The notes under the pieces are model-generated. The model was not told where the DNA came from and did no database searches. It saw nothing but the letters and a program-made list of their open reading frames with translations. Positions 1-64,000 of a DNA stretch of 64,000 nt are shown piece after piece. The stretch covers positions 23,514 through 87,513 of the forward strand of contig CALOFD010000012.1 in assembly GCA_942492505.1 (NCBI GenBank). The letters are read 5' to 3'. A program made the translations under genes and the position numbers. This DNA comes from Thermoanaerobaculia bacterium (GTDB lineage Bacteria > Acidobacteriota > Thermoanaerobaculia > Multivoradales > Multivoraceae). Within the stretch, counting starts at the first letter, position 1, and the number at the start of each line of letters is the position of its first letter.

Positions 1-240
1 GGTTTCCTCGCCGGAGACGGTAGATTCCTCGTCGAACTCCTCGATCGTCGGACTCGGGGCAGGGCCACGCTCCCACTCGATCAGTCCTTCGAGAACCTCT
101 TCCATCGCTCGACGGGCCACCTTGGGGCTGTCGTGGACGAGTTTCGGGCGAGCGCCCGCCATCAACTGCTCCGCGCGCTCGGCGGCGAGCAGGATCACCC
201 GAAACTTGCTGTCGAAGTTGTCGTTCAGAATGCGGTCCAT
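1..240 (-). CDS. rpoZ: DNA-directed RNA polymerase subunit omega (3' end runs off the window)
   Basis: My own minus-strand translation from the ATG at 240 gives MDRILNDNFDSKFRVILLAAERAEQLMAGARPKLVHDSPKVARRAMEEV.... It carries the omega-like SKFRxxLLAAxRAxQL motif and lies directly downstream of gmk. It is absent from the ORF track because no stop falls inside the window. Confidence 0.75.
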   Translation of the reverse strand, partial: MDRILNDNFDSKFRVILLAAERAEQLMAGARPKLVHDSPKVARRAMEEVLEGLIEWERGPAPSPTIEEFDEESTVSGEET

Positions 241-291
241 GATCGGTCCTCTCAGAGGGTTCGGTTTGCAGAGTCGAAGAAGGCGGTGGGA

Positions 292-960
292 CTAGTGGTT
301 GGCGGCGCGATGAAAGTCGTCGAGAACGGCGGCCACTCGTTCTCGCATGCGCTTCGTCCGGTGGCGCTTGTCGAGAATGATCGACGCCAGAATCCGGCTG
401 GCGCGTTCGACGCGGTCGTTGAGAATAACATAGTCATACTCCTCGAAACGCTCGACTTCGCGCCGCGCTGCGGCCAAGCGGCGGGCGATACTCGCTTCAT
501 CGTCGAGATTGCGTTGCACCAACCGCCGGCGAAGCTCGTCGAAGCCCGGCGGCAGGACCAGAACCGCGTGGCGGTCGACGCCGGGGAGGACCCGATCTCC
601 GTGGGTCCGAATGTTCCCGGCCCCCTGGACGTCGATATCGAGAATCACATCCTGCCCCTGGCTGAGGCGTGGAAGGACTTCATCGACCGACGTACCGTAG
701 AGATTTCCGTGCACATCGGCATGCTCGATGAACCGGTCACGCGCGATCATCTCCTCGAAGGTCGTGCGATCCACGAAGTGATAGTCCCGACCGTCGACTT
801 CTCCCTCCCGCGGCGTCCGAGTGGTATGACTGACCGAGAAGGCGATACCTTCCACAGGCGGGTCCTCCTGGGCGAGCATGGCTTGGATGAGTGTCGTCTT
901 GCCGGCCCCAGAGGGAGCGGAGACGATGAACAGTTCACCTGGCGCCGCGCTACTCGACAT
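292..960 (-). CDS. gmk: guanylate kinase
   Basis: 222-aa ORF with the P-loop SAPSGAGKTT and a Gmk-like body (SHTTRTPREGEVDGRDYHF). Confidence 0.95.
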   Translation of the reverse strand: MSSSAAPGELFIVSAPSGAGKTTLIQAMLAQEDPPVEGIAFSVSHTTRTPREGEVDGRDYHFVDRTTFEEMIARDRFIEHADVHGNLYGTSVDEVLPRLSQGQDVILDIDVQGAGNIRTHGDRVLPGVDRHAVLVLPPGFDELRRRLVQRNLDDEASIARRLAAARREVERFEEYDYVILNDRVERASRILASIILDKRHRTKRMRERVAAVLDDFHRAANH

Positions 961-1843
961 TCTGGACCTGTTCTCTCATCTGCTCGCACAGGGTACGCCC
1001 ATCGAGGATCGAGCGGGCGGCCTCCGTGTCGCGGTTCTTCGCACTCAGTGTATTGAACTCGCGCTGGATCTCCTGCATCAGGAAGTCGAGTTTCTTGCCC
1101 CGAGGAGACGGTCCGGCCAGGATCTCGCGAGTCCGCGTCAGGTGGGCAACCAACCGGTCTAGTTCCTCGCACACGTCGGACCGGTCTGCGAGCAGCGCGG
1201 ATTCCTGGGCCAGCCGGATCGGATCGACAGGGATTTCGTCGAGCAGCGCCTGAAGGCGCTTCTGGAGTCCGTCGTGAATGGACGAACGAATGCCCTCCTG
1301 GAGGCCCCGGATCGCGTCCACCGTCCTCTCGAGGCCTCCTACTGAAGCATCGAGAACCTCCAGAAGCGACGCCCCTTCCCTGCGCCTGGCCTCGATCAAC
1401 TCGGCGAGCGCCTTGGAAACCAGATCGAGAACGAGCTCGTCCTCCGCGACGCTCCACGCCTCGGAGTCGTCGATCGCGGTCACGACACCGGGCAGGGCCA
1501 GGATCTCTCCTGCTGACGTCTTTCGAAGCCCCTCTTCCAACTCGCCGAGTTGCCGGGCCGCCGCGATCAATCGTCGCGCCAGGCCTTCATCGACTCGAAC
1601 ACGATCCCCGCTCGAGCCGCCCCCGACGACCTCGACGCTGATCTCGATCCTGCCCCGGTGGAACAGGGTTCTGACGCGATCCCGCAAGCCCGCTTCCAGA
1701 TCTCGCGCCGGCTCGGGAAGCCGAAGCTGAAGGTCGAGGTTGCGATGGTTGACGCTTCGAGCGCGTACGCTGATCGTCCACGAGTCCGTGGCACTGGACG
1801 CTGAGCCGAACCCGGTCATGCTCATCAACGGCGACTCGCTCAT
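950..1843 (-). CDS. YicC-family stress-induced protein
   Basis: 297-aa ORF. The N-terminus MTGFGSA...SVNHRNLDLQLRLP is typical of YicC. It overlaps the gmk start by 11 nt, consistent with an operon. Confidence 0.88.
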   Translation of the reverse strand: MSESPLMSMTGFGSASSATDSWTISVRARSVNHRNLDLQLRLPEPARDLEAGLRDRVRTLFHRGRIEISVEVVGGGSSGDRVRVDEGLARRLIAAARQLGELEEGLRKTSAGEILALPGVVTAIDDSEAWSVAEDELVLDLVSKALAELIEARRREGASLLEVLDASVGGLERTVDAIRGLQEGIRSSIHDGLQKRLQALLDEIPVDPIRLAQESALLADRSDVCEELDRLVAHLTRTREILAGPSPRGKKLDFLMQEIQREFNTLSAKNRDTEAARSILDGRTLCEQMREQVQNVE

Positions 1844-1853
1844 GGCAGCCGAC

Positions 1854-2051
1854 TCAGGGAATCGGAGCGGGAGGACCGCCAGGGAACGGATAGAGGAGCC
1901 AACCGACGATCATCGCGCCGATCATCAGACCCAGAAAGATCTGACCGAAGAGTCGTCTCTGCTCGGCCGCCTCACGCCGCCAGAGAGCGGCGAAGAAGAC
2001 ACTGATCAGCAACGCATAGATCGTCATGAGAAGGAGGTGGGACACCATCAC
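1854..2051 (-). CDS. small hydrophobic membrane protein (hypothetical)
   Basis: 65-aa ORF with two hydrophobic segments. There is a 4-nt overlap with the upstream ORF ending at 2048, and GC3-rich codons. Confidence 0.5.
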   Translation of the reverse strand: MMVSHLLLMTIYALLISVFFAALWRREAAEQRRLFGQIFLGLMIGAMIVGWLLYPFPGGPPAPIP

Positions 2052-2494
2052 TCCTTCTCCCCCCGGGCGATGTCCCAGGCGTCCAGGATCACGAGGATGT
2101 TCATGAGTCCCGCGGTCAGGATGAAGGCCTTGCCGTACTCGAACCCCGGCGCGCTCCAGTCTCCGACATAGCCGAGACCGACCGACGCCAGCCAGTAGGG
2201 AATGCCGATCGCCATGCAGGCGAGACCCGCCAGCGTGGCCAGCGGTTGACCGGGAGTCGGTCGATAGAGCTGGCCCTGGAGAAGCAGTCCGATGACGAAA
2301 CTCGCGATGATCAGGCAGAAGAAAAGGAGTCCCCGGCTTCTGCGCCCCAGGAGGGCGTGTCCCGCCCCCGGCACGAGCCAGGCTGCGATCAGGTATCGCC
2401 AGGGCATTGGACGCGGCTCAACGCCGGCAACCGGACGTTCCTTCTCGTCTCCAGCCGCTGCGGCCTTCCTGCTCTCGGATTTTGGACTCGCCAT
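2048..2494 (-). CDS. membrane protein (hypothetical)
   Basis: 148-aa ORF with a charged N-terminus followed by 3-4 hydrophobic helices (WLVPGAGHALLGRRSRGLLFF...). I could not assign a family. Confidence 0.6.
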   Translation of the reverse strand: MASPKSESRKAAAAGDEKERPVAGVEPRPMPWRYLIAAWLVPGAGHALLGRRSRGLLFFCLIIASFVIGLLLQGQLYRPTPGQPLATLAGLACMAIGIPYWLASVGLGYVGDWSAPGFEYGKAFILTAGLMNILVILDAWDIARGEKE

Positions 2495-2530
2495 CGCCGG
2501 AGGGCTTCGTACCCGTCAGGTCCGCCGACC

Positions 2531-2842
2531 TCAGCTGTCGGACTTGCGGCGGCTGTTGAGGAGCTCTCGAAGTTCCTTGCCGGGCTTGAAGTAGGGGATC
2601 TTCTTCGACGGGACTTCGACGGTTGCCCCCGTCTTGGGATTGCGGCCGATTCGCGAATCACGTCTTCGAATCCTGAAACTTCCGAAGCCGCGCAACTCGA
2701 TCTTCTCGCCGTCCTTCAGCGAGTCGACGATGCTGTCGAAAACCGTGTTGACCATGATCTCGGCATGCTTCTTGGTGAGTTGTGTATTGCGGGCCACCTG
2801 GTCCACCAACTCGGCCTTCGTCATACCGCCTCGGGTCGTCAT
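2531..2842 (-). CDS. HU/IHF-family DNA-binding protein (IHF-beta-like)
   Basis: 103-aa ORF containing MTKAELVDQVA...IELRGFGSFRIRRRDSRIGRNPKTGATVEVPSKKIPYFKPGKELR. The true start may be the internal ATG at 2824. Confidence 0.9.
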   Translation of the reverse strand: MTTRGGMTKAELVDQVARNTQLTKKHAEIMVNTVFDSIVDSLKDGEKIELRGFGSFRIRRRDSRIGRNPKTGATVEVPSKKIPYFKPGKELRELLNSRRKSDS

Positions 2843-2904
2843 CGGCTCTCTCTCCTCTCCCCCGGTCGAACTCCCGGAGAAGTCACCGGGGATGCGAGTT
2901 CGAT

Positions 2905-4842
2905 CTAGTCCTTGTCTTCCTCGTCGTCTGACTCGTCGTCATCGGACTCGTCGTCGTCTGACTCGTCGTCGTCCGACTCATCGTCATCGGACTCATCGTC
3001 GTCATCGGACTCATCGTCGTCATCGGAGTCGTCGTCGTCATCGGAGTCGTCCTCCGAAGCCTCGGCGGCCTGCGCCTCGGCAGACTCGTCGGCCGCCGCT
3101 TCCACCGCGTCCTCTGCCTCTTCCTCATCCTCGTCTTCGTCGGGAAGAGCAGCAGCGAGCGCGGCGGCCACCTTCTTCTGGTACTCGGCTTCCAGCTTCC
3201 CGGCCTCCTCGTCCGACAGTCGATCGACACCGCGCATGGTCAGTCCGACCTTGTGATCGGCCTCATCGATCCGCAGGATTCTCGCTCGCACCCATTCCCC
3301 GACCGTGTAGAAGTCTTCGAGTCGGGCACCCGGGATATCGATCTCGCTGACGTGGGCGAGTCCTTCGAGACCGTCATAGACGTCCACGAACAATCCGAAG
3401 TCGGTGATGTTCACGATCCGTCCGTCGATCGCATCGCCCACCAGATGACTGTCGATGAAGTCCTGCCACTCGTTCGGGAGGAACTCCTTGATCGAAAGGG
3501 AGACGCGCTGATTGTCGACGTCGATCGAGGTGATCCGCGCCCGGATGGGGTCGCCCTTCTGGAGGACCTCGCTGGGATGACGAATCCGCTTCGTCCAACT
3601 CATGTCGGACACATGGATCAGCCCGTCGATCTCATCGGTGATCTCGACGAAGGCGCCGAACTCAGTCAGGTTGCGCACATGGCCCTCGACGATCGTACCC
3701 ACCGGGAAGGAATCGGCGAGATCCTCCCAGGGGTTCGCTTCCGTCTGGCGCAGGGAAAGACTGATACGTCGGCTCCCCATGTCCAGTTCGCTGACGATGG
3801 CCTCGACTTCGTCGCCGACACTCAGAACCTTGCTCGGGTTGACGACCTTCTTGGTCCAGGACATCTCACTGATGTGCACCAGACCCTCGACACCCTCTTC
3901 GAGCTCGACGAAGGCGCCGTAGTCGACCAGGGAAACCACCTTGCCGCGCACGCGCGAGCCGAGCGGGAACTTCTTGTCCACCAGAGTCCAGGGATCCTCG
4001 CCGCGCTGCTTGTAGCCGAGAGAGACTCTCTCGGTCTCGCGATCGAACTTCAGGACGACGATCTCCACTTCGTCGCCGACCGCGAAGTGCTCGGAGGGGT
4101 GATTGACACGCCCCCAGGAGATGTCGGTGATGTGGAGCAGACCGTCGATGCCGCCCAGGTCGATGAACACGCCGTAGTCGGTGATGTTCTTGACCGTTCC
4201 CTGCATCTCGACGCCCTCTGCCAGCTTGTCGAGGGTCTCGGCCTTCTTCTTCTTGTATTCCTTCTCGAGGACGGCCTTGCGCGAGAGCACGATGTTGTTG
4301 CGACGACGATCGAGGCTGATGACCTTGAAGTCCAACTCCTCGCCGCGGAAGCTCTCGAGATTCTTGACCGGCTTGATGTCCACCAGCGACCCGGGCAGGA
4401 AGGCGCGAAGTCCGACGTCGACGGTGAGTCCGCCCTTGATGCGGTCGATGACCCGGCCCTGGATGATCGAACCTTCATTGAACGCCGCTTCGACGCGGTT
4501 CCAGATCACCATCCGCTCCGCTTTGCGCTTCGACAGCAGGATGCGGCCCTCGATGCTCTCGGTCTTCTCGAGCAGGACGTCGACGGTGTCTCCCACGCCG
4601 ACCTCGAGTTCGCCATCCCGATCGGTGAACTCCTGAACGGGGATCAGTCCCTCGGACTTGTACCCGATGTCGACAACGACTTCATTCGAGGTGATCGCAA
4701 TGACCTTCCCCTGCACGATCTCGCCTTCGACGAGATTGCGCATGCTCTCGTCGTAAAGCGCGACCAGTTCGTCGTATCCAAGGTTGCGACCGTCGACGTC
4801 ACCGGACAGGACGGACGACGAACTTTCTTCGGTGGACTCCAT
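2905..4842 (-). CDS. rpsA: 30S ribosomal protein S1 with an extended acidic C-terminal tail
   Basis: The ORF track gives 2905..4959. I prefer the ATG at 4842 (MESTEESSS...) because CCTCCT on the plus strand (GGAGG on the minus strand) lies about 10 nt upstream. Repeated S1 motifs are present (GxVxGxVxxxxxxGxFVDxG). Confidence 0.93.
   Translation of the reverse strand: MESTEESSSSVLSGDVDGRNLGYDELVALYDESMRNLVEGEIVQGKVIAITSNEVVVDIGYKSEGLIPVQEFTDRDGELEVGVGDTVDVLLEKTESIEGRILLSKRKAERMVIWNRVEAAFNEGSIIQGRVIDRIKGGLTVDVGLRAFLPGSLVDIKPVKNLESFRGEELDFKVISLDRRRNNIVLSRKAVLEKEYKKKKAETLDKLAEGVEMQGTVKNITDYGVFIDLGGIDGLLHITDISWGRVNHPSEHFAVGDEVEIVVLKFDRETERVSLGYKQRGEDPWTLVDKKFPLGSRVRGKVVSLVDYGAFVELEEGVEGLVHISEMSWTKKVVNPSKVLSVGDEVEAIVSELDMGSRRISLSLRQTEANPWEDLADSFPVGTIVEGHVRNLTEFGAFVEITDEIDGLIHVSDMSWTKRIRHPSEVLQKGDPIRARITSIDVDNQRVSLSIKEFLPNEWQDFIDSHLVGDAIDGRIVNITDFGLFVDVYDGLEGLAHVSEIDIPGARLEDFYTVGEWVRARILRIDEADHKVGLTMRGVDRLSDEEAGKLEAEYQKKVAAALAAALPDEDEDEEEAEDAVEAAADESAEAQAAEASEDDSDDDDDSDDDDESDDDDESDDDESDDDESDDDESDDDESDDEEDKD
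2921..3050 (-). repeat. in-frame ~15-nt-period coding repeat (SDDDE/SDDDDE units) in the rpsA tail
   Basis: The plus strand shows reiterated gactcgtcgtcgtc / gactcatcgtcgtcatcg units. They translate on the minus strand to DSDDDDDSDDDDESDDDDESDDDESDDDESDDDESDDDESDDEEDKD. Confidence 0.7.
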
Positions 4843-4996
4843 GCTTCCGAAACCTCCTGAAATTCTTGAGCCGAGGCGGTGTGAGCCATCCGGACGATCT
4901 TGGACGGCATGAGGCCTCGAAGAGCGAGCGCTCGAACCGCGAATTATACGGAGTTCCAACCCTGCGCGTCAACCATTCCCGCCGCCGGAAAACCCT

Positions 4997-6109
4997 TTAC
5001 TCACAATGACTCAGCGCTAGTTCGACGCTCTCCAGCAGCCCGCCGTGCTGCAGTTCGGAGAGCTTCTGCCGCAGCGCCTCTCCGGCTCGGGCTCCGCCGA
5101 TCTCGCCCAGCGCCCACGCCGCATGCGATGAGACATCGGGATCCTCGTCGTTCAAGGTCGCCGCGAGCACGTCGACGTACTTCTCTTCTCCGCTGTTGCC
5201 CATCGCCACGACCGCGTTTCTGCGCAGCCCTTCGAGCTTCGCCCGCTTCATCGGACTGTGCCTGAACAACTCCACGTAGTCGCCCCTCTCGAGACGCAGC
5301 AGGTCGACCAACCCCATCGAGCGGCGCTTCTCCGGAAGCTCCAACGCCGGATCCACCGCCTGGGTCAGGTCTCCGTTCCAGGGGCATACCTCCTGGCAGA
5401 TATCGCAGCCGAACACCCATTCCCCCTGGCCCGCTCGTCGCTCCGTCGGCAGTTCTCCCCGATGCTCGATGCTCCAGTAGCTGATGCAACGGTTGGCGTC
5501 GAGGACCCAGGGTTCTACCAGGGCCCCGGTCGGACAGGCCTCGAGGCAGCGAGTGCAGCTTCCGCACAGGTCAGCCATCGGAACGTCCGGCGTGAGGTCG
5601 AGACTCAGGAAGATCTCGCCGAGAAAGAAGTACGAACCCGCCTCGGGATGAAGCAGATTCGTGTTCTTGCCGATCGCGCCGAGGCCCGCCCGTTCGGCGA
5701 TCTCCCGCTCGAGAACCGGCCCCGTGTCGACGTACCAGCGGGTTCGGCTCCCCGGAAAGCCCTCCTCGATCCGGCTCGAGAGGGCCGCGAGCCGCTTCCC
5801 CATCAGTTCATGGTAGTCGTCACCGGTTGCGTAGCGAGCCACCCCCCTCCAGAGATCCCCCTCGGGGATCGACCGCGACGCATTGCCGTACTGAAGCGCC
5901 ACGCACAGTACCGATCTGGCCCAGGGGACCAGGACCGACGGGTCGAGCCGCTCCTCGACCCTCCGTCCGAGGTAGTCCATTCCGGCGGCGTGGCCGCACT
6001 CGAGCCAGGAGCGAAGGGCCTCGCCATGGGCCGAGGGACCGAGCGCTGCGATCCCGCAGCGGTCGAATCCGGCCTCGCTCGCCCAACGCTTGAGTTCCTC
6101 GACCGCCAT
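4997..6109 (-). CDS. queG: tRNA epoxyqueuosine(34) reductase
   Basis: Two ferredoxin-type cluster motifs (CGSCTRCLEACPTGA, CDICQEVCPWN) plus a C-terminal HEAT-like segment. The ORF track start at 6166 would overlap folA by 52 nt, so I prefer the internal ATG at 6109. Confidence 0.88.
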   Translation of the reverse strand: MAVEELKRWASEAGFDRCGIAALGPSAHGEALRSWLECGHAAGMDYLGRRVEERLDPSVLVPWARSVLCVALQYGNASRSIPEGDLWRGVARYATGDDYHELMGKRLAALSSRIEEGFPGSRTRWYVDTGPVLEREIAERAGLGAIGKNTNLLHPEAGSYFFLGEIFLSLDLTPDVPMADLCGSCTRCLEACPTGALVEPWVLDANRCISYWSIEHRGELPTERRAGQGEWVFGCDICQEVCPWNGDLTQAVDPALELPEKRRSMGLVDLLRLERGDYVELFRHSPMKRAKLEGLRRNAVVAMGNSGEEKYVDVLAATLNDEDPDVSSHAAWALGEIGGARAGEALRQKLSELQHGGLLESVELALSHCE

Positions 6110-6114
6110 CTGCC

Positions 6115-6621
6115 CTACGAAGCGATGGGCTCGACTCGCTCGTACTCGACGATCGAAAAAGGCCATCGATTCTCAGAATCGGCGCTGAAATCCGTCCGAT
6201 TCGACTCGCGCCAGTCGCAGACCTCGTACTTCGGAAAGTAGGTGTCGCCCTCGAAATCGGCCTCGATGTGCGTCAGGACCATGCGATCCGCAAACTGCAG
6301 GCCTGCCGCATAGACCCCGGCGCCCCCGGCGACGAATAGTTCCGTCTCACCCCCATCGCGGGCGACCTCGACCGCTTCTTCGAAGCTCCCAACCACCCGG
6401 ACTCCCTCCGGAACCCCTGGATCGCTGCGCGAGAGCACAAGGGTCTTCCTCCCGGGCAGCAGTCCCGGCAGGGACTCCCAGGTCCGACGTCCCATCACCA
6501 GGGTATGTCCGAGAGTCTTCTTCTTGAAGTGGCGCAGATCCGCGGGCAGCCGCCACGGCAGGTCGTTGTCCCGCCCGATCACTCCGTTGCGAGCGACCGC
6601 TGCGATCAGGATCACCCTCAC
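6115..6621 (-). CDS. folA: dihydrofolate reductase
   Basis: 168-aa ORF beginning [52 protein letters not shown]. There is a 4-nt overlap with thyA. Confidence 0.95.
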
Positions 6622-7415
6622 ACCGCCACCGGCGCTCGAATGGCTGGATGAGGCTCGTAGCCAACGATCTCGATGTCCTCATAGCGATAGTCGAAGATCG
6701 ACTGCACGTCGGGGTTCAGGTCAAGACGTGGAAGCGGCCTGGGTTCGCGCCCGATCTGCTCCCGGGCCTGCTCGAGATGATTCGAGTACAGGTGGGCGTC
6801 TCCGAGCGTCAGGATGAAGTCGCCGCTCTTCAAGTCGCACATCCTGGCCACCATCTCCGTCAGCAGGGCGTAGGAAGCGATATTGAACGGAACTCCGAGG
6901 AAGACGTCACCGCTGCGCTGATAGAGCTGGCACGAGAGTTCACCGTCGGCGACCCAGAACTGGAACAGGGCGTGACAGGGAGGCAGTCGCATGGCATCGA
7001 CCTCGGCAACGTTCCAGGCGCTGACGATGTGACGTCGCGAGTCTGGATTGGTCCGGATCTGCTCAATCACCTGGGCGATCTGGTCGTACTTCCTGCCATC
7101 GGGTCCCGGCCAGGAGCGCCACTGGGTGCCGTACACCGGACCCAGTTCACCGTTCTCGTCCGCCCACTCATCCCAGATCGAGACGCCGTGCTCCTGCAGG
7201 TAGCGAACGTTCGAGGTGCCCTGGAGAAACCACAGGAGTTCGTGAACGATCGACTTCAGGTGCAGGCGCTTCGTCGTGACCAGCGGGAAACCCTGCCGTA
7301 GGTCGAATCGCATCTGATGACCGAACAGCGACAACGTCCCGGTCCCGGTCCGATCTCCCTTCACGGCCCCCCGGTCGAGGATTTCTCGAACGAGATCCAG
7401 ATACACCTGCATCAA
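6618..7415 (-). CDS. thyA: thymidylate synthase (ThyA type)
   Basis: 265-aa ORF. The motifs ...[12 protein letters not shown]..., [10 protein letters not shown] and DAHLYSNH are diagnostic of ThyA. Confidence 0.97.
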
Positions 7416-7439
7416 TCCAGTCCTTCCTTCGAATCCCGA

Positions 7440-8050
7440 TCAGGCCGCCGATCGCGCGCCTGTGGACCATCGATGAGGCCCCCAGCTCAAGCGTAGTTCG
7501 AGGACCCCCTCCGACACCGAAACGGCGAATCTCAGCGGACCCTCGCTCCCTGGGGTCGTGGCGTGGCGAAGCGGGATCTCCGCCACGTCGGCAGCCGGAT
7601 CATGGTCGGTCCCCCACACGTCCACCGATCGGTTCACCACCAGGCTCCAACCGCCCGCGGTCCGCTTGAGCCACAGCGTGTAGGCGCCGGGGAATCCACG
7701 CTTCTGGTTCTGCGCCCTCAGGATCGAGCCGCCGAAATCGAGATCCACATCCGTGGTCAACTTCGCCGCGAAGCTGTCGTTCCATGGAACGACCTGACCG
7801 GGTCTGGCCGAGGACAGGGCGCGAAAGGCTTCTCCGCCCGGCGGAAGCGGTGGAAAGCTGACCGCGATCTCCCTCCTCGGACCCGAATCCGTGAATCTCC
7901 AGGAGCGTAGCCGGCCTCCCTGCGGAGACGGTCCCGGCGCTGGGCTTCCGTCTCCGCGGCGGCGGAGTCGCCGGAGTCCTGGCCCTGCGGCAGGAGCGGC
8001 GCTGCGAGCAGCAGGAGAAGAGCGATCGCGAGACCAGCTCGGGCTCCCAT
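7440..8050 (-). pseudogene. DUF2911-like secreted protein, reading frame broken once (or an assembly indel)
   Basis: The ATG at 8050 opens a signal peptide (MGARAGLAIALLLLLAAPLLPQGQ) in one frame. The DUF2911-like body (...REIAVSFPPL...GQVVPWNDSFAAKLTTDVDLDFGG...GAYTLWLKRTAGGWSLVVN...) is open in the adjacent frame, with no ATG/GTG/TTG until 7760. The junction lies near 7915-7955. The track pieces are 7440..7760 and 7757..8215. Confidence 0.5.
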
Positions 8051-8058
8051 CCCCACCT

Positions 8059-8229
8059 TCAACGATTCACCGCCATCACCCGATGAGCCACGTAGGCGAT
8101 CAGGCCGAAGGCGGCCATCAGGCCGGCGACCGCCCAGAAATCGACCCCCTCGACCCAGGCCAACCAGGCCACGTAGGCGAAGCCGAAGACCACGCAGATC
8201 GCCATGGAGACGCATTGCGACACCCGCAT
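8059..8229 (-). CDS. small two-helix membrane protein (hypothetical, 56 aa)
   Basis: My own translation gives MRVSQCVSMAICVVFGFAYVAWLAWVEGVDFWAVAGLMAAFGLIAYVAHRVMAVNR*. It is below the ORF-track size cutoff. Codons are GC3-rich, and it sits just downstream of the acyl-CoA dehydrogenase. Confidence 0.4.
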   Translation of the reverse strand: MRVSQCVSMAICVVFGFAYVAWLAWVEGVDFWAVAGLMAAFGLIAYVAHRVMAVNR

Positions 8230-8251
8230 TGATTTCAACAGGGCGCCGGAG

Positions 8252-9400
8252 TCACTCCGGCGCCGTGCCCTCCAGCTTCGAGAGAATCCTCAACATCACT
8301 TCGTCGGCGCCCGCCCCGATCGAAGTGAGTCGCATGTCGCGGAAGGCCCTGGCCACCCTCGATTCCCACATGTATCCCTGACCGCCCCAGAACTGAAGGC
8401 AGGCATCGGGGACCTCGCGCGAGAGTCGACCGGCCTTGAGCTTCGCCATGGTCGCGAGTCGCGTCACATTCTCACCGGCGACATACAGCTCGGTCGCGCG
8501 GTAGATCAAGGACCGGAGGGCCTCGACCTCGGTTCGCAGCTCGGCCAGGCGGTAGTGGACCACCTGATTGTCGAGGACCGAACCGCCGAAGATCTTGCGC
8601 TCGCGAGTATAGGCGATGGTCTCGTCGATGACCTCGTCCATCGCGATCAGATTGCTCACCGCCAGGAAGATCCTCTCCTCCTGGAACTGCTGCATCTGGT
8701 AGATGAACCCCTCGCCTTCTTCACCGATGCGGTTCCTCTGCGGAACTCGAACCTCGTCGAGGTAGATCTGGGCGGTATCCGAAGACCACATCCCGAGCTT
8801 GTGCAGTTTCGCGGCTCGCTCGACTCCGGGTGAGTCGAGCGGAACGATGATCAGCGACTTGTTGCGATGGGGCGCTCCGTCGCCGGTGTTCGCCAGGCAG
8901 CACAGCCAGTCACCCTGAAAGCCGTTGGTGATCCACATCTTCTCTCCCGAGATGATGTAGTCGTCGCCATCCTTCCTCGCCACGGTCTTGACACTCGCCA
9001 CGTCCGAACCGGCGCCCGACTCGCTGACGCCGATGCAGCCGATCGAATCCCCGGCGATCGCGGGCGCGAGAAACTCCTCGCAGAGTTCGTCGCTGCCGTA
9101 GCGAGCCAGCGCCGGCGTGGCCATGTCGGTCTGGACCCCGATCGCCATGGGAACTCCGCCGCAGGCGATGTGACCGAGCGTCTCGCCGACGACAACGCCA
9201 TAGCTGTAGTCGAGGCCGGCACCGCCCCAGCGTTCGGGCTTGGTCACACCGAGAAAGCCGCCGTCTCCGAGGAGCTTGAAGACCTCTCGGGCCGGGAACA
9301 TCCGCGCCTCTTCCCAGTCCTCGACATGAGGGTTGATCTTCTCGTCGATCAGCTGCCTCAACGACTCGGCGATCAGACGGTGTTCTTCGGTGAACTGCAA
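8252..9400 (-). CDS. acyl-CoA dehydrogenase
   Basis: 382-aa ORF with ACAD-like sequence throughout (CIGVSESGAGSDVASVKTVA...WITNG...GGQGYMWESRVARAFRD). Confidence 0.93.
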   Translation of the reverse strand: MQFTEEHRLIAESLRQLIDEKINPHVEDWEEARMFPAREVFKLLGDGGFLGVTKPERWGGAGLDYSYGVVVGETLGHIACGGVPMAIGVQTDMATPALARYGSDELCEEFLAPAIAGDSIGCIGVSESGAGSDVASVKTVARKDGDDYIISGEKMWITNGFQGDWLCCLANTGDGAPHRNKSLIIVPLDSPGVERAAKLHKLGMWSSDTAQIYLDEVRVPQRNRIGEEGEGFIYQMQQFQEERIFLAVSNLIAMDEVIDETIAYTRERKIFGGSVLDNQVVHYRLAELRTEVEALRSLIYRATELYVAGENVTRLATMAKLKAGRLSREVPDACLQFWGGQGYMWESRVARAFRDMRLTSIGAGADEVMLRILSKLEGTAPE

Positions 9401-9522
9401 GACGATTTCTCCCGACCCGGCCTGACGGCGTGGTCAGCCCTTCGACTGCGCGATGATACTCCGTCAGCCCTGCTTCGGTCCCCATCACGCTCTCCCGACT
9501 GATAGCCTGCGCGCCGGAGTCG

Positions 9523-10800
9523 ATGATGACCGCGTCTGCGCCAACACGGATCAGTCAACCCCTCCCCGGGTTCCGTTCCGTCCCCAGGACGGGCGTGATC
9601 TACGTCATGCACCGCGCCGCAGAACTCGGCTTCACCTCGGAGCGTCACGTGTGGTCGAACCTCGGCCAGGGCGCGCCCGAGTGCGGGGTCCTCGAAGGCG
9701 GCGTCGAACGTCGAGATCAGCTCCTGATCCCCCCGGATCGTCAGGAGTATGGACCGATCGGCGGGACACGCAACCTGCGACAACGGGTCGCCGACTACTA
9801 CAACCGGCAGTTCCGCAGCGGACGATCGTCGCTCTACACCGCCGACAACGTCAGTATCGCTCCCGGGGGCCGCGCGGCCATGACCCGTCTGGCGGCCAGC
9901 CTCGGTGAGATCAACATGGGGCACTTCATCCCCGACTACACCGCCTACGAGGAACTCCTCAGCTCGTTCAAGGGATTCGTGCCGATCCCGATTCTGCGAG
10001 GAGTGCGGGACCGCTACCGCGCCTCTCTCGAGGAACTCGAGCGTGAGATCGTCGGCCGTGGGCTGAGCGCGATGCTCCTTTCCAATCCGTGCAATCCCAC
10101 GGGGCAACTGGTCTCGGGCGATGAACTCTCCACTTGGGTCGATCTGGCACGGGAAACGGCCTGCAGTTTCATCTTCGACGAGTTCTACTCCCACTACATC
10201 TACGACGGCGACGGCAGCGAACCCGGACGAATCGTCTCCGCGGCCGAATTCATCGATGACGTCGAGCAGGACCCGATCGTCCTGGTCGACGGACTGACCA
10301 AGAACTGGCGCTACCCGGGCTGGCGAATCTCCTGGATCGTGGGCCCCGAGACGCTCATCGATCAGGTCAACAGCGCCGGTTCCTACCTCGACGGTGGACC
10401 CAACCATCCGTTCCAGTCCGAGGCCGCCGAGCTTCTCGACCCGGACATCGTCGAGCGTGAGACGGTGGCGATCCAGAAGGCCTTCCGAGTCAAACGCGAT
10501 CACCTCCTGCGACGTCTCCACGCGATGAACATTCGCATCGAAGTCGAACCCCAGGGCGCCTTCTACGCCTGGGCCAACCTCGAGGAGTTGCCCGCGCCGC
10601 TGAACGACGGCATGCAGTTCCTCGAAGCGGGCCTTCGCCACAAGGTCATCACCGTTCCAGGCGCCTTCTTCGACGTCAATCCAGGGCGCCGAAGGGCCAA
10701 CCATCGCTATCAGAGCTATTGCCGATTCTCCTTTGGACCGCCGCTCGAGGAGATCGACCGCGGTCTCGATGCCGTCGAAGAACTCATCCGCCAGGCCTAG
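9523..10800 (+). CDS. PLP-dependent aminotransferase (class I/II)
   Basis: 425-aa ORF. Contains NPCNPTG and the lysine region LTKNWRYPGWRISW. The long antisense ORF at 9373..11076 is rejected. Confidence 0.88.
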   Translation: MMTASAPTRISQPLPGFRSVPRTGVIYVMHRAAELGFTSERHVWSNLGQGAPECGVLEGGVERRDQLLIPPDRQEYGPIGGTRNLRQRVADYYNRQFRSGRSSLYTADNVSIAPGGRAAMTRLAASLGEINMGHFIPDYTAYEELLSSFKGFVPIPILRGVRDRYRASLEELEREIVGRGLSAMLLSNPCNPTGQLVSGDELSTWVDLARETACSFIFDEFYSHYIYDGDGSEPGRIVSAAEFIDDVEQDPIVLVDGLTKNWRYPGWRISWIVGPETLIDQVNSAGSYLDGGPNHPFQSEAAELLDPDIVERETVAIQKAFRVKRDHLLRRLHAMNIRIEVEPQGAFYAWANLEELPAPLNDGMQFLEAGLRHKVITVPGAFFDVNPGRRRANHRYQSYCRFSFGPPLEEIDRGLDAVEELIRQA

Positions 10801-10807
10801 TCCAGGC

Positions 10808-12501
10808 TTGCGCAGGGTCCTTTTCCGATCAGCGGCGACGCTCGTCTGCCTGCTGCCGGCGGCAACGCTCTTCGGAGCCGCACCCCGATCCGAGTTCGGA
10901 GATCGCTGGTTCTCGTCCAACGGACCCGCCTGCAGCGTGCTCGGTACCGCCCCATCCACCGTGGAGCAGGTGGCTGTCCGCTGTTCGGCGATCCACTCGG
11001 CCTTCCGGCTGCTGCTCGACGCCGAGGACCTGTCACCGCCCGAGCCGATCGAGATCCTGGTCGTCGACGACTCCATCCGACATCGGCTCGAAGGTCACGA
11101 CGCTGCGCCGGCGGACCTGGGCGTCTCCTGGACGCTCGATCGGCGGGGACCTCTCCTGATCCTCTCGATCGACCCGCCTGCCCTGCTCGAGGCGGCGGCC
11201 GGGCGGATCGCGACCCATCTCTTCGAGGGCTTCCTGCCGACTGCGGGAACCTGGCTCAGTACAGCGCTGCCGGAGGTTCTCGCCCGTGCGGAACTGAGGA
11301 GGACGGGACTGGCCCTGCAGGAGGCTGACGGTGATCCCCAGTTGGAGTTGCTCTATTTCCTGATGGCTCCGGGAAGCGACCGACAGGCCCAGTTCTCTCG
11401 CTATCTCAAGCTCCTGCGGGCCGCAACTCCCGATGCCCTCGCCTTCGACATCGCTTTCGCCGGAGACCTGGACAGCGTCCGAGCGGAGAGCCTGAGGGGT
11501 GCCCCCTCCCAGCCCCCATCCTCGCTCCGATCGCCGCCCGCACAGATGTCGAGCGAACTGCCGGGACTCCGGCGGTCCGCCTGGCGGACGCGATCACCCG
11601 AGTGTCGCCATTCAACACCGTGACGGCCGAGGTCCTCTACAGCGATGTCCTGGCGTCCAGCCCCGAAGATGAGGCCGCCCTCCGGGGTATCGCCGTCGTC
11701 CGGGGTATCGATCGTCGCCATGAGGCCGCTGACCTCGCCTGGGAGCGAGTCCTGCCCGAGGCCGACGACGACGACACCTTCCTGCTCCATGGCTGGTCTC
11801 GACTCGATCGCTTCCTGTCCCTCCCTGGGCGGTGGGAGCGTTCGACCCCGCAGGCCGCCGATCTCTCCCTGATCCAGGCTCGATCCAGCTGCACCCGGGC
11901 CCTGCGAATCGGCGGTGCCAGGCCTGCCGTGCAGCAGTGCCTCGCCGTCGCAGACATGTACCTCCAGCCCGGCCTTCATGACGGCTCTCCACTCGAACGG
12001 CTGTCCTCCGTCCATGCCTGGCGAAAGCGTGACCCAGGCTTCACGAGCGACTGGATTCTCAGTCACGCCTACGCCGGCTTCCCCGAGGAAGCCTGGGAAC
12101 TGCTCTCCACACAGGCCGTTTCCGCAGTGCTTCTTGGCGACGCCCCCGGCCGCACCATGGCGACTCTCGGCGAACTCGCCCTGCATCGCGCGAGGCTGCA
12201 AATTCTCGCCGGCGACATCTCGGCTGCTCGCCAGTCCATCGCCCCGCTCCTGGAGCACGCTCCCGATGATCGCGTGGTGGACTTCGACCGCCAACTGGTG
12301 GCACTCCTCGAGGAGCGGCGACGGGAGGCCTGGATCGAACGCCACAACGAAGCTGCCGTGCTGGTTTCCGAGGGCAGCTACGAGCAGGCGCGGCGGCTTC
12401 TGGACGAACTCTCGGCCGAACCGCTTCCAGACGACATCGCAGAATCCGTCCACCGCCTCATCACGCAGATCGAGGCGGCGCGGCCGTCTCCCACTCCCTG
12501 A
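10808..12501 (+). CDS. hypothetical secreted protein; two ORFs probably joined by a 1-nt indel
   Basis: The TTG at 10808 gives a signal-like N-terminus (RRVLFRSAATLVCLLPAATLFGA). The first frame degenerates after about 11500. The second frame (track ORF 11602..12501) is already open and protein-like from about 11500 (APILAPIAARTDVERTAGTPAVRLADAITRVSPFNTV...). The junction lies at the C-runs near 11493-11515. The C-terminal half is helical-repeat-like. No family assigned. Confidence 0.45.
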
Positions 12502-12526
12502 GGGCGACGGCCGAAGTACCGAAAAC

Positions 12527-14638
12527 CTATTCGGTCGGAGGCGGCGGGGGTGGGACGTCGGCAGGCGGCGCAGGCGGCGAACCGGCGTCGGCGCTCTCGC
12601 CTTCGGACTTCTTCGTCCGCGGAGCAGCACGCCTCCGGCGCGGACGGCGACCACTCCGAGATTTCTCGTCGGACTTCTCGTCCGACTTCCCGACTTCGTT
12701 GTCAGCAGCGTCTCCGCCCTCCGACGACTTCGACTCGGACGAACCGGCACCCCGGCTCGAGCGTCTCCGTCGGGGGCGACGGGAGCCACGCTTCGGCTTC
12801 TCCTCGTCCTTGTCCTCGTCTCCCGAATCCGCCTTCCGGCGCGACGTTCCGCCCGACTCGTCCTCGCCCGTCGAATCGTCTCCGGATGCGGAGCGAGATC
12901 CTCCTCGACGCCGACGTCCTCGTCTCGAGCGCGAGCGTCGGGGCTTGGATTCCTTGTCATCGGCAGCCGCTTGCTGTTCGTCTTCGTCCTCGTCTTCGAA
13001 TTCATCGTCTTCGAATTCATCGTCGTCGTCAGGCGGCTCGATGACGACCACTTCCTCTTCCCGTGCAGCGGGCCGAATCTTCCTCGAGCGACGACCCTGC
13101 GAGGCCATCTCCTCCGCGTCCACGGCGGCCTCTTCCGTAGCCTTCGCTTCATCCCGCTCCTGAACCGAGAGGGCAACCCACTCCACCTCTTCTTCCGTCA
13201 GTCCCAACTCCGGGGTCGAGACCACCTCGACCTTCAGGTCGAACTCGACCTCGAGGGCCGCGACCTCCTTTCGGCGCTGGTTCTGGAATGCGTCGGCGAT
13301 GGCAGGGTGCAGGCGGATCCGAACGCTCTTCATGATTCCGGTCGCAGCGCGAGCCTCCACCCGACGCAAGAGCCTGAGCGACGCCAGCTCGGGACTCGGT
13401 ACCCGGCCGCGGCCGGCGCATACGGGGCAATCGGTGAAGCTTCGTACCCGCAGGGGCTGACGCAGGCGCTGCCGATTGACCTCCAGCAGTCCGTTGCGGC
13501 TGATCCGGCTGACCGTGGTTCGAGCCTTGTCCGTCTTGAGCGCATCACGCAGCGCCTTCTCGACGCTGCCACGGTGCTTGAGCGAACGCATGTCGATGAA
13601 ATCGACGACGATCAGACCGCCGATGTCCCGCAGCCTGAGCTGCCTGCCGACGACGGCGGCAGCCTCGAGGTTCGTCTGCAGGGCGGTGTCTTCCTGGCTC
13701 GCCCTCTGGGTCGCCCTGCCGGAGTTGACGTCGATGGCCGTCAACGCCTCGGTGCCCTCGATCACGATCGACCCACCGCTCGGAAGAGGCACGCTGCGCT
13801 GATAGATGTTCTCGATCTGCGCCTCGAGGCCGAACCTCGAGAACAGCGGCAGACGCTCGGTGTAGTGCTTGATCTCGATCCGAGTGCGGGGCATGAAGGC
13901 ACGCAGGTAGCGCTCCGCCTTCACCAGTGCAGCCTCATCATCGACCAGGATCTCCTCGATATCGGAGTCGAGGTAGTCGCGCATCGCCCGCAGGATCAGG
14001 TCCTGATCGGCGTAGAGCAGGCGAACCTTGTCGTCTTTCGTGGCCTCTTCCTTGATGCGGCGCCAGATCCGCAGCAGCGCGGCGAGGTCGCGATTGAGAA
14101 CGGTGCGGCTCTGGTCGCGGGCGTTCGTGCGGACCACGACTCCGCATCCGTCCGGGATCTCGAGCGAGGCCGCGACCTTTCGCAGCTCCTTGCGCTCCTC
14201 CTCACTCTCGACCTTCCGAGAGACGCCTCGCGAGCTGTCGAAGGGAGTCAGGACCAGGAAACGCCCGGCGAGAGAGAGGTTCGTATTGAGGGCTGCGCCC
14301 TTGCGCCCCTCGGGGTCGCGAGTCACCTGGACCACCACGGTCCGTCCCTTCTCGAGGACCTCCTGGATGCGCGGGCGGCCGGTTCCCGTCGCCTTCTTGT
14401 AGCGTGCCTCGGCGACGACATCCTGAGATGCGAGAAAACCGTGCTTCTCGACACCGTAGTCGATGAAGGCGGCGTTCAGCGAAGGCTCGATGCGGGCGAT
14501 GCGGGCGCGATAGATGTTGCCCTGGGTCAGTCCGGCGTCGGCAACGTCGAACTGATAGCTCTCGAGGGTCGAGTCATTGACGATCGCGACTCGCAGTTCG
14601 TCTGACGTCTGCGCGTTGATGAGCATTCTTCTAGTCAT
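12527..14638 (-). CDS. rne: ribonuclease E/G family (RNase E-like, with a long Arg-rich/acidic C-terminal extension)
   Basis: 703-aa ORF. It has an N-terminal S1 domain plus catalytic core (MLINAQTSDELRVAIV...GNIYRARIARIEPSLNAAFIDYG...GGLIVVDFIDM). The low-complexity tail is typical of degradosome scaffolds. Confidence 0.9.
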   Translation of the reverse strand: MTRRMLINAQTSDELRVAIVNDSTLESYQFDVADAGLTQGNIYRARIARIEPSLNAAFIDYGVEKHGFLASQDVVAEARYKKATGTGRPRIQEVLEKGRTVVVQVTRDPEGRKGAALNTNLSLAGRFLVLTPFDSSRGVSRKVESEEERKELRKVAASLEIPDGCGVVVRTNARDQSRTVLNRDLAALLRIWRRIKEEATKDDKVRLLYADQDLILRAMRDYLDSDIEEILVDDEAALVKAERYLRAFMPRTRIEIKHYTERLPLFSRFGLEAQIENIYQRSVPLPSGGSIVIEGTEALTAIDVNSGRATQRASQEDTALQTNLEAAAVVGRQLRLRDIGGLIVVDFIDMRSLKHRGSVEKALRDALKTDKARTTVSRISRNGLLEVNRQRLRQPLRVRSFTDCPVCAGRGRVPSPELASLRLLRRVEARAATGIMKSVRIRLHPAIADAFQNQRRKEVAALEVEFDLKVEVVSTPELGLTEEEVEWVALSVQERDEAKATEEAAVDAEEMASQGRRSRKIRPAAREEEVVVIEPPDDDDEFEDDEFEDEDEDEQQAAADDKESKPRRSRSRRGRRRRGGSRSASGDDSTGEDESGGTSRRKADSGDEDKDEEKPKRGSRRPRRRRSSRGAGSSESKSSEGGDAADNEVGKSDEKSDEKSRSGRRPRRRRAAPRTKKSEGESADAGSPPAPPADVPPPPPPTE

Positions 14639-14742
14639 GGGGAAATTTCCTCAGAGTTCATGAACGAGGGAGCTGAAGGCTCCTCTCGAAGTGCGATCGC
14701 AGGGAGGTCGTCTCATGGACGAGACGCCGGCTCGGAAGCCCC

Positions 14743-15753
14743 TCAGCTGGCTGCGATCAGTCCCATACGTTCTTTGACGACCTCGACTTTCGGCTCTGCC
14801 ACGGCGCGAGCGCCGACGGCTCCGCGAGCGAGCAGGCGATCGAGTTCCGCAGGATCCTGCAGCAACTCGCTCGTGCGCTCCCGAATCGGACGCAGCGCTT
14901 CGATCACGACTTCGGCAACCCGTTTCTTCAGGTCGCCGTAGCCGCGAGCGTCGCGAAAGTCCGACTCGGCACCGTCGCGGGTCCGGCCGGTCAAGGCTTG
15001 ATAGATGGTCAGAAGATTGTTGACTCCCGCCCTCTCGGTCTCTTCGCTGAAGCGAATCTCGCGACCGGAATCCGTGACCGCACGCTTGAAACTGCGTCCG
15101 ATCTCCGAATCCTCGTCCTCGAGCAGGACCGCATGCCCGCGAGCGTCCTCGCTCTTGGACATTTTTTGAGTGGCGTCGTCGAGCCCCATGATGCGGGCTC
15201 CGATCTCGGGGATGACGCCTTCGGGAATCTTGAAGGTCTCTCCATAGAGTTGGTTGAATCGCTGAGCGATATCGCGGCTCAGCTCGATGTGTTGCTTCTG
15301 GTCCGCGCCGACGGGAACTTCATCCGCGTCGTAGAGGAGAATGTCGGCAGCCTGGAGTACGGGGTACGTCAGCAGGCCGGTCGACACTGACTTCTGGCGG
15401 GAACCTTTCGACTTGAACTGAGTCATCCGCTCCAACCACCCCAGGGGTGTGACGCAGTTCAGCAACCACGCTCCCTCGGCATGTGCACGAACGTGGCTCT
15501 GGACGAACAACGTCGTGCGATCCGGGTCGATCCCGCAAGCGAAGAGCTGGGCTGCCAGCTCCCGCGTCTTGTGGGCCAACGCTTCGGGCGATTGGAAGAT
15601 CGTGATCGCATGCAGATCGACGATACAGATGAACTTCTCCTTCGAGTCCTGATCCTCCACCCAGTGGCGCACCGCTCCCAGGTAGTTGCCCAGGTGCAGC
15701 CCACCGGTCGGCTGGATTCCGGAAAAGACTCGAATTCGATCAGTGTCTGGCAT
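14743..15753 (-). CDS. trpS: tryptophan--tRNA ligase
   Basis: 336-aa ORF containing GIQPTGGLHLGNYLGA (HIGH region) and KMSKS. Confidence 0.95.
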   Translation of the reverse strand: MPDTDRIRVFSGIQPTGGLHLGNYLGAVRHWVEDQDSKEKFICIVDLHAITIFQSPEALAHKTRELAAQLFACGIDPDRTTLFVQSHVRAHAEGAWLLNCVTPLGWLERMTQFKSKGSRQKSVSTGLLTYPVLQAADILLYDADEVPVGADQKQHIELSRDIAQRFNQLYGETFKIPEGVIPEIGARIMGLDDATQKMSKSEDARGHAVLLEDEDSEIGRSFKRAVTDSGREIRFSEETERAGVNNLLTIYQALTGRTRDGAESDFRDARGYGDLKKRVAEVVIEALRPIRERTSELLQDPAELDRLLARGAVGARAVAEPKVEVVKERMGLIAAS

Positions 15754-17977
15754 GCGAGAGGGAATCGACCGGTAACTCCGCCAAGGCCTCCGTGACTTCC
15801 TCCGCAGAACCGAAGCGGCCCTCGGGACGCTTCGCGAGCAAGCGAGCCAGAAACGACTCCCAGGCCATCGGCGTGTCGGATCGGAAGGTACTGAGACGAG
15901 GTGGCGCTTCTCCTAAGTGCTTCAGGGCAAGCGCCGTCGGCGTAGTCCCGGTGAAGGGTTCCCGCCCCGTCAAGGCGAAGAAGGCGAGAACACCCAGTGA
16001 GTATAGATCGGATCGGGCATCGAGTGTCTTCCCCTGCAACTGTTCGGGAGACATGAACATGGGCGAGCCGATGACGTGCCCCGTCCGCGTGAGGCCCATA
16101 TCGTGATCGAGGCTGTGGGCAATCCCGAAGTCCATGATCTTCGCACCGTCCTGCGTCAGAAAGACGTTCAGCGGCTTGAGGTCACGGTGGATCACCTTTC
16201 TTCGATGGGCTTCCGAGAGTCCCGAAAGAATGTCACCGAGGACCGCACGCACGCCGGCGAAGCTCAACGGTCCTTCTTCCCGCACGGTCGCATCGAGCGT
16301 CTCGCCCTGGAGGAGTTCCATGGTGATGTAGACGCTCGCACCGTACCTCCCGAAATCGAACACCCGCACCACATTCGGGTGGCTGATGCGGCGACAGATC
16401 TTGACCTCCTGGAGCAGGCGCTCCTCGGCGGCCCGATCGTCGTCCGAGCGAGGCACCAACAACTTGAGCGCCACGGGGTCTTCGAAGTCGGCGTCGAAGG
16501 CTTCGTAGACCCGGCTCATGCCGCCACGTCCGAGTTCTCGGACGATCTCGTAGCGATCACCGACTGTATCCCCGGGACCGACGAGCCAGGTCCCCGAAGG
16601 CTTCTCCGCAACGGGTTCGCCCGTATCGAACGACTGCGTCGAGAGCGCCTCGCGCTCCTCCAGCCGCCGCAGGCGCTCGCCCAGGTCGGCAAGGCTCCTG
16701 TCGATCGCTGCCGCCTTCTGATACGCCAGGATGGCGCGCGAGTCCCTCCCCAGCGACTCCCACGAACGACCTTCCCAGTAGAAACGTTCGGCGGTCGAGG
16801 CCGAGACGCCCGGAGCCTCCTCCAGCATCGACAGGCGGTGCAGGGCGCCACGCCCGAGACCGTCTTCCAGCAACAGGGGCACCAGTCGGAACGTGGCTGC
16901 CTCGAAATCGGCGTCGTCGACCTCGACACATTGGAGTGCCCGACTCGCCGCTTCCGGGTCTCCCGCTTCCATGTAGCGCAAGGCGGCCGGAAGGAACCTC
17001 CCCAGGCGCTCATGGCAGCGGGCGGCTTCACGATCGGCGCCGGCCTGAAGCCAGGCGCGCGCCGCCGAAGTGTAGTCCTCGATGCGCTCGAAACAGCGGC
17101 CTGCCTCCTGCGGCAGACCCGCTGTCAGAAACAGGGCGGCGGCCCTCTCCAGTTCCCCGAGTCGCTCCTGCAGCAACGCGGCCCGCTCGAACTCAGCTGC
17201 CTTCTCGTACTGCTCCGCCGCCTCCTCCAGCCGCCCGGCATCTTCGAACAAGCGCGCCGCCCTCGCCGGCTGCCCGGCGCGCGAGAGGATCTCACCCTCG
17301 AGACCCGGCGCCACATCCCCGGCCTCCGGAAGAAGACGTGCCGCGTCGACCATCGCGTTGGCACGGGCAAAGCACCGGACGGCGGAATCGAACTCCCTGG
17401 CCCGTTCGAAGAGCCTCGCAGCACGTTCGAACTCCATCTCGTCGCTCAACACCGAGGCTGCCTCGGAGAAGCGACCGGCCCTCTCGAGCAGGGCGGCTCG
17501 ACGCAAGTCGACTTGACGCAGTTCCTGCGGATCCATGGTGGCCTCCATGGCCTGCATCTGCCGCAGTCGCTGCGATTCCGACTCCCAGGCCCGGATCGCC
17601 GAGCCGGCCTCGCCCGCCTCCTCGAAACATCCTGCTGCGCGCCGGAACGCCCCGGCTTTCTCGAAGAAGGCTCCCGCAAGGGCGGGGCGCTGGATCTTGA
17701 GGGCGGACTCCGCGGCCTGCCACCAGGCGCCTGCGGCCTCGAACTGGTCGATCGCACGTCGATGCTCGCCGCTGGCGGCCAGGGCATCACCCGCGTCACG
17801 CGGAGAACCGCCTGCCAGGTGATACGCAACGGCGCCTTCGAGATCTCCGTTCTCGAGGCAGATTCGGGCGGCCTGCGAGAACTTCCGCGCCCGGGCGTAG
17901 AGCTCCGAAGCGCGCTCGAGATTGCCGTCCTGGTAGTAGCGGTCGCCTGCACCCACGAAATCGCGGCGCATCAGCAT
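15740..17977 (-). CDS. Ser/Thr protein kinase with an N-terminal TPR-like helical repeat region
   Basis: The C-terminal Hanks kinase domain shows GRGGMSRVYEA, VALK, HRDLKPLNVF, DFG and SPMFMSPE. About 480 aa of Ala/Glu/Arg-rich repeats lie N-terminal to it. The start is uncertain (17977-18070); I chose the ATG at 17977, downstream of the symporter stop. Confidence 0.88.
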   Translation of the reverse strand: MLMRRDFVGAGDRYYQDGNLERASELYARARKFSQAARICLENGDLEGAVAYHLAGGSPRDAGDALAASGEHRRAIDQFEAAGAWWQAAESALKIQRPALAGAFFEKAGAFRRAAGCFEEAGEAGSAIRAWESESQRLRQMQAMEATMDPQELRQVDLRRAALLERAGRFSEAASVLSDEMEFERAARLFERAREFDSAVRCFARANAMVDAARLLPEAGDVAPGLEGEILSRAGQPARAARLFEDAGRLEEAAEQYEKAAEFERAALLQERLGELERAAALFLTAGLPQEAGRCFERIEDYTSAARAWLQAGADREAARCHERLGRFLPAALRYMEAGDPEAASRALQCVEVDDADFEAATFRLVPLLLEDGLGRGALHRLSMLEEAPGVSASTAERFYWEGRSWESLGRDSRAILAYQKAAAIDRSLADLGERLRRLEEREALSTQSFDTGEPVAEKPSGTWLVGPGDTVGDRYEIVRELGRGGMSRVYEAFDADFEDPVALKLLVPRSDDDRAAEERLLQEVKICRRISHPNVVRVFDFGRYGASVYITMELLQGETLDATVREEGPLSFAGVRAVLGDILSGLSEAHRRKVIHRDLKPLNVFLTQDGAKIMDFGIAHSLDHDMGLTRTGHVIGSPMFMSPEQLQGKTLDARSDLYSLGVLAFFALTGREPFTGTTPTALALKHLGEAPPRLSTFRSDTPMAWESFLARLLAKRPEGRFGSAEEVTEALAELPVDSLSHARH

Positions 17978-18011
17978 CCAGAGCTTCGACCTGCTCACGA
18001 CTGGCTCCGCC

Positions 18012-19511
18012 TCAATCGGCCTCGGTGAGCGGGTTGGTCCCTTCCGGACGAACCAGGCCGCCGATCGCACAGGCTGCGAAGTTGAACGCCAGCCCCCACA
18101 GCCCGGCGCTGAAACCGAGCGGCGATCGGCTCGCCCAGAAGCCCCACATGACGCCGCACCAGATCGTCAGGGTGATCAGGGTCCCCCCGAACATCCCGAC
18201 AAGGGTCGCGCCGGCTCCCAGGCGCCGCCAGTGGACCCCGAGGAGAATCGCCGGAGCCAGCTGAACCATGAATTCGAGCTTCAAGCGGATCAGGAGCCAC
18301 AGGGAGCTCTCGGTGCGCAACGACACCCAGGCCATGAAGATCAGCACGACCATCAGGCCCCAGCCGACCAACTTGCCGACCATCAGGAGGTGATGCTGCG
18401 AGGCCGCTGGTTTCAGGTAGACCTTGTAGATGTCCTTCGTGAACATCGAACCGATCGACAGCAACGCGGAATCGGCCGTCGACATGATCGCGGCGACCAC
18501 GGCCGAGAAGACCAGCACCACCAGCCAGTAGGTGAAGGCATTGTCGTCGATGATGTCCGCCAGCACCAGGACCGTCACTTTGTCGCTCTCGAGCGCGTCG
18601 AGTCCCGGAAACCGAGCCAGGGCGATCAACCCGATCAGGAACGCCAACAGCGTCGTCGCGAGCGGCATGAAGGACATCAGACCCAGGGACCGGCGCAGGC
18701 TGGTCAGGGACCCTGCCGCGAAGATCCGCTGGATCGCATGGGGATAGATCGCCACCCCCAGACCCAGCAGGAAGAGATTGCTGAACCAGGTGCGAATCCC
18801 CGCACCGCCGGGAACCTCGAGCTTCTGCGGTGTGGATGCGGCAATCGCCTCGGTGGCCGCCGGAAGGCCACCGCGCGAAGTCACCAGGATGTAGAGAATC
18901 GCCCCGCACCCGACCAGCAACAGCCAACCCTGGATGACGTCGGTCCAGGCCACCGATCGCATTCCCCCCAGGGATTCGTAGACCAGCATGACCACGGCCA
19001 GGAGGATCACTCCGGCCATGAAGCCGATGCGCCCCCCCGAGATCGCCTCGACGGCATGACCCATCGCCACGAGTTGCTCCAGGATGTAGTTCGCCAGCCC
19101 CCAGCAGAGCAGCAGTACGGACAGAACCCGGAGCCGATGCGAACCGAAGCGGTGGAAGACGAAGTCAGCTGGCGTGATGTAGCCGAACTTCCGGGCCAGG
19201 CGAAAGAGCCGTGGCGCATAGATCATCATGGTCGTGATGACCAGGATCATGAACATCACGCTCACGATGTAGGTGCCGCCCTGCTGATAGGCGCGGCCGG
19301 CGAATCCCAGCAGGGTGTTTCCGCTGTACTGGGTGGCGAAGAGCGTCAGGAAGAGTACGACGAAGCCGAAACTCGAGCCTCCCAGGTAGAAGTCGCGCAT
19401 CGACTCCTCCTTGCGGGAGACTCTTCCCAGCCATCCAAGCGCCAACATGGCGGCCAGATAGACCGCCATCACGACGAGCGCTGAATTACCGAGGTCGGGG
19501 GCCGAGTTCAC
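18012..19511 (-). CDS. sodium:solute symporter (SSS family)
   Basis: 499-aa polytopic membrane ORF with SSS-like sequence (GGSSFGFVVLFLTLFATQYSGNTLLGFAG...). Confidence 0.88.
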   Translation of the reverse strand: MNSAPDLGNSALVVMAVYLAAMLALGWLGRVSRKEESMRDFYLGGSSFGFVVLFLTLFATQYSGNTLLGFAGRAYQQGGTYIVSVMFMILVITTMMIYAPRLFRLARKFGYITPADFVFHRFGSHRLRVLSVLLLCWGLANYILEQLVAMGHAVEAISGGRIGFMAGVILLAVVMLVYESLGGMRSVAWTDVIQGWLLLVGCGAILYILVTSRGGLPAATEAIAASTPQKLEVPGGAGIRTWFSNLFLLGLGVAIYPHAIQRIFAAGSLTSLRRSLGLMSFMPLATTLLAFLIGLIALARFPGLDALESDKVTVLVLADIIDDNAFTYWLVVLVFSAVVAAIMSTADSALLSIGSMFTKDIYKVYLKPAASQHHLLMVGKLVGWGLMVVLIFMAWVSLRTESSLWLLIRLKLEFMVQLAPAILLGVHWRRLGAGATLVGMFGGTLITLTIWCGVMWGFWASRSPLGFSAGLWGLAFNFAACAIGGLVRPEGTNPLTEAD

Positions 19512-19550
19512 GACGCCCCTCGGTCTTGCGACGACTCGACTCGAGCCGCC

Positions 19551-19853
19551 TCACTCGACATCGTCACGCCAAACCTTGATCGCCATCCAGCACGTCAGAC
19601 AGGACAGCGCCACCGAGCACGCCAGCGTCACCCACACCCAGAGCGGCAGGCCGCCGGGAAGTCCTCCGACGAAGCCCTGCGGCAGGTACCACGGCACGCT
19701 GATCAGGATCAGGAGGGCGACGACCGGCAGGAACCATCGCCTCCGAACCGGCTCGTCACGAGGCGTGATCGACGACCAGAACAGTTCCATGTCGCGCTCA
19801 CTCGCGTACTCTGCAAAGGGTGGATCAGTGGGGTCCCTGGGAGTCGATGCCAT
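19551..19853 (-). CDS. small membrane protein, DUF3311-like symporter-associated subunit
   Basis: 100-aa ORF with two TM helices, immediately upstream of the SSS symporter, as is seen for DUF3311 partners. The family call is from memory. Confidence 0.5.
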   Translation of the reverse strand: MASTPRDPTDPPFAEYASERDMELFWSSITPRDEPVRRRWFLPVVALLILISVPWYLPQGFVGGLPGGLPLWVWVTLACSVALSCLTCWMAIKVWRDDVE

Positions 19854-19944
19854 GGCAAAACCGCCCTTTCGGGGCTCGGATTGTCGGAAGGGAAACGCAG
19901 CGGATCATATCGAAGATCGGCGATACGAGCCGCGAAGCCCTGCT

Positions 19945-21471
19945 ATGCTGCCCCGCCCCGACGCAGGAGCCCTCTCGATGACGAGTGATATCGACCGCCT
20001 TCTCGAGATCTGGCAGGAGATCCACGACCTCGACAGCACCGCGCTGCTGCTGTCCTGGGACCAGGAAACCATGATGCCGCCGGGCGGCGACGCCGGGCGG
20101 GCCGAGATCAACTCCACGATCGCAGGCCTCCAACACCGCCTCCTGACGAGCCCCGAACTCGGGGAGTTGCTCGAGCGTCTCGAAACCGTCGAACTCGATC
20201 CGATCTCTGAAGCCCAGGCCCGGCAGGCAACACGACGACGGCTGCGGGCCGTCGCTCTGCCCGAGAAGCTGGTCAAGGCGATGGCCACTGCGACCAGCCT
20301 GGGGGTGACTCAGTGGCGTGCAGCGCGGGAAGCCGCCGACTTCTCCATTTTTGCCGATTCACTTCGCGAGATCGTAGGGCTGAAGCGGGAGGAGGCCGGC
20401 TGCATCGGCATCGGCGAAGTGCCCTACGATGCCCTGCTCGATGAGTTCGAGCCTGGACTGCTGGCGAGCCAGGTGAAGGGCCCCTTCGCTGAACTGGAGC
20501 GGGAGCTGCCTCCCCTGATCGCGGCGGTGCGCGAGAGCGGCATCGTGGTCGACGAAACACCGGCAAGGGGGAACTTCCCCCTCGACGACCAACTGCGCTT
20601 CGGACGCTGGTTGGGCGAACAGCTGGGCTTCGACTTCCACCGCGGTCGCCTGGACCGCTCGACCCACCCCTTCTGCGTGGGAATTCATCCCGACGATGTC
20701 CGTCTGACGTGGCGAGGCTACGAAGACGACTTTCGCTCGGGGATCTTCGGCCTCCTGCACGAAGCGGGGCACGGGCTCTACGAAGCGGGTCTGCCTGCCG
20801 CGTGGCATCGGAGCCCCCTTGGCGGCGCGGCTTCGTTCGCCGTTCACGAGTCCCAGTCGCGCCTGTGGGAGAACCACGTCGGTCGGCATCCATCGTTCTG
20901 GGAGGGTGTCCTGCCCCATTTCATCGAGGCGTTTCCCGAGGCCTCGGAATTGACGGTCGATAGGCTCTGGCCGACCCTGCACACCATTCAACCGTCATTC
21001 ATCCGTGTCGAAGCGGACGAAGTGACCTACCACCTCCATATCCTGGTCCGGTTCCAGATCGAGAGCGCGCTGTTCGCCGGCCAGCTCGAGATCGAGGATC
21101 TGCCCGGGGAGTGGGATGACGCCTACGAACGGCTGCTGGGCATCCGCCCTCCCGACGACAGCGTCGGAGTCCTTCAAGACGTCCACTGGTCCTCGGGCCT
21201 GTTCGGCTACTTCCCCACCTACAGCCTCGGCAGTCTGCTCTCGACCCAGCTTTTCGAGACGGCCGAAGCCGAGTTGGGAAGCTTCGACGCACCGTTTTCC
21301 AGGTTGGAGTTCGGTCCTCTGCTGGAGTGGCTCCGCAAGGCCGTTCACTGCCACGGTTCCCGGTATACGGCGGACGAGTTGACGCTTCAGGCGACAGGCG
21401 CGCCGCTGTCGACCGACCCCTTCCTGCGCTATGCCAGGGCCAAGGCCCGGCGAATCTACGGAATCGAGTAG
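19945..21471 (+). CDS. carboxypeptidase M32 (Taq-type metallocarboxypeptidase)
   Basis: HEAGHGLYE zinc motif plus LLSWDQETMMPPGG and HESQSRLWEN. The track ORF starts at 19576, but the plausible start is the ATG at 19945 or 19978. Confidence 0.9.
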   Translation: MLPRPDAGALSMTSDIDRLLEIWQEIHDLDSTALLLSWDQETMMPPGGDAGRAEINSTIAGLQHRLLTSPELGELLERLETVELDPISEAQARQATRRRLRAVALPEKLVKAMATATSLGVTQWRAAREAADFSIFADSLREIVGLKREEAGCIGIGEVPYDALLDEFEPGLLASQVKGPFAELERELPPLIAAVRESGIVVDETPARGNFPLDDQLRFGRWLGEQLGFDFHRGRLDRSTHPFCVGIHPDDVRLTWRGYEDDFRSGIFGLLHEAGHGLYEAGLPAAWHRSPLGGAASFAVHESQSRLWENHVGRHPSFWEGVLPHFIEAFPEASELTVDRLWPTLHTIQPSFIRVEADEVTYHLHILVRFQIESALFAGQLEIEDLPGEWDDAYERLLGIRPPDDSVGVLQDVHWSSGLFGYFPTYSLGSLLSTQLFETAEAELGSFDAPFSRLEFGPLLEWLRKAVHCHGSRYTADELTLQATGAPLSTDPFLRYARAKARRIYGIE

Positions 21472-21520
21472 TCGGCGAGGCCGTGCCTGCACGGAAATCG
21501 AACGGGGTCGAAGTGCGAAC

Positions 21521-21549
21521 TTGACTTACGCCTTTCTTACGCCTACGCT
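21521..21549 (+). promoter_or_regulatory. candidate promoter upstream of imuA, with an 11-bp-phased direct repeat in the spacer
   Basis: TTGACT (21521-26), a 17-bp spacer, then TACGCT (21544-49). CTTACGCCT occurs twice (21525-33 and 21536-44). This rests on sequence pattern alone. Confidence 0.2.
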
Positions 21550-21612
21550 GTTTTCTTTCGCATCATCAACCAACTACCCACCTGTCGTCGGCCATGACCG
21601 ACGGTCCCGGCC

Positions 21613-22434
21613 GTGTCAGCAATCGCTCTTCCAACCAGCCTCCAGACCCACCTTCGGACGGCTCGCGAACTTCTCGATCCGGACCGAACCCGTGAAGACC
21701 GAGACGAAAAGCTGCCCACCGCTCTCGACTCGATGGACCGAATCCTCCGAGGCGGCCTTGCACGGGGTGAACTCGTCGAACTGATCGGCCGTCACAGCAG
21801 CGGTCGCTACTCCACGGTCCTGGCCACCCTGGCGACGACGACCCGGCTCGGCGAGGCCGTCGCCCTCGTGGATCTCGGTGACCATTTCGACCCCCAGTCG
21901 GCAAGACGAGCCGGAGTCCTGCTCGATCGTCTGCTGTGGCTTCGTCCCCAGAATCTCAAAGAGGCCCAGAATGCGACGGAGATCCTGATCGGCGGAGGCT
22001 TTGCTCTCGTCGTCCTCGACCTCGGAACGCCTCCGATCCCGGGCGGGCAGGGTCCCCAGGGTTCCTGGCTGAGACTGCAGAAGGCGATCCGGGAGCATCG
22101 CGGAGCTCTCCTGGTTTCGACTCCCTATCGAGTCAGCGGAGCGGCGGCTTCGATCGTGGTCGAGGCCCGCCGCAACAAGGCCCTGTGGTCCGGCCAGGGC
22201 CTCTCACCGCGCCGTCTCGATGGGCTGGATCTCGCCATGGTCCTCGGCAAGGCGAGGGGAAGGAGTCCAGGACAACGCGAGGATCTTCGCCTGTATCTCG
22301 AAACAGGCTCGGTAGCGCGTCACGGGACCGTCCTACCCATCCTGCCGCCGGACAACCGCACCGAAGACACTTCCCCAGCAGTGCTCGAGGCACGAGGACC
22401 ACAGGTCGTCGATCGCCGAGTCGCCCGAGGATGA
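21613..22434 (+). CDS. imuA: ImuA-like (RecA/SulA-fold) translesion-synthesis accessory protein
   Basis: 273-aa ORF with a GTG start. The segment LPTALDSMDRILRGGLARGELVELIG...ALVDLGDHFDP...LLWLRP resembles ImuA, and the gene is followed 5 nt later by imuB. Confidence 0.7.
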   Translation: MSAIALPTSLQTHLRTARELLDPDRTREDRDEKLPTALDSMDRILRGGLARGELVELIGRHSSGRYSTVLATLATTTRLGEAVALVDLGDHFDPQSARRAGVLLDRLLWLRPQNLKEAQNATEILIGGGFALVVLDLGTPPIPGGQGPQGSWLRLQKAIREHRGALLVSTPYRVSGAAASIVVEARRNKALWSGQGLSPRRLDGLDLAMVLGKARGRSPGQREDLRLYLETGSVARHGTVLPILPPDNRTEDTSPAVLEARGPQVVDRRVARG

Positions 22435-22438
22435 GGCG

Positions 22439-23974
22439 ATGAAGTCACGACTGGCCTGTGCCGTCGTCCCCCTGTTTCCGCTCGCAGCGCGTCTACGCAG
22501 CGAACCCGAACTCCTCGGCGAAGCCCTGGTCATCTTCGAAGGCAACGCCCACAATGCGAAAGTCGTCGCCGCAACCCGAACCGCGCGTCAGGCCGGGATC
22601 CGCCCCGGACTCAGTCTGCCACAGGCTCGGGCCTTGATGCCGGCCCTGATCGCCCGGGGCCGCGACGCCGACTGCGAAGCAACGGCCCAGGAGACGCTGC
22701 TCGAGATCGCGGAATCGATCTCGCCCCGGGTCGAGCCTTCCGGGGAAGGCATCGTCCATCTCGATATCCAGGGGCTCGAGCGGCACTATCGTCGCGATGA
22801 CCCGGAAGTCGATCTGGCCCATACCCTCCTGCGCGAGCTCGACAATGTCGGATTGCCTGCACGCGTCGGAATCGCCGGCAACAAGCTGGCGGCGCGGATC
22901 GCCGCCGAGCTCCCTCACACGCCGACCGTGGTCGCCGCCGGTGAAGAGGCGACGTTCCTGGCCCCCCTCCCTCTCGAACGGTTGGCGCCCGAGATCGGAA
23001 TCGCCGAAACGCTGTCGCGTTGGGGGGTGCGCTCGATCGGTGAACTCGCATCCCTGCCCCGCTCCGAAGTCAGCAGTCGACTCGGTGAGATCGGCCGGAT
23101 TCTCCACGAGAGTGCTCGAGGGCTCGACGCTGAACCCCTGATCCCCCGTCAACCACCTCCCACCTTTCGGGAAGGCATGAGCCTGGAATGGCCCCTCGTG
23201 ACTCTCGAACCGCTGATGCATCTCTTCGAGGCGGCACTGAAGCGTCTGTGTCGACGTCTCGACGCCCAGGGACTCGGCTGCCTCCGCCTTGCCGTCGTTC
23301 TCAAGCTGGAGCCCGATGGACGGCATGAGCGTGACCTCTGCCTGCCGAGTCCTACTCGCGACGTTCGTACCCTGCTCGAACTGCTGCGTCTCGACCTCGA
23401 AGCCTTCTCTCCCCGGGCTCCCGTCGTCGGGTTCCGATTCGACGCTCACCCCGAGAAGCCTCGCACTGCGCAACTGTCGATCTTCGGCCCGGCTTCCCTC
23501 TCACCCGAGAAACTCGCAACGACTCTGGCGCGACTCTTCACCCTGCTCGGCAAGGGGCGGGTCGGGGCGCCGGAAGAGGTCGACGGCCATCTCCCCGAAC
23601 GCTTCGCGATGACCGACTACGCCCCCCCTGCACCGCCCCAGAATCGCCTTCAGCCGCCGAGCGCTCGAGGGCTCCTGATCGTCCGGGCGCTCAAGCCGGC
23701 CATCCCTCTGGAAGTCGGCCTCGACCCGCGCAATCAGGGAGACTCCTGCTTGCGCCCCTGCGCCCTCAGACCGAGGCAGGAAGCCGCCAACAGCACTCGG
23801 ATCGCCGGTCCGGTGCGGGTCGCTTCCGGCCCCTGGCAGTTGGAGGAGGGCTGGTGGAAGCAGAACCCGGTCCAACGCGATTACTGGGATGTCGAGATGG
23901 GCAGCGGCGAACTCCTGAGGATCTACCAGGACCGCCAGACGCAACGTTGGTTCATGGACGGGATCTACGACTGA
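22439..23974 (+). CDS. imuB: ImuB, Y-family-polymerase-like protein
   Basis: 511-aa ORF. The N-terminus LACAVVPLFPLAARLRSEPELLGEALVIFEG...ARQAGIRPGLSLPQARAL is typical of ImuB. Confidence 0.8.
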   Translation: MKSRLACAVVPLFPLAARLRSEPELLGEALVIFEGNAHNAKVVAATRTARQAGIRPGLSLPQARALMPALIARGRDADCEATAQETLLEIAESISPRVEPSGEGIVHLDIQGLERHYRRDDPEVDLAHTLLRELDNVGLPARVGIAGNKLAARIAAELPHTPTVVAAGEEATFLAPLPLERLAPEIGIAETLSRWGVRSIGELASLPRSEVSSRLGEIGRILHESARGLDAEPLIPRQPPPTFREGMSLEWPLVTLEPLMHLFEAALKRLCRRLDAQGLGCLRLAVVLKLEPDGRHERDLCLPSPTRDVRTLLELLRLDLEAFSPRAPVVGFRFDAHPEKPRTAQLSIFGPASLSPEKLATTLARLFTLLGKGRVGAPEEVDGHLPERFAMTDYAPPAPPQNRLQPPSARGLLIVRALKPAIPLEVGLDPRNQGDSCLRPCALRPRQEAANSTRIAGPVRVASGPWQLEEGWWKQNPVQRDYWDVEMGSGELLRIYQDRQTQRWFMDGIYD

Positions 23975-24801
23975 TCGGCGCCCGCCCCGCCATCGCACAC
24001 CAGGACCTGCCCGCTGATGTAGTCCGACTCCGGCAGACACAGAAGCAACAGCGCTCCGGCCGCCTCCTCGGGAGTCCCGCGCCGCCCCAGCGGAATCCTC
24101 GTCTCCATCGCCCGAGCCACCCTGCGCGGGAATCCCACTCGATACGACCTGCCGCCGACCTCGATCTCGGCGGGACGATCCTCGAAATCCTGCGTCAGTC
24201 GCGTGCCGATCCAGCCGAACGCGACCGCATTCACATTCACCCCATAGCGCCCCCACTCCTTGGCGAGAGTCCGGGTGAGCCCCAGGAGGGCCGACTTCGC
24301 CGACGCATACGCGAGCTGGGTGGCCGCGCCGTACAACCCCGACACCGACGACACGTTGACCACCTTCCTGAAGCGCACCCGCCCCTCCTCTTCTTCCCTG
24401 CGTGCCGCTTCCCGTAGGAAGGGCGTCAGCGCCCGCAGCAATCGGAAGGGCGCCGTCGCATGGACCTCGAGCATCGCGTGCCATTGCTCGTCGGTTGTGT
24501 TCTGGATCGTCGTATTCCAGATATAGCCGGCGTTGTTGACGACGATGTCGACGCCTCCGCCCAACCGCAGCGCCTGCTCCACCGCGCGCTCGCCAAAATC
24601 CTCGGCCGTGACGTCCCCGACCAGGAACTCCACCCCCAGTTGATCGTGCAACGCTTCCAGAGGCTCGCGATCGAGGTCGCAGGCCAGCACTCGCGCCCCT
24701 TCACCGACGAGGCGTCGAACCAGCGCGGCGCCGATCCCTCGTCCCGCGCCGGTCACGATTGCCGTCCGGTCCACCAGCCGTCCGGGATCTCCATCCTTCA
24801 T
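23965..24801 (-). CDS. short-chain dehydrogenase/reductase (SDR)
   Basis: The ATG at 24801 (MKDGDPGRLVDRTAIVTGAGRGIG) opens a 278-aa product with NNAG and YASAKSA motifs. The longer track ORF (to 25371) is an upstream read-through artefact. Confidence 0.9.
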   Translation of the reverse strand: MKDGDPGRLVDRTAIVTGAGRGIGAALVRRLVGEGARVLACDLDREPLEALHDQLGVEFLVGDVTAEDFGERAVEQALRLGGGVDIVVNNAGYIWNTTIQNTTDEQWHAMLEVHATAPFRLLRALTPFLREAARREEEEGRVRFRKVVNVSSVSGLYGAATQLAYASAKSALLGLTRTLAKEWGRYGVNVNAVAFGWIGTRLTQDFEDRPAEIEVGGRSYRVGFPRRVARAMETRIPLGRRGTPEEAAGALLLLCLPESDYISGQVLVCDGGAGADQS

Positions 24802-24864
24802 CTGCGCTCCTCCCCCACCTATACTCGGATCCATTCGAACCCTCCCATTCGGACCAGGAGATCC

Positions 24865-25458
24865 ATGAGACTTTCTGCCCCCCGCGTTCCTCCCATCGAT
24901 CCTCACGACGAGAATACTCCCGCCGAGGCGCTCGAGTTGCTCGAGCGTTTCGCTCGCAACGACGGCCGCGGCGTCGACGGCCAGCTCAACATCTTCAAGA
25001 CCCTGGCGCACCATCCCGATCTCCTGCGCCGCTGGACCGTGTTCGGGAACCACGTGCTCTACAAGTCGTCCCTTCCGGCGCGCGAACGGGAACTGGTCAT
25101 CCTGCGCGTCGGATGGTGCTGCAACTCCGGATATGAGTGGGGCCAACATTGTGTGATCGGCGAGCGCGCCGGACTCACTCCCGAAGAGATCCGCAGAATC
25201 GCCGAGGGACCCCAGGCCGCCGGCTGGACCGAGACCGAGTCCGCACTGCTCAGGGCGGTCGACGAGCTGCACGCGGACTCGTTCGTCTCGGACGACACCT
25301 GGGCCGTCCTGCAGCGCTCCTTCGACACTCGCCAGCTCATCGACCTGGTGTTCGCCATCGGGCAGTACCACCTGGTGTCGATGGCCCTCAACACGCTCGG
25401 AGTCCAGCTCGATCCCGGAGTGCCGACCTTCGAGCAGACGGCGGGGCGGACCCCTTGA
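24865..25458 (+). CDS. carboxymuconolactone decarboxylase (AhpD-like) family protein
   Basis: The ATG at 24865 gives a 197-aa product with CMD-like helical sequence (LRRWTVFGNHVL...ERELVILRVGWCCNSGYEWGQH). Confidence 0.75.
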   Translation: MRLSAPRVPPIDPHDENTPAEALELLERFARNDGRGVDGQLNIFKTLAHHPDLLRRWTVFGNHVLYKSSLPARERELVILRVGWCCNSGYEWGQHCVIGERAGLTPEEIRRIAEGPQAAGWTETESALLRAVDELHADSFVSDDTWAVLQRSFDTRQLIDLVFAIGQYHLVSMALNTLGVQLDPGVPTFEQTAGRTP

Positions 25459-26252
25459 GCCGACTGGAGGGCAAGACAGCCGTCGTGGTCGGGGCCGGCC
25501 AGACTCCAGGCGACACCATCGGAAACGGAAGGGCGACGGCGATCCTCTTCGCCCGGGAGGGGGCCCGCGTGATGCTGGTCGACCGCGACACCGACTCAGC
25601 GAACGAGACAGCGGCGATGATCGCCGAGGAGGGAGGAGACTGTCGCGTCTTCTCTGCGGACATCACGAAGAAGGACGATTGCCATGCCTTTGCCCAGGCG
25701 ACCCTCGCCAGCTGGGAGAGAATCGACATCCTCCACAACAACGTGGGGATCGGAGGCAACGACAGCGGGCCGGTCCATCTCGAGGAAGAAGACTTCGATC
25801 GGATCCTGAGGGTGAATCTCAAGGGGACGTTCTTGAGTTGCAAGGCGGTCCTGCCGATCATGCGGCGACAGGCGAGCGGCTCGATCGTCAACGTCTCCTC
25901 GATCGCCGCCGTCTGCTCGGTGGGTCTGATGGCCTACAAGTCCTCGAAGGCCGCCGTCAATGCGATGACCCACTCGATCGCGATGGGCAACGCGAAGTAC
26001 GGCATCCGAGCCAACGTGATCATGCCGGGCCTCATCAACACCCCAATGGCGATCGAGGGCATCTCCCGAGGACGCGGAATCGACAAGGAGGAACTGATCA
26101 CGGAACGCAACGCGCGAGTGCCCCTGAACTCACGCATGGGAACTGCCTGGGACGTCGCCTACGCCGCCCTCTTCCTGGCGTCGGACGAGGCGCGCTTCAT
26201 CACCGCAGTCGAGCTGCCCGTCGATGGCGGCCAGCGGGCACGGATCGGCTAG
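25455..26252 (+). CDS. short-chain dehydrogenase/reductase (SDR)
   Basis: The TTG at 25455 overlaps the preceding stop (TTGA). The product begins LEGKTAVVVGAGQTPGDTIGNG and carries NVSS...YKSSKAA. Confidence 0.88.
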   Translation: MSRLEGKTAVVVGAGQTPGDTIGNGRATAILFAREGARVMLVDRDTDSANETAAMIAEEGGDCRVFSADITKKDDCHAFAQATLASWERIDILHNNVGIGGNDSGPVHLEEEDFDRILRVNLKGTFLSCKAVLPIMRRQASGSIVNVSSIAAVCSVGLMAYKSSKAAVNAMTHSIAMGNAKYGIRANVIMPGLINTPMAIEGISRGRGIDKEELITERNARVPLNSRMGTAWDVAYAALFLASDEARFITAVELPVDGGQRARIG

Positions 26253-26275
26253 ACGGCCGAGTCCCGGACAACTCC

Positions 26276-26281
26276 TATAAT
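26276..26281 (+). promoter_or_regulatory. candidate -10 hexamer for the egt operon
   Basis: A perfect TATAAT lies 54 nt upstream of the egtB ATG in an otherwise GC-rich intergenic region. No convincing -35 was seen. Confidence 0.25.
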
Positions 26282-26334
26282 CGGAGAGCCTTCGGGTCCG
26301 ACCTCTCTTCACAGCCGCCGCCACTCTCGCTCCC

Positions 26335-27621
26335 ATGATCGCCGACTCAACCCCCTCGGAGAGCTCCGGGGCAACTCGAACGCTCGCTCTCCTCGAGCGC
26401 TTCCGAGCCGTGCGCGATCTCACCCGGGATCTGTGCGAGCCCCTTGCGACCGAAGACTTCGTCATCCAGACGATGCCCTCGGTCAGCCCCACGAAGTGGC
26501 ATCTCGCTCACACGACCTGGTTCTTCGAAACGTTCATCGCACTTCGCCACGACCCGGACTATGTCGCGTTCGACGATCGCTACGCCTACCTGTTCAACTC
26601 CTACTACAACTCTCTCGGGCGCTTTCATGCCCGCGATCAGCGCGGCCTTCTCAGCCGCCCCACGGTCGAGGAGATCTGGGCCTACCGAAGCCATGTCGAG
26701 CGGGCGCTGGAGCGACTGATCGAGACAGCGAAGCCCTCGCTCATCGTCACCCTGGAGCCCCTTCTGGAGATCGGCTGTCATCACGAGCAGCAACACCAGG
26801 AACTCCTCCTCACCGACATCAAGCATGTGCTCGCCTCGAACCCCCTCGAACCTGCCTACGCCTCGGCTTCGAGGCCGTCCAGCCGGACCGCTCCCCTCGA
26901 ACTCACCTGGAGTGAGCACCAGGGAGGCATTCACGAGATCGGTCACTCGGGCTCTTCCTTCGCCTACGACAACGAGGGACCTCGACATGAGGTCCTTCTG
27001 CGTCCCTACCGACTGGCGGATCGCCTCGTGACGAACGCAGACTTTCTGGAGTTCGTGTCCGACGACGGCTACCAGCGTCCCGAACTCTGGCTGTCGCAGG
27101 GCTGGTCCACGGTTCAGGCCGAGGGCTGGCAGGCCCCCCTCTACTGGAGGCGCCAGTCAGGCGACTGGAAGGAGATGACCCTTCTCGGACTGCGTGCTCT
27201 CGAGGCGGCAGAGCCCGTATGTCACCTCAGCTACCTCGAAGCCGACGCCTACGCACGCTGGAAGGGAGCCCGTCTTCCCAGCGAAGCGGAGTGGGAGGTT
27301 GCCGCACGCGCCCATCCGGTCGAGGGCAACTTCGTCGATCGGAGGACCTTCCATCCCGTCGCCGCCGAGAGCAACGGGCCCACTCAGTTCTTCGGTGACG
27401 TGTGGGAATGGACTTCTTCTCCCTACGTGGGCTACCCCGGCTATCGCCAGGCCGCGGGCGCCCTCGGCGAGTACAACGGCAAGTTCATGCTCGGACAGCA
27501 GGTGCTTCGCGGCGGCTCGTGCGCCTCGTCCCGCGACCACCTTCGAATCACCTACCGCAACTTCTTCGAGCCGCAGGCCCGTTGGCAGTTCAGCGGCCTT
27601 CGACTCGCCGCCGACTCATGA
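26335..27621 (+). CDS. egtB: ergothioneine biosynthesis sulfoxide synthase EgtB (DinB-like + FGE-sulfatase domains)
   Basis: 428-aa ORF with SPTKWHLAHTTWFFE, CHHEQQHQELLLTDIK, and the C-terminal GDVWEWTSSPY...LRGGSCAS. Confidence 0.9.
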   Translation: MIADSTPSESSGATRTLALLERFRAVRDLTRDLCEPLATEDFVIQTMPSVSPTKWHLAHTTWFFETFIALRHDPDYVAFDDRYAYLFNSYYNSLGRFHARDQRGLLSRPTVEEIWAYRSHVERALERLIETAKPSLIVTLEPLLEIGCHHEQQHQELLLTDIKHVLASNPLEPAYASASRPSSRTAPLELTWSEHQGGIHEIGHSGSSFAYDNEGPRHEVLLRPYRLADRLVTNADFLEFVSDDGYQRPELWLSQGWSTVQAEGWQAPLYWRRQSGDWKEMTLLGLRALEAAEPVCHLSYLEADAYARWKGARLPSEAEWEVAARAHPVEGNFVDRRTFHPVAAESNGPTQFFGDVWEWTSSPYVGYPGYRQAAGALGEYNGKFMLGQQVLRGGSCASSRDHLRITYRNFFEPQARWQFSGLRLAADS

Positions 27622-28610
27622 GCGGCTACGGGCCGGAAGATCTTCCTGTCGGGTCGGTCTCTCCGGCACCCGACCCGGCCGCGGCGACGTTTCGATCCGA
27701 CGTCCTGTCGGGACTGCTCAGTCGTCCCAAGACCCTGCCCCCGAAGTATTTCTACGACGAACGTGGACTCACGCTCTTCAACGCGATCCGTGAAACGCCG
27801 GAGTACTACCTCACACGAACAGAACTCTCCATCATGACCGGGGCGGCCGGAGAGATCGCTGCGGAGATCGGGGCCGGTGCCGTGCTCGTCGAGTACGGCA
27901 GTGGCAGCAGCGACAAGGCCGCCCTGCTGCTCGAACAGATGCAGGACCCGGTGGGCGTCGTGCTCATCGACATCTCGCCTGAACACCTGCTCGCCAGCGT
28001 CCAGGAGCTCAGGCTGGCCTACCCCGACCTCTGGATCGATGGCGTCGCCGCAGACTTCACCCGCCCCGTCGTACTGCCTGCGCCCCCGCGGCGCACCGAA
28101 CGCACGGTCCTCTACTTCGCCGGATCGACGATCGGCAACTTCGACCACGAACACGCCTTGAGCCTGCTGCGTGCGATGCGGGCGACGGTCGAACCCGGAG
28201 ACGCCCTGCTCATCGGTATCGACAGAATCAAGCGGCTCGAAGTCCTGCTTCCGGCCTACGACGACGCGCGAGGCGTGACCGCCGCCTTCAATCGCAATCT
28301 CCTCCATCGGGTCAACAGGGAACTGGGCGCAGACTTCGACCCCTCGCTGTTCCGTCACGAAGCGCGCTGGAACCCGGAGTACGACCGCATCGAGATGCAC
28401 CTGGTCAGCGAGCGCGCCCAGACCGTCCAGGTCGACGGTCACGCCATCGACTTCGCGGGCGGCGAATCGATCCACACCGAGTCGTCCCACAAGTACGACC
28501 TCGAGCGTTTCGTCGCCGACGCGGAGGGCTGCGGCTTCCGTTTTCGCAAGGCCTGGAGTGACTCCGGCGACGCCTTCAGCGTGATCCTCTTCGAAGCGAC
28601 TCCTCCGTGA
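27618..28610 (+). CDS. egtD: L-histidine N(alpha)-methyltransferase EgtD
   Basis: The ATG at 27618 overlaps the egtB stop (ATGA). Contains LPPKYFYDERGLTLFNAIRETPEYYLTRTE and EYGSGSS. Confidence 0.9.
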   Translation: MSGYGPEDLPVGSVSPAPDPAAATFRSDVLSGLLSRPKTLPPKYFYDERGLTLFNAIRETPEYYLTRTELSIMTGAAGEIAAEIGAGAVLVEYGSGSSDKAALLLEQMQDPVGVVLIDISPEHLLASVQELRLAYPDLWIDGVAADFTRPVVLPAPPRRTERTVLYFAGSTIGNFDHEHALSLLRAMRATVEPGDALLIGIDRIKRLEVLLPAYDDARGVTAAFNRNLLHRVNRELGADFDPSLFRHEARWNPEYDRIEMHLVSERAQTVQVDGHAIDFAGGESIHTESSHKYDLERFVADAEGCGFRFRKAWSDSGDAFSVILFEATPP

Positions 28611-29377
28611 TCAGGATCCGGGGTCTCACGAGGACCTGGGGCGACACGGTCGCGGTCGAGAACCTCGACCTCGACGTCGCTCGCGCTGAGACCCTCGTCC
28701 TCCTCGGTGGATCCGGTTCGGGCAAGACCACGACGCTGAAGATGATCAACCGACTCCTCGAGCCGACTTCTGGAAGCATCGAGATCGACGGAGTGAACAC
28801 GCTCGACTCGCCGGCCTGGGAAGTTCGTCGAGGCATCGGCTATGCCTTCCAGGAAGTCGGGCTCTTCCCCCACATGACCGTCGCCGAGAACATCGCCCTG
28901 CCGCTGCGACTGCGGGGCGACGATTCAGCGGTGCAGCAGGGAAGGGTTGACCAACTCCTGATGCGGGTCGAACTCGAGCCGGCCGAATACCGAGAGCGCT
29001 TTCCCGACGAACTTTCCGGGGGCCAGGCGCAGCGTGTCGGACTGGCGAGAGCGCTCAGTGCCGAGCCTCCCCTGCTCCTGCTCGACGAGCCCTTCGGCGC
29101 GCTCGACCCGCTGGTTCGGGACCGGCTCCAGCGCTTCTTCATCAGGCTCACCACCGAGCTCGAACTGACCGTGATCTTCGTCACTCACGACATGGCCGAG
29201 GCCCTGATCCTCGCCGATCGCATCGCGGTCCTCGACCAGGGACGCCTGCTGCAGCTCGGCACCCCTTCCGAGCTCCTCCGCAACCCGGTCGACGACACCG
29301 TCCGCAACCTGATGGAGAGCCCGCTGCACCAGGCGGCCGTGATCGATCGGCTCCTCGACGCCGGCTCAACAGGGTAG
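28607..29377 (+). CDS. ABC transporter ATP-binding protein (quaternary-amine/betaine type; EgtV-like candidate)
   Basis: The GTG at 28607 overlaps the egtD stop (GTGA). Walker A is GGSGSGKTT, the signature is LSGGQAQR and Walker B is LLLDEP. No CBS domains are present. Confidence 0.9.
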   Translation: MIRIRGLTRTWGDTVAVENLDLDVARAETLVLLGGSGSGKTTTLKMINRLLEPTSGSIEIDGVNTLDSPAWEVRRGIGYAFQEVGLFPHMTVAENIALPLRLRGDDSAVQQGRVDQLLMRVELEPAEYRERFPDELSGGQAQRVGLARALSAEPPLLLLDEPFGALDPLVRDRLQRFFIRLTTELELTVIFVTHDMAEALILADRIAVLDQGRLLQLGTPSELLRNPVDDTVRNLMESPLHQAAVIDRLLDAGSTG

Positions 29378-29383
29378 CCGGAA

Positions 29384-30934
29384 GTGGCCGAACAACTCTC
29401 CCGCCTGCCGCTCTATCTCACCGGGCATCTGCAGCTCTCCCTGCTGGCTCTCGCCCTCGGCGTCGTCATCAGCCTTCCACTCGGCGTCTGGGTGTCCCGT
29501 CGTCCACGAGTCGAGTCGCTCGTTCTCGGCGTTGCCAGCGTCCTACAGACCATTCCCGCCCTCGCTCTGCTCGCCCTGATGGTTCCGCTTCTCGCCTGGG
29601 TCGCAAGCCTCGGGGCGCCGATCCGCAGCATCGGCTTCCTGCCGGCGGTCATCGCTCTCGCGCTCTACAGCATCCTGCCCATCCTGCGAAACACCGTGAC
29701 AGGACTCTCGCAGGTCGATCCCGCCCTGATCGAAGCAGCGCGAAGCGTCGGAATGACTCCTCGACAGCGCCTTCGGCTGGTCGAGCTCCCACTTGCACTG
29801 CCGGTCGTGGTCGCCGGTCTGAGAACCGCAACCGTGTGGGTCGTGGGAAGTGCGACCCTGGCCACGCCCGTCGGCGCCACGAGTCTCGGCAACTATCTCT
29901 TCTCCGGCCTGCAGACCCGCAACTTCTCCGCCGTCGTTCTGGGCAGTGTCTCCGCCGCCGCCCTGGCGCTCGGCCTCGACGCCATCGTTCGCACCCTCGA
30001 AGTCGGCGTCCGGGATCGTCGCAGGAGCAAGAGTCTCTTCGCCCTCGCCCTCCTGATCGGCCTCTGCGCCTACGCCCTCGGTTCGGCCCTCTACGCAGCG
30101 CGCCCGGGCCGCGGCGAGGTCGTTCGGATCGGCGCCAAGAACTTCACCGAGCAGTACATCCTGGCCGAGGCGCTCGCCCTCCAGGTCGAATCGATGACCG
30201 GCAGACCCGCCGAGGTGGTTCCCGCGCTCGGCTCGACGGTCGCGTTCGACGCCGTGCGCACCGGAGAGATCGACGTTTCGATCGACTACTCGGGGACCCT
30301 CTGGGCCACGATCCTCGAACGCGACACCGACGAAGCCAGTCGCTCGGAACTGCTGACCCGACTCCAGGAGGATCTTCCTCGAAGTCACGGCGTCACGGTC
30401 GTTGCCGCGCTCGGTTTCGAGAACACCTACGCTCTCGCGATGCGTGCCGAGCAGGCCGACCGACTCGGCATCCGTCGGATCTCAGACCTTCAGCGTCATG
30501 CCGGCGGGCTCTCGATCGGCGCCGACTACGAATTCTTCGATCGTAGAGAGTGGCAGCAGATCACCCAGGGCTACGGACTCGAGTTCAGGGAGCGTCGCAC
30601 CATGGACCCGGCCCTGATGTACCAGGCCGTGGCAGCCGGCCAGGTCGACGTGATCAGCGCCTATTCCACCGACGGTCGAATCGAGGCCAACGATCTCCTG
30701 CTGCTGGAGGACGACCGTGGAGTGATCCCGCCCTACGACGCCGTTCTGCTGATCCAGGCGGTCAAGCTCACGGCAGACCCGGCACTCGTCGAAGCGCTGC
30801 AGACCTTCGATCACGCCATCCCTGCGCAATTCATGAGAACCCTCAACTGGCAGGTCGACGAACTCGGTGGCGATCCTGCCGGTGCCGCCAGGGAACTCCT
30901 GCAGGCCTGCTGCTCGGGGCATGAGACACCCTGA
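29384..30934 (+). CDS. fused ABC permease + substrate-binding domain (OpuC/ProWX type; EgtU-like candidate)
   Basis: 516-aa ORF. The N-terminal half has about 6 TM helices. The C-terminal half is a periplasmic betaine-binding-like domain (GAKNFTEQYILAEAL...DYSGTLWATI...ISAYSTDGRI). Confidence 0.88.
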   Translation: MAEQLSRLPLYLTGHLQLSLLALALGVVISLPLGVWVSRRPRVESLVLGVASVLQTIPALALLALMVPLLAWVASLGAPIRSIGFLPAVIALALYSILPILRNTVTGLSQVDPALIEAARSVGMTPRQRLRLVELPLALPVVVAGLRTATVWVVGSATLATPVGATSLGNYLFSGLQTRNFSAVVLGSVSAAALALGLDAIVRTLEVGVRDRRRSKSLFALALLIGLCAYALGSALYAARPGRGEVVRIGAKNFTEQYILAEALALQVESMTGRPAEVVPALGSTVAFDAVRTGEIDVSIDYSGTLWATILERDTDEASRSELLTRLQEDLPRSHGVTVVAALGFENTYALAMRAEQADRLGIRRISDLQRHAGGLSIGADYEFFDRREWQQITQGYGLEFRERRTMDPALMYQAVAAGQVDVISAYSTDGRIEANDLLLLEDDRGVIPPYDAVLLIQAVKLTADPALVEALQTFDHAIPAQFMRTLNWQVDELGGDPAGAARELLQACCSGHETP

Positions 30935-30946
30935 TCCGACCCACGA

Positions 30947-31627
30947 TCAGGCGCTCGGTTCGAGCAACGATACTCCTCCGGCCTTCACGTACACCTCACA
31001 GCCTTCCTCGACCCGTGGAGCCAGGCGACCTCCGGCCGGGATGCGCAGCCACGACCCTCGGTTGAACAGCTCCCCGGACTCCTCGAACGCCCCCGAAAGG
31101 ACGAAGACTTCTCCTCCATCGGGCCACTCCCGCTCACCGACCTCCGGAGACCAGCGCTCGATCGTCACCTCTTCGGGGAACCGATCGTCGCGGTAGAGGA
31201 TCTGCCGCCGGCTTCCAACCACCCTTCCTTCGGCCCAGATCAGGGCATCTCTGTGCAGCGCCACGGTCTCCCTGCCGGCGCCTCCGTACTGACGCAGCTT
31301 CACGAACAGGGTGCAGCCGGGCGTCGAACTCGGCCGATGCTCGAACCCCTCGGGACTCAGCAGGTACGAACCCGCGGGCCAGTCTCCCCGCTCGTCCGTG
31401 AAGACTCCCTCCAGAACGAGGATCTCTTCGCCGTCCGGGTGCTCGTGGGCCGAAAACGCCGATCCCGGGGCGAAGCGGACGATCGAAGTCACCTGCCCTG
31501 ATTCGACCGGACCCACACGATGCAGACGCTTTCTCGACACGCCCCCCGACGGCGAGTCGGACCACTCGAGCGCCGTCGAGTGCATGCTGACGCGGACGCC
31601 GAGGTCGCCATTGAGATCAGAACTCAC
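30947..31627 (-). CDS. bicupin protein (ChrR-like cupin domains)
   Basis: 226-aa ORF with two cupin-like halves (FAPGSAFSAHEHPDGEEILVLEG...). There is a 4-nt overlap with the upstream decarboxylase. Confidence 0.65.
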   Translation of the reverse strand: MSSDLNGDLGVRVSMHSTALEWSDSPSGGVSRKRLHRVGPVESGQVTSIVRFAPGSAFSAHEHPDGEEILVLEGVFTDERGDWPAGSYLLSPEGFEHRPSSTPGCTLFVKLRQYGGAGRETVALHRDALIWAEGRVVGSRRQILYRDDRFPEEVTIERWSPEVGEREWPDGGEVFVLSGAFEESGELFNRGSWLRIPAGGRLAPRVEEGCEVYVKAGGVSLLEPSA

Positions 31628-33066
31628 GAGGCCTGCTCAGCCTCCATCGCCAGCTGCTGGATCTGCTTCCACGCCTCCTCGACATGGCGCCTGCGCGTCG
31701 TCGCCTGCCCAATACAGAAGCGGATCGTGAGCATGCCGGCGAGGCGGGTATGGGTGACGTGGAGCTCCCCCGAAGCGTTCAGCGCTTCGAGGAGTCGCGC
31801 CGTCGCCTCCTCGCCCGCCCGGTGTCGAAAGCACACGAGGTTCAGGGGCGTCGGCGCCACCACCTCGAAAGACGGGTGATCCTCGAGCCATCGCCGGAAA
31901 TCGCCGGTCAGGGCGACGTGTCGGCGGATCATGCGCTGAATCCCTTCCACGCCCAGCGCCCTCAGCGTCATCCAGAGCTTCAAGGACCGGAAACGCCGGC
32001 CGAGAGGGATCTGCCAGTCCCGGTAGTCGATCACCTCGCCGGAGTCGGCTTGCGCCGTCCGCAGATACTCGGGGTGGATGCCCAGCGCACCGATCAAGGC
32101 ACTTCGATCCTTCACCCAGAAGCAGTCGCAATCGAAATTGACCTGCATCCACTTGTGCGGATTGAAGCAGTAGCTGTCTGCCGTCTCCAGACCTTCATGA
32201 ATGAAGCGAAGTTCGGGACACACGGCCGCCGAACCCGCCATGGCGGCATCCACGTGCATCCAGGCTTCGTAGCGTCGGCACAACTCGCCGATCTCCGCCA
32301 GCGGGTCGATCGCCTGGGTGGAAGTCGTCCCAACGGTGGCGCAGACGAAGAACGGGCGTCGCCCCCGTGCCCGATCTTCCTCGAGGGCTCGTGCGAGGGC
32401 CGCGGGGCGCATGGCGAACTCGCTGTCGACTTCGATCTTGCGCAGGTTCGAGTCGCCCAGGCCCGCGACTCTCATGGCCTTCTCGACCGACGAGTGCGCC
32501 TCCACCGAGGTGTAGGCCACGAGTCCGGGTTGCACGCCCGAGCGATTGCTTTCGCCATGCGTCGCACGTTCTCGGGCCGCGATCAGCGCACACAGTGTCG
32601 CACTCGAGGCCGTGTCCTGGATCACGCCGCCGCCGTCGGACTCGCTATGAAAGTGTCTCGGAAGGTCGAGCATCTCGACCAACCAGTCGAGAACCAGGGT
32701 CTCGAGTTCAGTGCAGGCCGGACTCGTGGCCCAGGACATTCCGTTGACCCCGAGCCCAGCCGAGAGCAGTTCCCCGAGCACCGACGCAGCAGAGACGTTG
32801 GAGGGGAAATACGCAAAGAAACCAGGAGACTGCCAGTGGGTGATCCCCGGCAGAAGCAGCCGCTCGATGTCCTCCAACATGCTGGAGACCTCTTCTCCCG
32901 TCCGGGGAGGCGAAGGCGGCAACGCAGCCCGGATCTCGCCCGGATGGACCTGGGACAGCACTGGGAAACGCTCGATCCGCCGCCAGTACTCGGCGACCCA
33001 GTCCACCGCGTCCCGGCCGTCCCGACGGAAGGCCTCCAGACGATCCCGTTCCTCGGAGTCGCTCAT
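31624..33066 (-). CDS. PLP-dependent group II decarboxylase (aromatic-L-amino-acid decarboxylase family)
   Basis: 480-aa ORF with GITHWQSPGFFAYFPSNVSAASVLGELL and FNPHKWMQVNFDC (PLP lysine). Confidence 0.88.
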   Translation of the reverse strand: MSDSEERDRLEAFRRDGRDAVDWVAEYWRRIERFPVLSQVHPGEIRAALPPSPPRTGEEVSSMLEDIERLLLPGITHWQSPGFFAYFPSNVSAASVLGELLSAGLGVNGMSWATSPACTELETLVLDWLVEMLDLPRHFHSESDGGGVIQDTASSATLCALIAARERATHGESNRSGVQPGLVAYTSVEAHSSVEKAMRVAGLGDSNLRKIEVDSEFAMRPAALARALEEDRARGRRPFFVCATVGTTSTQAIDPLAEIGELCRRYEAWMHVDAAMAGSAAVCPELRFIHEGLETADSYCFNPHKWMQVNFDCDCFWVKDRSALIGALGIHPEYLRTAQADSGEVIDYRDWQIPLGRRFRSLKLWMTLRALGVEGIQRMIRRHVALTGDFRRWLEDHPSFEVVAPTPLNLVCFRHRAGEEATARLLEALNASGELHVTHTRLAGMLTIRFCIGQATTRRRHVEEAWKQIQQLAMEAEQAS

Positions 33067-33747
33067 TCGACGTCCAGAAGAGAAAGTCGGATCCTGACTC
33101 GGCTGCCGTCCTCGGGAATCGCCGAACGCTTCAACGTGAAGCGGGTATCACCATCGACATACGTTCGAACCGTGTACGAGGCGTTGCCGACCTTCGAGCC
33201 CGGGCAGGAGAAGAGACAGGCGATGCACCCCGAGTGCCACTCCTCGATGTTCTCGCGATGCCCTCCAAACCGCATGTCGAAACCACGGCCTGCGCGATCG
33301 CGCAGAAGGTCCTCCAGTCCGAGGGGCGCCTCGACACCCGCAAGCAGCACTTCGATCGCGACCGGGGGGCCCTCGATGATCTGATCCGGTTTCCAGGAGT
33401 CGGCGTCATGGCGTTCGTCCCAGGTGTCGATCGACAGGGCGTTCCCCTGGATCGGCGCCCAGTGCCTCCAGGGCATCGAGCACCTGGACATCCGAGACGT
33501 CGCTGACGAAGAGCGCCTTCTCGGTAGCGCTTCCTCCGCGCCAGACGATCAGGTGATAGCCCCCCATGTCCTCGCCGTAGCCCTCGAACGACCCACCCTG
33601 GACCGTGGCGTCGAACTCGATCGCACGAGCGCCTTCCAGCACTGTGACCCGCCCCTCCGGGGACGAGCCACAAGCCGTCAGCATCAAGGCCACGACCGCC
33701 CAACTCGGCCGAACGGGAACCGCCATCCAATCCCTCCCCAGGGTCAA
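33063..33747 (-). CDS. lipoprotein (YdjY-like?), split by a 1-nt frameshift at a C4 run
   Basis: Track ORFs 33406..33747 and 33063..33491 join cleanly if one C of CCCC (33444-33447) is removed: ...DVQVLDALEALGADPG|NALSIDTWDERHD.... A lipobox LTAC follows the hydrophobic N-terminus. The family call is tentative. Confidence 0.5.
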
Positions 33748-33871
33748 TACAAGAGCTTTCTATCTCATCACAGTACGGAGACCCGAAGAACCTTGGAGGC
33801 CTGATTCTCCAGGACCCGATGGTATGCTGCGCGCCCTTGCCCGAGTCGGGCACCACCCCCCAGGAGAAATC

Positions 33872-34600
33872 ATGAAGCGCTTTAGCTGGATCGCAGCCAG
33901 CCTACTGTTCCTTGCCTGTTCCCCAGACGGTTCCGCCCCGGGCGAAACGAGCACATCCGCCCAGGAGTCCACCATGTCCAAACCGGAATCGATGATCGAC
34001 CGCGCCTCGTACGGAATCGGCTTCAACCTCGGCAGCACGCTCAACCAACAGGGCATCGAAGCCAACGTGGACCTTCTTTCACGGGGAATCCGCGACGGTC
34101 TGTCGGGCGCCGACGGCCTGCTCGAAGACGCCGAGATCCAGGCCGCGCTGACCGAACTCCAGTCCCAGGTCCAGGCCGACCAGGCCGCCAAGGCCGCCGC
34201 GGCCGGCGAGACCAACAGTGCAGAAGGCGCTGCCTTCCTCGCCGAGAACGGTCAGCGCGCCGAGGTCCAGACCACCGCCAGTGGTCTGCAGTACGAAGTC
34301 ATCGAAGCCGGCGACGGCGCCAAGCCCACGGCCAGCGACACCGTTACGGTGCACTACAAGGGCACCTTGCTCGACGGCACGGTCTTCGACAGCTCCTACG
34401 ACCGCGGCCAGCCCGCCACCTTCCCGCTGAACCGGGTCATTCCGGGCTGGACCGAAGGTCTCCAGCTGATGTCCGTCGGCTCGAAGTACAAGCTCTTCAT
34501 CCCGAGCGAACTCGGTTACGGAGCCCAGGGTGCCGGCGCCGACATCGGCCCGAATGCGACCCTGACCTTCGAAGTCGAGTTGCTCGAGATCGCCGAGTAG
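33872..34600 (+). CDS. FKBP-type peptidyl-prolyl isomerase (FkpA/Mip-like, lipoprotein signal)
   Basis: AGGAGA lies upstream of the ATG at 33872. The product begins MKRFSWIAASLLFLACS and has the C-terminal FKBP domain VHYKGTLLDGTVFDSSYDRGQPATFPLNRVIPGWTEGLQLM. Confidence 0.9.
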   Translation: MKRFSWIAASLLFLACSPDGSAPGETSTSAQESTMSKPESMIDRASYGIGFNLGSTLNQQGIEANVDLLSRGIRDGLSGADGLLEDAEIQAALTELQSQVQADQAAKAAAAGETNSAEGAAFLAENGQRAEVQTTASGLQYEVIEAGDGAKPTASDTVTVHYKGTLLDGTVFDSSYDRGQPATFPLNRVIPGWTEGLQLMSVGSKYKLFIPSELGYGAQGAGADIGPNATLTFEVELLEIAE

Positions 34601-34744
34601 TCGGCGGCCGGAAGCCTGCCTCGAGCGAGTGCGCCAGTGGGGCCCCTCGGCCAGCCTGACGCCTCGCTCCCAGTCTCGCTGAGCCGGGGCTGCTCCAGAC
34701 GCAGCCTCCGGTCTCGAGTTCGTCTTCTCGCCCTGACCGGCGAA

Positions 34745-36727
34745 TCACTCACCCTGGCCCGAGTCGTCGTCCTCGTGCGGCTCCTCGGAAGTGGCAGCAT
34801 GTAGTCCAATCGACTTCACAGGCTTCATGCCGATCTTCTTGCCGCGCGCTGCGAGACCCGAAAAGTCGAGTTCGGCGAGGTCGAACCAGTCGTCCTTGCG
34901 GCGCTGACGCGGCGCAGGCGTGTAGATCACGTGGGCACGTTGATCCGACTCGCCCAGGATGACGCGATCGAGTCTGCCCTTCTCGTCCTTGAACAGGCGG
35001 TACTCGCGGTCCTTGATGAAGCCGGTGACGTGGACCTTCTTGGCCCAGGCCAGTCGCTTCGAGTCGCGGTACAGAACCGTCATCACGATTCCATTGTCAT
35101 CGTCCCAGCGCACGATCAGGGGAGCGTCCTGCCCCACGAAGACCTTGTCCTCCGGAGCGAACACGCGATAGATGCCGTCGGCACTGACGGCGAGGATCTT
35201 GTCGAACTCGCTGGCGGTGATCTCGAACTTGTCGCCACGAACCGCTGAGCCGAAGAAGCCCGACTTCGAGTCGTAGGACAGCCTGAGGTCCTGTCGGGCG
35301 ACCTCGCGCTTCGACACCTCTTCGAAACTCGTGATCTCCGTCCGCCGGGGATAGCGCTTGCCGTACTTGTCGAGAATCTTCTGCAGCCAACGGATGCTGG
35401 TCGTGGTGAGGTTCCGCAACTTGGAGCGGCACTTCTTGATCGCCTTCGTGGTGTCTTCGATCTGTTGCCGATTCTTCTCGATGTCGTAGGTCGAAATACG
35501 GCGGATGCGGATCTCGAGGAGTCGTTTGACGTCCTCCTCGACCATGTCGCGCAGGAAGAACATGCGGAACTGGTGCATGCCCTCCCAGACCGCCTCGAAA
35601 ACCTCTTCGGCGGTCCTCGCTTCCTCGATCCGCTTGTAGACCCGATTCTCGATGAAGATCTGCTCGAGCGTCAGGTAGTGCTCGCGGTCCTCGAGTTCAC
35701 CGAGTTCGAGTTCCAGCTCTGCCTTGATCTGCGACTTGAGCTGCTTCGTCAGCCTCTCGAGCGCCTCGGTGACAGTCAGGTCGCAGGGCCGGCCTTCGTC
35801 GATGGCGATCATGCTCAAGGAGAGCGAAACTTCGCAGTTGGTGTAGGCGTAGAGCTGCGGCTCGACCTCGTCGGCGTAGACGCCGCGCTGCAGGTGCAGC
35901 ACGATCTCGACCTCCTCACCCGTCCGGTCCTCGATCGAGCCGACCTTGAGCTTGCCCTTCTGGACCGCCGCCTCGATCGAGTTGACCAGGCTCTCCGTCG
36001 TGGTCGAGAACGGGATCTCGCGAATCGTGATCGTCTTGCGGTCGCGGGCCACGTCGAGCTTCGCGCGAACGCGCACCTTGCCCTGCCCGTCTTCGTACTC
36101 CGAGGCGTCCATGAGGCCGCCCTGCAGGAAGTCCGGGAAGAGCGCGAACGGTTCCTTCTCGAGAATCGCGATCTGGGCCTCGAGCAATTCGCAGAAGTTG
36201 TGCGGCAGGATGTGGGTCGACATGCCGACGGCGATGCCGTCGACCCCCAGCATCAGCACTACCGGCAGCTTCGAAGGCAGGACGACCGGTTCTTCGCGGC
36301 GCCCGTCGTAGCTCGGCCGGGTTTCGGTGAGCTTCTTGTTGAACAGCGTTTCCCGAGCCAGGTCTGTCAGGCGACACTCGATGTAGCGCGCCGCGGCGGC
36401 GGAGTGGCCGGTGACTACGTTGCCGAAGTTGCCCTGACGCTCGATGAAGTACTCCTTGTTCGCAAGGACCACGAGAGCGTCGCCGATCGAGGCGTCACCA
36501 TGGGGGTGCAGCTTCATCGTGTCGCCGATCACGTTGGCGACCTTGTGGAAGCGGCCGTCGTCCATGTCGAAGAGCGTCGCCAGGATGCGGCGCTGGACCG
36601 GCTTGCAGCCGTCGCGCACGTCGGGAATCGCGCGATCGACGACGACGTAGCTGGCGTACTCCAGGAAGTTGCGCTCCATCATGGGGCGCAGGGTCAGGGA
36701 GTGTTCGATTTCCTCGTTCTCGCTCAT
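34745..36727 (-). CDS. parC: type IIA topoisomerase subunit A (topoisomerase IV ParC-like, short C-terminal domain)
   Basis: 660-aa ORF with AIPDVRDGCKPVQRRIL and HPHGDASIGDALV; the active-site Tyr region is AARYIECRL. Confidence 0.85.
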   Translation of the reverse strand: MSENEEIEHSLTLRPMMERNFLEYASYVVVDRAIPDVRDGCKPVQRRILATLFDMDDGRFHKVANVIGDTMKLHPHGDASIGDALVVLANKEYFIERQGNFGNVVTGHSAAAARYIECRLTDLARETLFNKKLTETRPSYDGRREEPVVLPSKLPVVLMLGVDGIAVGMSTHILPHNFCELLEAQIAILEKEPFALFPDFLQGGLMDASEYEDGQGKVRVRAKLDVARDRKTITIREIPFSTTTESLVNSIEAAVQKGKLKVGSIEDRTGEEVEIVLHLQRGVYADEVEPQLYAYTNCEVSLSLSMIAIDEGRPCDLTVTEALERLTKQLKSQIKAELELELGELEDREHYLTLEQIFIENRVYKRIEEARTAEEVFEAVWEGMHQFRMFFLRDMVEEDVKRLLEIRIRRISTYDIEKNRQQIEDTTKAIKKCRSKLRNLTTTSIRWLQKILDKYGKRYPRRTEITSFEEVSKREVARQDLRLSYDSKSGFFGSAVRGDKFEITASEFDKILAVSADGIYRVFAPEDKVFVGQDAPLIVRWDDDNGIVMTVLYRDSKRLAWAKKVHVTGFIKDREYRLFKDEKGRLDRVILGESDQRAHVIYTPAPRQRRKDDWFDLAELDFSGLAARGKKIGMKPVKSIGLHAATSEEPHEDDDSGQGE

Positions 36728-36749
36728 CTCTCTGGAAGACTCAGCTCGC

Positions 36750-38597
36750 CTAGACCGTGTCGACGATCAGGTTCTTGACGATGAAGTCGCGACGTTCGGG
36801 CGTGTTCTTGCCCATGAAGAAGTCGAGCGCCTTGTTGGCCTCGGACAGCGACTTCAGGTGGACCGGAATCTGCAGCGAGTCGTCTCGCAGGAAGGCCTTG
36901 AACTCGGAGGGAGAGATCTCGCCCAGTCCCTTGAAGCGGGTGACCTCGGGTGAGGAGATCTCAACCGTCGCCCGGTCGCGCTCTTCCTCGCTGAAGCAGT
37001 AGCGCGTCTCCTTCTTGTTGCGTACACGGAACAGCGGCGTTTCCATGATGTAGACGTGACCGCGCTGCACCAGCTCCTCGAAGTAGCGCAGGAAATAGGT
37101 CAGCAGCAGGTTGCGGATATGCATGCCGTCGACGTCGGCGTCAGTCGCGATCACCACGCGTTCGTAGCGCAGGTCGTCGACCGAGTCCTCGATTCCCAGC
37201 GCGCGCATGATGTTGTAGAGCTCTTCGTTCTTGTAGATCGCGTCGCGCTTCTGGCTGTAGGTGTTCAGCGGCTTGCCACGCAGGGCGAAGATCGCCTGCG
37301 TGTCGACGTTGCGACACTGCACCATCGATCCGCCGGCCGAGTCTCCCTCGGTGAGGAAGATCGTCGACAGCGCCCCCTTCTGCTGCTTGTCGCCCCGGTG
37401 GTATTTGCAGTCGAGCAGCTTCGGTATGCGGATCGCCGTCTTCTTGGCGCGCTCCCGAGCCTGCTTCTTGACGGCCGACAGCTCCTTGCGCAGCTTCTCG
37501 TTGGCGCTGATCTTGCCCACCAGAGCGTCGGCTGCGTCGGAGTTCTTGTGCAGCCACACCATCACGGCGTCCTTGACCGCGTTGACCACCCAGCCCCGGA
37601 CGTCGGTCGAACCGAGCTTGTTCTTGGTCTGGCTCTCGAAAACCGGGTCCTGCAGCTTGACCGCGACCGCGCCGATGATCCCGTCGCGCACATCCGGTCC
37701 GGCGAAGCTCTTCCCTGCGAACTCGTTGATGCCCTTCAGGAGCCCTTCGCGAAAAGCGCTCTGGTGGGTACCGCCGTCCGACGTGTGCTGGCCGTTCACG
37801 AACGAGTAGTAGTTCTCGCCGTAGTTGTTGGTGTGGGTGAAGGCGAACTCGAGCTTCTCGTCTTGGAGGTGGACGATCGGATAGAGGCATTCCTCGTCGC
37901 CGAGCTCCTCCGCCAGGAGATCCTTCAGCCCGGCCTTCGACTGGAACCGCTGACCGTTGTAGACCAGCGTCAGACCCGTGTTCAGGTAGGAGTAGTACCG
38001 GAGACGATGCTCGATGAAGGTCTCGTTCCAGCGGTACTTGCCGAAGATCTCCTCATCGGGTGTGAACTCGACGAACGTGCCGTTCTTCGCCTTGGCGTCG
38101 CTGCCGCCCTTCTCGAACTGCTTGAGTCCCTGGGAGAACAGCGCCCGCTTGAACTTGCCGTCGCGGTAGCTGCAGACCTGGAAGTGGATCGACAAGGCAT
38201 TGACCGCCTTCGTTCCGACTCCGTTCAGGCCGACCGAGAACTGGAAGACGTCGTCGTTGTACTTGCCGCCCGTGTGCATCTCGGACACGCACTCGACCAC
38301 CTTGCCGAGCGGAATCCCGCGCCCGAAGTCGCGCACCGTGACCGTCGCGTCCTCACGGGTGATCTCGATGCGCTTGCCCTCCCCCATGATGAACTCGTCG
38401 ATCGCGTTGTCCACGACCTCCTTGAGCAGCACGTAGATGCCGTCGTCGGGATGCGAGCCGTCGCCGAGACGGCCGATGTACATCCCCGTCCGGAGACGGA
38501 TGTGAGAAAGCGCATCGAGGGTCTGGATCGCCTTCTCGTCGTAGGCAACGCCGCCCTTCTTGCTGCCTCCTGGAGTCTTGTCGGAAGAGTCACTCAA
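36750..38597 (-). CDS. parE: type IIA topoisomerase subunit B (ParE-like)
   Basis: 615-aa ORF with a GHKL ATPase (LLKEVVDNAIDE, RDFGRGIP) and a Toprim domain (FLTEGDSAGG, IATDADVDGMHI). Confidence 0.88.
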   Translation of the reverse strand: MSDSSDKTPGGSKKGGVAYDEKAIQTLDALSHIRLRTGMYIGRLGDGSHPDDGIYVLLKEVVDNAIDEFIMGEGKRIEITREDATVTVRDFGRGIPLGKVVECVSEMHTGGKYNDDVFQFSVGLNGVGTKAVNALSIHFQVCSYRDGKFKRALFSQGLKQFEKGGSDAKAKNGTFVEFTPDEEIFGKYRWNETFIEHRLRYYSYLNTGLTLVYNGQRFQSKAGLKDLLAEELGDEECLYPIVHLQDEKLEFAFTHTNNYGENYYSFVNGQHTSDGGTHQSAFREGLLKGINEFAGKSFAGPDVRDGIIGAVAVKLQDPVFESQTKNKLGSTDVRGWVVNAVKDAVMVWLHKNSDAADALVGKISANEKLRKELSAVKKQARERAKKTAIRIPKLLDCKYHRGDKQQKGALSTIFLTEGDSAGGSMVQCRNVDTQAIFALRGKPLNTYSQKRDAIYKNEELYNIMRALGIEDSVDDLRYERVVIATDADVDGMHIRNLLLTYFLRYFEELVQRGHVYIMETPLFRVRNKKETRYCFSEEERDRATVEISSPEVTRFKGLGEISPSEFKAFLRDDSLQIPVHLKSLSEANKALDFFMGKNTPERRDFIVKNLIVDTV

Positions 38598-38721
38598 GGT
38601 CTAACTACGCTCGATCAAAGGTTTTTTCATATGCGGGTCGATCCTAGCAACGCCTCGATAGCACATTCGACACGACGGCGGAAGCAAATTCGGCTGCGAA
38701 GCACTCGAGGAGGATACGCGG

Positions 38722-39508
38722 TCAAGGTCGGGGGTTGGCCAGCCGCTCCTGGAGGCAGCGCGCGAACGGCCCACGTCGATCGTACTGCGTCACCTCGACC
38801 AGTCCCAGCCCCTCGATTTCGGCATGCGAATCGAGCTGCAGACCGACCCATTCCCCTTCGGGCAGCCGCGCCAGGTGGACCGTCAGATCGGCGTTGATGA
38901 AGCCCGCCCCCGGTCGGTGGCCGCCGGTTCTCGCCCTTCCGGCGAGCGCGTTCGAGAAGTCCGCGATCGCTGCCGCGCGCTGGAAGGCCGAGAGTTCCTC
39001 CCCCTCGACGAGCGCCATCGGCAACCGGATCCAGACCGCCGGGCGCGGCGAGTTGACGGAGATCCAACGGGCCTCGACGCTGTTGTGGAACCCCCGCAGC
39101 GGGATCAGGCCACGAGCGAAGAGTGGTTCCACCGGCGCTTCTTCTCTCCACTCGAGCTCACGGCCGTCGAGTTCGGTCTCTCCACCCTCCGAAGGACGCA
39201 GAAAGAGTGCGGTGGCGCTCGCGGTGACCGTTCCCCTCCACCCGCAGCCTCGCGCTGTAGACCCCGATCCGGCGTCCCTCCCGCTGAACCTCGGCTTCGA
39301 CTTCCACCGCCGCCATGGGGCTCACCCTGAAGAGGTCGACCGTGAGACGAGCCGGCCGCATTCCCTCCGGGGCCAGGCCCTCGAGCGCGCGAGCCAGCAG
39401 GGCCGCCGGAGGCCCTCCGTGTTGCATCCCCTGCACCCAGGGACCATGAGCGAGGTCACTCGGGACGTAGGCCTCCCCCACCGGGGAATAGAGGTGAGAG
39501 GCCATCAC
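38722..39508 (-). CDS. acyl-CoA thioesterase-like (double hot-dog) protein, split by a 1-nt frameshift at a C4 run
   Basis: Track ORFs 39158..39508 and 38722..39132 are the N- and C-terminal halves. Removing one C of CCCC (39233-39236) gives ...RLRVEG|TVTASATALFLRPSEGGETELDGRELEWREEAPVEPLFARGLIPL.... Confidence 0.6.
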
Positions 39509-39513
39509 CGCGC

Positions 39514-40530
39514 TCAGTCAGCGAGCATCTGGGCAACGCGGGCGTCGGTTTCGGGAGACAGTCGCACGCCGACGTGAGCGATCGCATCCGAGGCCATCAG
39601 GGTCGCGATCTCGCCGCAGCGCCGCAGCGACTTCCCATGGGCCAGTCCGGCGAGGAAGCCGGCGGCATAACAGTCTCCCGCCCCCGTCGTGTCGATGACC
39701 TTCGTGGGGATCGAAGGAACGTGGATCACCTGATTCCCCGAAGCGATGTAGGACCCATTGCCGCCGTCGGTGACCACCGAGATCTCGACCGTCCTCGCCA
39801 TCGCGATCGCCGCGTCGCGGGCACCGAATCCGGTCATCATGCGACCCTCTTCGGTATTGGCGAACACGACGTCCATGCCGTCGCGAATCAGCTCGCTCAG
39901 CCGATCCTTCGAGCGGTCGACCGCGAAGGGATCGGCGAGGTCCACGGCGACCTTCGCGCCGGCCTCATGGGCCTTCGACAAGGCCATCTCGATCGCTTCG
40001 ATCTGGTTCGGGGTGTCCCACATGTAACCCGTAGTGAAGAAGATGCGGCAATCGCGGATATCGGCCTCCGGCAGATGCTCCTTGCCGTACTCACGACAGA
40101 CACCGAGATGCGTGTTCATGGTTCGCTCGCCATCGTCGCTGACCAGGACCACCGAGGTCCCGGTCGCGCCCTTGACCATCGCCAATCGGTCCTTGACTCC
40201 GGCTTCGTTGAGCTCGTAGGAGAACAGGGATCCATGGAGGTCCGGCCCGACCGCCGAGCTGTAGCTCGTGCGACAGCCCATCCGGGACGCCATTCGCAGC
40301 ACGTTGGCGCATGACCCGCCGGCTTCGATGTCCGGTTCCATTCCCCCCACGTGCTCGAGAATCACGGCCTGCTCGTCGGTGTCGACGAGTTTCATGGTCC
40401 CCTTGGTCAGCCCGAGTTCACCGAGCCGGGAATCGTCGACTTTCACGAGAAAGTCGAGAATGGCGTTCTCCACGCCGCAGATGTCGAAGGCTCGCTCTTC
40501 TCGTTCGTGATTCCAGAAATCGGTGCTCAT
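39514..40530 (-). CDS. PfkB-family carbohydrate/nucleoside kinase (adenosine-kinase-like)
   Basis: 338-aa ORF with GGSCANV near the N-terminus and DTTGAGDCYAAGFL near the C-terminus. Confidence 0.88.
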   Translation of the reverse strand: MSTDFWNHEREERAFDICGVENAILDFLVKVDDSRLGELGLTKGTMKLVDTDEQAVILEHVGGMEPDIEAGGSCANVLRMASRMGCRTSYSSAVGPDLHGSLFSYELNEAGVKDRLAMVKGATGTSVVLVSDDGERTMNTHLGVCREYGKEHLPEADIRDCRIFFTTGYMWDTPNQIEAIEMALSKAHEAGAKVAVDLADPFAVDRSKDRLSELIRDGMDVVFANTEEGRMMTGFGARDAAIAMARTVEISVVTDGGNGSYIASGNQVIHVPSIPTKVIDTTGAGDCYAAGFLAGLAHGKSLRRCGEIATLMASDAIAHVGVRLSPETDARVAQMLAD

Positions 40531-40722
40531 CCATCTCCTCCAGGTCGGCGGGACTCGTCGCTCGATCCATCGCTCCGGCAGTCCGACGAAGCTCTGCCGC
40601 GACTCGCGATCCCCTCGACTCGGGCTCTCTTCGGCCCCACGTTCCGTCCGGCGGACACTCTATCGACAGCCACCGACGTCGGCAACGAACAACCTGCCTG
40701 AAGCCCGTTCCGCCACGGACCC

Positions 40723-40773
40723 TGACGATCACGAACCGTGACGATCACGAACCGTGACGATCACGAAACCGTG
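40723..40773. repeat. 16-bp tandem repeat x3 (TGACGATCACGAACCG)
   Basis: Copies lie at 40723-38, 40739-54 and 40755-71; the last has one extra A. The last copy contains the stop codon and final codons of the Dabb gene on the minus strand. Confidence 0.85.
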
Positions 40774-41051
40774 TAGTCCTCGACCTTCTTGTCGGCAAGA
40801 ATCGGACCGATCACCGTGGCGAGGAATCGTTGGTGCTCCGGGTGGACCTGATAGGCCGCCAGGGCGTCCTCATCCTCGAAATCCATCAGCAGAGCCAGCG
40901 GATGGGTGTCGTCGCGGATGTTTCGCCCGATGCGAAAATTGAGAACTCCCGGAATCGGAGTCAGGATCTGCCTGGCCCGATCGAGGAAGTGATCCACTTC
41001 CGAGTCCGGGAGTCCGCTGACCAGACGAAGCATGACGATGTGATGGATCAT
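40761..41051 (-). CDS. Dabb (stress-responsive alpha/beta-barrel) family protein
   Basis: MIHHIVMLRL...DHFLDRARQILTPIPGVLNFRIGRNI...ALLMDFEDEDALAAYQVHPEHQRF. I chose the ATG at 41051 rather than the track start at 41123. Confidence 0.78.
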   Translation of the reverse strand: MIHHIVMLRLVSGLPDSEVDHFLDRARQILTPIPGVLNFRIGRNIRDDTHPLALLMDFEDEDALAAYQVHPEHQRFLATVIGPILADKKVEDYTVS

Positions 41052-41280
41052 GGAATGCAGAGTAGCCCAACTGAAGGCTCGGAGAAAGCCAACCCAGGGA
41101 ACGCTCCGCTTCGGCGTCTCCAACGTCTCGGGTACCGGAAGAGGAGATGGCCTGCGCTACGATGCACAATGGACCTTCTGGGCGACCAGGGAATACGACT
41201 CCACGTAACCGGAACCCTGGTTCTGCTTCTGGCCGTCGGCCACGCAGCAACACTTGTGCTTCCATGACCCGGAGAAAGCC

Positions 41281-42057
41281 ATGACATCTTCACCCCGCCT
41301 GGCCCTCGTGACCGGAGGCAGCCGAGGCATCGGACGCGCCATCGCCCTGGCTCTCGCCGAAGACGGCGCCGACGTCGCGGTCAACTACCGGCGTGACCGC
41401 GAGGCGGCCGATGACACTGTCGCCGCAATCCGCCAACTCGGCCGACGCGCCGCGGCCTTCCAGGCCACGATCGGCGATCACGACGAGTGCAGTTCGATGG
41501 TAGAAGCGATTCGGACCGAACTCGGCGACCCCTCGATCGTCGTCCACAACGCCGGTATCGCGAGCCGAGGGATGACCGTCGAAAGACACCGAGCCAGCCG
41601 AACTGGCCCGGCTGTGATGAACGTTCCACGCCCTCGGGCCCCACGATCTGACCGCCATGCTGATCCCGGGCTTCCAGGAGAGTCGGCGTAGCGGCGCGAT
41701 CGTATTCATCTCCTCGGTTGCCACCCTGAACATGGCCGCCCGCGGGGTCCCTACAACATGGGCAAGGCGGCCATGGAAGCCCTCGCCTCCACGCTTGCGA
41801 AGGAGTTGAAGAACGACCACGTGCGAGTCAACGTGGTCGCACCGGGTCTGGTCGAGACCGAGATGGGAAGGCGCCTCGTGAAGGCCCGCTCGGGCGTCGA
41901 GGACCTGAGGGAGCTCGATGCCACGATGCCGTTCGGTCGGGTCTGCCAACCGGAAGACATCGCCAACGCGGTTCGTTTCCTGGTGTCGGAAGGCGCTTCG
42001 TATATCACCGGCGAGAAGATCAACGTCCACGGCGGCGGCCAGGCCGGCCTCAGCTGA
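41281..42057 (+). pseudogene. FabG-like SDR, multiply disrupted
   Basis: The N-terminal part (MTSSPRLALVTGGSRGIGRAIA...NAGI) and the C-terminal part (YNMGKAAMEAL...PGLVETEM...GEKINVHGG) lie in different frames. The middle (DTEPAELARL, TFHALGPHDLTAMLIPGFQESRRSGAIVFISSVA) is in a third frame and carries tandem in-frame TGA TGA (~41614-41619). At least 2 frameshifts are needed. Confidence 0.7.
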
Positions 42058-42090
42058 CCCGTCCTTCTTCCCAGCGGCTCGCCATCCGAT

Positions 42091-43242
42091 TCACGAATCG
42101 GCCGCGGCGGCCAGCGCTGACTCGAGGTCTTCCATCAGGTCCTCGGGCGCTTCGATCCCCACGGAAAGCCTGAGAAGGTCCCTGGGGACCGGTGAGCCGG
42201 CGCTTTCGACACTTGCCCGATGCTCGATCAGGCTCTCGGTTCCTCCGAGCGATGTCGCCTGCTTGATCAGCCGGGTCGAGTTCGCGACCTTCCGGGCCGC
42301 CGATTCCCCGGCTGCCACGCGAAACGACAGGAGCGAACCGAAGCCGCCCTCCATCTGCTTTCTGGCGACCTCGTGCCCGGGATGCGAGGCGAGGCCGGGG
42401 TAGAACACCTGCGACACGCCGGCATGACGGTCGAGGAACTCCGCAACCCTCTGGGCACCCGCGCTGGCAGCTTCGACGCGCACGAAAAGCGTTCTCATGC
42501 CACGTAACAGCAACCAGGCCTCGAACGGGCCCATCACGCCACCCCGGCGCGACCGCTGCGTCCGGATCCGCTTCCAAAGGTCAGTCGACGCTGCGTTCGT
42601 GGTCAAGCTTCCACCGAGAACGTCGCTGTGCCCGTTGAGCGACTTGGTCGCCGAATGGTGAACGATGTCGACGCCGAACTCGAGAGGGCGAGTATGAACG
42701 GGCGTTGCCACCGTGCTGTCGGCCACCACCGTGGCCCCGGCCCCATGCCCCAATCTCGCCGCCTCGCGAAGATCGACGATCTCCATCGTCGGATTGGCGG
42801 GCGTCTCGAGCCAGAGCAGATCCGCGCCGCCGGCGAGCGCCCTCGCCATGGAGTCGAGATCCCCATTCTCGACCAGCACCAGCGAAAAGGCTCCGGCTTC
42901 AGCACGCTCCGTCATCCACGAACGCAGAGCCCAGTACATGACCTCCGGCGCGATCACGCGCGCCCCGGCGCGCAGCGAGTCGATCACGGCCGCTGCGGCA
43001 GCCATTCCCGACGCGAACACCAGGCTCTCTTCTCCACCTTCGAGCAGGCTCAACAACCGCTCCACCGGCTGGTATCCGGGGTTCTCGTCGCGAGTGTAGG
43101 AAGCGCCGCCCGGATAGCCCCCGTCGACACCCCTCTCGTAGGTGGTCGACGGATGGATCGGCGCAACCAGGTCGCGGTGGGTCGGATCGACGTCACCGCC
43201 CGCCTGGGCTGCCAGGGACCGTCGATCTCGAGGGGAACTCAT
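42091..43242 (-). CDS. PLP-dependent trans-sulfuration enzyme (cystathionine gamma-synthase / beta- or gamma-lyase family)
   Basis: 383-aa [15 protein letters not shown] (PLP lysine) and the overall Cys/Met-metabolism fold sequence support the call. Confidence 0.88.
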
Positions 43243-43376
43243 GGGGTCAGCCTACTGAGCCGCCGTCGCCCTCGCAACCGTGGGGATCCGCTTGCCGTAC
43301 GCCATCGGGGATATCATCGCGACCCCGGCGGGCCTTCGTGCAGCGCCAGAGTCGAGAACCCTTCAGGAGATCACCC

Positions 43377-44507
43377 ATGGGACCGCTAACAGGAATCAAA
43401 GTCATCGAGATCGCCGGCATCGGCCCCGGTCCGTGGTGCGCCATGATGCTCTCGGACATGGGCGCCGAAGTGGTCCGAATCGATCGCAAGTCTGCCGCCG
43501 GTCAGGGGTCTCCCTACAACGTCCTCAACCGTGGCCGTCGCTCGATCGCGCTCGATCTCAAGACGCCCGCCGCGATCGCGGCCCTGCTCGACATGGTCGA
43601 GAAGGCCGATGTCCTGATGGAAGGTTTCCGACCCGGAGTCATGGAGCGCCTCGGCCTCGGACCCGAGATCTGCCTGCAGCGAAACCCCAGACTGGTTTTC
43701 GGAAGAATGACGGGATGGGGCCAGACCGGTCCTCTCGCCAACGCTGCCGGACACGACATCAACTACATCTCCCTGTCCGGCGTACTCCATTCGATCGGCC
43801 GCCCGGGCGAGAACCCGGTTCCGCCGTTGAACCTCGTCGGCGACTTCGGTGGTGGAGGAATGCTGCTCGCCTTCGGCATCGTCTGCGCCATCCTGCAGGC
43901 TCGAGAGAGCGGCAGCGGGCAGGTCGTCGACGCCGCCATGACGGACGGCTCTGCACTGCTGATGGCGGCCATCTATGGAATGAAGGCGATGGGGGCCTGG
44001 ACCAACGACAAGGGCACCAACATCCTCGACGGCGGCGCCCCCTTCTACGACGCCTACCAATGCTCCGACGGACGCTGGATCTCCCTGGGCTCGATCGAGC
44101 CGCAGTTCTACGCCCTTCTTCGCGACAAGGCCGCACTCACCGACGACACCTTCGACGACCAGATGAACCGTGAGAACTGGCCCCCGACGAAAGCCGCCCT
44201 CGCAGCCGTCATCAAGACGAAGAGCCGTGCCGAGTGGTGCGAGATCATGGAAGGCAGCGACGTCTGCTTCGCTCCGATCCTGGATCTCGACGAAGCTCCC
44301 CGCCACCCCCACAATGCGGCACGCAAGACCTTCGTCGAAGTCGAGGGAGTCATGCAGCCGAACGCGGCTCCGAGATTCTCCAGGACCCCGGGTGCGATCC
44401 AGTCGCCACCGCCGAAGGCCGGCGAGAACACCGAGGACGCCCTGCGCGACTGGGGATTCGACGACGACGCGCTCGCCGCCCTCCGCGAGGCCGGAGCAAT
44501 CGGGTGA
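43377..44507 (+). CDS. family III CoA-transferase (CaiB/BaiF; alpha-methylacyl-CoA racemase-like)
   Basis: AGGAGA lies 6 nt upstream of the ATG at 43377. The product begins [37 protein letters not shown]. Confidence 0.88.
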
Positions 44508-46144
44508 CCGACCTGGCAAGCCGAGCTGCCGAGGGAAACGCTCCACCGCCGCGATCCGGCCTCGAAGACCTGACCTTCGACAACCGATTCGTCGAAGAGC
44601 TGCCGGCCGATCTGGAACGCCTTGGCGGCCCTCGACAGGTGACTGGCGCCGTGTTCTCGTGGGTCGAGCCGGAGAGCGTTGCCGCGCCCTCCCTGGTGGC
44701 GTTCTCGCAGGAAGTCGCCGACGACCTCGGACTGACAGCGGAGGACTGCCTCACTCGAGAGTTCGCCGAAGTCTTCTCCGGCAATCGCCTCCTTCCCGGC
44801 ATGAAGCCCTGGGCGACCTGCTACGGCGGCCACCAGTTCGGCAACTGGGCCGGCCAGCTCGGCGACGGCCGCGCCATCAACCTCGGTGAGGTCGTGCGCC
44901 CCGAAGGACGCCTGACCCTCCAACTCAAGGGCGCAGGGCCGACGCCCTACTCGAGAACCGCCGACGGACGGGCAGTCCTCAGGTCCTCCGTCCGCGAATT
45001 CCTCTGCAGCGAAGCGATGCATCACCTGGGCATCCCGACCACCCGGGCCCTGTCTCTCACGCTGACGGGAGACTCCGTCGTCCGCGACATGTTCTACGAC
45101 GGCAATCCGATTGCCGAAAGAGGCGCGATCGTCTGTCGTGTTTCGAGTTCGTTCACCCGCTTCGGCCACTTCGAGCTTCCGGCCGTTCGCGGCGAACTCG
45201 ACGTCCTGCGGGGCCTCGTCGACTACACGATTCGTCACGACTACCCTCATCTCGGCGAGCCCTCGAAGCAGGTCTACCAGCGATGGTTCGAGGAGGTCTG
45301 CGAACGCACCGCCGAGATGATCGTTCACTGGAGCCGCGTCGGCTTCGTGCATGGGGTCATGAACACCGACAACATGTCCATCCTGGGACAGACGATCGAC
45401 TACGGACCGTATGGCTGGATCGAAGACTACGATCCGGATTGGACGCCCAACACCACCGATGCCAGCGGCCGCAGATATCGCTTCGGGAACCAGTCGCAGG
45501 TCGCGCTGTGGAATCTCAGTCGGCTGGCTCACGCGATCTACCCCCTGGTCGAAGAGGAGGAACCCTTCAGGGCGGCCTTCGAGTCCTACCAGTCCACCCA
45601 CCAGAAGCTGTGGAACCGGATGATGGTCTCGAAACTGGGGCTGCGTGACTTCGAGGACGGCGACGCGGAATTGATCGCCGAGTGCCTCGGAATCCTGAGC
45701 CTGGTCGAGACCGACATGACGATCTTCTTCCGGAGACTCGCGCAGGTGCCTCTGGCCTCGGTCGAGCCCGACTTGCCCACGGGCGTTTCGAGCGACGCTC
45801 TCCTCGACGCCTACTACGTCCCAGAGCAGCGCTCCCTGGACTACGAAGAGCGCTTCGAGCAGTGGCTGCGAAGCTACGCCCAACGCCTGCGTCGGGACGG
45901 CCGAAGCGACCTCGAGCGACAAACGGCGATGGACCGCGTGAATCCCAACTACGTCCTGCGCAACTACCTCGCCCAGCTCGCGATCGACCGGGCCGACGAA
46001 GGCGACTTCACGCCGGTTCGTGACCTGCTCGAGGTGCTCCGAAAGCCCTATGAGAGGCAGGAGGGGCGCGAGGATTTCGAAGGTCGCCGACCGGAATGGG
46101 CTCGCCATCGGCCGGGATGCTCGATGCTCTCCTGCAGCTCCTGA
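44504..46144 (+). CDS. selO: SelO/YdiU-family protein adenylyltransferase (AMPylase)
   Basis: The GTG at 44504 overlaps the preceding stop (GTGA). Contains [49 protein letters not shown] and [12 protein letters not shown]. Confidence 0.9.
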
Positions 46145-46160
46145 AACCGCCTCCCGGAGA

Positions 46161-46775
46161 TCAGCGAAGAGGGTACGGCTCGGAGGCCGCGAGAAGATCC
46201 GCGATCTTCTCGGCCCACTTGCCCTGCTGCTTCTTCCTCAGGCCGTTCCCGGTCTCCCCGTCGTAGGTCAGCTGCATCGTTCCGAGTCGCTCGATGAGCG
46301 CCTCGTAGGCCAGCTGTACTTTGTCGAAGAGGTCCTCCGAGGCAGCGCGCCGGTCCGCGCCGACACCCTCGATCACCGCCATCTCCTGAGCGAACTGCCG
46401 AGCGTGCAACTCCGTGATGTCGAAGTGCCGTTGCTCGTGGGCCAACGTGTAGTCGTTGCGAGCGCCGGTTCGAACTCCCGAGTTCAGCTTGTCCATGTAG
46501 GCGTAGACAGCGGGGAACCTGGGGCGCGCCACGAAACCGTCATCGACCCGTTCGAAGTCGGTTTCGAAGGGCTCGAGGATGACCGTCGAGCGAATCCAGG
46601 CGGCCTGTTGCCCGTTGACGACGGGTCCCCTGAAATCGTCCCAGGACAGCGTCTTGTAGGTGCAGTTGGCTTCGTGGTCGACTCGTGGCACGGCGAAGCC
46701 GACGCCCGACGCCACGACGAACGTCAGCAACCAGGCACAAGCCCCCAGGCGGGGCAATCGGGGGCTCCTTCTCAC
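46161..46775 (-). CDS. secreted HExxH metalloprotease-like protein (DUF922-like)
   Basis: The GTG at 46775 gives a signal-like N-terminus (RRSPRLPRLGACAWLLTFVVASGVGFA). Contains HEQRH. The family name is from memory. Confidence 0.6.
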   Translation of the reverse strand: MRRSPRLPRLGACAWLLTFVVASGVGFAVPRVDHEANCTYKTLSWDDFRGPVVNGQQAAWIRSTVILEPFETDFERVDDGFVARPRFPAVYAYMDKLNSGVRTGARNDYTLAHEQRHFDITELHARQFAQEMAVIEGVGADRRAASEDLFDKVQLAYEALIERLGTMQLTYDGETGNGLRKKQQGKWAEKIADLLAASEPYPLR

Positions 46776-46831
46776 TGCCTGGACTAAACTCCGCCCCCGC
46801 GCCCAGTATTCCTCTCTCCTCCCGCCACACC

Positions 46832-47662
46832 ATGAAGAAACTTCGGATCGTCTCCTGGAACGTGAACGGGCTTCGAGCCTGCGCCCGCAAGGGGTTCCTG
46901 GAGTGGCTGGCGACCAGTCGCAGCCAGATCGTCGGCCTCCAGGAGGTGCGCGCCCTGCCCGAACAACTCGAGCCCGAGCTTCGTCGGCCACCGCGCTGGT
47001 ACACCCACTTCGCGCCCGCGCAACGCAAGGGCTACAGCGGGGTCGGCCTCTACAGTCGACGGCGACCCGATACGGTGGTCGATCGGCTCGGCGTCGAACG
47101 CTTCGATCGCGAAGGCCGGGTCCAGATCGCACGCTTCGGCCGCCTGATCGTCGCGAATGTCTACTTCCCGAAGGGCTCGGGAACGCAACGCGACAACAGC
47201 CGAGTTCCCTACAAGCTCGACTTCTATCGCGAACTCTTCGACCTGCTCCAGGGTCTGCGAAAGGGCGGCTACCGCGTCCTGGTGATGGGCGACTTCAATA
47301 CCGCCCATCACGAGATCGATCTCGCTCGACCGACGTCCAACCGCAAGAACTCGGGGTTCCTGCCCGAAGAGCGCGAACTCGACCGCTGGGTCGAGGCCGG
47401 CTGGGTGGATACCTTCCGCCACTTCCAACCCGAAGACCGGGTCTACTCCTGGTGGAGCCAGCGTTTCGGCCTCCGGGATCGCGACGTCGGCTGGCGCATC
47501 GACTACGTCTTCGCCTCACCCGCGGCTCTTCGCTATGCTCGCAAGGCGTTCATCCTGACCGAGGTCACGGGTTCCGACCACTGCCCCGTCGGTCTGGAGG
47601 TGGACGCCGAGATCATCGAACTGAGCCGCCACAATCCCCGGCCACGGCCCCCTGGAGACTGA
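46832..47662 (+). CDS. xth: exodeoxyribonuclease III
   Basis: MKKLRIVSWNVNGLRA...GLQEV...GDFNTAHHEIDL...WRIDYVF...SDHCPV. Confidence 0.93.
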   Translation: MKKLRIVSWNVNGLRACARKGFLEWLATSRSQIVGLQEVRALPEQLEPELRRPPRWYTHFAPAQRKGYSGVGLYSRRRPDTVVDRLGVERFDREGRVQIARFGRLIVANVYFPKGSGTQRDNSRVPYKLDFYRELFDLLQGLRKGGYRVLVMGDFNTAHHEIDLARPTSNRKNSGFLPEERELDRWVEAGWVDTFRHFQPEDRVYSWWSQRFGLRDRDVGWRIDYVFASPAALRYARKAFILTEVTGSDHCPVGLEVDAEIIELSRHNPRPRPPGD

Positions 47663-47666
47663 ATCC

Positions 47667-48662
47667 ATGACCTACCGCATCTTCGGGTCGGAACTCTCGC
47701 CCTACTCCGTCAAGGTGCGGTCTTTCGCCCGCTACAAGAACATCGATCACGAGTGGATCGTGCGCTCGGCGGCGGTCAGCGATGAGTTCGCCAGGTACGC
47801 CCGACTGCCACTGGTCCCCCTCGTCGTCACGCCCGAAGACGAGGGAATGCAGGACTCGACTCCGATCATGGAGACCCTCGAGGAACGCTTCCCGGAACCG
47901 AGCGTGATGCCGAAGGATCCCGTTCTCGGCTTTCTCTCTGCGCTGCTCGAGGAGTACGCAGACGAATGGGGCAACAAGCCCATGTTCCACTATCGCTGGG
48001 CCTACGAAGCCGATCAGATCTCGACCGCCGAGCGCATCGCAGCCTCGACCCTGGGCGCCGATGCCGGCTCCGAAACCGTCGCCGAGGCCGCAGCGCGCAT
48101 CCGAGAGCGGATGGTCGCACGTCGCAGCTTCGTCGGTTCACACGACGGAACCGCAGAACAGATCGAAGGCTCCTTCAAGACCCTGGTGGAACTCCTCGAC
48201 CGGCACCTCGAATCGAGACCCTACGTCCTCGGCGGCCGGCCGGGCATGGCCGATTTCGGTCTCTGGGCCCAGCTCTACGAAGCCAGCACGGACCCGACGC
48301 CCGGCGAGTATCTGCGGGCGAACTCGACGTATCTGATGCCCTGGATCGAAACGATGCTCTCCCCCTCGCCGCAGGGGGAGTTCGAGGACTGGACGACTCT
48401 GGCCGACACTCTCACCCCTCTCTTCCGTCGCGAGGTCTCGGCCCTCTTCCTGCCCTGGAGCCTCGCCAACGCGGCCGCCCTCGAAGCCGGCGAGCCGGAG
48501 TTCACCGTCGTCCTCGACGGTCGTGAGTTCACTCAGGCCACCCAGAAGTACCACGCTCGCTCCCTCGCCGCGCTGCGGTCGAAATACGACCTCTGCAGCG
48601 ACAAGGAACGCCTCGACCCGATCCTCGAAGACCTGGGTTGCCTGGCAGCGATGGCCGGCTGA
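47667..48662 (+). CDS. glutathione S-transferase family protein
   Basis: 331-aa ORF with an N-terminal thioredoxin-like GST domain (ELSPYSVKVRSFARYKNIDHEWI...VPLVVTPEDEGMQDSTPI) and a helical C-terminal domain. Confidence 0.7.
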   Translation: MTYRIFGSELSPYSVKVRSFARYKNIDHEWIVRSAAVSDEFARYARLPLVPLVVTPEDEGMQDSTPIMETLEERFPEPSVMPKDPVLGFLSALLEEYADEWGNKPMFHYRWAYEADQISTAERIAASTLGADAGSETVAEAAARIRERMVARRSFVGSHDGTAEQIEGSFKTLVELLDRHLESRPYVLGGRPGMADFGLWAQLYEASTDPTPGEYLRANSTYLMPWIETMLSPSPQGEFEDWTTLADTLTPLFRREVSALFLPWSLANAAALEAGEPEFTVVLDGREFTQATQKYHARSLAALRSKYDLCSDKERLDPILEDLGCLAAMAG

Positions 48663-48690
48663 ATCGACCGGCGATGAACTCGGTCCGAGA

Positions 48691-49554
48691 CTACTGACCG
48701 GGAACGACCTGGTCGTAGTTGGGTGTGGCGTCGGCTCCCGAGTTCCCGAGACTCCAGTCGAGAGCATCGAGAAAGGCTTCCTGGAAGGTGGCGTTGTCCC
48801 AAACGTCCTCCCGATGTCCCATGGCGTTGTAGAAGACCCTGCCGGCCCCCACGGCCTTGCACCAGATGATCGGGTACGCCGGCTGCTGATAGAGGGCCTG
48901 CCCGAAGGGATCGCTCGTGGTGTCCAGCAGCGCGATCACATGGAGGTTCTCGGTATCGAGATTCCTGAAGGCGTACCACTCATCCTGGATGGACCATTCC
49001 AGGGGCAGGGAACGAACTGTCGGATGGTCGGCGTCGACGACTTTCACCCGACCTTCGAACTGCCGCCCATGAGACAGGAACTCGCCTCCCAACAAGCGGA
49101 TGTAGGGTGTCGGTTCTCCGCCCGGATTCCTGAAGGTATCGCTTGCGGAATGAAATCCGAGCAGAGCGCCTCCGGATTCAACCCACTGGCGAAGATCTGC
49201 GATCCCACCCGCCGGGATGCCGGGCTCGCTGTCACCACCGAACAACCCCTTTCCCGAGCCCGCCACCGTCAGGTCTCCGGTCGTGTAGAAGATCACGGCC
49301 TGAAAGAGCATCAGCTCGGAGGCCGTGATCAGCGATCCGTCCTTGCTGGTGACGATCTCGAACCCGTTTGCCTCTGCCAGCGAACGAAGCACCTGCTCGA
49401 CGTGACTGGGCTGCCCTTCTACCCGCTTGATCACCGGGTGCTCGAAGCCCGAGGACTTCGAGAAGAACAGCACCCTGGGAACCTGCGCCAGGCCCGGCCC
49501 AGCGAGGATTCCAAGGCTCATGGACAGGACGGCGACTCGCACGACATGCCACAT
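48691..49554 (-). CDS. ThuA-domain protein (secreted)
   Basis: The ATG at 49554 gives a signal peptide (MWHVVRVAVLSMSLGILAGPGLA). The ThuA-like body includes VLFFSKSSGFEHP and LLGFHSASDTF. Confidence 0.72.
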   Translation of the reverse strand: MWHVVRVAVLSMSLGILAGPGLAQVPRVLFFSKSSGFEHPVIKRVEGQPSHVEQVLRSLAEANGFEIVTSKDGSLITASELMLFQAVIFYTTGDLTVAGSGKGLFGGDSEPGIPAGGIADLRQWVESGGALLGFHSASDTFRNPGGEPTPYIRLLGGEFLSHGRQFEGRVKVVDADHPTVRSLPLEWSIQDEWYAFRNLDTENLHVIALLDTTSDPFGQALYQQPAYPIIWCKAVGAGRVFYNAMGHREDVWDNATFQEAFLDALDWSLGNSGADATPNYDQVVPGQ

Positions 49555-49763
49555 CTTCAGCGACCTCCGCGCGCAGTCTGTCACGCGCCTCGAGGTCGAG
49601 CATCGGGCTCCGGTCCCGGGTCTCGACTCGTAGGGCGGGGACACCCTCACCCCATGGGAGGGTCCGCTGCCTGAAGGAAGAGGTATCCTTGGATCGGACT
49701 CGACAGTCCCGACTTCCGGGAGTCGTCGAGTCGCTTGATTGCGAAAGGAGAGGCGAGCGAAAC

Positions 49764-50108
49764 ATGGACATAACGATCAACACACAGCATTTCGATCTGA
49801 CCGCCAACGTCGAGACTGCGATCCGGGATCGGGCCGAAAGGCTCGAGAAGTTCCATCCCAACCTGATCCATTGCATCGTCACTGTCGAGGGACCCAGCGA
49901 GCATCATCAGCACGGCGGGACCTACGATGTGCGTCTCGAGATTCGCCTTCCCGGTCCCGCGATCGTCATCAACCGCCAACCCAACGAAGACCTGGGAATC
50001 GCTCTTCGAGACGCCTTCGAGGCGGCGAAGCGACGCATCGAGGACCACAACGAGAAACTGCGCGGTCCGAGAGGCCACGAACGCAGGCACGGCTCGGTCG
50101 AGGTCTGA
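49764..50108 (+). CDS. hpf: ribosome hibernation promoting factor / RaiA (short form)
   Basis: AAGGAGAGG lies upstream of the ATG at 49764. The product begins MDITINTQHFDLTANVETAIRDRAERLEKFHPNLIHCIVTVE. Confidence 0.88.
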   Translation: MDITINTQHFDLTANVETAIRDRAERLEKFHPNLIHCIVTVEGPSEHHQHGGTYDVRLEIRLPGPAIVINRQPNEDLGIALRDAFEAAKRRIEDHNEKLRGPRGHERRHGSVEV

Positions 50109-50147
50109 TCCGAGCGGCGACCGCCCATCGATGACGCGGGGATCGTC

Positions 50148-51159
50148 TCAGGTCGAGGGGACGCGGAGGCGGACATTGCCGTCCTGGGTGCGAACCCTGA
50201 GCCGACCGGAACCGTCGCCGAGCACGCCCGAGGCTCTCCGGCGCTCCTCGCTGACATCGTCGAGACTCGGTCCATCGATGTCGATCCGACCACTCCCGGT
50301 GTGGATCTCGAAGGCGAGAGCCGCCCCCGGAGGAAGATCGATCTCGACATCGCCATCGTCCGACTCCACATCGATCTGCACCTCGGAGTCGCCGACGAGA
50401 CTCAGTTCGATATCGCCGTCCTGGGTGCGGATATCGATCTCCCCGGCCTCGAGTCGCCGCATCCTCACCGACCCGTCGTCGCCGACTGCGTCGATGTCCC
50501 CGGAGCAGTTCTCGACGTGGAGATCGCCGTCCTGGAGCCGGAAGCGGCCCCCACGACAGGTCGCTGTCACTCAGGTAGACATTGCCGTCATCGGCTCGTA
50601 CGAAGAGCTCGCCGGTCAATCGCTCAGCCGAAACGTCGCCGTCTTCGATCTCGATCGCAACGCGGGGCGAGTCGAGGCCATCGAGATTGACGTCGCCGTC
50701 GTCCAGGCGGATGTCCACTTCTCCAGCCCAGTCGACGACCGAGACGTCGCCGTCGTCGCCGGTGAACTCGAGATCGATCCACGGCGGCGCCGAGATCGTG
50801 TAGAGGTAGTCGTACTGTCGCGAGGAGCGGAAACCGATCGTGAATCCCGACCTGCCCGTCTCCCTGCCGATCACCGTCACCGTGCTGCCGGACTGATCGA
50901 ACTCGACCTCGAAGTCGGCGTCGTCGCGCCCGAGGCCCAACACGGTGATGTCGGCTCGGTACAGCACGTGGACCTCGATCTGCGGCCGCTCCCAGGGGCG
51001 AATCTCGACGTCACCATCGCCATGCTCCAGGCGAAGTCGAGCCCCGGGGGACACCTCGAAGGTCCTGGAGAACTCCTCGTTGATCTCCCTGGCCGAAGCA
51101 GGCGCCGCCAGCAGGGCCAGCGAGAGAACGGACAACCGCAGGAAATGAGCTTGCTTCAT
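50148..51159 (-). CDS. DUF4097-like beta-helical putative adhesin, split by a 1-nt frameshift at a C5 run
   Basis: Signal peptide MKQAHFLRLSVLSLALLAAPASA, then repeated DGDV/DGNV units. Track ORF 49969..51159 degenerates after ...DDGNVYLSDSDLS. ORF 50148..50570 continues the repeats (RFRLQDGDLHVENCSGDID...). Removing one C of CCCCC (50548-50552) joins them. Confidence 0.65.
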
Positions 51160-51210
51160 CGACTTCTCCTTCAGTCATCCCTACGAGATCGACGGGTTCG
51201 ATGTTCTGGC

Positions 51211-51286
51211 GCCCGACGCAGGATGCCCGACGCCGGATGCCCGACGCCGGATGCCCGACGCCGGATGCCCGACGCCGGATGCCCGG
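51211..51286. repeat. 14-bp tandem repeat x5.4 (GCCCGACGCCGGAT)
   Basis: Copies lie at 51211-24 (1 mismatch), 51225-38, 51239-52, 51253-66 and 51267-80, with a partial copy at 51281-86. The repeat sits in the divergent intergenic region between the DUF4097 gene and the ABC permease operon. Confidence 0.9.
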
Positions 51287-51407
51287 TGCTAGCATCGCCC
51301 CGCCCATTCCCCAACGGGACACGTCCGGAAGAGTTCGGTGAATTCTTTCGAATCCGTCGCCGCCTGCCCGCCCAGCCCGCGTCGCAACCACCGCTGATCG
51401 ACACGGC

Positions 51408-52376
51408 ATGCTCACCCGAAGACTTCTCCAGGGAATCCTCCTTCTCTTCGCCGCCTCGGCCCTGTCCTTCCTGCTTGCAGCCCTGACGCCCGGCGAATAC
51501 TTCGACGAACTGCGCCTCGACCCGAACGTTCCCGAAGACACGATCGAGTCGATGCGCCAGCGCTACGGCGTCGGCGACCCTCTAGCGCAGCGATACCTGC
51601 GCTGGCTCGGCTCGGTGACCCGCGGCGAACTCGGTTTCTCGCTGCGCTACCGAACCGAGGTCAGGCCCCTGCTCCTGCGAAGAGCCGGAAACACACTGCT
51701 GTTGACCGGCCTGGCGACTTCTTGCGCGTGGGCTCTCGCACTGCCGTTCGGTATCTGGGCGGCGACGAGCCCGAAGAAATGGGCTTCCTCCTTCTTCTCG
51801 GGATCGACGTCGCTGCTCCTCGCGATCCCCGATCTCGTCCTCGCCCTGCTCGCCCTGATGCTGGCGATCCGCTCCGGTTGGTTTCCCGTCGGGGGCATGA
51901 GGTCCTCGAACTTCGATTCCCTCGGGCCGATCGCCCGAGCTTCTCGACCTGGGGCATCATCTTTGCTGCCGGCCCTGGTGATCGCGCTCGGACTCCTCCC
52001 GACGCTCTCGCGCCATGTCCGCGCCGCGGTCGGCGAGACTCTCGACGCTCCCTTCGTTCGCGCAGCGCGGGCGAGGGGACTCCCCGAACGGACGATTCTC
52101 TATCGGCATGTCCTGCCGGCCGCTGCCAACCCCCTGATCAGTCTTGCAGGCCTGTCGATCGCCTCGCTGGCCGGGATCTCCCTGGTGGTCGAGGTGGTGC
52201 TGGCATGGCCGGGGATCGGCCCGCTGCTCCTCGAGTCGATCCAGGTCCATGACATCGACCTGGTCATCGGCGGCGTCCTGATCACGACGCTCCTCCTGGT
52301 GATCGGAAACGGACTCGCCGACCTCGCCTTGTGGATGACAGATCCTCGACTTCGAAGGCGCGATCCCTCTCCATGA
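51408..52376 (+). CDS. ABC transporter permease (Opp/Dpp B-type, peptide/nickel family)
   Basis: 322-aa ORF. The N-terminus MLTRRLLQGILLLFAASALSF...PGEYF and multiple TM helices match the OppB/DppB pattern. Confidence 0.88.
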   Translation: MLTRRLLQGILLLFAASALSFLLAALTPGEYFDELRLDPNVPEDTIESMRQRYGVGDPLAQRYLRWLGSVTRGELGFSLRYRTEVRPLLLRRAGNTLLLTGLATSCAWALALPFGIWAATSPKKWASSFFSGSTSLLLAIPDLVLALLALMLAIRSGWFPVGGMRSSNFDSLGPIARASRPGASSLLPALVIALGLLPTLSRHVRAAVGETLDAPFVRAARARGLPERTILYRHVLPAAANPLISLAGLSIASLAGISLVVEVVLAWPGIGPLLLESIQVHDIDLVIGGVLITTLLLVIGNGLADLALWMTDPRLRRRDPSP

Positions 52377-53341
52377 GTTCCCGTACGACCCCGCGCCTGC
52401 TGCCTGCCATCCTCGTTCTGGTCCTCATCCATGCGACAGCACTGCTGGCAGGTTTCTTCGGTCCCTACGAGCCCGCCGAGCAGGATCGATCGCGCCCCAG
52501 CGAGTCTCCGTCTTCGATCGACCTCCACGGCGCCGACGGCCGCGTCGGCCTGTTCGTGGCTGACCCGGGCGACATCGCCACGCCCACAGCTCCTCTCCAG
52601 TTCCTCGTCACACGCGACGACAGGGTCCGCCTACTCGGCGTCGATCCGCCCACCCGACTGAATCTGCTCGGAACCGACTCCCTCGGTCGCGATGTGTTCT
52701 CGAGACTGCTGTGGGGAGGTCGCGTCTCACTCCTCGCCGGTCTGGTCGCAACCTTTCTCTCGATCGCACTCGGGACGACACTCGGAATCGTCGCCGGCTT
52801 CTACGGAGGCCGTATCGACGCCCTCCTGATGCGGGTGGCAGATCTGTTCCTCGCGCTTCCGCTCCTCTATCTGCTTCTCGCGATCCGCGCTCTTCTCCCC
52901 CTGTCGATCTCGACCACCACCGCGTTCCTGCTTCTGATCGGGGTTCTCGGTCTCGCCGGATGGGCTCGACCGGCCCGTCTCGTGCGGGGCGTCGCCCTGG
53001 CCGCACGAGAGCGCGACTTCGTTCTGGCGGCGCGCTCCCTCGGCGCCAGTGACATCCACATCCTGTTTCGCCATGTCCTGCCCCAGACGCGAAGCGTGGT
53101 GCTCACACAGGCCGCTCTGCTCGCGCCGCAGTACGTCCTGGCCGAGGTCGCGCTTTCCTACTTCGGGGTCGGCGTCTCGGAACCCACTCCGAGTTGGGGG
53201 ACCATGCTGGCGGAGGGCGCCTCCTTCGCGGCTCTTTCAGTGCCCCATTGGTGGTTGCTCAGCCCCGCCCTGCTGCTGGTCGCCACGTTCGTGGCGTATC
53301 ATTCCCTGGCGCGATCGCTGGATGGAGGTTCGCACGGCTGA
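52373..53341 (+). CDS. ABC transporter permease (Opp/Dpp C-type)
   Basis: The ATG at 52373 overlaps the preceding stop (ATGA). Contains LLGTDSLGRDVFSRLLWGGRVSL, typical of OppC/DppC. Confidence 0.88.
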   Translation: MSSRTTPRLLPAILVLVLIHATALLAGFFGPYEPAEQDRSRPSESPSSIDLHGADGRVGLFVADPGDIATPTAPLQFLVTRDDRVRLLGVDPPTRLNLLGTDSLGRDVFSRLLWGGRVSLLAGLVATFLSIALGTTLGIVAGFYGGRIDALLMRVADLFLALPLLYLLLAIRALLPLSISTTTAFLLLIGVLGLAGWARPARLVRGVALAARERDFVLAARSLGASDIHILFRHVLPQTRSVVLTQAALLAPQYVLAEVALSYFGVGVSEPTPSWGTMLAEGASFAALSVPHWWLLSPALLLVATFVAYHSLARSLDGGSHG

Positions 53342-53350
53342 GAAGTTCCG

Positions 53351-55105
53351 ATGATTGAAACCGCCGCTCGACGGCCTGCCCGATGCTCCCTCGGACTGCT
53401 CGTGGCCCTCGTTGCCGCCCTGTCATTCGGCTGCGGTGACGCGAGCCCGGAGTCCGCGAGCGAGTCGGTCGAGCTGCCCCTTCAGCGCGGCGGACGGCTC
53501 GTTCTGACCCTGAAGAGCGAACCCGAGAGCTTCAATCCCGTCCTCGCCGTCGGCGCCAGCACGCACCGTATCGTCGATCGAATGCATGGCGACCTCCTGC
53601 ATATCGATCCGTTCACGCAGGAGGTGGTACCAAACCTCGCCGAGTCCTGGGACGTCTCGGCAGATGGCACGGTCTACACGGTTCACCTGCGAAAGGGACT
53701 TCGCTTCTCCGACGGGGAAGTCCTCGACGCAGATGACGTCGTGTTCACCTATCGAGTCCACCTCGATCCGTCGATCGCCAGTCCCCAGAGGGATCTGCTG
53801 TCTCCCGGCGGCACTCCCCTGACGATCGAGAAGGTCGACTCCGATACCGTCGAATTCAGCCTCCCCCGCCCGCTGGCGGCGGGCCCCAGACTCTTCGACT
53901 CCATCGCCATCCTGCCGGAGCACCGACTGCGCGAAGCCTGGTCGAGCGGCCGGCTCCAGGAGACCTGGCAGACCTCGACTCCGGCGTCGGAGATCGTTGG
54001 AGCCGGCCCCTTCACGCTCGGCGAGTACCGCAACGGCGAGTTCCTCGACCTCGACCGAAACCCCTACTACTGGAAGACCGGCGACGACGGCGACAGGCGT
54101 CCCTACCTCGACGGGATCCGCTTCCTCTTCGTCTCCGACGACGACGCTCGCGTACTTCGCTTTCAGGCCGGCGAGGCCCACATCATCGACGATCTCGGTT
54201 CCGACAACTTCGCCGCGCTGAGCAGTTCACAGGCCGACACCGGGATGCGACTCGTCGATGCTGGCCCCTCCCTCGAGCGCGAGATGCTGATCCCCAATCT
54301 CAACGATCTCCCGCCGAGCACCGCACCCGAGCACGTCCAGGCCCAGGCCTGGCTGGAGAGACCCGGCTTCCGCAGCGCCCTCTCCCTCGCCATCGACCGC
54401 GACAGCCTCGTTCGGCTGGCCTATCAGGGGCGCGCCAGCGCTCTGCGATCGAACGTCAGTCCGGGGGATCGCTTCTGGCACAACGATTCCCTGCCACCCC
54501 CGGACCGAGATCTCGCGCGCGCTCGCGAAACACTTGAGGGGGAAGGATTCCGATGGGCCGAAGACCAACTCATCGGTCCTGAGGGTGCCCCCGTCCGACT
54601 TTCGATCCTGACGTCTTCCACGAACTCCAAGCGCCTCAAGATGGCAGCCATCATCGAACAGGACCTGGCGGAGCTGGGGATCGAGGTCCGCGTCGTTTCG
54701 CTGCCCCACGGCGCCGTCGTCGAACGGCTCCTGCAGACCTTCGCCTACGACTTGATCCTCCTCGGCTTCGGAAGCGGTGACGCCGACCCCAATCCCGCTC
54801 TTCCCTTCCTCCTATCCACAGGCGGCCTTCACGTGTGGCGACTGAACGACACCGAGCCCTTGAGCCCCTGGCAGGCCGAGATCGATGCACTCATGAAAGC
54901 TCAACTCGTAGAGACCGACCGACAAGCCCGAAAACGCCTCTACGACCGCGTCCAGGAAATCGTGGCAGAAGAACTCCCCGTCATCCCCCTCGTATCCCCC
55001 CACGTCCTGGTAGGCGCCCAGGCCACCGTCGGCAACTTCCGCCCCGCCATCCTCGAACCGAATGCGATCTGGAACGCCGACGAGTTGTTCCTCGCCTCTC
55101 CCTGA
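53351..55105 (+). CDS. ABC transporter substrate-binding protein, family 5 (peptide/nickel)
   Basis: 584-aa ORF with a lipoprotein-like N-terminus (LVALVAALSFGCG) and SBP_bac_5-like sequence. No ATPase genes follow. Confidence 0.85.
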   Translation: MIETAARRPARCSLGLLVALVAALSFGCGDASPESASESVELPLQRGGRLVLTLKSEPESFNPVLAVGASTHRIVDRMHGDLLHIDPFTQEVVPNLAESWDVSADGTVYTVHLRKGLRFSDGEVLDADDVVFTYRVHLDPSIASPQRDLLSPGGTPLTIEKVDSDTVEFSLPRPLAAGPRLFDSIAILPEHRLREAWSSGRLQETWQTSTPASEIVGAGPFTLGEYRNGEFLDLDRNPYYWKTGDDGDRRPYLDGIRFLFVSDDDARVLRFQAGEAHIIDDLGSDNFAALSSSQADTGMRLVDAGPSLEREMLIPNLNDLPPSTAPEHVQAQAWLERPGFRSALSLAIDRDSLVRLAYQGRASALRSNVSPGDRFWHNDSLPPPDRDLARARETLEGEGFRWAEDQLIGPEGAPVRLSILTSSTNSKRLKMAAIIEQDLAELGIEVRVVSLPHGAVVERLLQTFAYDLILLGFGSGDADPNPALPFLLSTGGLHVWRLNDTEPLSPWQAEIDALMKAQLVETDRQARKRLYDRVQEIVAEELPVIPLVSPHVLVGAQATVGNFRPAILEPNAIWNADELFLASP

Positions 55106-55314
55106 AAGATCGAAACAAACGCCCTTCCCATCTCCGATCGAGTCGCTAGACGTCGGGGATCGAACTAGAACAACAGATTGAGAAACTCATCGAGCTGGAG
55201 AGCGACGAGGAGATCCGAGAGTTCATCGCATGGCTCGCAAGTGTTGGGGACTCGATCCTTGCTCCAGCGCTAGCTGGATTCCTCGATGCGCGCGGCCCGA
55301 CAGACGCTGATCCA

Positions 55315-58016
55315 GTGCAACTCAGGGTCGAAAGACTCGTTGATGTGGCGAAGCGTGCGGGGGCAAGCAGAACAACGGCCTTCATCTTCAAGGCCGCGGG
55401 AAACCACATCGCTGCGAACACCCGCGACGCGGAGACAGGCCTCAGCCTTCTCTCAGACGCCCTGGAGCTGTTCACATCCCTTGGAGACGACCTACAGGCA
55501 GGGATCACTCGGAGCTGCCTCATTCTTACCTTGGTGGAGACCGGTGATTTTGAGCGGGCGTCGGCAGAAGCCGGAACCGCCCGACAGACCTTCCAGAGAC
55601 TTGGCGATCAACTTCGGCTCGCAAGACTTGACGTGAACGAGGGCAACATCGCCTTCAAACAAGACCGATTCGCCGACTCAGAGCGTCTGTGGACCAGGGC
55701 CTTGGGAACCTTGATGGTTCGAGGCACCACTACCGACATCACCAATTGTCTGATCAACATAGGCTGCAGCAAGGTGCAGACGGGACACATACCGGAAGCC
55801 CTCAGGCTCTTTGAAAGAGCTAGCACCTTCCTTGCCGAGGAGGGACCGAGTCAGGCCAGACTTGTGCTCCTTTACAATCAAGCTTGGGCCCTCATGCACT
55901 GGGGGCATCACTCTCAAGCCCTCTCACGCCTCATGGCCCTAGAAAAGGCCTTTCTGGAAATAGGGAACCACTACTACGAGGGCCTGGTTCTCCTAGCTCT
56001 CGGCCAGATCCTTCTAGATCATTGGCTTCTGAGAGATGCCCGCCGTCGGATCGATCGGGCGCTGTCTCTGTTTGCGCGGCGCCACGCACCCTACGAACGT
56101 GCAAAGGCCTTCTTCCTTCTCGCAGTCTGTGAGTCGTCTTCCGGTGATCTGGATGTGGCAATGCAACTCCTCGATCAGGCCCAAGCTCGCTTTGAGAGAC
56201 TTGGCAATACAGCCTGGCTTCAGAGAATTAGGTTGCAGAAGGGACAGATACTCCTCGCAAGCGGACGGACGGAGCAAGCGCTGCGAATAGCACGACTATG
56301 CGAGTCGGACCTTGGGCCTCCAGCGACACCAGACATCGAATGCCTTTTCGACCTTCTCTACGGCCAATGTCTCGCAGCGACAGGGGAATCAAAACAGACC
56401 TTCGAACTCGCTCGAAGTCTGTTGCCAAGAGTGGTCCTGCTCGATCGAAAGCACCTTGAGATCGAAGCCCTAGCTCTAGTCGGGAGGTCGGCAGAAGACC
56501 TTGGCTTGGACAACCAAGCCGCCAAGGCCTACCTCCAAGCCGCTGCGCTCGTTGAATCCATCAGTGAGTCTCTACCACCACTAGACCTGAGAGGTGGATT
56601 CCTTGCTGGGAAGGTAGACGTCTACCAACGCCTATTTCTTCTGGCAGCTCGAAAGGGGGACGTCATCCGCGCCTTCGCCTCAATCGAGCGCTCCAAGGCT
56701 GTGAGATTTCACTACTACTCGTCGAAGCCGTTCTGGCAAGACACGACTGCAAGGAGCGGCAGCGCGGCTTCCGAGTTGAGTGCCGGGGCTGAAGAACTAA
56801 GAAGACTTTCCCACCAACTTCGTGAACTCCGAGCAAGCGAGCAGCGAAGAGGTGCCTCGCAGATCGGAGATCTCGCCTCAGTCCTTGAGTCCGAAGCCAC
56901 CGAAACGCTGAGGTTCATGGGAGTAAGGGGACACAAGGAAGGAGCAGGTCCGCTCCCTGAGCTGACAGATGTTCAGGAAGCTCTCGGTTCGCAAACTACT
57001 CTGCTGCACTATTACTCCACCGGCGATCAACTTTGGTGCTTGTCAGCCACGCGCGACAGCGCCAATCTGTTCGAGATTGGGAGCTCCTCTGAAATTGCCG
57101 AGGCCCTTCAGCTATTTAGGTACGCGCTAACTCCTGCAGCAGCAGGTAGAGACCAACAAGCCAGAACCAGAGCAGAGCATCACCTCAGTCGACTTCACAA
57201 CCTTCTCCTCGCACCTGTTGAAGGCACGCTACTCGAGCAGCTGATCGTCATTCCCGAGGGGAGTCTTTCCCGGGTGCCGTTCCATGCGCTCCTGGGACCT
57301 GATCGGGAGTACATGATCGATCGACACAGATTGACCGTCCAGCCCTCGGCGCAATGTCTGTCTGAATGCTCCAGTCAACCCGCAAAGAGCATTGGAGCAT
57401 CCCTATTGGTAGGTGTCGGCGACTCAGTAGCTACAGGCATGGGTGCCGAAGCCGAGCAGCTCTCAAGATTGATTCCAGGTGCTCGCCTTCTCCTAGGTCA
57501 CGATGCAACGGCGGCGGTCGTAGCAAACGAGATCGAGTCAGTCCAACTCGTCCACTTTGCCAGTCATGGAATGTTTGAGGAGCTAGGCCTCTCTTCTCCC
57601 ATCTCAGACTCGGTGATGGTCCCTTCTACCTTCACGACTTGGTCGGGCTGGATCTCACAAACATCGAACTTGCGGTGCTGAGCGGATGCAACATGGGGGT
57701 CGAGCCGGAAGGCCCAACGGCATACATGATGGCTTGGCCACATTTCTTAATGGCTTCTGGAGTGCGAGCTGTTGTTTCTGCCCTCTGGCGGGTTGATGAC
57801 GCAGCTAGCGTTTACTTCATGAGGTGCTTCTATGAAGGTCTCATGAGCGGGGTGCCCAAGGACGAATGTCTGAGACGAGCCTGTCTAAGCGTCCGTGAGA
57901 TTCGCAGGCATCCATACTTTTGGGCTCCCTTCGTCCTCGCAGGGTCAAGTGATGCAATTGAGTTTGCCCCCCCGCCCCCTTCTGAGGTTCACGATGTCAG
58001 CCAGCACTTCAGATAG
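55315..58016 (+). CDS. TPR-repeat CHAT-domain (caspase-like) protease, catalytic dyad intact; one frameshift; start unresolved
   Basis: Track ORFs 55315..57681 and 57639..58016. The His motif VHFASHG lies in the first, and the Cys motif LSGCNMG plus the terminal HPYFWAPFVLAG in the second. Adding one C to CCC (57598-57600) joins them (...LGLSSPHLRLGDGPFYLHDLVGLDL...). The same frame is open and protein-like back to 55150 with no ATG/GTG/TTG. Confidence 0.8.
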
Positions 58017-58082
58017 ACGAGTGCCTGCTACAGTTTCTGGACTGGGACGGGAAGAACTTAGGCTCAGAACCAGGTAGCTATA

Positions 58083-60932
58083 GTGCAGAAGGAATTCTCG
58101 GTCGATCTGACCGCAGTCCGCGCTCTCAGAACAGAGAACGAACGTCTTGAGTTCCTTGCTGCGAACCCATTAGCCGTGTCCCGAGAGGGTCTATCGCACT
58201 TAGCGGCAGAGGCAGTAGAACTCCTCTCATCTGATCTTGAAGGCTGCGATGATTTCCTTGAAACCTTGGAGTGGTTTTCCGAAAGAGCGAAGGATGACTA
58301 TTCCAGGGGCAGGGTGTTGCGCGCCAAGGCCAATGCGAGGTACGTGCAGGGGCGCTTGGAGGAGGCTGTAGGAGCATTCGAAGAGGCAGCGAACCTCTTC
58401 GCTTCAGCCGGGGAGGAACTTGACGAAGCAATCACGTACAGCTCCGGCCTTCTCTCGATTCTCCTGACGGGTGATCATCGTCGAGTCGAAGAATGGGCGC
58501 GCCGAGCACGATCGATCTTCGATGCACTCGGGGACGATCTGAGATTAGCTCGGCTGAACTTTAACTACGCGAACGTACTCTTCCGACGAGATCGCTGGGA
58601 GGATGCAGCGAAGAGCTATGAGGCTGCTTATGGAATCTTCAAGCGCCTAGGGAGTCACCGAGACGTCGCGACTTGCCTAAGCAACATGGCCGTATGCCAG
58701 ATAAGCGTTCACAACTCTGACAAGGCGGCCTATTTCTACAGCAGGGCTCGGTCCTACTGTGAGTCTCATGGACTGGCAGTGCTCACCGCGAGAATCGACT
58801 ACAACTATGCCTACCTTTTCTATCTCCGAGGTGAGTACACGACCTCTCTGGAGCTCTTTGAGCAAGCCCGAGAACGCTGCATCGCATTGGGGGACCAATA
58901 CCATCCTGTTCTCTGCAACCTCGACGAGGCAGAAATCTACCTAGAACTGAACCTGACCCAAGAAGCGACCACTCTGGCCTCAAGAGCGCACCAGGGCTTC
59001 GAAAGCTTGGGAATGCCCTATGAGAGCGCGAAGGCTCTTACTCTCTGGGCGATTGCCGTCGGCAGGCAAGGGAAATGGATCGCGGCTCTCGAGATGCTTC
59101 AACGCGCCCGCTCGATCTTTGAGCGAGAAGAGAACGAGGTTTACAAGAGCCAACTAGATCTTCATTCCGGGATAGTGCTTCTCAAGGCGGGCAGACCCTT
59201 TGAAGCTATCCGGTTAGCCAAACGCGCGCAGAAAGGTCTAGCTAGTCTGGGATTGCAGAGAAAGGAGGCCCAAGCATGCCTGCTGATCTGCAAAGGCCGA
59301 CTCGATCAACGGCACTTAGACGAGGCGGAAACAGAGCTTCGGAAAGCCTTCAGCCTTGCATCTGGACCTGGTAGCGCAACCGTTCTTTGGCAGGCCCACT
59401 ACCTCGCCGGAAGAATAGATCTTGAGAGGGGGGATCGAAGTTCAGCGGAACGAGCTTTCCGTCTGGCGCACGAGAGTCTTGAAGAGATCCGAAGCCACGT
59501 ACGTACAGAGGAGCAAAAGATTCCGCTCGTGGACGACAAGCTTGTCGTCTACGAAGAACTTGTTGTCCAACTGGCTTCGGAAACGCAGACTCCTGAGATC
59601 GCGGCGGAGGCCTTCAAGTTCGTCGAGAAGGCCAAAGCCAGGTCTCTCTCTGACATGGTCGCGACACGAGCAGCGACCCTGTCGGAAAGAACGTCAGGTC
59701 GCAGCCAGCTGGCATCCCAAGTCTCAAAGCTCCGGGAGGAGCTGAACTGGTACTACCGCCAGATAGACCTTCAAGAGATGAGGGGAGACGCGCACGAGCC
59801 CGGGAGCATGTCTCCCTTGCTGAATGCGAGCGAGCGTTATGAGGCGGACCTTCTCAAGTCCTTGGGTCGACTCTCGTCGACTGACAGGGAGGTTAGCTCA
59901 CTTCAAGAGGCATTGGTGGTTGATCCGTCTTCTATTCAGGAACTCCTCAGCCAAGATGAAGTCATCCTAGACTTCTATGAGGCCAAGGGAGTTATGTACG
60001 TCGCCACCCTAGATCAGAGTAGCGCGGAGATCATTCCCGCGACGCTCTCCTCTATCGCTAGTGACCTTTATACCGAGCTTCGATATGTAATGAGCCGACT
60101 CCAGGCTGACCCAGACACCGCGCGAAGCCCAAACGATCAAGCCGGCCTTGACTTGCAGCATCTCTTGGAGAGGCTTTTCGACGAGCTCATTTCACCGATA
60201 GCCCACCGCCTCAAACCAAAGCTGGTTGTGGTTCCATGTGGTGCCCTCTTCCACCTACCGTTTCACGCGCTGAACGGCCCCATAGGTCCCTTATCCAAAG
60301 AGCACCAAGTCACCTATTCGCCAAGCGCTACAACATGGTTTCTCTCTCGCTCAAGAGAAGCTTCGTCGAACACTGGTCTCCTCGTCGCGTTTGAACAACC
60401 TCGAATCAGCACTATTGAGGCATGCTTCAGAAACTCTCTGTTCAGGGCTGCAACCTCCCCTAACGATTTTGTCGAGGAAGCTCGTGAAGCAAGGACCATC
60501 TTCGCGGACGGCTCGGCGTCCTATCGACCAGACAATCCGATGTTCTCGACTCTGCGGATTGCCGGCAAAGACTACTCCCTGTTCGATCTTCTGAACTTGG
60601 ACTTGGACGCTCAACTATTCGTGCTTTCAGGGTTTCAGCAGACTTCGTTGGCAGCGAGCAAGGGTGACGAAGTCTTTGGTCTTTACAGGACCCTCCTGTA
60701 CGCAGGCTCACGGGCGATTGTCCACAACCTTTGGCGACCAAGCGCCCGTGCCCAGGAGAAGTTCGTGGTGAGGCATTGGCAAGACTGGCCTCCGGCACCA
60801 GCGTGCAGATCTCATACTCGGAGACGATGGACGAACTCCGTCAAACACTCTCAGCGGTCCTCACGAGTGGGGACCCTTCGTTCTCGTCAACTCAGTAAGG
60901 CCGAGGAGTGTTCAATAGCCGATCTAGCATAA
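58083..60932 (+). CDS. TPR-repeat CHAT-domain paralogue with substituted catalytic residues (predicted inactive); C-terminus frameshifted twice
   Basis: GTG start. It has TPR-like repeats and a CHAT-like C-terminal domain. The His motif position reads IFADGSASY and the Cys motif reads LSGFQQT. The canonical ending (FYEALARLASG...HEWGPFVLVNS) is recovered only through two -1 frame changes near 60765 and 60865, giving a probable true stop at 60916-60918. Confidence 0.78.
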   Translation: MQKEFSVDLTAVRALRTENERLEFLAANPLAVSREGLSHLAAEAVELLSSDLEGCDDFLETLEWFSERAKDDYSRGRVLRAKANARYVQGRLEEAVGAFEEAANLFASAGEELDEAITYSSGLLSILLTGDHRRVEEWARRARSIFDALGDDLRLARLNFNYANVLFRRDRWEDAAKSYEAAYGIFKRLGSHRDVATCLSNMAVCQISVHNSDKAAYFYSRARSYCESHGLAVLTARIDYNYAYLFYLRGEYTTSLELFEQARERCIALGDQYHPVLCNLDEAEIYLELNLTQEATTLASRAHQGFESLGMPYESAKALTLWAIAVGRQGKWIAALEMLQRARSIFEREENEVYKSQLDLHSGIVLLKAGRPFEAIRLAKRAQKGLASLGLQRKEAQACLLICKGRLDQRHLDEAETELRKAFSLASGPGSATVLWQAHYLAGRIDLERGDRSSAERAFRLAHESLEEIRSHVRTEEQKIPLVDDKLVVYEELVVQLASETQTPEIAAEAFKFVEKAKARSLSDMVATRAATLSERTSGRSQLASQVSKLREELNWYYRQIDLQEMRGDAHEPGSMSPLLNASERYEADLLKSLGRLSSTDREVSSLQEALVVDPSSIQELLSQDEVILDFYEAKGVMYVATLDQSSAEIIPATLSSIASDLYTELRYVMSRLQADPDTARSPNDQAGLDLQHLLERLFDELISPIAHRLKPKLVVVPCGALFHLPFHALNGPIGPLSKEHQVTYSPSATTWFLSRSREASSNTGLLVAFEQPRISTIEACFRNSLFRAATSPNDFVEEAREARTIFADGSASYRPDNPMFSTLRIAGKDYSLFDLLNLDLDAQLFVLSGFQQTSLAASKGDEVFGLYRTLLYAGSRAIVHNLWRPSARAQEKFVVRHWQDWPPAPACRSHTRRRWTNSVKHSQRSSRVGTLRSRQLSKAEECSIADLA

Positions 60933-60944
60933 GATCGGTGTGCA

Positions 60945-61655
60945 ATGTCCACCCCATCGAACATGCTCAGCCCCTTGAACAGGAACCCTCGCATAGCCCT
61001 CAAAAAGCTTGAAGAAGAGGTGCGAAAGACAAGAACGGGTGTCATGTACGCTCTGAACATGATGCTTGATCTCAAGGATCTTCGGACCGGTTTCCATGCG
61101 ACCCGTCTCGCAGAGTGGGCAGTGAGGGTTGCCGAAGACGTTGGAGTTACCAAGGAGGATCTCGAAGATATTGAGCGAGCCTCTCTCCTGCACGATATCG
61201 GGAAGATAGGGGTCCCTGACCAAATTCTTCTCAAACCGGGGAAGCTCACAGAATCCGAGCGAGAGCTAGCCGAGAAGCACCCTGAGTTCGGTTGGGCCAT
61301 TCTGCGACCGATCCCTGGCTTTGAGAAAGCTAGCCTCCTTGTGCTCCACCACCATGAACGCTGGGACGGAGGGGGCTACCCGGCAGGTCTAACGGGATCC
61401 GAGATCCCGCTGGGTTCTAGAATCGTGTCGATCGTAGATGCCTACGACGCGATGATCTCGGATCGAGCCTACCGGTCTGGCCTGCCCAAAGAGGAGGCAC
61501 TTAGACGCCTAAGGAAGGATGCGGGGAGCCAGTTCGATCCGGAATTGACCGAGTTTTTTATCCGGCTTGTTGAAAGCGTTGAGGATGATGCCGAGGGCAG
61601 CATGGAACGGGCTATTCCTGACTTCGCGATCGCTCGAGTTCAACAATCCCTTTGA
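60945..61655 (+). CDS. stand-alone HD-GYP domain protein (cyclic-dinucleotide phosphodiesterase family)
   Basis: 236-aa ORF with LLHDIGKIGVPD and HHHERWDGGGYPAGL. There is no receiver or other sensor domain. Confidence 0.88.
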   Translation: MSTPSNMLSPLNRNPRIALKKLEEEVRKTRTGVMYALNMMLDLKDLRTGFHATRLAEWAVRVAEDVGVTKEDLEDIERASLLHDIGKIGVPDQILLKPGKLTESERELAEKHPEFGWAILRPIPGFEKASLLVLHHHERWDGGGYPAGLTGSEIPLGSRIVSIVDAYDAMISDRAYRSGLPKEEALRRLRKDAGSQFDPELTEFFIRLVESVEDDAEGSMERAIPDFAIARVQQSL

Positions 61656-61858
61656 CTCATTGAATCTTGTTCGCATAAAATTGCTCAGACAACCGATTGC
61701 GTTCAGGGGCATCCGCTCCTGAAAGGTAGCCCGACGAAACTCTCCGACTTTGGAGGAGGTCGCTGGTCCTGCCTTTCTAGCCCCTAGGACTTAGGCCAAC
61801 ATAGTAGAGAAGATCTAGAACACCTACCTACCAGTCTCTGGCTGCGTAGAACCGCAAA

Positions 61859-61902
61859 CCCCGCTTCACTCCGGATTCTTGCTGGAGGTGACGGGGGTTT
61901 TT
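61859..61902 (+). terminator. intrinsic-terminator-like hairpin + T-tract just upstream of the micro-ORF cassette
   Basis: CCCCG-ct-TCAC-TCCGG-attcttg-CTGGA-g-GTGA-CGGGG followed by G-TTTTT (61898-61902). About 14 bp are paired and the loop is 7 nt. Confidence 0.55.
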
Positions 61903-61938
61903 GCGTTTATAGGGACTTTAACCAATTTGGGAGAGACG

Positions 61939-61988
61939 ATGAGCACCATCAAGAGTTGGTCAGAGCATTGACTGCATCAAGGAAGTAA
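61939..61988 (+). pseudogene. decayed leading copy of the micro-ORF
   Basis: ATGAGCACCATCAAGAGTTGGTCAGAGCATTGACTGCATCAAGGAAGTAA matches the GGTCAGAGCAT(C/T)GACTGCATCAAGGAA core. However, it is about 7 nt shorter, out of frame (MSTIKSWSEH*), and an extra G destroys the normal stop. Confidence 0.6.
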
Positions 61989-62021
61989 CCCTCAATCCCC
62001 ATCCAAACGGAGACACACACC

Positions 62022-62078
62022 ATGAAGATCAAAACCAGCGTCAAGGTCGGTCAGAGCATCGACTGCATCAAGGAATAA
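62022..62078 (+). CDS. micro-ORF copy 1, 18-aa peptide MKIKTSVKVGQSIDCIKE
   Basis: GGAG lies 9 nt upstream. ATG...TAA, with codon 10 = GGT. Confidence 0.7.
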   Translation: MKIKTSVKVGQSIDCIKE

Positions 62079-62111
62079 CCCTCAATCCCCATCCAAACGG
62101 AGACACACACT

Positions 62112-62168
62112 ATGAAGATCAAAACCAGCGTCAAGGTCGGGCAGAGCATCGACTGCATCAAGGAATAA
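62112..62168 (+). CDS. micro-ORF copy 2, identical 18-aa peptide
   Basis: GGAG lies 9 nt upstream. ATG...TAA, with codon 10 = GGG. Confidence 0.7.
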   Translation: MKIKTSVKVGQSIDCIKE

Positions 62169-62201
62169 CCCTCAATCCCCATCCAACCGGAGACACACAC
62201 C

Positions 62202-62258
62202 ATGAAGATCAAAACCAGCGTCAAGGTCGGACAGAGCATCGACTGCATCAAGGAATAG
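62202..62258 (+). CDS. micro-ORF copy 3, identical 18-aa peptide
   Basis: GGAG lies 9 nt upstream. ATG...TAG, with codon 10 = GGA. Confidence 0.7.
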   Translation: MKIKTSVKVGQSIDCIKE

Positions 62259-62297
62259 CTACCTTTCACACCTCATAAACGATCAGGGAGTTTCACC

Positions 62298-62363
62298 ATG
62301 AAGATCAAAACCAGCGTCAAGGTCGGTCAAGAGAGATCGAGAGGAGTACCCATCCAGGAATAA
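62298..62363 (+). CDS. micro-ORF copy 4, variant 21-aa peptide MKIKTSVKVGQERSRGVPIQE
   Basis: GGGAG lies 7 nt upstream. The first 11 codons match the other copies in amino acid sequence (codon 11 CAA instead of CAG, both Gln), the tail diverges, and the frame and stop (TAA) are retained. Confidence 0.65.
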   Translation: MKIKTSVKVGQERSRGVPIQE

Positions 62364-62396
62364 CCCCGGACACCCAAGCAACCGGAGACACACACC

Positions 62397-62453
62397 ATGA
62401 AGATCAAAACCAGCGTCAAGGTCGGGCAGAGCATCGACTGCATCAAGGAATAG
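62397..62453 (+). CDS. micro-ORF copy 5, identical 18-aa peptide
   Basis: GGAG lies 9 nt upstream. ATG...TAG, with codon 10 = GGG. Confidence 0.7.
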   Translation: MKIKTSVKVGQSIDCIKE

Positions 62454-62461
62454 TCGAATCC

Positions 62462-62608
62462 ATGAAAACAAAGACAAACCTCAAGGCCGGATTCTCTGGG
62501 AGCGTCAAACCGCAGGTGTTTGAACTTCTCGAGACTCTGGTGAATCGACCCTCAGATCATCGATTCACAGTCAAGACTGGCCAGGCCGTTTCGGCCATTC
62601 TCGAATAG
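62462..62608 (+). CDS. 48-aa ORF related to the micro-ORF peptides at both ends
   Basis: MKTKTNLKAGFSGSVKPQVFELLETLVNRPSDHRFTVKTGQAVSAILE*. It starts 8 nt after copy 5, and the AAGGAA inside the copy-5 end could serve as its SD. The N-terminal MKTKTNLKAG and the C-terminal VKTGQAVSAILE parallel MKIKTSVKVG and VKVGQSIDCIKE. Confidence 0.6.
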   Translation: MKTKTNLKAGFSGSVKPQVFELLETLVNRPSDHRFTVKTGQAVSAILE

Positions 62609-62616
62609 CACTCAGC

Positions 62617-62682
62617 GCCGCGCCTGGTCGCGGCGGCTGTGTGAACCGCAGACCGGGGACCTCACCCAGGAGTGGTCTGCGG
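62617..62682. terminator. two GC-rich hairpins between convergent genes (possible bidirectional terminator)
   Basis: GCCGCG-cctggt-CGCGGC (62617-62634) and CCGCAGACC-19 nt-GGTCTGCGG (62646-62682). There is no clear U-tract. Confidence 0.4.
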
Positions 62683-62750
62683 GTGGCGAACAGCCATCTG
62701 GCCGTGGTCTATTCAGCCACGCCCATCCCCCCCGGGGCCTTCTCCCCCGG

Positions 62751-63998
62751 CTACGAGTGACCGACGACTGCCAGGGTCGGTGATCTCGCGATGATCACCT
62801 TGGCTGCGAGCATCGCGCTCTCGCCGTCGAGGCCACCCAGACTCTCGTCCAGGATCGAGATGTCGTGCTCCTGGATCAGGGTTCTCGCAATGAAGACGCG
62901 GCTGCGTTCTCCATGAGAGAGCTGCCAGCCGTTCTCTCCCACCATTTGGAACAGTCCCGACGGCATTCGCTCGAGGAGATCTCCGAGACCGAGTTCCCGG
63001 CAGAGTTCTTCGGCCCTATCGAGATCTTCCTTCATCGGCGGCCAGCGGTGCCCCATGAGGATGTTGAACGCCAACGACTCGCTCAGGATGTGGTTCTCGT
63101 GGAACTGCGGAGCGAGAATCACCGACTTGCGCCAGAATGCCGTGCCGGCACTCGTTCGATCGAGCCCCCTGAACAGTAGAAGCCCTGTCGAGGGACTGCG
63201 AAGTCCGGCAAGCAGGCTGGCCAGCGTCGACTTTCCCGAACCTGAGGGCCCCTCGAGAAGGATCCGGTCGCCCGCTGCGACCTCGAGGTCGAGATCGTCG
63301 ATGACCGGCTGAGTTCTCGAGGCGTACTGAAAGCCGAGTTCCTTCGCCTCCAGAAGCACTCGTCCCCTCGACTGCCCGCGAGTCAAGGCGAGATCGGGAT
63401 CCGATCGGAGAGAAGGCCGTGCTGCCGCGTCGAACATTTCCGCAACCTGATCCCAGGCGATCGAGGCACCCGACAATTGGCTCAGCCCGAGGGTGACTCT
63501 TCGAAGTGCGCCGTAGGCGAGCAAGATCCCTCCAAACGCCACCGCCAGGCTCTCACTCGAGGCACGGTCGCCCACCAGCAGCGGGGCGAGCCCGAGAACC
63601 CCGACGATCATCCAGCCCCGCGGCAGCGCAGATCCAAGACTCGCGGCAAGCCGATCGAGTCCTCGCGAAGCCCGACTGTATGCCTCGACTTCCCGGTCCT
63701 CGTCTTCGTGCCAACGAGCTCTCGATTCCTGGGCCTGACGCGTGCGATGTCCGAGGAGGCTCTCCACCAGAGCGTAGGTCAGACTCAGCCTGCCTTCGGT
63801 CCAGCCCCGTCTTCGGGCCGCGTAGCGACGCCCCACCCAGTAGACCACCACACTCCAGCCGACCAGCAGCAGGGCGTGGAGGGGGCCTCCGGCGCCGAGC
63901 CCCAGTACGACGGCCGCGAAGGCGACCTCGATGGCCCCCAACAGAAGGTGGAAGCCCCCGTTCAGGGCGAGCGACTCCATCGCTTCCGATTCGAGCAC
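62751..63998 (-). CDS. ABC exporter, fused TMD-NBD (N-terminus beyond the window end)
   Basis: The ORF is open to the window edge. About 200 aa of TM region precede the NBD, which has Walker A GPSGSGKST, an atypical signature LSHGERSR and Walker B ISILDES. It converges on the micro-ORF cassette. Confidence 0.85.
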   Translation of the reverse strand: MLESEAMESLALNGGFHLLLGAIEVAFAAVVLGLGAGGPLHALLLVGWSVVVYWVGRRYAARRRGWTEGRLSLTYALVESLLGHRTRQAQESRARWHEDEDREVEAYSRASRGLDRLAASLGSALPRGWMIVGVLGLAPLLVGDRASSESLAVAFGGILLAYGALRRVTLGLSQLSGASIAWDQVAEMFDAAARPSLRSDPDLALTRGQSRGRVLLEAKELGFQYASRTQPVIDDLDLEVAAGDRILLEGPSGSGKSTLASLLAGLRSPSTGLLLFRGLDRTSAGTAFWRKSVILAPQFHENHILSESLAFNILMGHRWPPMKEDLDRAEELCRELGLGDLLERMPSGLFQMVGENGWQLSHGERSRVFIARTLIQEHDISILDESLGGLDGESAMLAAKVIIARSPTLAVVGHS

Positions 63999-64000
63999 CC

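Follow-up and report, generated by a model that had tools for sequence, protein, structure and literature searches.

The window, a stretch of 64,000 nucleotides, carries between positions 51408 and 63998 an Opp/Dpp-type importer, two TPR-CHAT genes, a stand-alone HD-GYP gene, a terminator-like hairpin, an array of very short peptide genes and a convergent ABC exporter gene. All the genes listed in a first-pass annotation of the sequence are present, with the identities and in the order given there. The whole gene order is repeated in L001, a locus from another assembly, at 30–68% amino-acid identity. The GC dip inside the locus is real, with values of 0.55–0.57 in the CHAT and HD genes and 0.50 in the peptide region, against about 0.65 in the flanks. 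Because L001 shows a similar dip, the feature is ancient, and the block of low GC was not inserted recently.

Starting from the upstream end, the importer consists of two permeases, at 51408–52376 (+ strand; Pfam BPD_transp_1, E = 7e-30) and 52331–53341 (+; BPD_transp_1, E = 7e-23), and a family-5, peptide-type substrate-binding lipoprotein (SBP) at 53351–55105 (+; SBP_bac_5, E = 2.5e-77). The first permease is 58% identical to the syntenic L001 gene product, and the second is 52% and 51% identical to those of L001 and L006. Signal peptides are present on the cassette SBPs, that of the window being a lipoprotein signal with the lipobox LSFGC. The window SBP is 41–50% identical to the SBPs that adjoin TPR-CHAT genes in L001, L003, L004 and L006; its nearest solved relatives are Lmo0135, AppA and DppA, and the nearest solved relatives of these SBPs bind peptides. 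NCBIfam matches of the family-5 SBP include nickel, opine and peptide binders, all under the cut-off, and its ligand could differ from the cassette peptide. No OppD/F-type ATPase genes adjoin the importer in the window flanks, nor do any in L001. Upstream flanks are available for 12 loci; in 10 of them an SBP_bac_5 gene adjoins the gene for CHAT or sigma, and in 8 of these 10 it lies directly upstream on the same strand, the exceptions being L001, with an HNH gene in between, and L023, where it is divergent. The SBP stop codon and the start of the following CHAT or sigma gene overlap as ATGA in L019, L020 and L022, an arrangement of translational coupling. An adjacent importer is absent at L010 and L018.

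The two TPR-CHAT genes (both Pfam TPR_12 and CHAT) follow on the same strand. The a-type gene (55159–58016, +; ORF 55315–57681) had been called active; it does keep both the catalytic His (VHFASHG) and Cys (LSGCNMG), but in different reading frames, with a 1-nt shift of frame separating them between 57567 and 57588. A tblastn search with the a-type protein of L001 aligns 55159–57567 in one frame and 57588–57944 in another, and there is no canonical start (ATG, GTG or TTG) before 55315, although homology begins at 55159. The b-type gene (58083–60932, +) encodes a putative peptide receptor, 42% identical to its L001 counterpart, and is inactive as annotated: His is replaced (GSAS) and so is Cys, by Phe (LSGF). 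It additionally carries two frameshifts in its last ~60 codons, which scatter the C-terminal motifs after ~60782 over three frames. Loss of the Cys in a b-type protein is confined to the window copy; the catalytic His is gone in all seven peptide-linked CHAT loci. Because of this loss, the CHAT partner found with the peptides in every case is a pseudo-protease, and a conserved one. An a-type gene with both catalytic residues and a dead b-type gene are paired in the window, L001 and L018; the intact-dyad paralogue is restricted to loci with long-form peptide precursors and is accessory, its sequence diverging very fast (26–32% identity between loci), and the dead paralogue is the conserved member, frequently alone.

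The His-less proteins are about 950 amino acids long. In an AlphaFold2 model (pLDDT 86.7), the putative TPR-CHAT receptor has 22 TPR helices leading into a CHAT fold; its top Foldseek matches are Csx29, separase and DdvA, and the TPR part resembles the peptide-binding TPR domain of LGN. By eye, the N-termini of the window and P0004 proteins show no evident signal peptide or hydrophobic segment, and the TPR-CHAT proteins are apparently soluble and located in the cytoplasm. Intact-dyad relatives lie in operons of importer, ECF sigma, TPR-CHAT and anti-sigma genes. In the sigma-type loci L003, L004, L021, L022 and L023, the TPR-CHAT gene is flanked by one gene for an ECF sigma and one for a ZAS-like anti-sigma, a layout suggesting that sigma is freed by signal-gated proteolysis, and these sigma-linked relatives probably cleave their ZAS-type anti-sigma. 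The earlier notion of a peptide-gated protease thus fits the accessory paralogue and the sigma-linked relatives, and does not apply to what is conserved among the peptide-linked loci, where His is always lost.

The HD-GYP phosphodiesterase gene (60945–61655, +; Pfam HD_5, E = 4e-41) encodes a stand-alone protein with no receiver domain, in which the HD and HHHERWDGGGYP motifs are intact. It is 68% identical to the L001 protein, and its nearest solved proteins are PmGH (4mcw, E = 1e-41), V-cGAP3 and PA4781. The His-less CHAT gene has an HD-GYP gene close by in 7/7 loci with available flanks, compared with 1/3 for the intact-dyad relatives.

Between the HD-GYP gene and the exporter, the peptide array is preceded by a sigma-70-like promoter candidate (61652–61681, +; TTGACT-18-TAAAAT, 10/12 matches), with TTGACA/TTGCAT-N17-TACAAT-like sites recognized by eye in the same place in L001, L015, L017 and L018. 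A conserved 5′-leader hairpin with a U5 tract follows (61853–61902, +; RNA fold ΔG −26.9, z −2.25). In the window the U5 makes it look like a terminator. The arrays of L001, L013 and L015 are preceded by the same element (CTCCGG..GC.GGAGGTG..GGGG), with compensatory changes in 3 of its 13 pairs. The array itself opens with a degenerate, frameshifted copy of repeat family D3 (61939–61988, +; MSTIKSWSEH before a stop, with VGQSIDCIKE in another frame). Four intact 18-residue copies (62022–62078, 62112–62168, 62202–62258 and 62397–62453, all +) encode the identical peptide MKIKTSVKVGQSIDCIKE and differ in DNA only synonymously; a variant at 62298–62363 (+), MKIKTSVKVGQERSRGVPIQE, keeps the leader, with its core changed by indels. 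The last gene (62462–62608, +) specifies a 48-residue long-form precursor that begins MKTKTNLKAG and ends in FTVKTG followed by QAVSAILE. GC-rich hairpins (62609–62697, no strand assigned; ΔG −50.9, z −3.4) separate the array from the convergent exporter gene.

Each peptide is built from a conserved Lys-rich 10-residue leader, MKxKTxxKAG, whose last two residues are Ala/Val-Gly, and an 8-residue core specific to its locus. A GGAG-like ribosome-binding site precedes each copy. Within arrays, pairwise codon differences comprise 65 synonymous and 31 nonsynonymous changes, none of the latter inside the core, and a degenerate DNA pattern of the gene gives four matches versus none in 100 shuffles. 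Judged from the ribosome-binding sites, the codon differences and the divergence of cores between loci, the peptides are translated and selected. The DNA pattern prescribed the stop and 7 of the residues in this 18-codon gene, so the apparent conservation of the peptides is partly ascertainment bias. In seven of the 11 loci that the pattern retrieved, the peptide gene is an ‘orphan’: the 2–8 kb available contain neither a CHAT nor an HD-GYP nor an exporter gene. Long forms run to 48–56 residues and end in QAV(S/A)AILE; the homologues of the 48-residue window precursor make up just 8 clusters among 5.8 billion proteins, every one with readable context lying between an HD-GYP gene and an exporter. 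Cores differ even between closely related loci: L019 and L020 share 73% identity in CHAT-b and carry ATVTIIIS and QSTIGIVL, respectively. At L021, a His-less sigma-type locus, a Sec-type precursor bears the core QSTSAILE, of the QSTxAILE type; a Sec signal on the same core points to an extracellular octapeptide. Among the features that count against a signalling role are a leader much shorter than canonical double-glycine leaders and its lack of hydrophobic residues at −7 and −12, with Ala, Val or Thr at −2. Further points on that side are the orphan genes, the partial ascertainment bias, the importers without neighbouring ATPase genes in the window and L001, the missing importers of L010 and L018, the uncertain SBP ligand and the disrupted CHAT genes of the window.

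On the opposite strand, the window ends within an ABC exporter gene (62751–63998, −; Pfam ABC_tran), of which the C-terminal 415 residues are present. Their L001 counterpart is a 706-residue ABC protein (64% identity), and the next gene there encodes an 867-residue ABC protein with a C39 peptidase domain. The window gene is the subunit without C39, and by synteny its C39-peptidase partner would lie past the window end. The C39 domains of L001, L015 and L019 retain Cys, His and Asp, and an exporter is found in all class-A loci of sufficient length. The first-pass annotation had warned that importer and exporter might be there by coincidence; the linkage of the SBP in 10/12 loci, the ATGA overlaps and the retained C39 residues reverse that caution. 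From their recurrent linkage across loci, both are integral parts of the cassette and not chance neighbours.

The co-occurrence check proposed earlier came out positive: arrays of MKxKT-type micro-ORFs occur together with TPR-CHAT, HD-GYP, Opp and ABC genes in other, unrelated assemblies, with varying gene order and strand and 30–68% protein identity. Besides L001, rearranged versions are found in L018 and L019 and partial ones in L006, L010, L013, L015, L017 and L020, and peptide genes adjoin the TPR-CHAT gene in 7/7 non-sigma His-less loci examined. L019 comprises two ATPase genes, two permease genes, an SBP gene, CHAT-b, four peptide genes on the opposite strand, an inverted HD-GYP gene, an HlyD-type adaptor and a C39-ABC gene; the same parts in another arrangement argue for function over inherited synteny. 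L019 and L021 contain genes for HlyD-type adaptors and OEP proteins. The hosts identified are Acidobacteriota-like bacteria, probably diderm, and the cassette is rare, mainly in Acidobacteriota-like environmental bacteria.

These observations make it probable, though by no means secure, that the locus is an instance of a conserved, so far undescribed cassette for peptide cell–cell signalling, in which peptide genes are linked to a heterodimeric ABC exporter with one C39-bearing subunit, an Opp/Dpp-family importer, a His-less TPR-CHAT protein and a stand-alone HD-GYP protein. The C39-ABC exporter would cut the precursor after Gly and secrete the octapeptide, which the SBP and permeases would take back in at high density. 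Inside the cell the octapeptide may sit in the TPR superhelix of the pseudo-protease, which would then release or activate the HD-GYP protein, lowering c-di-GMP or a related cyclic dinucleotide and switching lifestyle. The intact paralogue may cut a partner in a peptide-dependent manner, as its sigma-linked relatives would a ZAS-type anti-sigma. The original interpretation is thereby partly borne out, in that the cassette recurs elsewhere, and fails in placing a peptide-gated protease at its conserved core. We found no paper joining TPR-CHAT to HD-GYP, peptide import or quorum sensing, and none describing this cassette.

Whether the circuit works in this organism is a separate matter, and the chances are about even that the cassette type is real while the window copy is a decaying relic with pseudogenized TPR-CHATs, in which case the organism would have no working circuit. 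With frameshifts in both CHAT genes, the window copy may be non-functional and the circuit in decay. The a-type break between His and Cys, its missing start, the b-type C-terminal frameshifts and unique Cys loss, the two degenerate copies among seven (one remnant, one scrambled) and the lack of adjoining OppD/F genes all fit decay, and the scanned large housekeeping ORFs elsewhere in the window match their Pfam domains. Against decay, nothing disrupts the permease, SBP and HD-GYP genes, the long-form precursor or the four peptide copies, which vary only synonymously. Misassembly of a metagenome-assembled genome could account for the indels, and L001 likewise lacks adjacent ATPase genes, though its CHAT genes are intact.

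A second alternative, which we regard as unlikely, dispenses with the export–import loop: the peptides would be direct intracellular ligands or pseudo-substrates of TPR-CHAT, the exporter would remove or detoxify them, and the importer would sense unrelated environmental peptides. No exporter gene lies close to the orphan copies or in the vicinity of L010, the leader is unusually short for C39 processing, and the SBP–sigma–CHAT–anti-sigma operons of L003, L004 and L022 have no recognizable local peptide gene, so that their importer may sense external peptides. A conserved leader ending in Gly before a variable core is nevertheless typical of exported peptides, and the intact C39 catalytic residues, the Sec signal of L021 and the exporter of the class-A loci all favour secretion.

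The array and C39-ABC pair could also be a bacteriocin or RiPP-like export cluster, with TPR-CHAT, HD-GYP and importer as unrelated neighbours or generic regulators, and such clusters commonly have multi-copy precursor arrays. Of the NCBIfam models, those for NHLP bacteriocin export (ABC1/ABC2) come closest to the exporters, but the scores fall under every equivalog cut-off and by a wide margin (206 versus 853 bits). The predicted core has just 8 residues, no locus has a modification enzyme or immunity gene, peptide genes stand directly beside CHAT-b without an exporter (L010, and L006 and L020 up to their contig ends) and the importer is linked in 10/12 loci, which together leave this reading quite improbable. 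Slighter still are the prospects of an anti-phage or abortive-infection system, in which caspase-like TPR-CHATs sense infection as craspase and DdvA do and HD-GYP degrades cyclic-nucleotide signals: the closest structures, Csx29 and DdvA, are both defence-linked (PMC10028731, PMC11506125), the a-type CHAT diverges fast, L018 contains insertion sequences and GC is low, but the CHAT proteins have no significant PADLOC match (the best score, 17.8 bits against BovA, is reached by L001 CHAT-b alone), the neighbourhoods contain no CRISPR, CBASS or other defence genes, the partner CHAT is a dead enzyme, the cassette is linked with a peptide importer and putatively secreted peptides, the peptide pattern is missing from 2.9 million viral contigs and the GC dip is ancient.

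The proposed signalling cassette shares elements with several known systems. As in caspase-8/cFLIP and similar pairs, an active caspase-fold paralogue is encoded beside a dead one in the window, L001 and L018, but CHAT heterodimerization is pure conjecture and the dead CHAT is the conserved member, often alone. The TPR-CHAT architecture is common to craspase, in which Cas7-11–Csx29 cleaves Csx30 and frees an ECF sigma factor, and to the Myxococcus DdvA/DdvS anti-sigma system. There the signal is target RNA or a periplasmic cue, whereas here it would be an imported peptide, the proteins appear soluble and cytoplasmic, and the window-type receptor is His-less and paired with HD-GYP instead of sigma/anti-sigma. 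Xanthomonas DSF signalling through RpfC/RpfG likewise couples a density signal to c-di-GMP degradation by an HD-GYP protein, as proposed for the cassette. RpfG, however, has a receiver domain under a histidine kinase that senses a fatty acid, and the receiver-less cassette protein is presumably controlled by contact with the peptide-binding pseudo-protease.

The export side resembles double-glycine C39-ABC systems (ComAB/ComC, class II bacteriocins, NHLP/Nif11) in its N-terminal C39 domain with Cys, His and Asp, its second ABC subunit, the HlyD-type adaptor of L019 and a leader ending in a small residue and Gly with a hydrophobic residue at −4. It differs in the 10-residue, Lys-rich short-form leader and in exporters that fall under the equivalog cut-offs, and its product would be a re-imported octapeptide, whereas double-glycine peptides are sensed by a histidine kinase or act as toxins. 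The overall logic is that of the RRNPP(A) systems of Bacillota (Rap/Phr, NprR/NprX, PlcR/PapR, Rgg/SHP, PrgX and AimR/AimP): a tiny precursor gene beside the receptor gene, a secreted and processed oligopeptide of 5–10 residues, Opp-type ABC re-import and a cytoplasmic TPR receptor, the last three being proposed for the cassette. Both show pherotype-like core diversification, and the Sec-type pro-peptide of L021 resembles Phr and PapR. There is no detectable homology (RNPP_C, 16 bits versus a cut-off of 26.5). RRNPP(A) receptors carry an HTH or phosphatase domain, whereas the cassette receptor is fused to a CHAT (pseudo)protease; the cassette also has a C39-ABC pair for export, a dedicated importer in the same operon and an output that would be HD-GYP or an ECF sigma factor, in Acidobacteriota-like, probably diderm hosts instead of Bacillota.

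The cassette occupies the plus strand of the window, where two BPD_transp_1 permease genes (51408–52376 and 52331–53341) are followed by a gene for an SBP_bac_5 lipoprotein (53351–55105, lipobox LSFGC), two genes for proteins with N-terminal TPR repeats and a C-terminal CHAT domain (55315–57681 and 58083–60932; Pfam TPR_12 and CHAT), a gene for a 236-aa HD_5 protein without a receiver domain (60945–61655) and an array of peptide genes (61939–62608). A convergent ABC exporter gene on the minus strand (62751–63998) is truncated by the window end. ORF listing and Pfam scans match the plus-strand order given in the first-pass annotation, and the multi-copy peptide genes described there are present as four identical 18-aa copies, MKIKTSVKVGQSIDCIKE, accompanied by a frameshifted remnant, a copy whose core is scrambled and a long form of 48 aa, MKTKTNLKAG...FTVKTGQAVSAILE. 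The degenerate DNA pattern derived for the 18-mer has 4 matches in the window versus 0 in 100 shuffles.

GC content drops from ~0.65 to 0.55–0.57 in the CHAT and HD genes, and the peptide region is lower still at 0.50. Recent horizontal transfer of a low-GC block is ruled out, because the comparison locus L001 has the same dip over those genes at 30–68% protein identity; low GC is therefore an old property of the module. The remainder of the window is ordinary chromosome, including genes for ribosomal protein S1, ParC/ParE, SelO and a Ser/Thr kinase. A 776-aa protein (15740–18070, minus strand), with a C-terminal Ser/Thr kinase domain and an N-terminal TPR-like match below threshold, appears unrelated to the cassette. 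Two plus-strand ORFs of 519 aa (49927–51486) and 896 aa (11915–14605) each overlap a long opposite-strand ORF, have no Pfam or NCBIfam match and, given the high-GC sequence, may be spurious.

Both CHAT genes of the window carry defects. For the first, alignment to the L001 orthologue begins at 55159, with no ATG, GTG or TTG until 55315, and the frame jumps between 57567 and 57588, with the catalytic His (VHFASHG) on one side of the jump and the Cys (LSGCNMG) on the other. Its earlier description as active stands in so far as both residues are retained, and fails in that a frameshift separates them. The second, described as inactive, indeed has both residues replaced (His lost in GSAS, Cys changed to Phe in LSGF), and its C-terminal motifs beyond ~60782 are scattered over three frames. 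Such lesions reflect either true pseudogenisation or errors of assembly; the large housekeeping ORFs scanned for domains elsewhere in the window match their own Pfam families.

With the first window CHAT gene as protein query, all matches other than itself have at most 30% identity, the best being P0002, a CHAT protein in L001. This locus carries the whole cassette again, convergent exporter included, so the association of micro-ORF arrays with TPR-CHAT, HD-GYP, Opp and ABC genes proposed from the window recurs elsewhere. Its order is permease, permease, SBP, an inserted DUF222–HNH gene, a 983-aa TPR-CHAT, a 957-aa TPR-CHAT, a 243-aa HD_5 protein and the peptide array, then, in convergent orientation, ABC proteins of 706 aa and 867 aa, the latter with Peptidase_C39. 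Hereafter, CHAT-a (a-type) denotes the TPR-CHAT paralogue of the cassette with catalytic His and Cys, and CHAT-b (b-type) the His-less pseudo-protease of the cassette. Compared with their L001 counterparts, the window permeases are 58% and 52% identical, the SBP 50%, CHAT-a 30%, CHAT-b 42%, the HD-GYP 68% and the ABC protein 64%. The L001 array encodes MRSSGVKSGQVTNAILE, MKVRTNIRAGQVANAILE and, in two copies, MKVRTSAKAGQVANAILE, as well as a 50-aa long form whose last residues are KTGQAVAAILE. The DUF222–HNH gene of L001 (8346–9779), a mobile element, splits SBP and CHAT-a in an otherwise intact cassette; in L018, the mobile elements ISAZ013 and IS21 (17159–21749) lie between the two exporter genes of a cassette that is otherwise intact.

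The DNA-pattern search returned six loci in species-representative genomes (Acidobacteriota, Thermoanaerobaculia and Candidatus Multivoradales MAGs, and one unclassified bacterium) and five in metagenomes. All of them encode clear peptide-family members, such as MKTKTTIRAGQSTTAILE; viral contigs gave no match to the peptide pattern. L006 has an ATPase, two permeases, an SBP and CHAT-b, after which come three or more peptide genes. In L010, CHAT-b is joined by a peptide gene, two genes for HD-GYP proteins and one for an ECF sigma factor of PF07638 type. The fragments L013 and L015 run from HD-GYP through the array to ABC and C39-ABC genes. Long-form precursors are rare, falling into eight clusters among 5.8 billion proteins; the most divergent, in L017, lies between an HD-GYP gene and a convergent ABC gene, with five short variants ahead of it. 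L018, from a 6.8-Mb genome, contains an a-type CHAT, CHAT-b, HD-GYP and nine peptide genes, five of them copies of MN(V/I)KTNVKAGSHLNHIME and two of them long forms, then ABC, the insertion sequences and C39-ABC. In L019, two OppD/F-like ATPases, two permeases and an SBP precede CHAT-b, whose start overlaps the SBP stop; four opposite-strand peptide genes, M(K/N/S)T(K/Q)(T/S)HVKAGATVTIIIS, an inverted HD-GYP, an HlyD-type adaptor, C39-ABC and a second ABC gene follow. L020 has the same importer arrangement as L019, then CHAT-b and, up to the contig end, three copies of MKTKTHVKTGQSTIGIVL.

Seven of the DNA-pattern loci are orphans: the 2–8 kb of flank available contains no cassette gene. They carry single or double 18-aa genes with the core QST(T/A)(A/G/H)ILE in high-GC Acidobacteriota MAGs (L007 3156–3457, L008 5328–5384, L009 6701–6757, L011 6774–6830, L012 2133–2189, L014 1606–1662 and L016 665–721). 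The L011 copy adjoins an ECF sigma gene of PF07638 type, and L007 and L009 are syntenic, both beside AcrB and a ~400-aa unknown protein.

Peptide genes lie 0.1–1.9 kb from the b-type CHAT gene in all seven His-less loci that are not of the sigma type (7/7), and an HD-GYP gene adjoins the His-less CHAT in 7/7 loci with flank available, compared with one of the three dyad-intact sigma-type loci. SBP_bac_5 adjoins the CHAT or sigma gene in 10 of the 12 loci with upstream flank, and in 8 of these it directly precedes that gene on the same strand; in L001 the HNH gene intervenes, and in L023 the SBP is divergent. The a-type CHAT occurs only in the window, L001 and L018, at 26–32% identity between loci, and these are the only loci demonstrably having long forms plus the upstream region.

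A GGAG-like ribosome-binding site precedes every copy of the peptide gene. Within arrays, pairwise codon comparison gives 65 synonymous versus 31 nonsynonymous differences, and all of the nonsynonymous changes fall in leader positions 2–9, with none in the 8-residue core. From locus to locus the leader stays conserved (M, K, T5, V/L/I7, K/R8, A9 and G10) and the cores vary (QSIDCIKE, QVANAILE, QSVVAILE, SHLNHIME, ATVTIIIS, QSTIGIVL and QSINAIVE); the search pattern itself imposed part of this conservation, and the loci reached without it (the window, L001 and L017–L020) have the same leader. No NCBIfam family matches the peptides. One sigma-type locus, L021, encodes a 56-aa ORF (13740–13910) with a Sec signal peptide and a C-terminal ...LTQSTSAILEDRAA, the octapeptide core seen in leader-type 18-mers, and the two types appear, from their sequences, to be one signal family with two export routes. 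Because the leader is conserved, the core variable and the C39 domain intact, and because a Sec-type alternative exists, the product is most likely a secreted octapeptide, freed by cleavage following Gly10.

Four loci (window 61851–61908, L001 16926–16984, L015 535–593 and L013 259–317) share a conserved stem-loop of ~55 nt (CTCCGG..GC.GGAGGTG..GGGG), placed after a sigma-70-like promoter and ahead of the first peptide gene. It shows compensatory changes in 3 of 13 pairs, with a U-tract after the window copy only, and may be a leader or attenuator RNA. Rfam returned nothing for the window, L001, L018 and L019, the stem-loop included, and no c-di-GMP riboswitch or other known RNA. A coding role for this element was rejected, as the frame is not the same in the window as in L001 and most differences between L001 and L015 are nonsynonymous; an RNA hairpin fits better. 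The spacers from HD-GYP to array share no k-mers of 8 nt or longer.

The exporters of L001, L015 and L019 retain the Cys, His and Asp of the C39 domain (MDCGPA, THY/THF and VMDP) in alignment with what we take to be the ComA reference sequence. Pfam PF03412 is recorded for these three C39-ABC proteins; the window itself stops short of such a subunit. C39 substrates usually carry a leader of ~15–30 residues that ends in GG, GA or GS, with hydrophobic residues at −4, −7 and −12. The short-form leader has 10 residues, ends in AG, VG or TG and has V/L/I at −4 but K/R/N at −7; the long-form leader has ~40 residues and ends in KTG. Against the NHLP bacteriocin export families TIGR03796 and TIGR03797, the exporters score below the NCBIfam equivalog cut-offs, with 206 bits versus 853 for the ABC1 model and 104 bits (window subunit) and 159 bits (L001 C39-ABC) versus 709 for the ABC2 model. 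On the import side, where Opp/Dpp-type systems combine a family-5 SBP and two permeases with two OppD/F ATPases, the window has the SBP and two permeases with no adjoining OppD/F-type ATPase genes; importer ATPase genes are found in L003, L019, L020 and L022, with one partial match at the locus edge in L006. The closest solved relatives of the SBP are peptide binders, and every NCBIfam match to it is below cut-off.

The b-type CHAT belongs to a full-length family of ~950 aa with at least 404 matches at E ≤ 1e-60 in an indexed search; 3,662 clusters (50% identity) match at E ≤ 1e-30, a number that may include other TPR-CHAT proteins. In family alignments 83% of members have His and Cys, and ~15% of full-length cluster representatives have no His; Arg is its commonest replacement and Cys is usually retained. 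A rough neighbour-joining tree suggests that His was lost about five independent times. Among the b-type orthologues of the cassette, His is gone in 7/7 and Cys retained in 6/7, and the 'peptide-gated protease' of the first-pass annotation does not hold for these peptide-linked proteins. A sequence search of CHAT-b against PDB chains was uninformative (best E 0.11), so a fold search was needed. The AlphaFold2 model of the intact L001 CHAT-b (pLDDT 86.7, pTM 0.77) has 22 TPR helices that lead through a helical linker into a CHAT fold; its top Foldseek matches are Csx29 (8eey_B, E 4e-14), separase and DdvA (8rw5), and its TPR part matches the peptide-binding TPR domains of LGN/Pins. The window HD-GYP (HD_5, E 4e-41), with intact LHDIGK and HHHERWDGGGYP motifs, is nearest to the active enzymes PmGH (4mcw, E 1e-41), V-cGAP3 and PA4781. 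PADLOC gave no match for the window CHAT proteins and weak generic Cas3-HD matches for the HD-GYP.

A wider operon type comprises an Opp-like importer or SBP, an ECF sigma factor, a ~950-aa cytoplasmic TPR-CHAT and a soluble ZAS-like anti-sigma of ~205–237 aa, at times with a secreted S8 peptidase or an HD-GYP downstream. In the dyad-intact L003 (3982–13564), L004 (7561–13728 and 16669–20165) and L022 (4110–15067), importer/SBP, ECF sigma, TPR-CHAT and anti-sigma (~205 aa) are sometimes joined by the S8 peptidase; L021 (7693–14636) and L023 (7377–14401) combine SBP, ECF sigma, a His-less CHAT, a ZAS-like anti-sigma and HD-GYP. Several motif searches found no peptide genes in L003, L004 and L022, and a 50-aa ORF in L023 was rejected as a precursor, being a fragment that resembles the anti-sigma C terminus. 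Apparently undescribed, this operon type suggests, by its gene content, importer-fed, protease-gated sigma release, in which the active-dyad sensor probably cleaves the anti-sigma, by analogy with Csx29–Csx30–sigma (PMC10028731) and the model proposed for DdvA (PMC11506125). Genes for PilZ-domain proteins, which are c-di-GMP receptors, sit within a few kb of two SBP–sigma–CHAT–HD-GYP loci (L004 6346–6699 and L021 16042–16761), in keeping with a c-di-GMP output.

Gene content, linkage, selection on the peptides and residue states, all observed, are best read together as a peptide pheromone circuit, for which we infer the cleavage site, import, binding and output. The C39-ABC exporter would cleave the precursor and secrete it as an extracellular octapeptide, which would be re-imported by the Opp-like system and bind the TPR-CHAT pseudo-protease; the peptide-bound pseudo-protease would in turn control the HD-GYP. 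The named hosts are Acidobacteriota-like and probably diderm. The combination had been put forward as undescribed, and we found in the full-text literature no paper linking TPR-CHAT with HD-GYP, peptide import, solute-binding proteins or quorum sensing.

To our knowledge, exported and re-imported peptide pheromones with cytoplasmic TPR receptors are regarded as a Bacillota speciality, and in the ~950-aa TPR-CHAT family we know of only the CRISPR-associated Csx29 and the anti-sigma DdvA as understood at present. It is a serious possibility, if somewhat short of an even chance, that the cassette is the first import-type (RRNPP-like) pheromone system outside Bacillota, assembled from unrelated components, namely a C39-ABC exporter, an Opp-like importer dedicated to it and a TPR-CHAT receptor with a caspase fold. 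On this reading the His-less receptor would be a ligand-gated pseudo-protease that controls a stand-alone HD-GYP and hence c-di-GMP, and the dyad-intact relatives would be a large uncharacterised class of proteases, importer-fed and peptide-gated, that release ECF sigma factors. If so, a non-homologous system with the same logic in Acidobacteriota-like hosts would be a convergent invention and a first handle on cell–cell signalling in a dominant, poorly understood soil and sediment phylum. The large TPR-CHAT family would be assigned short peptides as its class of ligand, with c-di-GMP turnover and ECF sigma release as two outputs, and the repeated loss of His, always with an HD-GYP partner, would illustrate clearly how a protease becomes a pseudo-enzyme switch. 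Octapeptides are easy to synthesise, and the hypothesis is therefore directly testable.

The closest comparison is with the RRNPP systems, whose circuit logic is alike, yet no component is homologous: the match to the RNPP TPR/C-terminal domain (RNPP_C) has E 0.0074 and 16.2 bits versus a cut-off of 26.5, over 37 residues only. As with RRNPP receptors, a small propeptide gene adjoins the receptor gene. For the RRNPP step in which Opp takes up the mature peptide and the TPR domain binds it, what the loci show is genomic linkage to an SBP_bac_5 importer.

What the first reader, a model, noticed from the sequence alone, without database searches (positions are those of the whole stretch)
55150..60932. 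Paired TPR-CHAT paralogues: one with an intact caspase-like His/Cys dyad, one with both catalytic residues replaced
The first protein has HFASHG and LSGCNMG, the CHAT His and Cys motifs. The second aligns over the same region but reads IFADGSASY and LSGFQQT, so His and Cys are both lost.

The changes are substitutions, not the indel type of error seen elsewhere in this assembly. Both proteins carry long N-terminal TPR arrays.

An adjacent active/pseudo-protease pair suggests a heteromeric or regulator/effector arrangement. TPR arrays are typical peptide-binding modules.
Basis: partly seen in the sequence, partly recalled or inferred. Interest (0 to 1): 0.6.

Follow-up and report, generated by a model that had tools for sequence, protein, structure and literature searches.

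The report
Active and dead CHAT protease pair
Two neighbouring genes encode look-alike caspase-type (TPR-CHAT) proteins, one with and one without its catalytic residues. The 'dead' one is a conserved, selected partner found in the same gene cluster in several soil Acidobacteria, so it is most likely a regulatory pseudo-protease rather than a broken gene.

Summary
Gene A (55150-58016) carries the CHAT His and Cys. Gene B (58083-60932) has Ser and Phe at exactly those columns, which align with the proven dyad H585/C627 of the Craspase TPR-CHAT.

The pair is not a local accident. The order A, B, HD-GYP, small peptide genes, then convergent C39/ABC exporters recurs in five other contigs. B belongs to a clade of 14 His-less TPR-CHAT proteins, and at least 22 clusters at 50% identity lack the His in a wider search.

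Conservation is reciprocal. B keeps its TPR and middle domains but lets its CHAT domain drift; A does the opposite. A second, diverged copy of B in the same assembly gives dN/dS of about 0.07, so B is under selection.

Most relatives (about 70 Acidobacteriota genomes) have one active TPR-CHAT between an Opp-type peptide importer and an HD-GYP.

Both genes here carry single-base deletions, and the assembly is error-prone: rpoC is frameshifted and a contig-end overlap was left unmerged. The second copy reads through both sites in B, so those two are probably artefacts. Reads could not be checked.

A physical A-B heteromer and peptide gating remain inference. This is a new variant of a known kind (pseudo-protease), of moderate interest.

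The parts
51408..53341 (+). Two ABC permease genes (BPD_transp_1) of an Opp/Dpp-type peptide importer; conserved upstream context
   Evidence: Pfam hits. They are 55-59% identical to the L005 permeases, each in one frame. The same genes lie upstream in most of the 79 related genome loci.
53351..55105 (+). Family-5 solute-binding protein (OppA/DppA-like)
   Evidence: SBP_bac_5, E=2.5e-77. This gene lies directly upstream of the TPR-CHAT gene in 63 of 69 assessable genome loci.
55150..58016 (+). Gene A: TPR-CHAT with an intact His/Cys dyad. As assembled it is split into ORFs 55315-57681 and 57639-58016.
   Evidence: Its orthologue is P0124 (30% identity). tblastn shows homology from 55159.
57553..57570 (+). 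Gene A catalytic His motif HFASHG
   Evidence: Coordinates. The column aligns with H585 of the Craspase TPR-CHAT.
57583..57586 (.). Site of a missing base in gene A, between the His and Cys motifs
   Evidence: Three-frame translation, DNA, and a frame switch in tblastn at 57567/57588. This site lies outside the duplicated contig end, so it could not be cross-checked.
57678..57698 (+). Gene A catalytic Cys motif LSGCNMG (in the shifted frame)
   Evidence: Coordinates. The column aligns with C627 of the Craspase TPR-CHAT.
58083..60932 (+). Gene B: TPR-CHAT pseudo-protease with His replaced by Ser and Cys by Phe. The conceptual stop after frame correction is at 60916-60918.
   Evidence: dN/dS is 0.07 against the C1 copy.
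60498..60524 (+). Gene B degenerate His site IFADGSASY
   Evidence: Coordinates; alignment. The C1 copy has the same codons.
60624..60644 (+). Gene B degenerate Cys site LSGFQQT
   Evidence: Coordinates; alignment. The C1 copy has the same codons.
60771..60776 (.). First C-terminal frame shift in gene B; probably an assembly error
   Evidence: The C1 copy has one more base here and reads FVVKLMARLASG in frame.
60853..60857 (.). Second C-terminal frame shift in gene B; probably an assembly error
   Evidence: The C1 copy has two fewer bases here and reads RQTLSGPHEWGPFVLVN-stop in frame.
60945..61655 (+). Stand-alone HD-GYP domain protein, carrying the motifs LLHDIGK and HHERWDGGGYP
   Evidence: HD_5, E=4e-41. 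Motifs. It is the third gene of the module in all pair loci. An HD-GYP lies downstream of the TPR-CHAT in 57 of 62 assessable loci.
62022..62608 (+). Tandem micro-ORFs (MKIKTSVKVGQSIDCIKE and a variant) plus a 48-aa peptide gene (62462-62608)
   Evidence: The same peptide family, including micro-ORF arrays, is present in L005, L007 and L008.
62751..63998 (-). Convergent ABC exporter, cut by the window end. A C39-peptidase ABC exporter follows beyond the window, at window-equivalent 64895-67510.
   Evidence: ABC_tran hit. tblastn with the L005 exporters gives 60% and 61% identity, each in one frame.

Best explanation
Gene B is a real, selectively maintained, catalytically dead TPR-CHAT (a pseudo-protease). 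Gene A is its catalytically competent neighbour.

Together with a stand-alone HD-GYP phosphodiesterase they form a conserved three-gene unit. It sits between an Opp-type peptide importer on one side and small exported-peptide genes with C39/ABC exporters on the other.

B descends from the single, active TPR-CHAT that occupies this position in most Acidobacteriota. In its lineage the catalytic His was lost and the CHAT domain relaxed, while the TPR array and helical middle domain stayed under strong constraint. A shows the opposite pattern.

The most likely working model is a division of labour. B is the non-catalytic sensor or scaffold subunit, with its TPR binding a peptide or partner. A is the protease it docks or regulates. 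Read-out would be through proteolysis and c-di-GMP turnover by the HD-GYP.

My odds for each step:
- B is a conserved, selected, dead protease paired with an active one: about 0.9 (shown).
- Division of labour between A and B: about 0.6 (inferred from conservation patterns).
- Physical A-B heteromer: about 0.4 (inferred).
- Imported peptide as the ligand: about 0.35 (inferred from gene context).

The single-base frame shifts in this MAG are most likely assembly errors (about 0.65).
For: 1. Catalytic assignment: the His/Cys columns equal H585/C627 of solved Craspase TPR-CHAT. B has Ser/Phe there.
2. Conserved module: A (H/C intact), B (His lost) and HD-GYP lie in that order in L005, L007, L008, L009 and a JGI contig. 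Peptide genes and C39/ABC exporters lie downstream wherever the contig reaches that far.
3. Phylogeny: the 14 His-less proteins form one clade (support 96), the pair-type B subclade has support 99, and the A clade 100. The A and B topologies are congruent. At least 22 of 137 full-length 50%-identity representatives lack the His.
4. Reciprocal conservation, as mean pairwise identity for TPR/middle/CHAT: active single-copy proteins 0.49/0.45/0.58; B 0.51/0.54/0.39; A 0.29/0.26/0.40.
5. Selection in this very lineage: the C12 and C1 copies of B differ mainly at third codon positions (98 against 12+15). dS is 0.22, dN is 0.016, and dN/dS is 0.07.
6. Same fold and architecture for both: AF2 models of a B orthologue (pLDDT 88) and an A orthologue (pLDDT 83) show TPR array, helical middle domain, small beta unit and CHAT. 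The best PDB matches to the B model are Csx29, separase and the dimeric TPR-CHAT anti-sigma DdvA.
7. Context: the binding protein is directly upstream in 63/69 loci and an HD-GYP is downstream in 57/62 related loci. A PilZ gene lies next to an A-like gene in L102.
8. Assembly errors: rpoC is frameshifted. The C1 copy is in frame at both C-terminal shift sites of B.
Against: - His-less B proteins exist without an adjacent A. L010 and L027 have the binding protein directly upstream. L023 has only a convergent HD-GYP called beside B. L049 and L067 pair B with a TPR-only paralogue plus HD-GYP. L019 is a single His-to-Glu gene. So the dead CHAT does not strictly need an active neighbour, and His loss probably came before A joined.
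- A-like genes occur without B (L102, L110).
- Only six pair loci are known. A metagenome scan with an A profile found no more.
- In the wider sample the His was lost at least 3 times, so loss may simply be tolerated.
- Frame shifts are enriched in A and B: 3 plus a missing start in 5.8 kb, against none in 8.8 kb of flanking syntenic genes. Both window proteins also sit on long branches. These points would fit recent decay in this organism.
- No binding, activity or multimer evidence of any kind exists.
Confidence: 0.55

Rival explanations
1. B works on its own as a non-catalytic TPR sensor or scaffold tied to the HD-GYP, so the output is c-di-GMP rather than proteolysis. A is a later, functionally separate addition, for instance a protease that matures or degrades the locus's peptides. 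There would be no A-B complex.
For: - B-type proteins with HD-GYP but without A: L049 and L067 (B plus a TPR-only protein plus HD-GYP), L023, L010 and L027.
- The TPR-CHAT/HD-GYP linkage is far older and wider than the pair, at 57/62 loci.
- A, the peptide genes and the C39 exporters appear together only in the pair-type subclade.
- A is a deep, separate lineage.
Against: - A and B trees are congruent and the genes are always adjacent on one strand in the subclade.
- The reciprocal domain conservation is what a shared function split between two subunits would give.
- There is a precedent for TPR-CHAT dimers with active sites at the interface (DdvA).
Confidence: 0.3
2. In this particular organism the pair is being lost. 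The single-base deletions and the missing start codon are real, so A and B are young pseudogenes. This is not exclusive of the explanations above for the family as a whole.
For: - Three deletions plus no canonical start in 5.8 kb, against none in 8.8 kb of flanking syntenic genes.
- A crude genome-wide estimate gives at most about 1 candidate frame shift per 10 kb.
- Terminal branches are long: B 1.09 against about 0.6 for its sisters, and A 2.19 against 0.85.
- The Cys is also lost here, unlike in most B proteins.
Against: - There are no in-frame stops in 954 and 945 corrected codons, against 26-39 in the other frames.
- dN/dS is 0.07 between the two copies of B.
- The C1 copy is in frame at both B sites.
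- The assembly demonstrably has indel errors (rpoC) and an unmerged, indel-ridden contig-end overlap covering B.
Confidence: 0.25
3. B is still a protease that uses non-canonical residues.
For: Most B proteins keep the Cys and the flanking RxDNPMFS loop.
Against: - The residue at the His column varies freely (S, K, R, Q, T, E, D, A), so it is not a conserved substitute.
- The window's B lacks both His and Cys, and also the preceding conserved His.
- C627A and C627S kill the Craspase protease.
- The CHAT domain of B is its least conserved part.
Confidence: 0.03
4. The apparent loss of His and Cys is a sequencing or alignment artefact.
For: The assembly is error-prone.
Against: - Two independently assembled copies carry the same codons.
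- No alternative frame hides a His motif (my reading of the DNA).
- Three alignment methods agree.
- All 13 nearest relatives from other samples also lack the His.
Confidence: 0.01

Closest known systems
Csx29 / TPR-CHAT of type III-E CRISPR (Craspase)
   Same: - Same two-part architecture (TPR array plus CHAT) and same catalytic dyad columns.
- Best structural match to the AF2 model of a B orthologue (8eey_B, E=1e-15).
- Its protease is switched allosterically by a bound partner.
   Different: - No gRAMP/Cas7-11 or CRISPR context here.
- About 950 aa, with a helical middle domain and a beta unit, against about 700 aa.
- The NCBIfam Csx29 model scores 34-43 bits against a cut-off of 300.
- B lacks the dyad.
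Caspase-8 / cFLIP(L), and pseudo-caspases in general (from my own knowledge)
   Same: A catalytically dead paralogue with the same fold that partners and tunes an active caspase-fold protease. This is the nearest functional analogy for an A-B heteromer.
   Different: - Eukaryotic C14 caspases, not CHAT.
- The heterodimer is proven there and only inferred here.
- No death-fold domains here.
Separase (C50), with its pseudo-protease domain next to the active protease domain
   Same: Helical repeat region plus a CHAT-like protease. Human and yeast separase are among the top fold matches. An inactive caspase-like module supports the active one.
   Different: In separase the two modules are in one chain, and regulation is by securin and phosphorylation. 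Here they are two separate full-length paralogues.
Bacterial pseudo-orthocaspases (PMC6426788)
   Same: Prokaryotic caspase-fold proteins in which the His-Cys dyad is replaced yet the protein is conserved.
   Different: - C14 orthocaspases of cyanobacteria with Tyr/Ser replacements.
- Not CHAT, not TPR-fused, and not described as paired with an active neighbour in an operon.
DdvA, a transmembrane anti-sigma factor with a TPR-CHAT domain (PMC11506125)
   Same: A TPR-CHAT used as a signalling or regulatory device. It is dimeric through TPR contacts, with active sites facing the dimer interface and an 'incomplete' active site. It is a structural match (8rot).
   Different: - Periplasmic and membrane-anchored.
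- A homodimer that keeps His and Cys.
- Controls an ECF sigma factor.
RRNPP-type peptide receptors (Rap-Phr, NprR, PlcR) with Opp import
   Same: A cytoplasmic TPR receptor encoded beside genes for a small exported peptide and an oligopeptide importer. The TPR profile hits RapF and RapJ structures at E about 1e-11. Single-type loci even carry a secreted subtilase, as in Phr processing.
   Different: - The output domain is a CHAT protease or pseudo-protease, not an HTH or phosphatase.
- The hosts are Gram-negative Acidobacteriota.
- Peptide binding is untested.

Membership tests
CHAT domain family (Pfam PF12770) | Significant match to the CHAT profile above the gathering score | tested here: met
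   Gene A scores 72.7 and 86.6 bits in its two frame pieces, and gene B scores 65.8 bits. The cut-off is 24 bits.
CHAT domain family (Pfam PF12770) | Caspase-like His-Cys catalytic dyad | tested here: met
   This row is for gene A. HFASHG and LSGCNMG align with H585 and C627 of the Craspase TPR-CHAT.
Active CHAT protease (gene B) | Caspase-like His-Cys catalytic dyad | tested here: not met
   Ser and Phe occupy the dyad columns, and the second assembled copy has the same codons. B belongs to the fold family but not to the active enzymes.
Pseudoenzyme (pseudo-protease) | Homologous fold retained | tested here: met
   hhalign probability is 99.85% for the window's B CHAT region. The AF2 model of orthologue P0006 has pLDDT 88.3, with pLDDT mostly 80-97 across the CHAT part. 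Csx29 and separase are the top fold hits.
Pseudoenzyme (pseudo-protease) | Maintained by selection rather than decaying | tested here: met
   - dN/dS is 0.07 between the two copies in this assembly.
- About 190 columns are invariant across 9 B proteins at 41-61% identity.
- The clade has 14 members, plus further 50%-identity representatives.
Csx29 (type III-E CRISPR TPR-CHAT, NCBIfam NF041237) | Score above the curated cut-off of the family model | tested here: not met
   33.9 bits for the B orthologue and 43.1 bits for the A orthologue, against a cut-off of 300.
Csx29 (type III-E CRISPR TPR-CHAT, NCBIfam NF041237) | Encoded beside gRAMP/Cas7-11 and a CRISPR array | tested here: not met
   The neighbours are an importer, an HD-GYP, peptide genes and ABC exporters in all six pair loci. 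PADLOC finds no defence family.
RRNPP peptide receptors | TPR receptor encoded with its cognate exported peptide and dependent on Opp import | tested here: inconclusive
   The gene context fits and the TPR profile hits Rap structures. No RRNPP family model passes its cut-off; RNPP_C scores 16 bits against 26.5. Peptide binding is untested.
RRNPP peptide receptors | HTH or phosphatase effector domain | tested here: not met
   The C-terminal domain is CHAT.
Heteromeric active/pseudo-protease complex (cFLIP-like) | Physical complex between the dead and the active paralogue | not testable with these tools
   Only single chains can be modelled here. The evidence is indirect: adjacency, congruent trees and reciprocal conservation.

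The most novel reading that the evidence does not exclude
This would be a bacterial counterpart of caspase-8/cFLIP wired to quorum-type peptide sensing. An exported and re-imported peptide binds the conserved TPR of the dead subunit B. B then docks and switches the protease A in a TPR-CHAT heterodimer. The protease in turn controls c-di-GMP signalling through the co-encoded HD-GYP. That would be an RRNPP-like circuit in Gram-negative Acidobacteria with a protease as its output.
Probability: 0.15. Interest if true: 0.8.

Novelty: new variant of a known kind. Interest (0 to 1): 0.55.

Why it matters
CHAT proteases have recently become known as switchable effectors in CRISPR type III-E and III-B, gasdermin and anti-sigma systems. 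Their much larger 'orphan' population in soil bacteria is unstudied.

This analysis shows three things:
- One large Acidobacterial TPR-CHAT family is locked into a peptide-importer/HD-GYP neighbourhood.
- A sizeable branch of it has become catalytically dead while staying under selection.
- In one sub-branch the dead protein is always encoded next to an active paralogue with the mirror-image conservation pattern.

That gives a concrete, testable case of pseudo-enzyme regulation of a caspase-fold protease in bacteria. It also suggests a link between peptide signalling, proteolysis and c-di-GMP in a phylum that dominates soils but has few characterised signalling systems.

Tried and rejected
- **Single-sequence phmmer of the A orthologue against the PDB:** nothing found. 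A family profile was needed.
- **NCBIfam and PADLOC:** no family for the peptides, and no defence system for A, B or the HD-GYP. A defence-system reading (Craspase-like or CBASS-like) was therefore dropped.
- **Codon-usage Viterbi count of frame shifts genome-wide:**
  - The first version, run on each strand separately, over-called shadow frames.
  - The joint 7-state version found rpoC's shift but is blind in the low-GC island and has no control genome.
  - I use it only as a rough upper bound.
- **Metagenome scan with an A-type profile:** no further pairs.
- **Hidden His motif behind compensating indels in B:** considered. No alternative frame gives one, and the spacing between the flanking AR and DNPMFS anchors equals that of the orthologues (my reading).
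- **Programmed frameshifting in gene A:** considered and rejected. There is no slippery site, and the orthologues are in a single frame.
- **TPR-only partners in L049/L067 as A proteins that lost CHAT:** rejected. They are closer to the B/single type.
- **Literature:** searches for CHAT pseudo-proteases, or for TPR-CHAT with HD-GYP or Opp, found nothing.
Full report
**What is there**

Two long same-strand ORFs fill 55150-60932. Gene A is assembled as 55315-57681 plus 57639-58016 in another frame. Gene B is 58083-60932.

Both hit TPR_12 and CHAT (PF12770) well above the Pfam cut-offs.

**Catalytic-site assignment**

- In a MAFFT alignment of 206 full-length homologues from the protein search, 199 have His and Cys in the two columns. 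Gene B has Ser and Phe.
- hhalign of the window's B CHAT region against a profile of active members gives probability 99.85%. It pairs 'iHIAtHg' with 'ifadgsa' and 'LSGC' with 'lsgf'.
- The same profile, searched against PDB sequences, aligns the family's His and Cys with H585 and C627 of the Scalindua TPR-CHAT (chain 7x8a_D numbering).
- PMC9729208 names these residues as the catalytic dyad and reports that C627A and C627S abolish cleavage.

**Is it an error?**

The window is C12:23514-87513 of a 3.77-Mb MAG that is 73% complete. The assembly has clear problems:

- rpoC switches frame at C13:9584.
- The N-terminal half of rpoB is missing.

Gene A lacks one base at about 57583 and has no canonical start before 55315, although homology begins at 55159. 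Gene B lacks single bases at about 60774 and 60855.

The last 9.4 kb of contig C12, from window 58586 onward, is duplicated at the start of contig C1. Identity is 90-93%, with 44 gap openings in 3.8 kb.

- Substitutions between the two copies sit overwhelmingly at third codon positions: 98 against 12+15 in gene B, and 62 against 7+4 in the ABC exporter. So these are two real, diverged alleles or strains, and the indels are noise on top.
- The C1 copy reads straight through both C-terminal shift sites of B (FVVKLMARLASG...RQTLSGPHEWGPFVLVN-stop). It carries the same Ser and Phe codons.
- After correction, neither gene has an in-frame stop over 954 and 945 codons, against 26-39 in each other frame.

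I conclude that the substitutions are real and the two frame shifts in B are probably artefacts. The shift in gene A lies outside the overlap and stays open.

Against a pure-error reading, the lesions are enriched here. None occur in 8.8 kb of flanking syntenic genes.

**The pair is conserved**

The best homologues of A (P0124) and of B (P0006) lie on the same 26.9-kb contig. In L005, L007 (a 6.8-Mb Thermoanaerobaculia chromosome), L008, L009 and a JGI contig the order is A, B, then HD-GYP on one strand.

- All four partner A proteins that could be read keep His and Cys.
- All eight nearest relatives of B lack the His, with S, K, R or Q in its place. Six of the eight keep the Cys.
- Where the contigs reach far enough, there follow peptide genes with the conserved ends MKxKTxxKAG...KTGQAVAAILE, arrays of 17-20-codon micro-ORFs of the same family, and two convergent ABC exporters, one with a C39 peptidase domain.
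- In the window's own contig these exporters are intact.

**Wider family**

A scan of one genome per species returned 80 loci, almost all Acidobacteriota. The typical locus has:

- transporter ATPases, two permeases and a family-5 binding protein;
- one TPR-CHAT with an intact dyad;
- a ~200-aa protein with no Pfam hit;
- a secreted subtilase;
- an HD-GYP.

The binding protein is directly upstream in 63 of 69 assessable loci. An HD-GYP lies within 5.5 kb downstream in 57 of 62.

**Trees**

FastTree and IQ-TREE both give these results:

- The A proteins form a deep separate clade (support 100).
- The 14 His-less proteins form one clade (support 96) inside the single-copy type.
- The pair-type B proteins form a subclade (support 99) whose topology mirrors that of the A proteins.

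A second His-less subclade (L027, L023, L049, L067) has no adjacent A. In L049 and L067, B faces a convergent HD-GYP preceded by a 475-526-aa TPR-only protein. That protein is closer to the B/single type than to A. L010 and L027 have the binding protein directly upstream of B. L019 is an independent His-to-Glu loss in a single-copy locus.

An exhaustive profile search found 22 His-less proteins among 137 full-length 50%-identity representatives. They need at least 3-4 changes of state on the tree.

So the loss of the catalytic His is older and wider than the A-B adjacency.

**Selection and division of labour**

Mean pairwise identity by region:

| Group | TPR | Middle | CHAT |
|---|---|---|---|
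| Deep representatives of the active single-copy type | 0.49 | 0.45 | 0.58 |
| B proteins | 0.51 | 0.54 | 0.39 |
| A proteins | 0.29 | 0.26 | 0.40 |

The dead protein keeps its repeat array and middle domain as tightly as active relatives do, and lets the CHAT domain drift. The active partner does the reverse.

Between the two copies in this assembly, B has dS 0.22 and dN 0.016, so dN/dS is 0.07. By region, dN/dS is 0.06 for the TPR and 0.05 for the middle domain. The CHAT part and the HD-GYP are nearly identical between the copies, so that stretch is uninformative and the locus looks mosaic.

AF2 models of a B orthologue (pLDDT 88.3, pTM 0.82) and an A orthologue (pLDDT 83.1) show the same four modules. 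The B model's best PDB matches are Csx29, separase and the dimeric TPR-CHAT anti-sigma factor DdvA. DdvA dimerises through its TPR regions, with active sites facing the interface (PMC11506125).

**Interpretation**

Shown:

- B is a conserved, selected, catalytically dead CHAT paralogue.
- In one lineage it is always encoded immediately after an active paralogue and before an HD-GYP.
- The whole family is tied to a peptide importer and an HD-GYP.

Inferred:

- B acts as the sensing or scaffolding subunit and A as the protease, possibly in a heteromer.
- The ligand is a peptide brought in by the importer.
- The output involves c-di-GMP.

The main rival is that B serves the HD-GYP independently, and that A came later together with the peptide and exporter genes. 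The B-without-A loci favour this rival.

**Other context**

- A, B and the HD-GYP are 55-61% GC (55-59% in four of the five pair loci) against 62-73% for their flanks. Fifty-one single-type loci show no such dip.
- The module is rare among relatives. B-like hits at E<=1e-20 occur in 9 of the 61 genomes searched (the window's own plus 60 relatives), and the pair only in the window's own genome and G006.
- L007 is flanked by transposases. Horizontal movement of the A-B-HD block is therefore plausible but not tested.

**Literature**

Searches found no description of CHAT pseudo-proteases, or of TPR-CHAT linked to HD-GYP or Opp. The nearest described cases are pseudo-orthocaspases of cyanobacteria (PMC6426788).

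**Verdict**

This is a new variant of a known kind, of moderate interest.

Noticed in passing
window 58586-64000 (= C12:82099-87513, continuing to the contig end) versus contig C1:1274-10625: The last 9.4 kb of contig C12 is present a second time at the start of contig C1. Identity is 90-93%. Differences sit mostly at third codon positions, and there are many indels. This is an unmerged overlap of two strain alleles. Divergence is mosaic: dS is 0.41 in the TPR part of B, about 0.02-0.03 in B's CHAT part and the HD-GYP, and 0.24 in the ABC exporter.
   Followed up: yes
contig C1:1-1273 (outside the window): 1.27 kb of unrelated sequence at 32% GC is joined directly to codon 167 of the second copy of gene B. 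It is either a chimeric contig end or an insertion that disrupts B in the other strain.
   Followed up: partly
contig C13:5586-11631 (outside the window): rpoC changes reading frame at about 9584. rpoB is represented only by profile positions 678-1238, with unrelated sequence upstream. These are evidence of indel errors and a misjoin in this MAG.
   Followed up: yes
L005:14064-14322 and L008:14046-14425: Tandem micro-ORF arrays of the same peptide family as window 62022-62453 precede the ~50-aa peptide gene in other pair loci too: 3 copies of MKVRT..KAGQVANAILE in L005 and 4 copies of MKV[RK]TN[IV]KAGNLIHS... in L008. So the array is a conserved part of the module.
   Followed up: partly
window 55106-62750; L005, L007, L008, L009: A, B and the HD-GYP are about 2-14 GC points lower than the flanking genes in every pair locus (55-61% against 62-73%). 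Fifty-one single-type loci show no dip. The genome's own codon model does not recognise A and B as coding.
   Followed up: partly
L049:10896-13269 and L067:2561-4808: In a sister subclade, the His-less TPR-CHAT faces a convergent HD-GYP preceded by a 475-526-aa TPR-only paralogue with no CHAT domain at all. This is a further step of degeneration.
   Followed up: partly
L029:10983-13176 and most Terriglobia loci: Single-type loci carry a conserved ~200-aa protein (with Cys pairs, no Pfam hit) and a secreted Peptidase_S8 between the TPR-CHAT and the HD-GYP. This recalls the extracellular processing of Phr peptides in Bacillus.
   Followed up: partly
L102:2097-2819 (-): A PilZ-domain gene (a c-di-GMP receptor fold) lies directly after an A-like TPR-CHAT (44% identical to P0124) in a metagenome contig. 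This is another hint of a c-di-GMP connection.
   Followed up: no
L019:7953-10883: An independent loss of the catalytic His (to Glu, with Cys kept) in a single-copy locus. Its genome shows no other CHAT protein, but the MAG is incomplete.
   Followed up: partly
window 55150-55315: The reading frame of gene A is open and homologous to orthologues from 55159, but holds no ATG, GTG or TTG until 55315. Either a rare start codon (ATT at 55177 or CTG at 55195) is used, or there is another indel upstream.
   Followed up: partly

Follow-up and report, generated by a model that had tools for sequence, protein, structure and literature searches.

Tandem micro-ORFs with a shared ten-residue leader beside an export gene in a Thermoanaerobaculia bacterium: likely precursors of very short secreted peptides

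Among the described systems that come closest to the locus presented here are the double-glycine peptides, whose leaders are about 15–30 residues long, carry hydrophobic residues at −15, −12, −7 and −4 and end in GG, GA or GS at −2/−1, a pattern that the leader of the present array does not follow. ABC transporters with a C39 peptidase domain (PCAT) export class II microcins and bacteriocins together with an adaptor. In heterocystous cyanobacteria, the PatS gene of 13–17 codons, the PCAT-like exporter HetC and the CHAT protease HetF take part in one signalling process. To our knowledge, there are few well-documented cases of dedicated signalling by ribosomal peptides outside the Firmicutes; the Acidobacteriota, to which the genome studied here belongs, have a Gram-negative-type envelope. 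As to leader recognition, LahT150 requires hydrophobic residues at −4, −7 and −12 (PMC10885120). Moreover, a leader that belongs with an export cassette can be paired with different maturases (Haft et al. 2010, PMC2887384).

The window, that is, the whole stretch of 64,000 nucleotides that was analysed (contig CALOFD010000012.1, positions 23,514 to 87,513), contains on its plus strand five intact, SD-equipped genes of 18–21 codons each. ORF reading and repeat alignment place copy 1, encoding MKIKTSVKVGQSIDCIKE, at 62022–62078; the same peptide is encoded by copies 2 (62112–62168), 3 (62202–62258) and 5 (62397–62453), while copy 4 (62298–62363) encodes MKIKTSVKVGQERSRGVPIQE, in which the leader is unchanged and the tail differs but still ends in I-x-E. 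A preliminary description, made from the letters of the sequence, had reported the ATGs at 62022, 62112, 62202, 62298 and 62397, with a spacing of 90/90/96/99 nt, and every coordinate holds. The same is true of the ribosome-binding sites (GGAG 9 nt upstream in copies 1, 2, 3 and 5, GGGAG 7 nt upstream in copy 4), of the closing codons (TAA/TAA/TAG/TAA/TAG in copies 1–5) and of the count of four identical 18-mers and one variant. The decayed unit that was said to lead the array is recovered by alignment to copies 1 and 2 at about 61905–61988 (plus strand), where the start codon has changed from ATG to ATC, 17 nt are deleted and 1 nt is inserted ahead of the stop; the ATG at 61939 opens just an unrelated 10-codon frame. 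The related 48-aa ORF likewise exists (62462–62608, plus strand): it begins 8 nt past the last stop and consists of the leader MKTKTNLKAG, a linker, a second K-T-G and then QAVSAILE. Since Tandem Repeats Finder assigns the array a period of 90, 5.4 copies and a score of 631, it is not a product of chance.

Within the four identical copies the reading frame differs at one place, the Gly codon, whose third base varies (ggt/ggg/gga/ggg); one stop differs as TAA/TAG. The difference per site amounts to 0.026 in the coding part plus stop, versus 0.141 in the 33 nt upstream. The synonymous excess within arrays is only weak, since the variable sites inside them comprise 16 synonymous and 28 non-synonymous ones (p = 0.06). 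A sigma-70-like promoter candidate, TTGACT-18-TAAAAT, lies at 61652–61681 on the plus strand and is weak, the consensus scan having found 1 site versus 0.8 expected in shuffles. On the same strand, a terminator-like or attenuator-like hairpin with a U-run (61859–61907; fold −31.5 kcal/mol, z −1.4) is found 3′ of the HD-GYP gene described below. Three strong, terminator-like hairpins (62609–62720, no strand assigned; fold −58.1 kcal/mol, z −2.45) separate the array from a convergent ABC gene.

Tandem micro-ORFs of 15–30 aa with a shared leader and a variable tail were found at at least 20 loci, the window included, with up to 13 of them at a single locus; the taxa named among these loci are the Acidobacteriota, the Myxococcota, the Alteromonadaceae/Pseudoalteromonadaceae and the Eisenbacteria. 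Locus L080 belongs to Alteromonadaceae bacterium M269, a carrier that can be cultivated. The genome scan by a loose tandem DNA pattern matched at least 120 loci; of the 120 listed, about 110 are AT-rich or low-complexity noise, and the true arrays were sorted out afterwards. The family leader comprises 10 residues, M-K-[VIT]-K-T-x-[VILT]-K-[AVS]-G. Among the matches listed, a strict form of the motif occurs 79 times in 227 kb of array loci versus 8 times in 835 kb of array-free loci that the same pattern scan had listed. An SD-like motif is present in 72/74 family micro-ORFs. Position 7 of the leader is V, I, L or T in 64/65 members and position 9 is A, S, V or T in all 65/65, both being free in the motif used to collect members; that motif fixes several other leader positions, at which conservation is therefore inflated. 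Between loci, synonymous sites of the leader are saturated (pS 0.75, pN 0.24) and the changes by codon position (66/59/86) show no concentration at third positions. In close relatives, start codon, SD and reading frame are kept while the peptide tails change, and they diverge fast.

The long form has counterparts in the same position in loci L122 (56 aa) and L124 (54 aa), and protein P0245 (50 aa) is another. A word-indexed protein search with the 48-mer matched nothing beyond the 48-mer itself, and the exhaustive search returned one true homologue, P0245; P0242 and similar matches are repetitive proteins that, on reading their sequences, are due to chance. No NCBIfam or Pfam model matches the family peptides at E values up to 10, apart from a chance match of one peptide to DUF6689 (17 bits, below the cut-off of 27). 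The literature, searched by peptide strings and by concept, yielded nothing describing an MKxKTxxKAG family; PMC12186529, which concerns a canonical GG precursor, was set aside. Only the long forms of 43–56 aa had previously been called as genes, and the family has gone unannotated across several phyla because its genes fall short of the length that standard gene callers accept. Judged by sequence comparison, the MKxKTxxKAG micro-ORFs are a real, widespread and unannotated peptide family present in several phyla.

The family is accompanied by a three-part exporter: an HlyD-like adaptor, a PCAT whose C39 peptidase is intact, and a second ABC protein (ABC2). In the window, the gene that converges on the array (62751–63998, minus strand; Pfam ABC_tran) encodes the C-terminal 415 aa of ABC2 and runs off the end; the full-length protein, P0002, has 703 aa and is 100% identical to the window part. 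This key partner had not been tied to the array in the preliminary description. ABC2 is the one exporter part inside the window, the genome's PCAT and HlyD genes presumably lying beyond its end, and the array, which converges on the exporter operon, is not co-transcribed with it. Seven of the eight ABC2 homologues fetched come from array-bearing contexts, the eighth from a 7-kb contig that is cut upstream. Peptidase_C39 adjoins arrays in L048, L080, L121, L122, L124, L125, L126, L129, L145 and L147. The full HlyD, PCAT and ABC2 trio is seen in L080, L122, L125, L126, L145 and L147; in both L048 and L080 the array comes with HlyD and PCAT (Pfam Peptidase_C39, 70 bits), and L048 has these two only. 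The array-adjacent C39 domains share 48–73% identity across phyla, and Gln, Cys, His and Asp are invariant in the six that were aligned. The N-terminus of ABC2 aligns weakly to a C39 domain without Cys and His (hhalign probability 51%). A PDB sequence search with the PCAT gave generic matches to ABC nucleotide-binding domains and nothing else. Because the family adjoins a peptide-cleaving export pump, secreted peptides of very small size are the most likely products of the array.

Upstream of the array, all on the plus strand, lie further genes, some of which recur in this clade, and several window ORFs have no Pfam match. Two TPR-CHAT paralogues (Pfam TPR_12, CHAT) occupy 55315–58016 and 58083–60932, and both look damaged. 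Paralogue 1 retains both canonical motifs, that of His (HFASHG) and that of Cys (VLSGC); frame analysis and alignment reveal a frameshift near 57.6 kb that breaks it in two. In paralogue 2, motif alignment shows that the canonical His motif is absent in all orthologues and that Cys is replaced by Phe in the window; judging from these motifs it is probably a pseudo-protease, and it is a candidate peptide-binding partner. TPR-CHAT genes adjoin the array in the window, L002, L121, L122, L124 and L129, much as a TPR gene adjoins pro-peptide genes in the RRNPP systems, and the neighbours in those five other loci include orthologues of paralogue 2; the co-occurrence that the preliminary description had proposed to check thus holds in the close clade. 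Directly upstream of the array and co-directional with it, a stand-alone HD-GYP-type (HD_5) protein is encoded at 60945–61655 (Pfam HD_5, 141 bits), and the gene has the same position in L121, L122, L124, L129 and L131. Four HD-GYP homologues (59–66% identity) have no array downstream, and the protein was consequently rejected as a universal array partner. L121, L122 and L124 all run from TPR-CHAT through HD-GYP to the array, which the ABC2 and PCAT genes then face in convergent orientation; L129 keeps PCAT, HlyD, HD-GYP, array and CHAT in shuffled order. Farther upstream in the window (51408–55105), genes for an Opp/Dpp-like peptide ABC importer specify two permeases and a family-5 solute-binding protein (Pfam BPD_transp_1 twice, SBP_bac_5). 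Such genes are neighbours of the array in L002 as well as in the window, which is not the case for L122 and L124; they offer a possible route of re-import, their place in the system being uncertain. Elsewhere, a histidine kinase and a response regulator directly follow the array (L126), Ser/Thr kinases are its neighbours (L119, L145) or a TPR-only protein comes after it (L058); in these other clades the genes beside the array thus hint at signalling.

The array is thus probably a set of translated precursors with a non-canonical double-glycine-type leader, exported as peptides of about eight residues after cleavage behind K-x-G; translation, the cleavage position and export are all inferred from comparison of genes and peptides. 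The leader would be recognised by the dedicated HlyD-like adaptor, the C39 PCAT and the second ABC subunit, the latter being the product of the gene at 62751–63998, and the C39 peptidase would cut after K-x-G. The main product released would be the octapeptide QSIDCIKE, from four gene copies, in agreement with an earlier guess at the mature peptide; copy 4 would in addition yield QERSRGVPIQE, and the 48-aa long form QAVSAILE. Leader conservation stops at G10. Furthermore, K-T-G directly precedes a conserved octapeptide in the long forms and in short peptides of L122 (MKNLVLKTG/NTVAAILE and MYQSHTKTG/HSVSAILE, the slash marking the boundary). The predicted mature peptides have 5–13 residues, are hydrophilic and appear unmodified. 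Compared with the canonical PCAT motif, the leader has 10 residues, ends in A-G or V-G instead of GG, GA or GS, has Lys at −7 and does not extend to −12. If these ten residues suffice for recognition, cleavage and export, they would be the shortest known tag of their kind and could be put to good use as a minimal tag for secretion and cleavage.

Could the repeat be non-coding, with micro-ORFs that are accidental or act as regulatory upstream ORFs, or with real ORFs on the antisense strand? Since the units of 90–99 nt are multiples of three, the repeat itself yields open frames on both strands; the L124 array is fully open antisense over 223 codons. However, the antisense frames are broken in L122 and in the window, where the longest has 74 codons: the supplied antisense ORFs of 72 and 64 aa, which had been called repeat-derived, are cut off at each Gly codon of the form ggt, since this reads TGA antisense. 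Start codon, SD, length class and leader are kept across phyla despite saturated synonymous sites. Frame-breaking changes in homologous loci, which had been named as counter-evidence, were looked for and are absent, since syntenic relatives keep the micro-ORFs. The repeat unit gives no RNA structure signal (fold z +0.5 to +1.0 on both strands), no Rfam family matches the repeat region and the entire 90-nt unit is repeated without CRISPR-like unique spacers. A non-coding origin is hardly credible on these grounds; a CRISPR array, a structured small RNA and an antisense gene were rejected on the repeat, fold, Rfam and frame evidence and, given how hydrophilic the peptides are, so was a type I toxin. 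Alternatively, the peptides might stay inside the cell and serve the adjacent TPR-CHAT proteins as ligands or substrates, while the exporter carries other cargo. The TPR-CHAT proteins, whose genes adjoin the array throughout this clade, have N-termini without signal peptides, and the convergent arrangement of array and exporter operon entails no co-transcription. Yet in other phyla (L048, L080, L125, L126, L145 and L147) the leaders sit, in an operon-like arrangement, immediately upstream of, inside or shortly after the HlyD-PCAT-ABC2 genes with no TPR-CHAT gene present, and the conservation of both leader and C39 domain is unusual, so that a purely intracellular role is very unlikely.

Two other explanations accept that the peptides are made and differ on what becomes of them. 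According to one, they are RiPP precursors: a modifying enzyme from another locus would be guided by the 10-residue leader, and the exported products would carry a modification, for example at the single Cys. The multi-copy layout with leader and hypervariable core would suit this, export-cassette leaders combined with varied maturases have a precedent (PMC2887384), and L125 has an MNIO enzyme (MbnB_TglH_ChrH) with an HvfC_N partner 4.5 kb downstream of ABC2 and cores that hold Cys or Asp and then Pro-x-Gly. Against it, 10 residues are very few for binding by a RiPP recognition element, across phyla the leader is tracked by the exporter and not by an enzyme, and radical SAM, YcaO, LanM/LanC, ATP-grasp and MNIO domains are absent from the 38 window ORFs scanned, nor was any such enzyme seen in the syntenic loci L121, L122 and L124. 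The preliminary description, which had already seen no known maturase in the window, had taken the layout for that of secreted or modified peptides; the comparative data favour secreted precursors, while the modified, RiPP-like part of that proposal finds no maturase domain in the scanned ORFs and is unlikely. According to the other explanation, the peptides are antimicrobial, microcin- or bacteriocin-like PCAT products that serve competition and not signalling. Class II microcins and bacteriocins do use PCAT and adaptor for export, the rapid divergence of tails between relatives would fit an arms race, and the L048 array adjoins PAAR and Ntox44 toxin genes. On the other hand, hydrophilic peptides of a predicted 5–13 residues are far smaller than known unmodified microcins, an immunity-like small membrane protein is not evident beside the arrays and the neighbours are mainly signal-transduction genes, which makes this role distinctly unlikely.

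It is quite conceivable, though we hold it tentatively, that the exported peptides act as signals between cells or on the producer itself rather than as toxins. In this clade, the neighbouring cytoplasmic TPR-(pseudo)CHAT proteins and the HD-GYP protein might provide the readout, possibly once the adjacent Opp-like permease has carried the peptides back into the cell. A more far-reaching scheme, which we regard as rather doubtful, would join array, exporter, TPR-(pseudo)CHAT, HD-GYP and Opp-like importer into a peptide quorum-sensing circuit of the Acidobacteriota and make MKxKTxxKAG the mark of a pan-phylum pheromone class that has escaped notice. PCAT-cut octapeptides would then be secreted, re-imported and bound by the TPR domain of the catalytically dead CHAT protein, which in turn would control the active CHAT protease and a c-di-GMP phosphodiesterase; other lineages would have wired the pheromone class to sensors of their own, i.e., histidine kinases, Ser/Thr kinases and TPR proteins. 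In Acidobacteriota and Myxococcota, a conserved cassette linking tiny secreted peptides with TPR-CHAT and HD-GYP proteins, kinases and ECF sigma factors would open the question of signalling to direct tests.

How does the locus compare with the described systems? It has the three-gene architecture of the NHLP/Nif11 cassette (TIGR03794, TIGR03796, TIGR03797; PMC2887384), including a second ABC protein without peptidase, and there, too, the leader tracks the transporter over the maturase and the precursors form paralogous families (PMC2887384). The proteins nevertheless score far below the cut-offs of those models (ABC1 149.7 vs 853.3, ABC2 103.7–149.5 vs 709.4, HlyD 39.5 vs 156.2 bits), and NHLP/Nif11 leaders are unrelated in sequence and have about 70 residues or more, whereas the array-family precursors have 15–56 aa without such a leader. 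With PatS, HetC and HetF the locus shares a very short peptide gene, a PCAT-like exporter and a CHAT-domain protein; the cyanobacterial genes, in contrast, are dispersed, and PatS has neither an MKxKTxxKAG leader nor tandem amplification.

The RRNPP systems of the Firmicutes (Rap-Phr, PlcR-PapR, Rgg-SHP) likewise have a cytoplasmic TPR gene directly beside short pro-peptide genes and a mature signal that is a C-terminal oligopeptide, as predicted here, and an Opp-type importer lies near the array in the window and L002. They differ in that the output in the present case would be a CHAT (pseudo)protease with an HD-GYP partner and not an HTH protein or phosphatase, that export is proposed to run through a PCAT instead of Sec or PptAB, and that the host is a Gram-negative-type Acidobacteriota member. 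As for the double-glycine systems, the array leader is Lys-rich, has 10 residues ending in A-G, V-G or S-G, carries no hydrophobic residue at −7 and does not reach −12 or −15; the precursors, of 15–30 aa, fall below gene-caller limits, the predicted products have 5–13 residues and the genes are amplified in tandem. Nevertheless, the leader end, a small residue followed by Gly, and the hydrophobic residue at −4 are shared with ComC/ComAB, BlpC and class II bacteriocins and microcins. Common to both are also a variable C-terminal product, a partner ABC transporter with an intact C39 domain and an adaptor protein, and the order array, histidine kinase, response regulator in L126 mirrors comCDE. 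The array family, itself matched by no Pfam or NCBIfam model, is probably a variant of the known leader-peptide/PCAT export type.

The preliminary description proposed tandem micro-ORFs with their own SD motifs on the plus strand between 61939 and 62608, and its coordinates, SD motifs and stops are all borne out. Five ORFs start at 62022, 62112, 62202, 62298 and 62397, each with GGAG at 9 nt or GGGAG at 7 nt upstream and a TAA or TAG stop. The identical peptide MKIKTSVKVGQSIDCIKE is encoded by four of them and MKIKTSVKVGQERSRGVPIQE, with the different tail that had been reported, by copy 4. The related 48-aa ORF (the long form, MKTKTNLKAG...KTGQAVSAILE) indeed begins 8 nt past the last stop, at 62462–62608, and the unit before copy 1 is the decayed copy expected there: a pseudo-copy that has ATC for ATG, lacks 17 nt and has gained 1 nt. 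Tandem Repeats Finder gives the repeat a period of 90 and 5.4 copies (score 631). Among the four identical copies, in-frame variation is confined to the third base of a Gly codon, and differences per site amount to 0.026 in the coding sequence and stop versus 0.141 in the 33 nt upstream. The antisense ORFs in the mechanical ORF-finder list are, as claimed, derived from the repeat and are interrupted at every ggt Gly codon. An RNA structure signal is absent from both strands of the repeat unit (z +0.5 to +1.0), and no Rfam family matched anywhere in the window. Across the family, substitutions within arrays (16 synonymous vs 28 non-synonymous, p = 0.06) give a weak signal of purifying selection.

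By its ribosomal protein S1 the window belongs to Acidobacteriota, the best named matches (71–83% identity) being Acidobacteriota, Thermoanaerobaculia and Holophagales. Several loci compared with the window (L numbers) share its layout. L121, L122/L123 and L124 have two TPR-CHAT genes, HD-GYP and the array, followed by convergent genes for ABC2, a second ABC subunit, and PCAT, an ABC transporter with a C39 peptidase. L122 encodes five copies of MN[VI]KTNVKAGSHINQIME, MKNLVLKTGNTVAAILE and MYQSHTKTGHSVSAILE, with long forms of 56 aa (...FFKTGQAVAAILE) and 55 aa (...TRTGNCVATILE); L124 encodes four copies of MKV[TR]TSVKAGNLIHSSLE[AT]RR, one of MKVTTSVKAGNLIHSSLERRCS and a 54-aa long form (...FFKTGHTVAAILE); L121 encodes MNVKTTVKAGQQVIRLQG and no long form. 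A metagenome scan with the HD-GYP alignment added L129, where HlyD, PCAT, HD-GYP, three micro-ORFs for M[KNS]T[QK][ST]HVKAGATVTIIIS and CHAT occur in altered order, and L131, with two copies of MKTKTHVKAGQSTIAIVF. The link between array and HD-GYP is not universal, there being no array downstream of HD-GYP in four homologues of 59–66% identity (L128, L132, L133, L138). Frame breaks in relatives had been named as evidence that would speak against the micro-ORFs; between homologous loci the nucleotide sequence and the peptide tails (position 11 onwards) diverge, and start codon, SD, frame and length are kept. Tails in the window clade follow the pattern [QSNH]-x-[IV]-x-x-[IL]-x-[E], the most conserved being the C-terminal octapeptide of the long form (QAVSAILE, QAVAAILE, HTVAAILE; QSVSSILE in protein P0245). 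Since K-x-G directly precedes every conserved octapeptide, including those of the long forms and of L122 peptides without the standard leader, the putative processing site is placed after its Gly.

A tandem DNA pattern kept loose on purpose (MKxKT ... MKxKT), applied to one genome per species, listed mostly noise and, at no fewer than ten loci, genuine arrays of 15–30-aa micro-ORFs with the same start. Their peptides include MKTKTQLKAGQSINAIVE in an unclassified MAG (L002), MKIKTSIKAGPTCNSCRG in Polyangiaceae (L027), MKTKTNTKAGPKLKNQPD in a Pseudoalteromonadaceae MAG and Alteromonadaceae (L048, L080), MKLKTKLKAGRLSSNHNPTVR in Terriglobales (L058), MKTKTNLKAGSAAWGS in Bryobacteraceae (L073) and MKVKTQVKAGSGSTIDPDG in Pyrinomonadaceae (L119); two Myxococcales MAGs (L100, L110) hold further arrays. 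A strict motif matched 79 times in 227 kb of array-bearing loci and 8 times in 835 kb of other loci listed by the same scan, a conservative background. The shared 10-residue leader reads M-K-[VIT]-K-T-x-[VILT]-K-A-G. Gathering members by motif introduces ascertainment bias into the set; positions 3, 6, 7 and 9 were left free, yet of 65 distinct peptides all have a small residue at position 9 and 64 have V, I, L or T at position 7. Between loci, synonymous sites of the leader are saturated (pS 0.75, pN 0.24, a figure biased at motif-fixed positions), and an SD-like motif accompanies 72 of 74 micro-ORFs. From position 11 onwards the peptides are variable between lineages and alike inside one array. 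The family leader generally, as in MKVRTSVKAG at 7874–7939 of L124, bears a close resemblance to the N-terminal sequence of ribosomal protein L36 (MKVRASVKK...), which may be coincidence or a clue to origin. The 43-aa precursors at 3156–3639 of L145, an Eisenbacteria MAG, contain two leader motifs (MKTQTHLKAG-RLASNHNETLVREGRRTRGL-KVKTGVKAG-KKKK), and their RL[AS]SNHN core recurs in Terriglobales (L058).

All-against-all BLAST of flanking ORFs yielded two common families, ABC transporters and a ~400-aa protein. To the former belongs the convergent gene of the window at 62751–63998, shared with L048, L080 and L119. The order in L080 is array, HlyD-like adaptor (TIGR01843, 99 bits), PCAT (Pfam Peptidase_C39, 70 bits) and ABC2 (~705 aa). 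The window gene corresponds to the C-terminal 415 aa of ABC2, the full-length protein (P0002) having 703 aa, and the PCAT of this genome is situated outside the window. When the contexts of eight ABC2 homologues (47–62% identity) were compared, leader-type arrays stood beside HlyD-PCAT-ABC2 in seven (L121, L122/L123, L124, L125, L126, L145 and L147); for the eighth, L146, the contig spans 7 kb and breaks off on the upstream side. Across phyla, six array-linked PCATs share 48–73% identity in their C39 domains, which are conserved to the same degree as the leader. None of the six deviates at Gln, Cys (MDCGPA), His (THF) or Asp (MDP), so the peptidase is probably active. Residues 1–215 of P0002, outside the window, and the same region of its homologues align weakly to the C39 profile (hhalign probability 51%, E 1.6e-4); the ABC2 N-terminus is devoid of the C39 Cys and His, which suggests a degenerate C39-like domain that may bind substrate.

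The anatomy of the genes, conservation of the leader across the family, its genomic linkage with the exporter and the intact C39 catalytic residues are shown; the proposed mechanism goes beyond them. The window micro-ORFs would be translated, and the C39 domain would bind the leader and cut the precursor after Gly10. The products, predicted in the window to be QSIDCIKE (four times), QERSRGVPIQE and QAVSAILE, would then leave the cell through the HlyD/PCAT/ABC2 machine.

As to function, a role of the peptides as signals is favoured, because the predicted products are very small and hydrophilic, the window ORFs scanned include no maturase (in agreement with the preliminary description), no immunity gene is evident adjoining the arrays, and the array neighbours in different lineages are sensors. 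In L126 (12530–16056), the strand that has seven micro-ORFs with ...IDPNG tails continues, within 150 nt, with a histidine kinase gene and one for an OmpR-type response regulator. Neighbours elsewhere are Ser/Thr kinases (L119, L145), a TPR protein (L058), an ECF sigma factor (L122, L124) and, in the window clade, TPR-CHAT and HD-GYP, the suspected co-occurrence with TPR-CHAT being present in the window, L121, L122/L123 and L124. TPR-CHAT proteins have no signal peptide, so the peptide would have to be re-imported if they sense it; an Opp-like importer adjoins the array in the window and L002 and is not adjacent in L122 or L124. One of the two CHAT paralogues constantly stands beside HD-GYP (window 58083–60932; L122 14195–17047; L124 9334–12252; L129 4150–6954; L002 240–3272); no orthologue of it has the canonical His motif, and it is probably a pseudo-protease. 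The window copy has, in addition, Phe in place of the Cys (VLSGF), and its last ~60 residues look out of frame, the expected ...WAPF.L.G appearing as PHEWGPFVLV in another frame near 60840–60900. The other paralogue keeps both His and Cys motifs, and the pair would fit a receptor or regulator with a putative active protease. In the window this paralogue 1 (55315–58016) is split by a frameshift, with the His motif HFASHG in the 55315–57681 frame and the Cys motif VLSGC and C-terminal PYFWAPFVLAG in the +1 frame (~57579–57962). The frameshift-like damage thus seen in both window TPR-CHAT genes may reflect assembly error or decay of this genome's sensing module.

In some lineages the peptides may be modified, since L125 combines array tails of Cys or Asp followed by Pro-x-Gly with an MNIO enzyme (MbnB_TglH_ChrH) and HvfC_N partner at 16638–18412, 4.5 kb downstream of the exporter. 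In the Pseudoalteromonadaceae MAG, genes with PAAR and Ntox44 toxin domains (L048, 1117–2403) lie directly upstream of the array. Elsewhere in the window, a DinB_2 and FGE-sulfatase protein of EgtB-like architecture (26335–27621), 35 kb from the array, appears unrelated to it. Seven large ORFs of 336–896 aa (within 9373–14605, 31684–33384 and 44108–51486) have no Pfam match at E ≤1e-5 (1e-3 for the 519-aa ORF); they include ORFs of 666, 336 and 383 aa and that of 519 aa, just upstream of the Opp-like permeases.

Only long forms of the family, 43–56 aa, have ever been called as genes. Pfam and NCBIfam (release 20) hold no model matching members of ≥20 residues at E = 10, save one below-threshold chance match, and in openly accessible full-text literature neither sequence strings nor concept searches turned up a description of the family. 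For known PCATs, the site has to be GG, GA or GS, and positions -4, -7 and -12 have to be hydrophobic (PMC10885120). The array leader fits at -4 and -1 only, having Lys at -7 and no -12, and is therefore non-canonical. The exporter has the architecture of the NHLP/Nif11 precursor export cassette described by Haft et al. (PMC2887384), but its proteins score far under the cut-offs of those families. The layout of L126, micro-ORFs followed by histidine kinase and response regulator, is like that of comCDE. The array system thus falls outside the sequence-defined membership of both the double-glycine peptide/PCAT and the NHLP/N11P systems, while it would resemble the former in working and does resemble the latter in construction.
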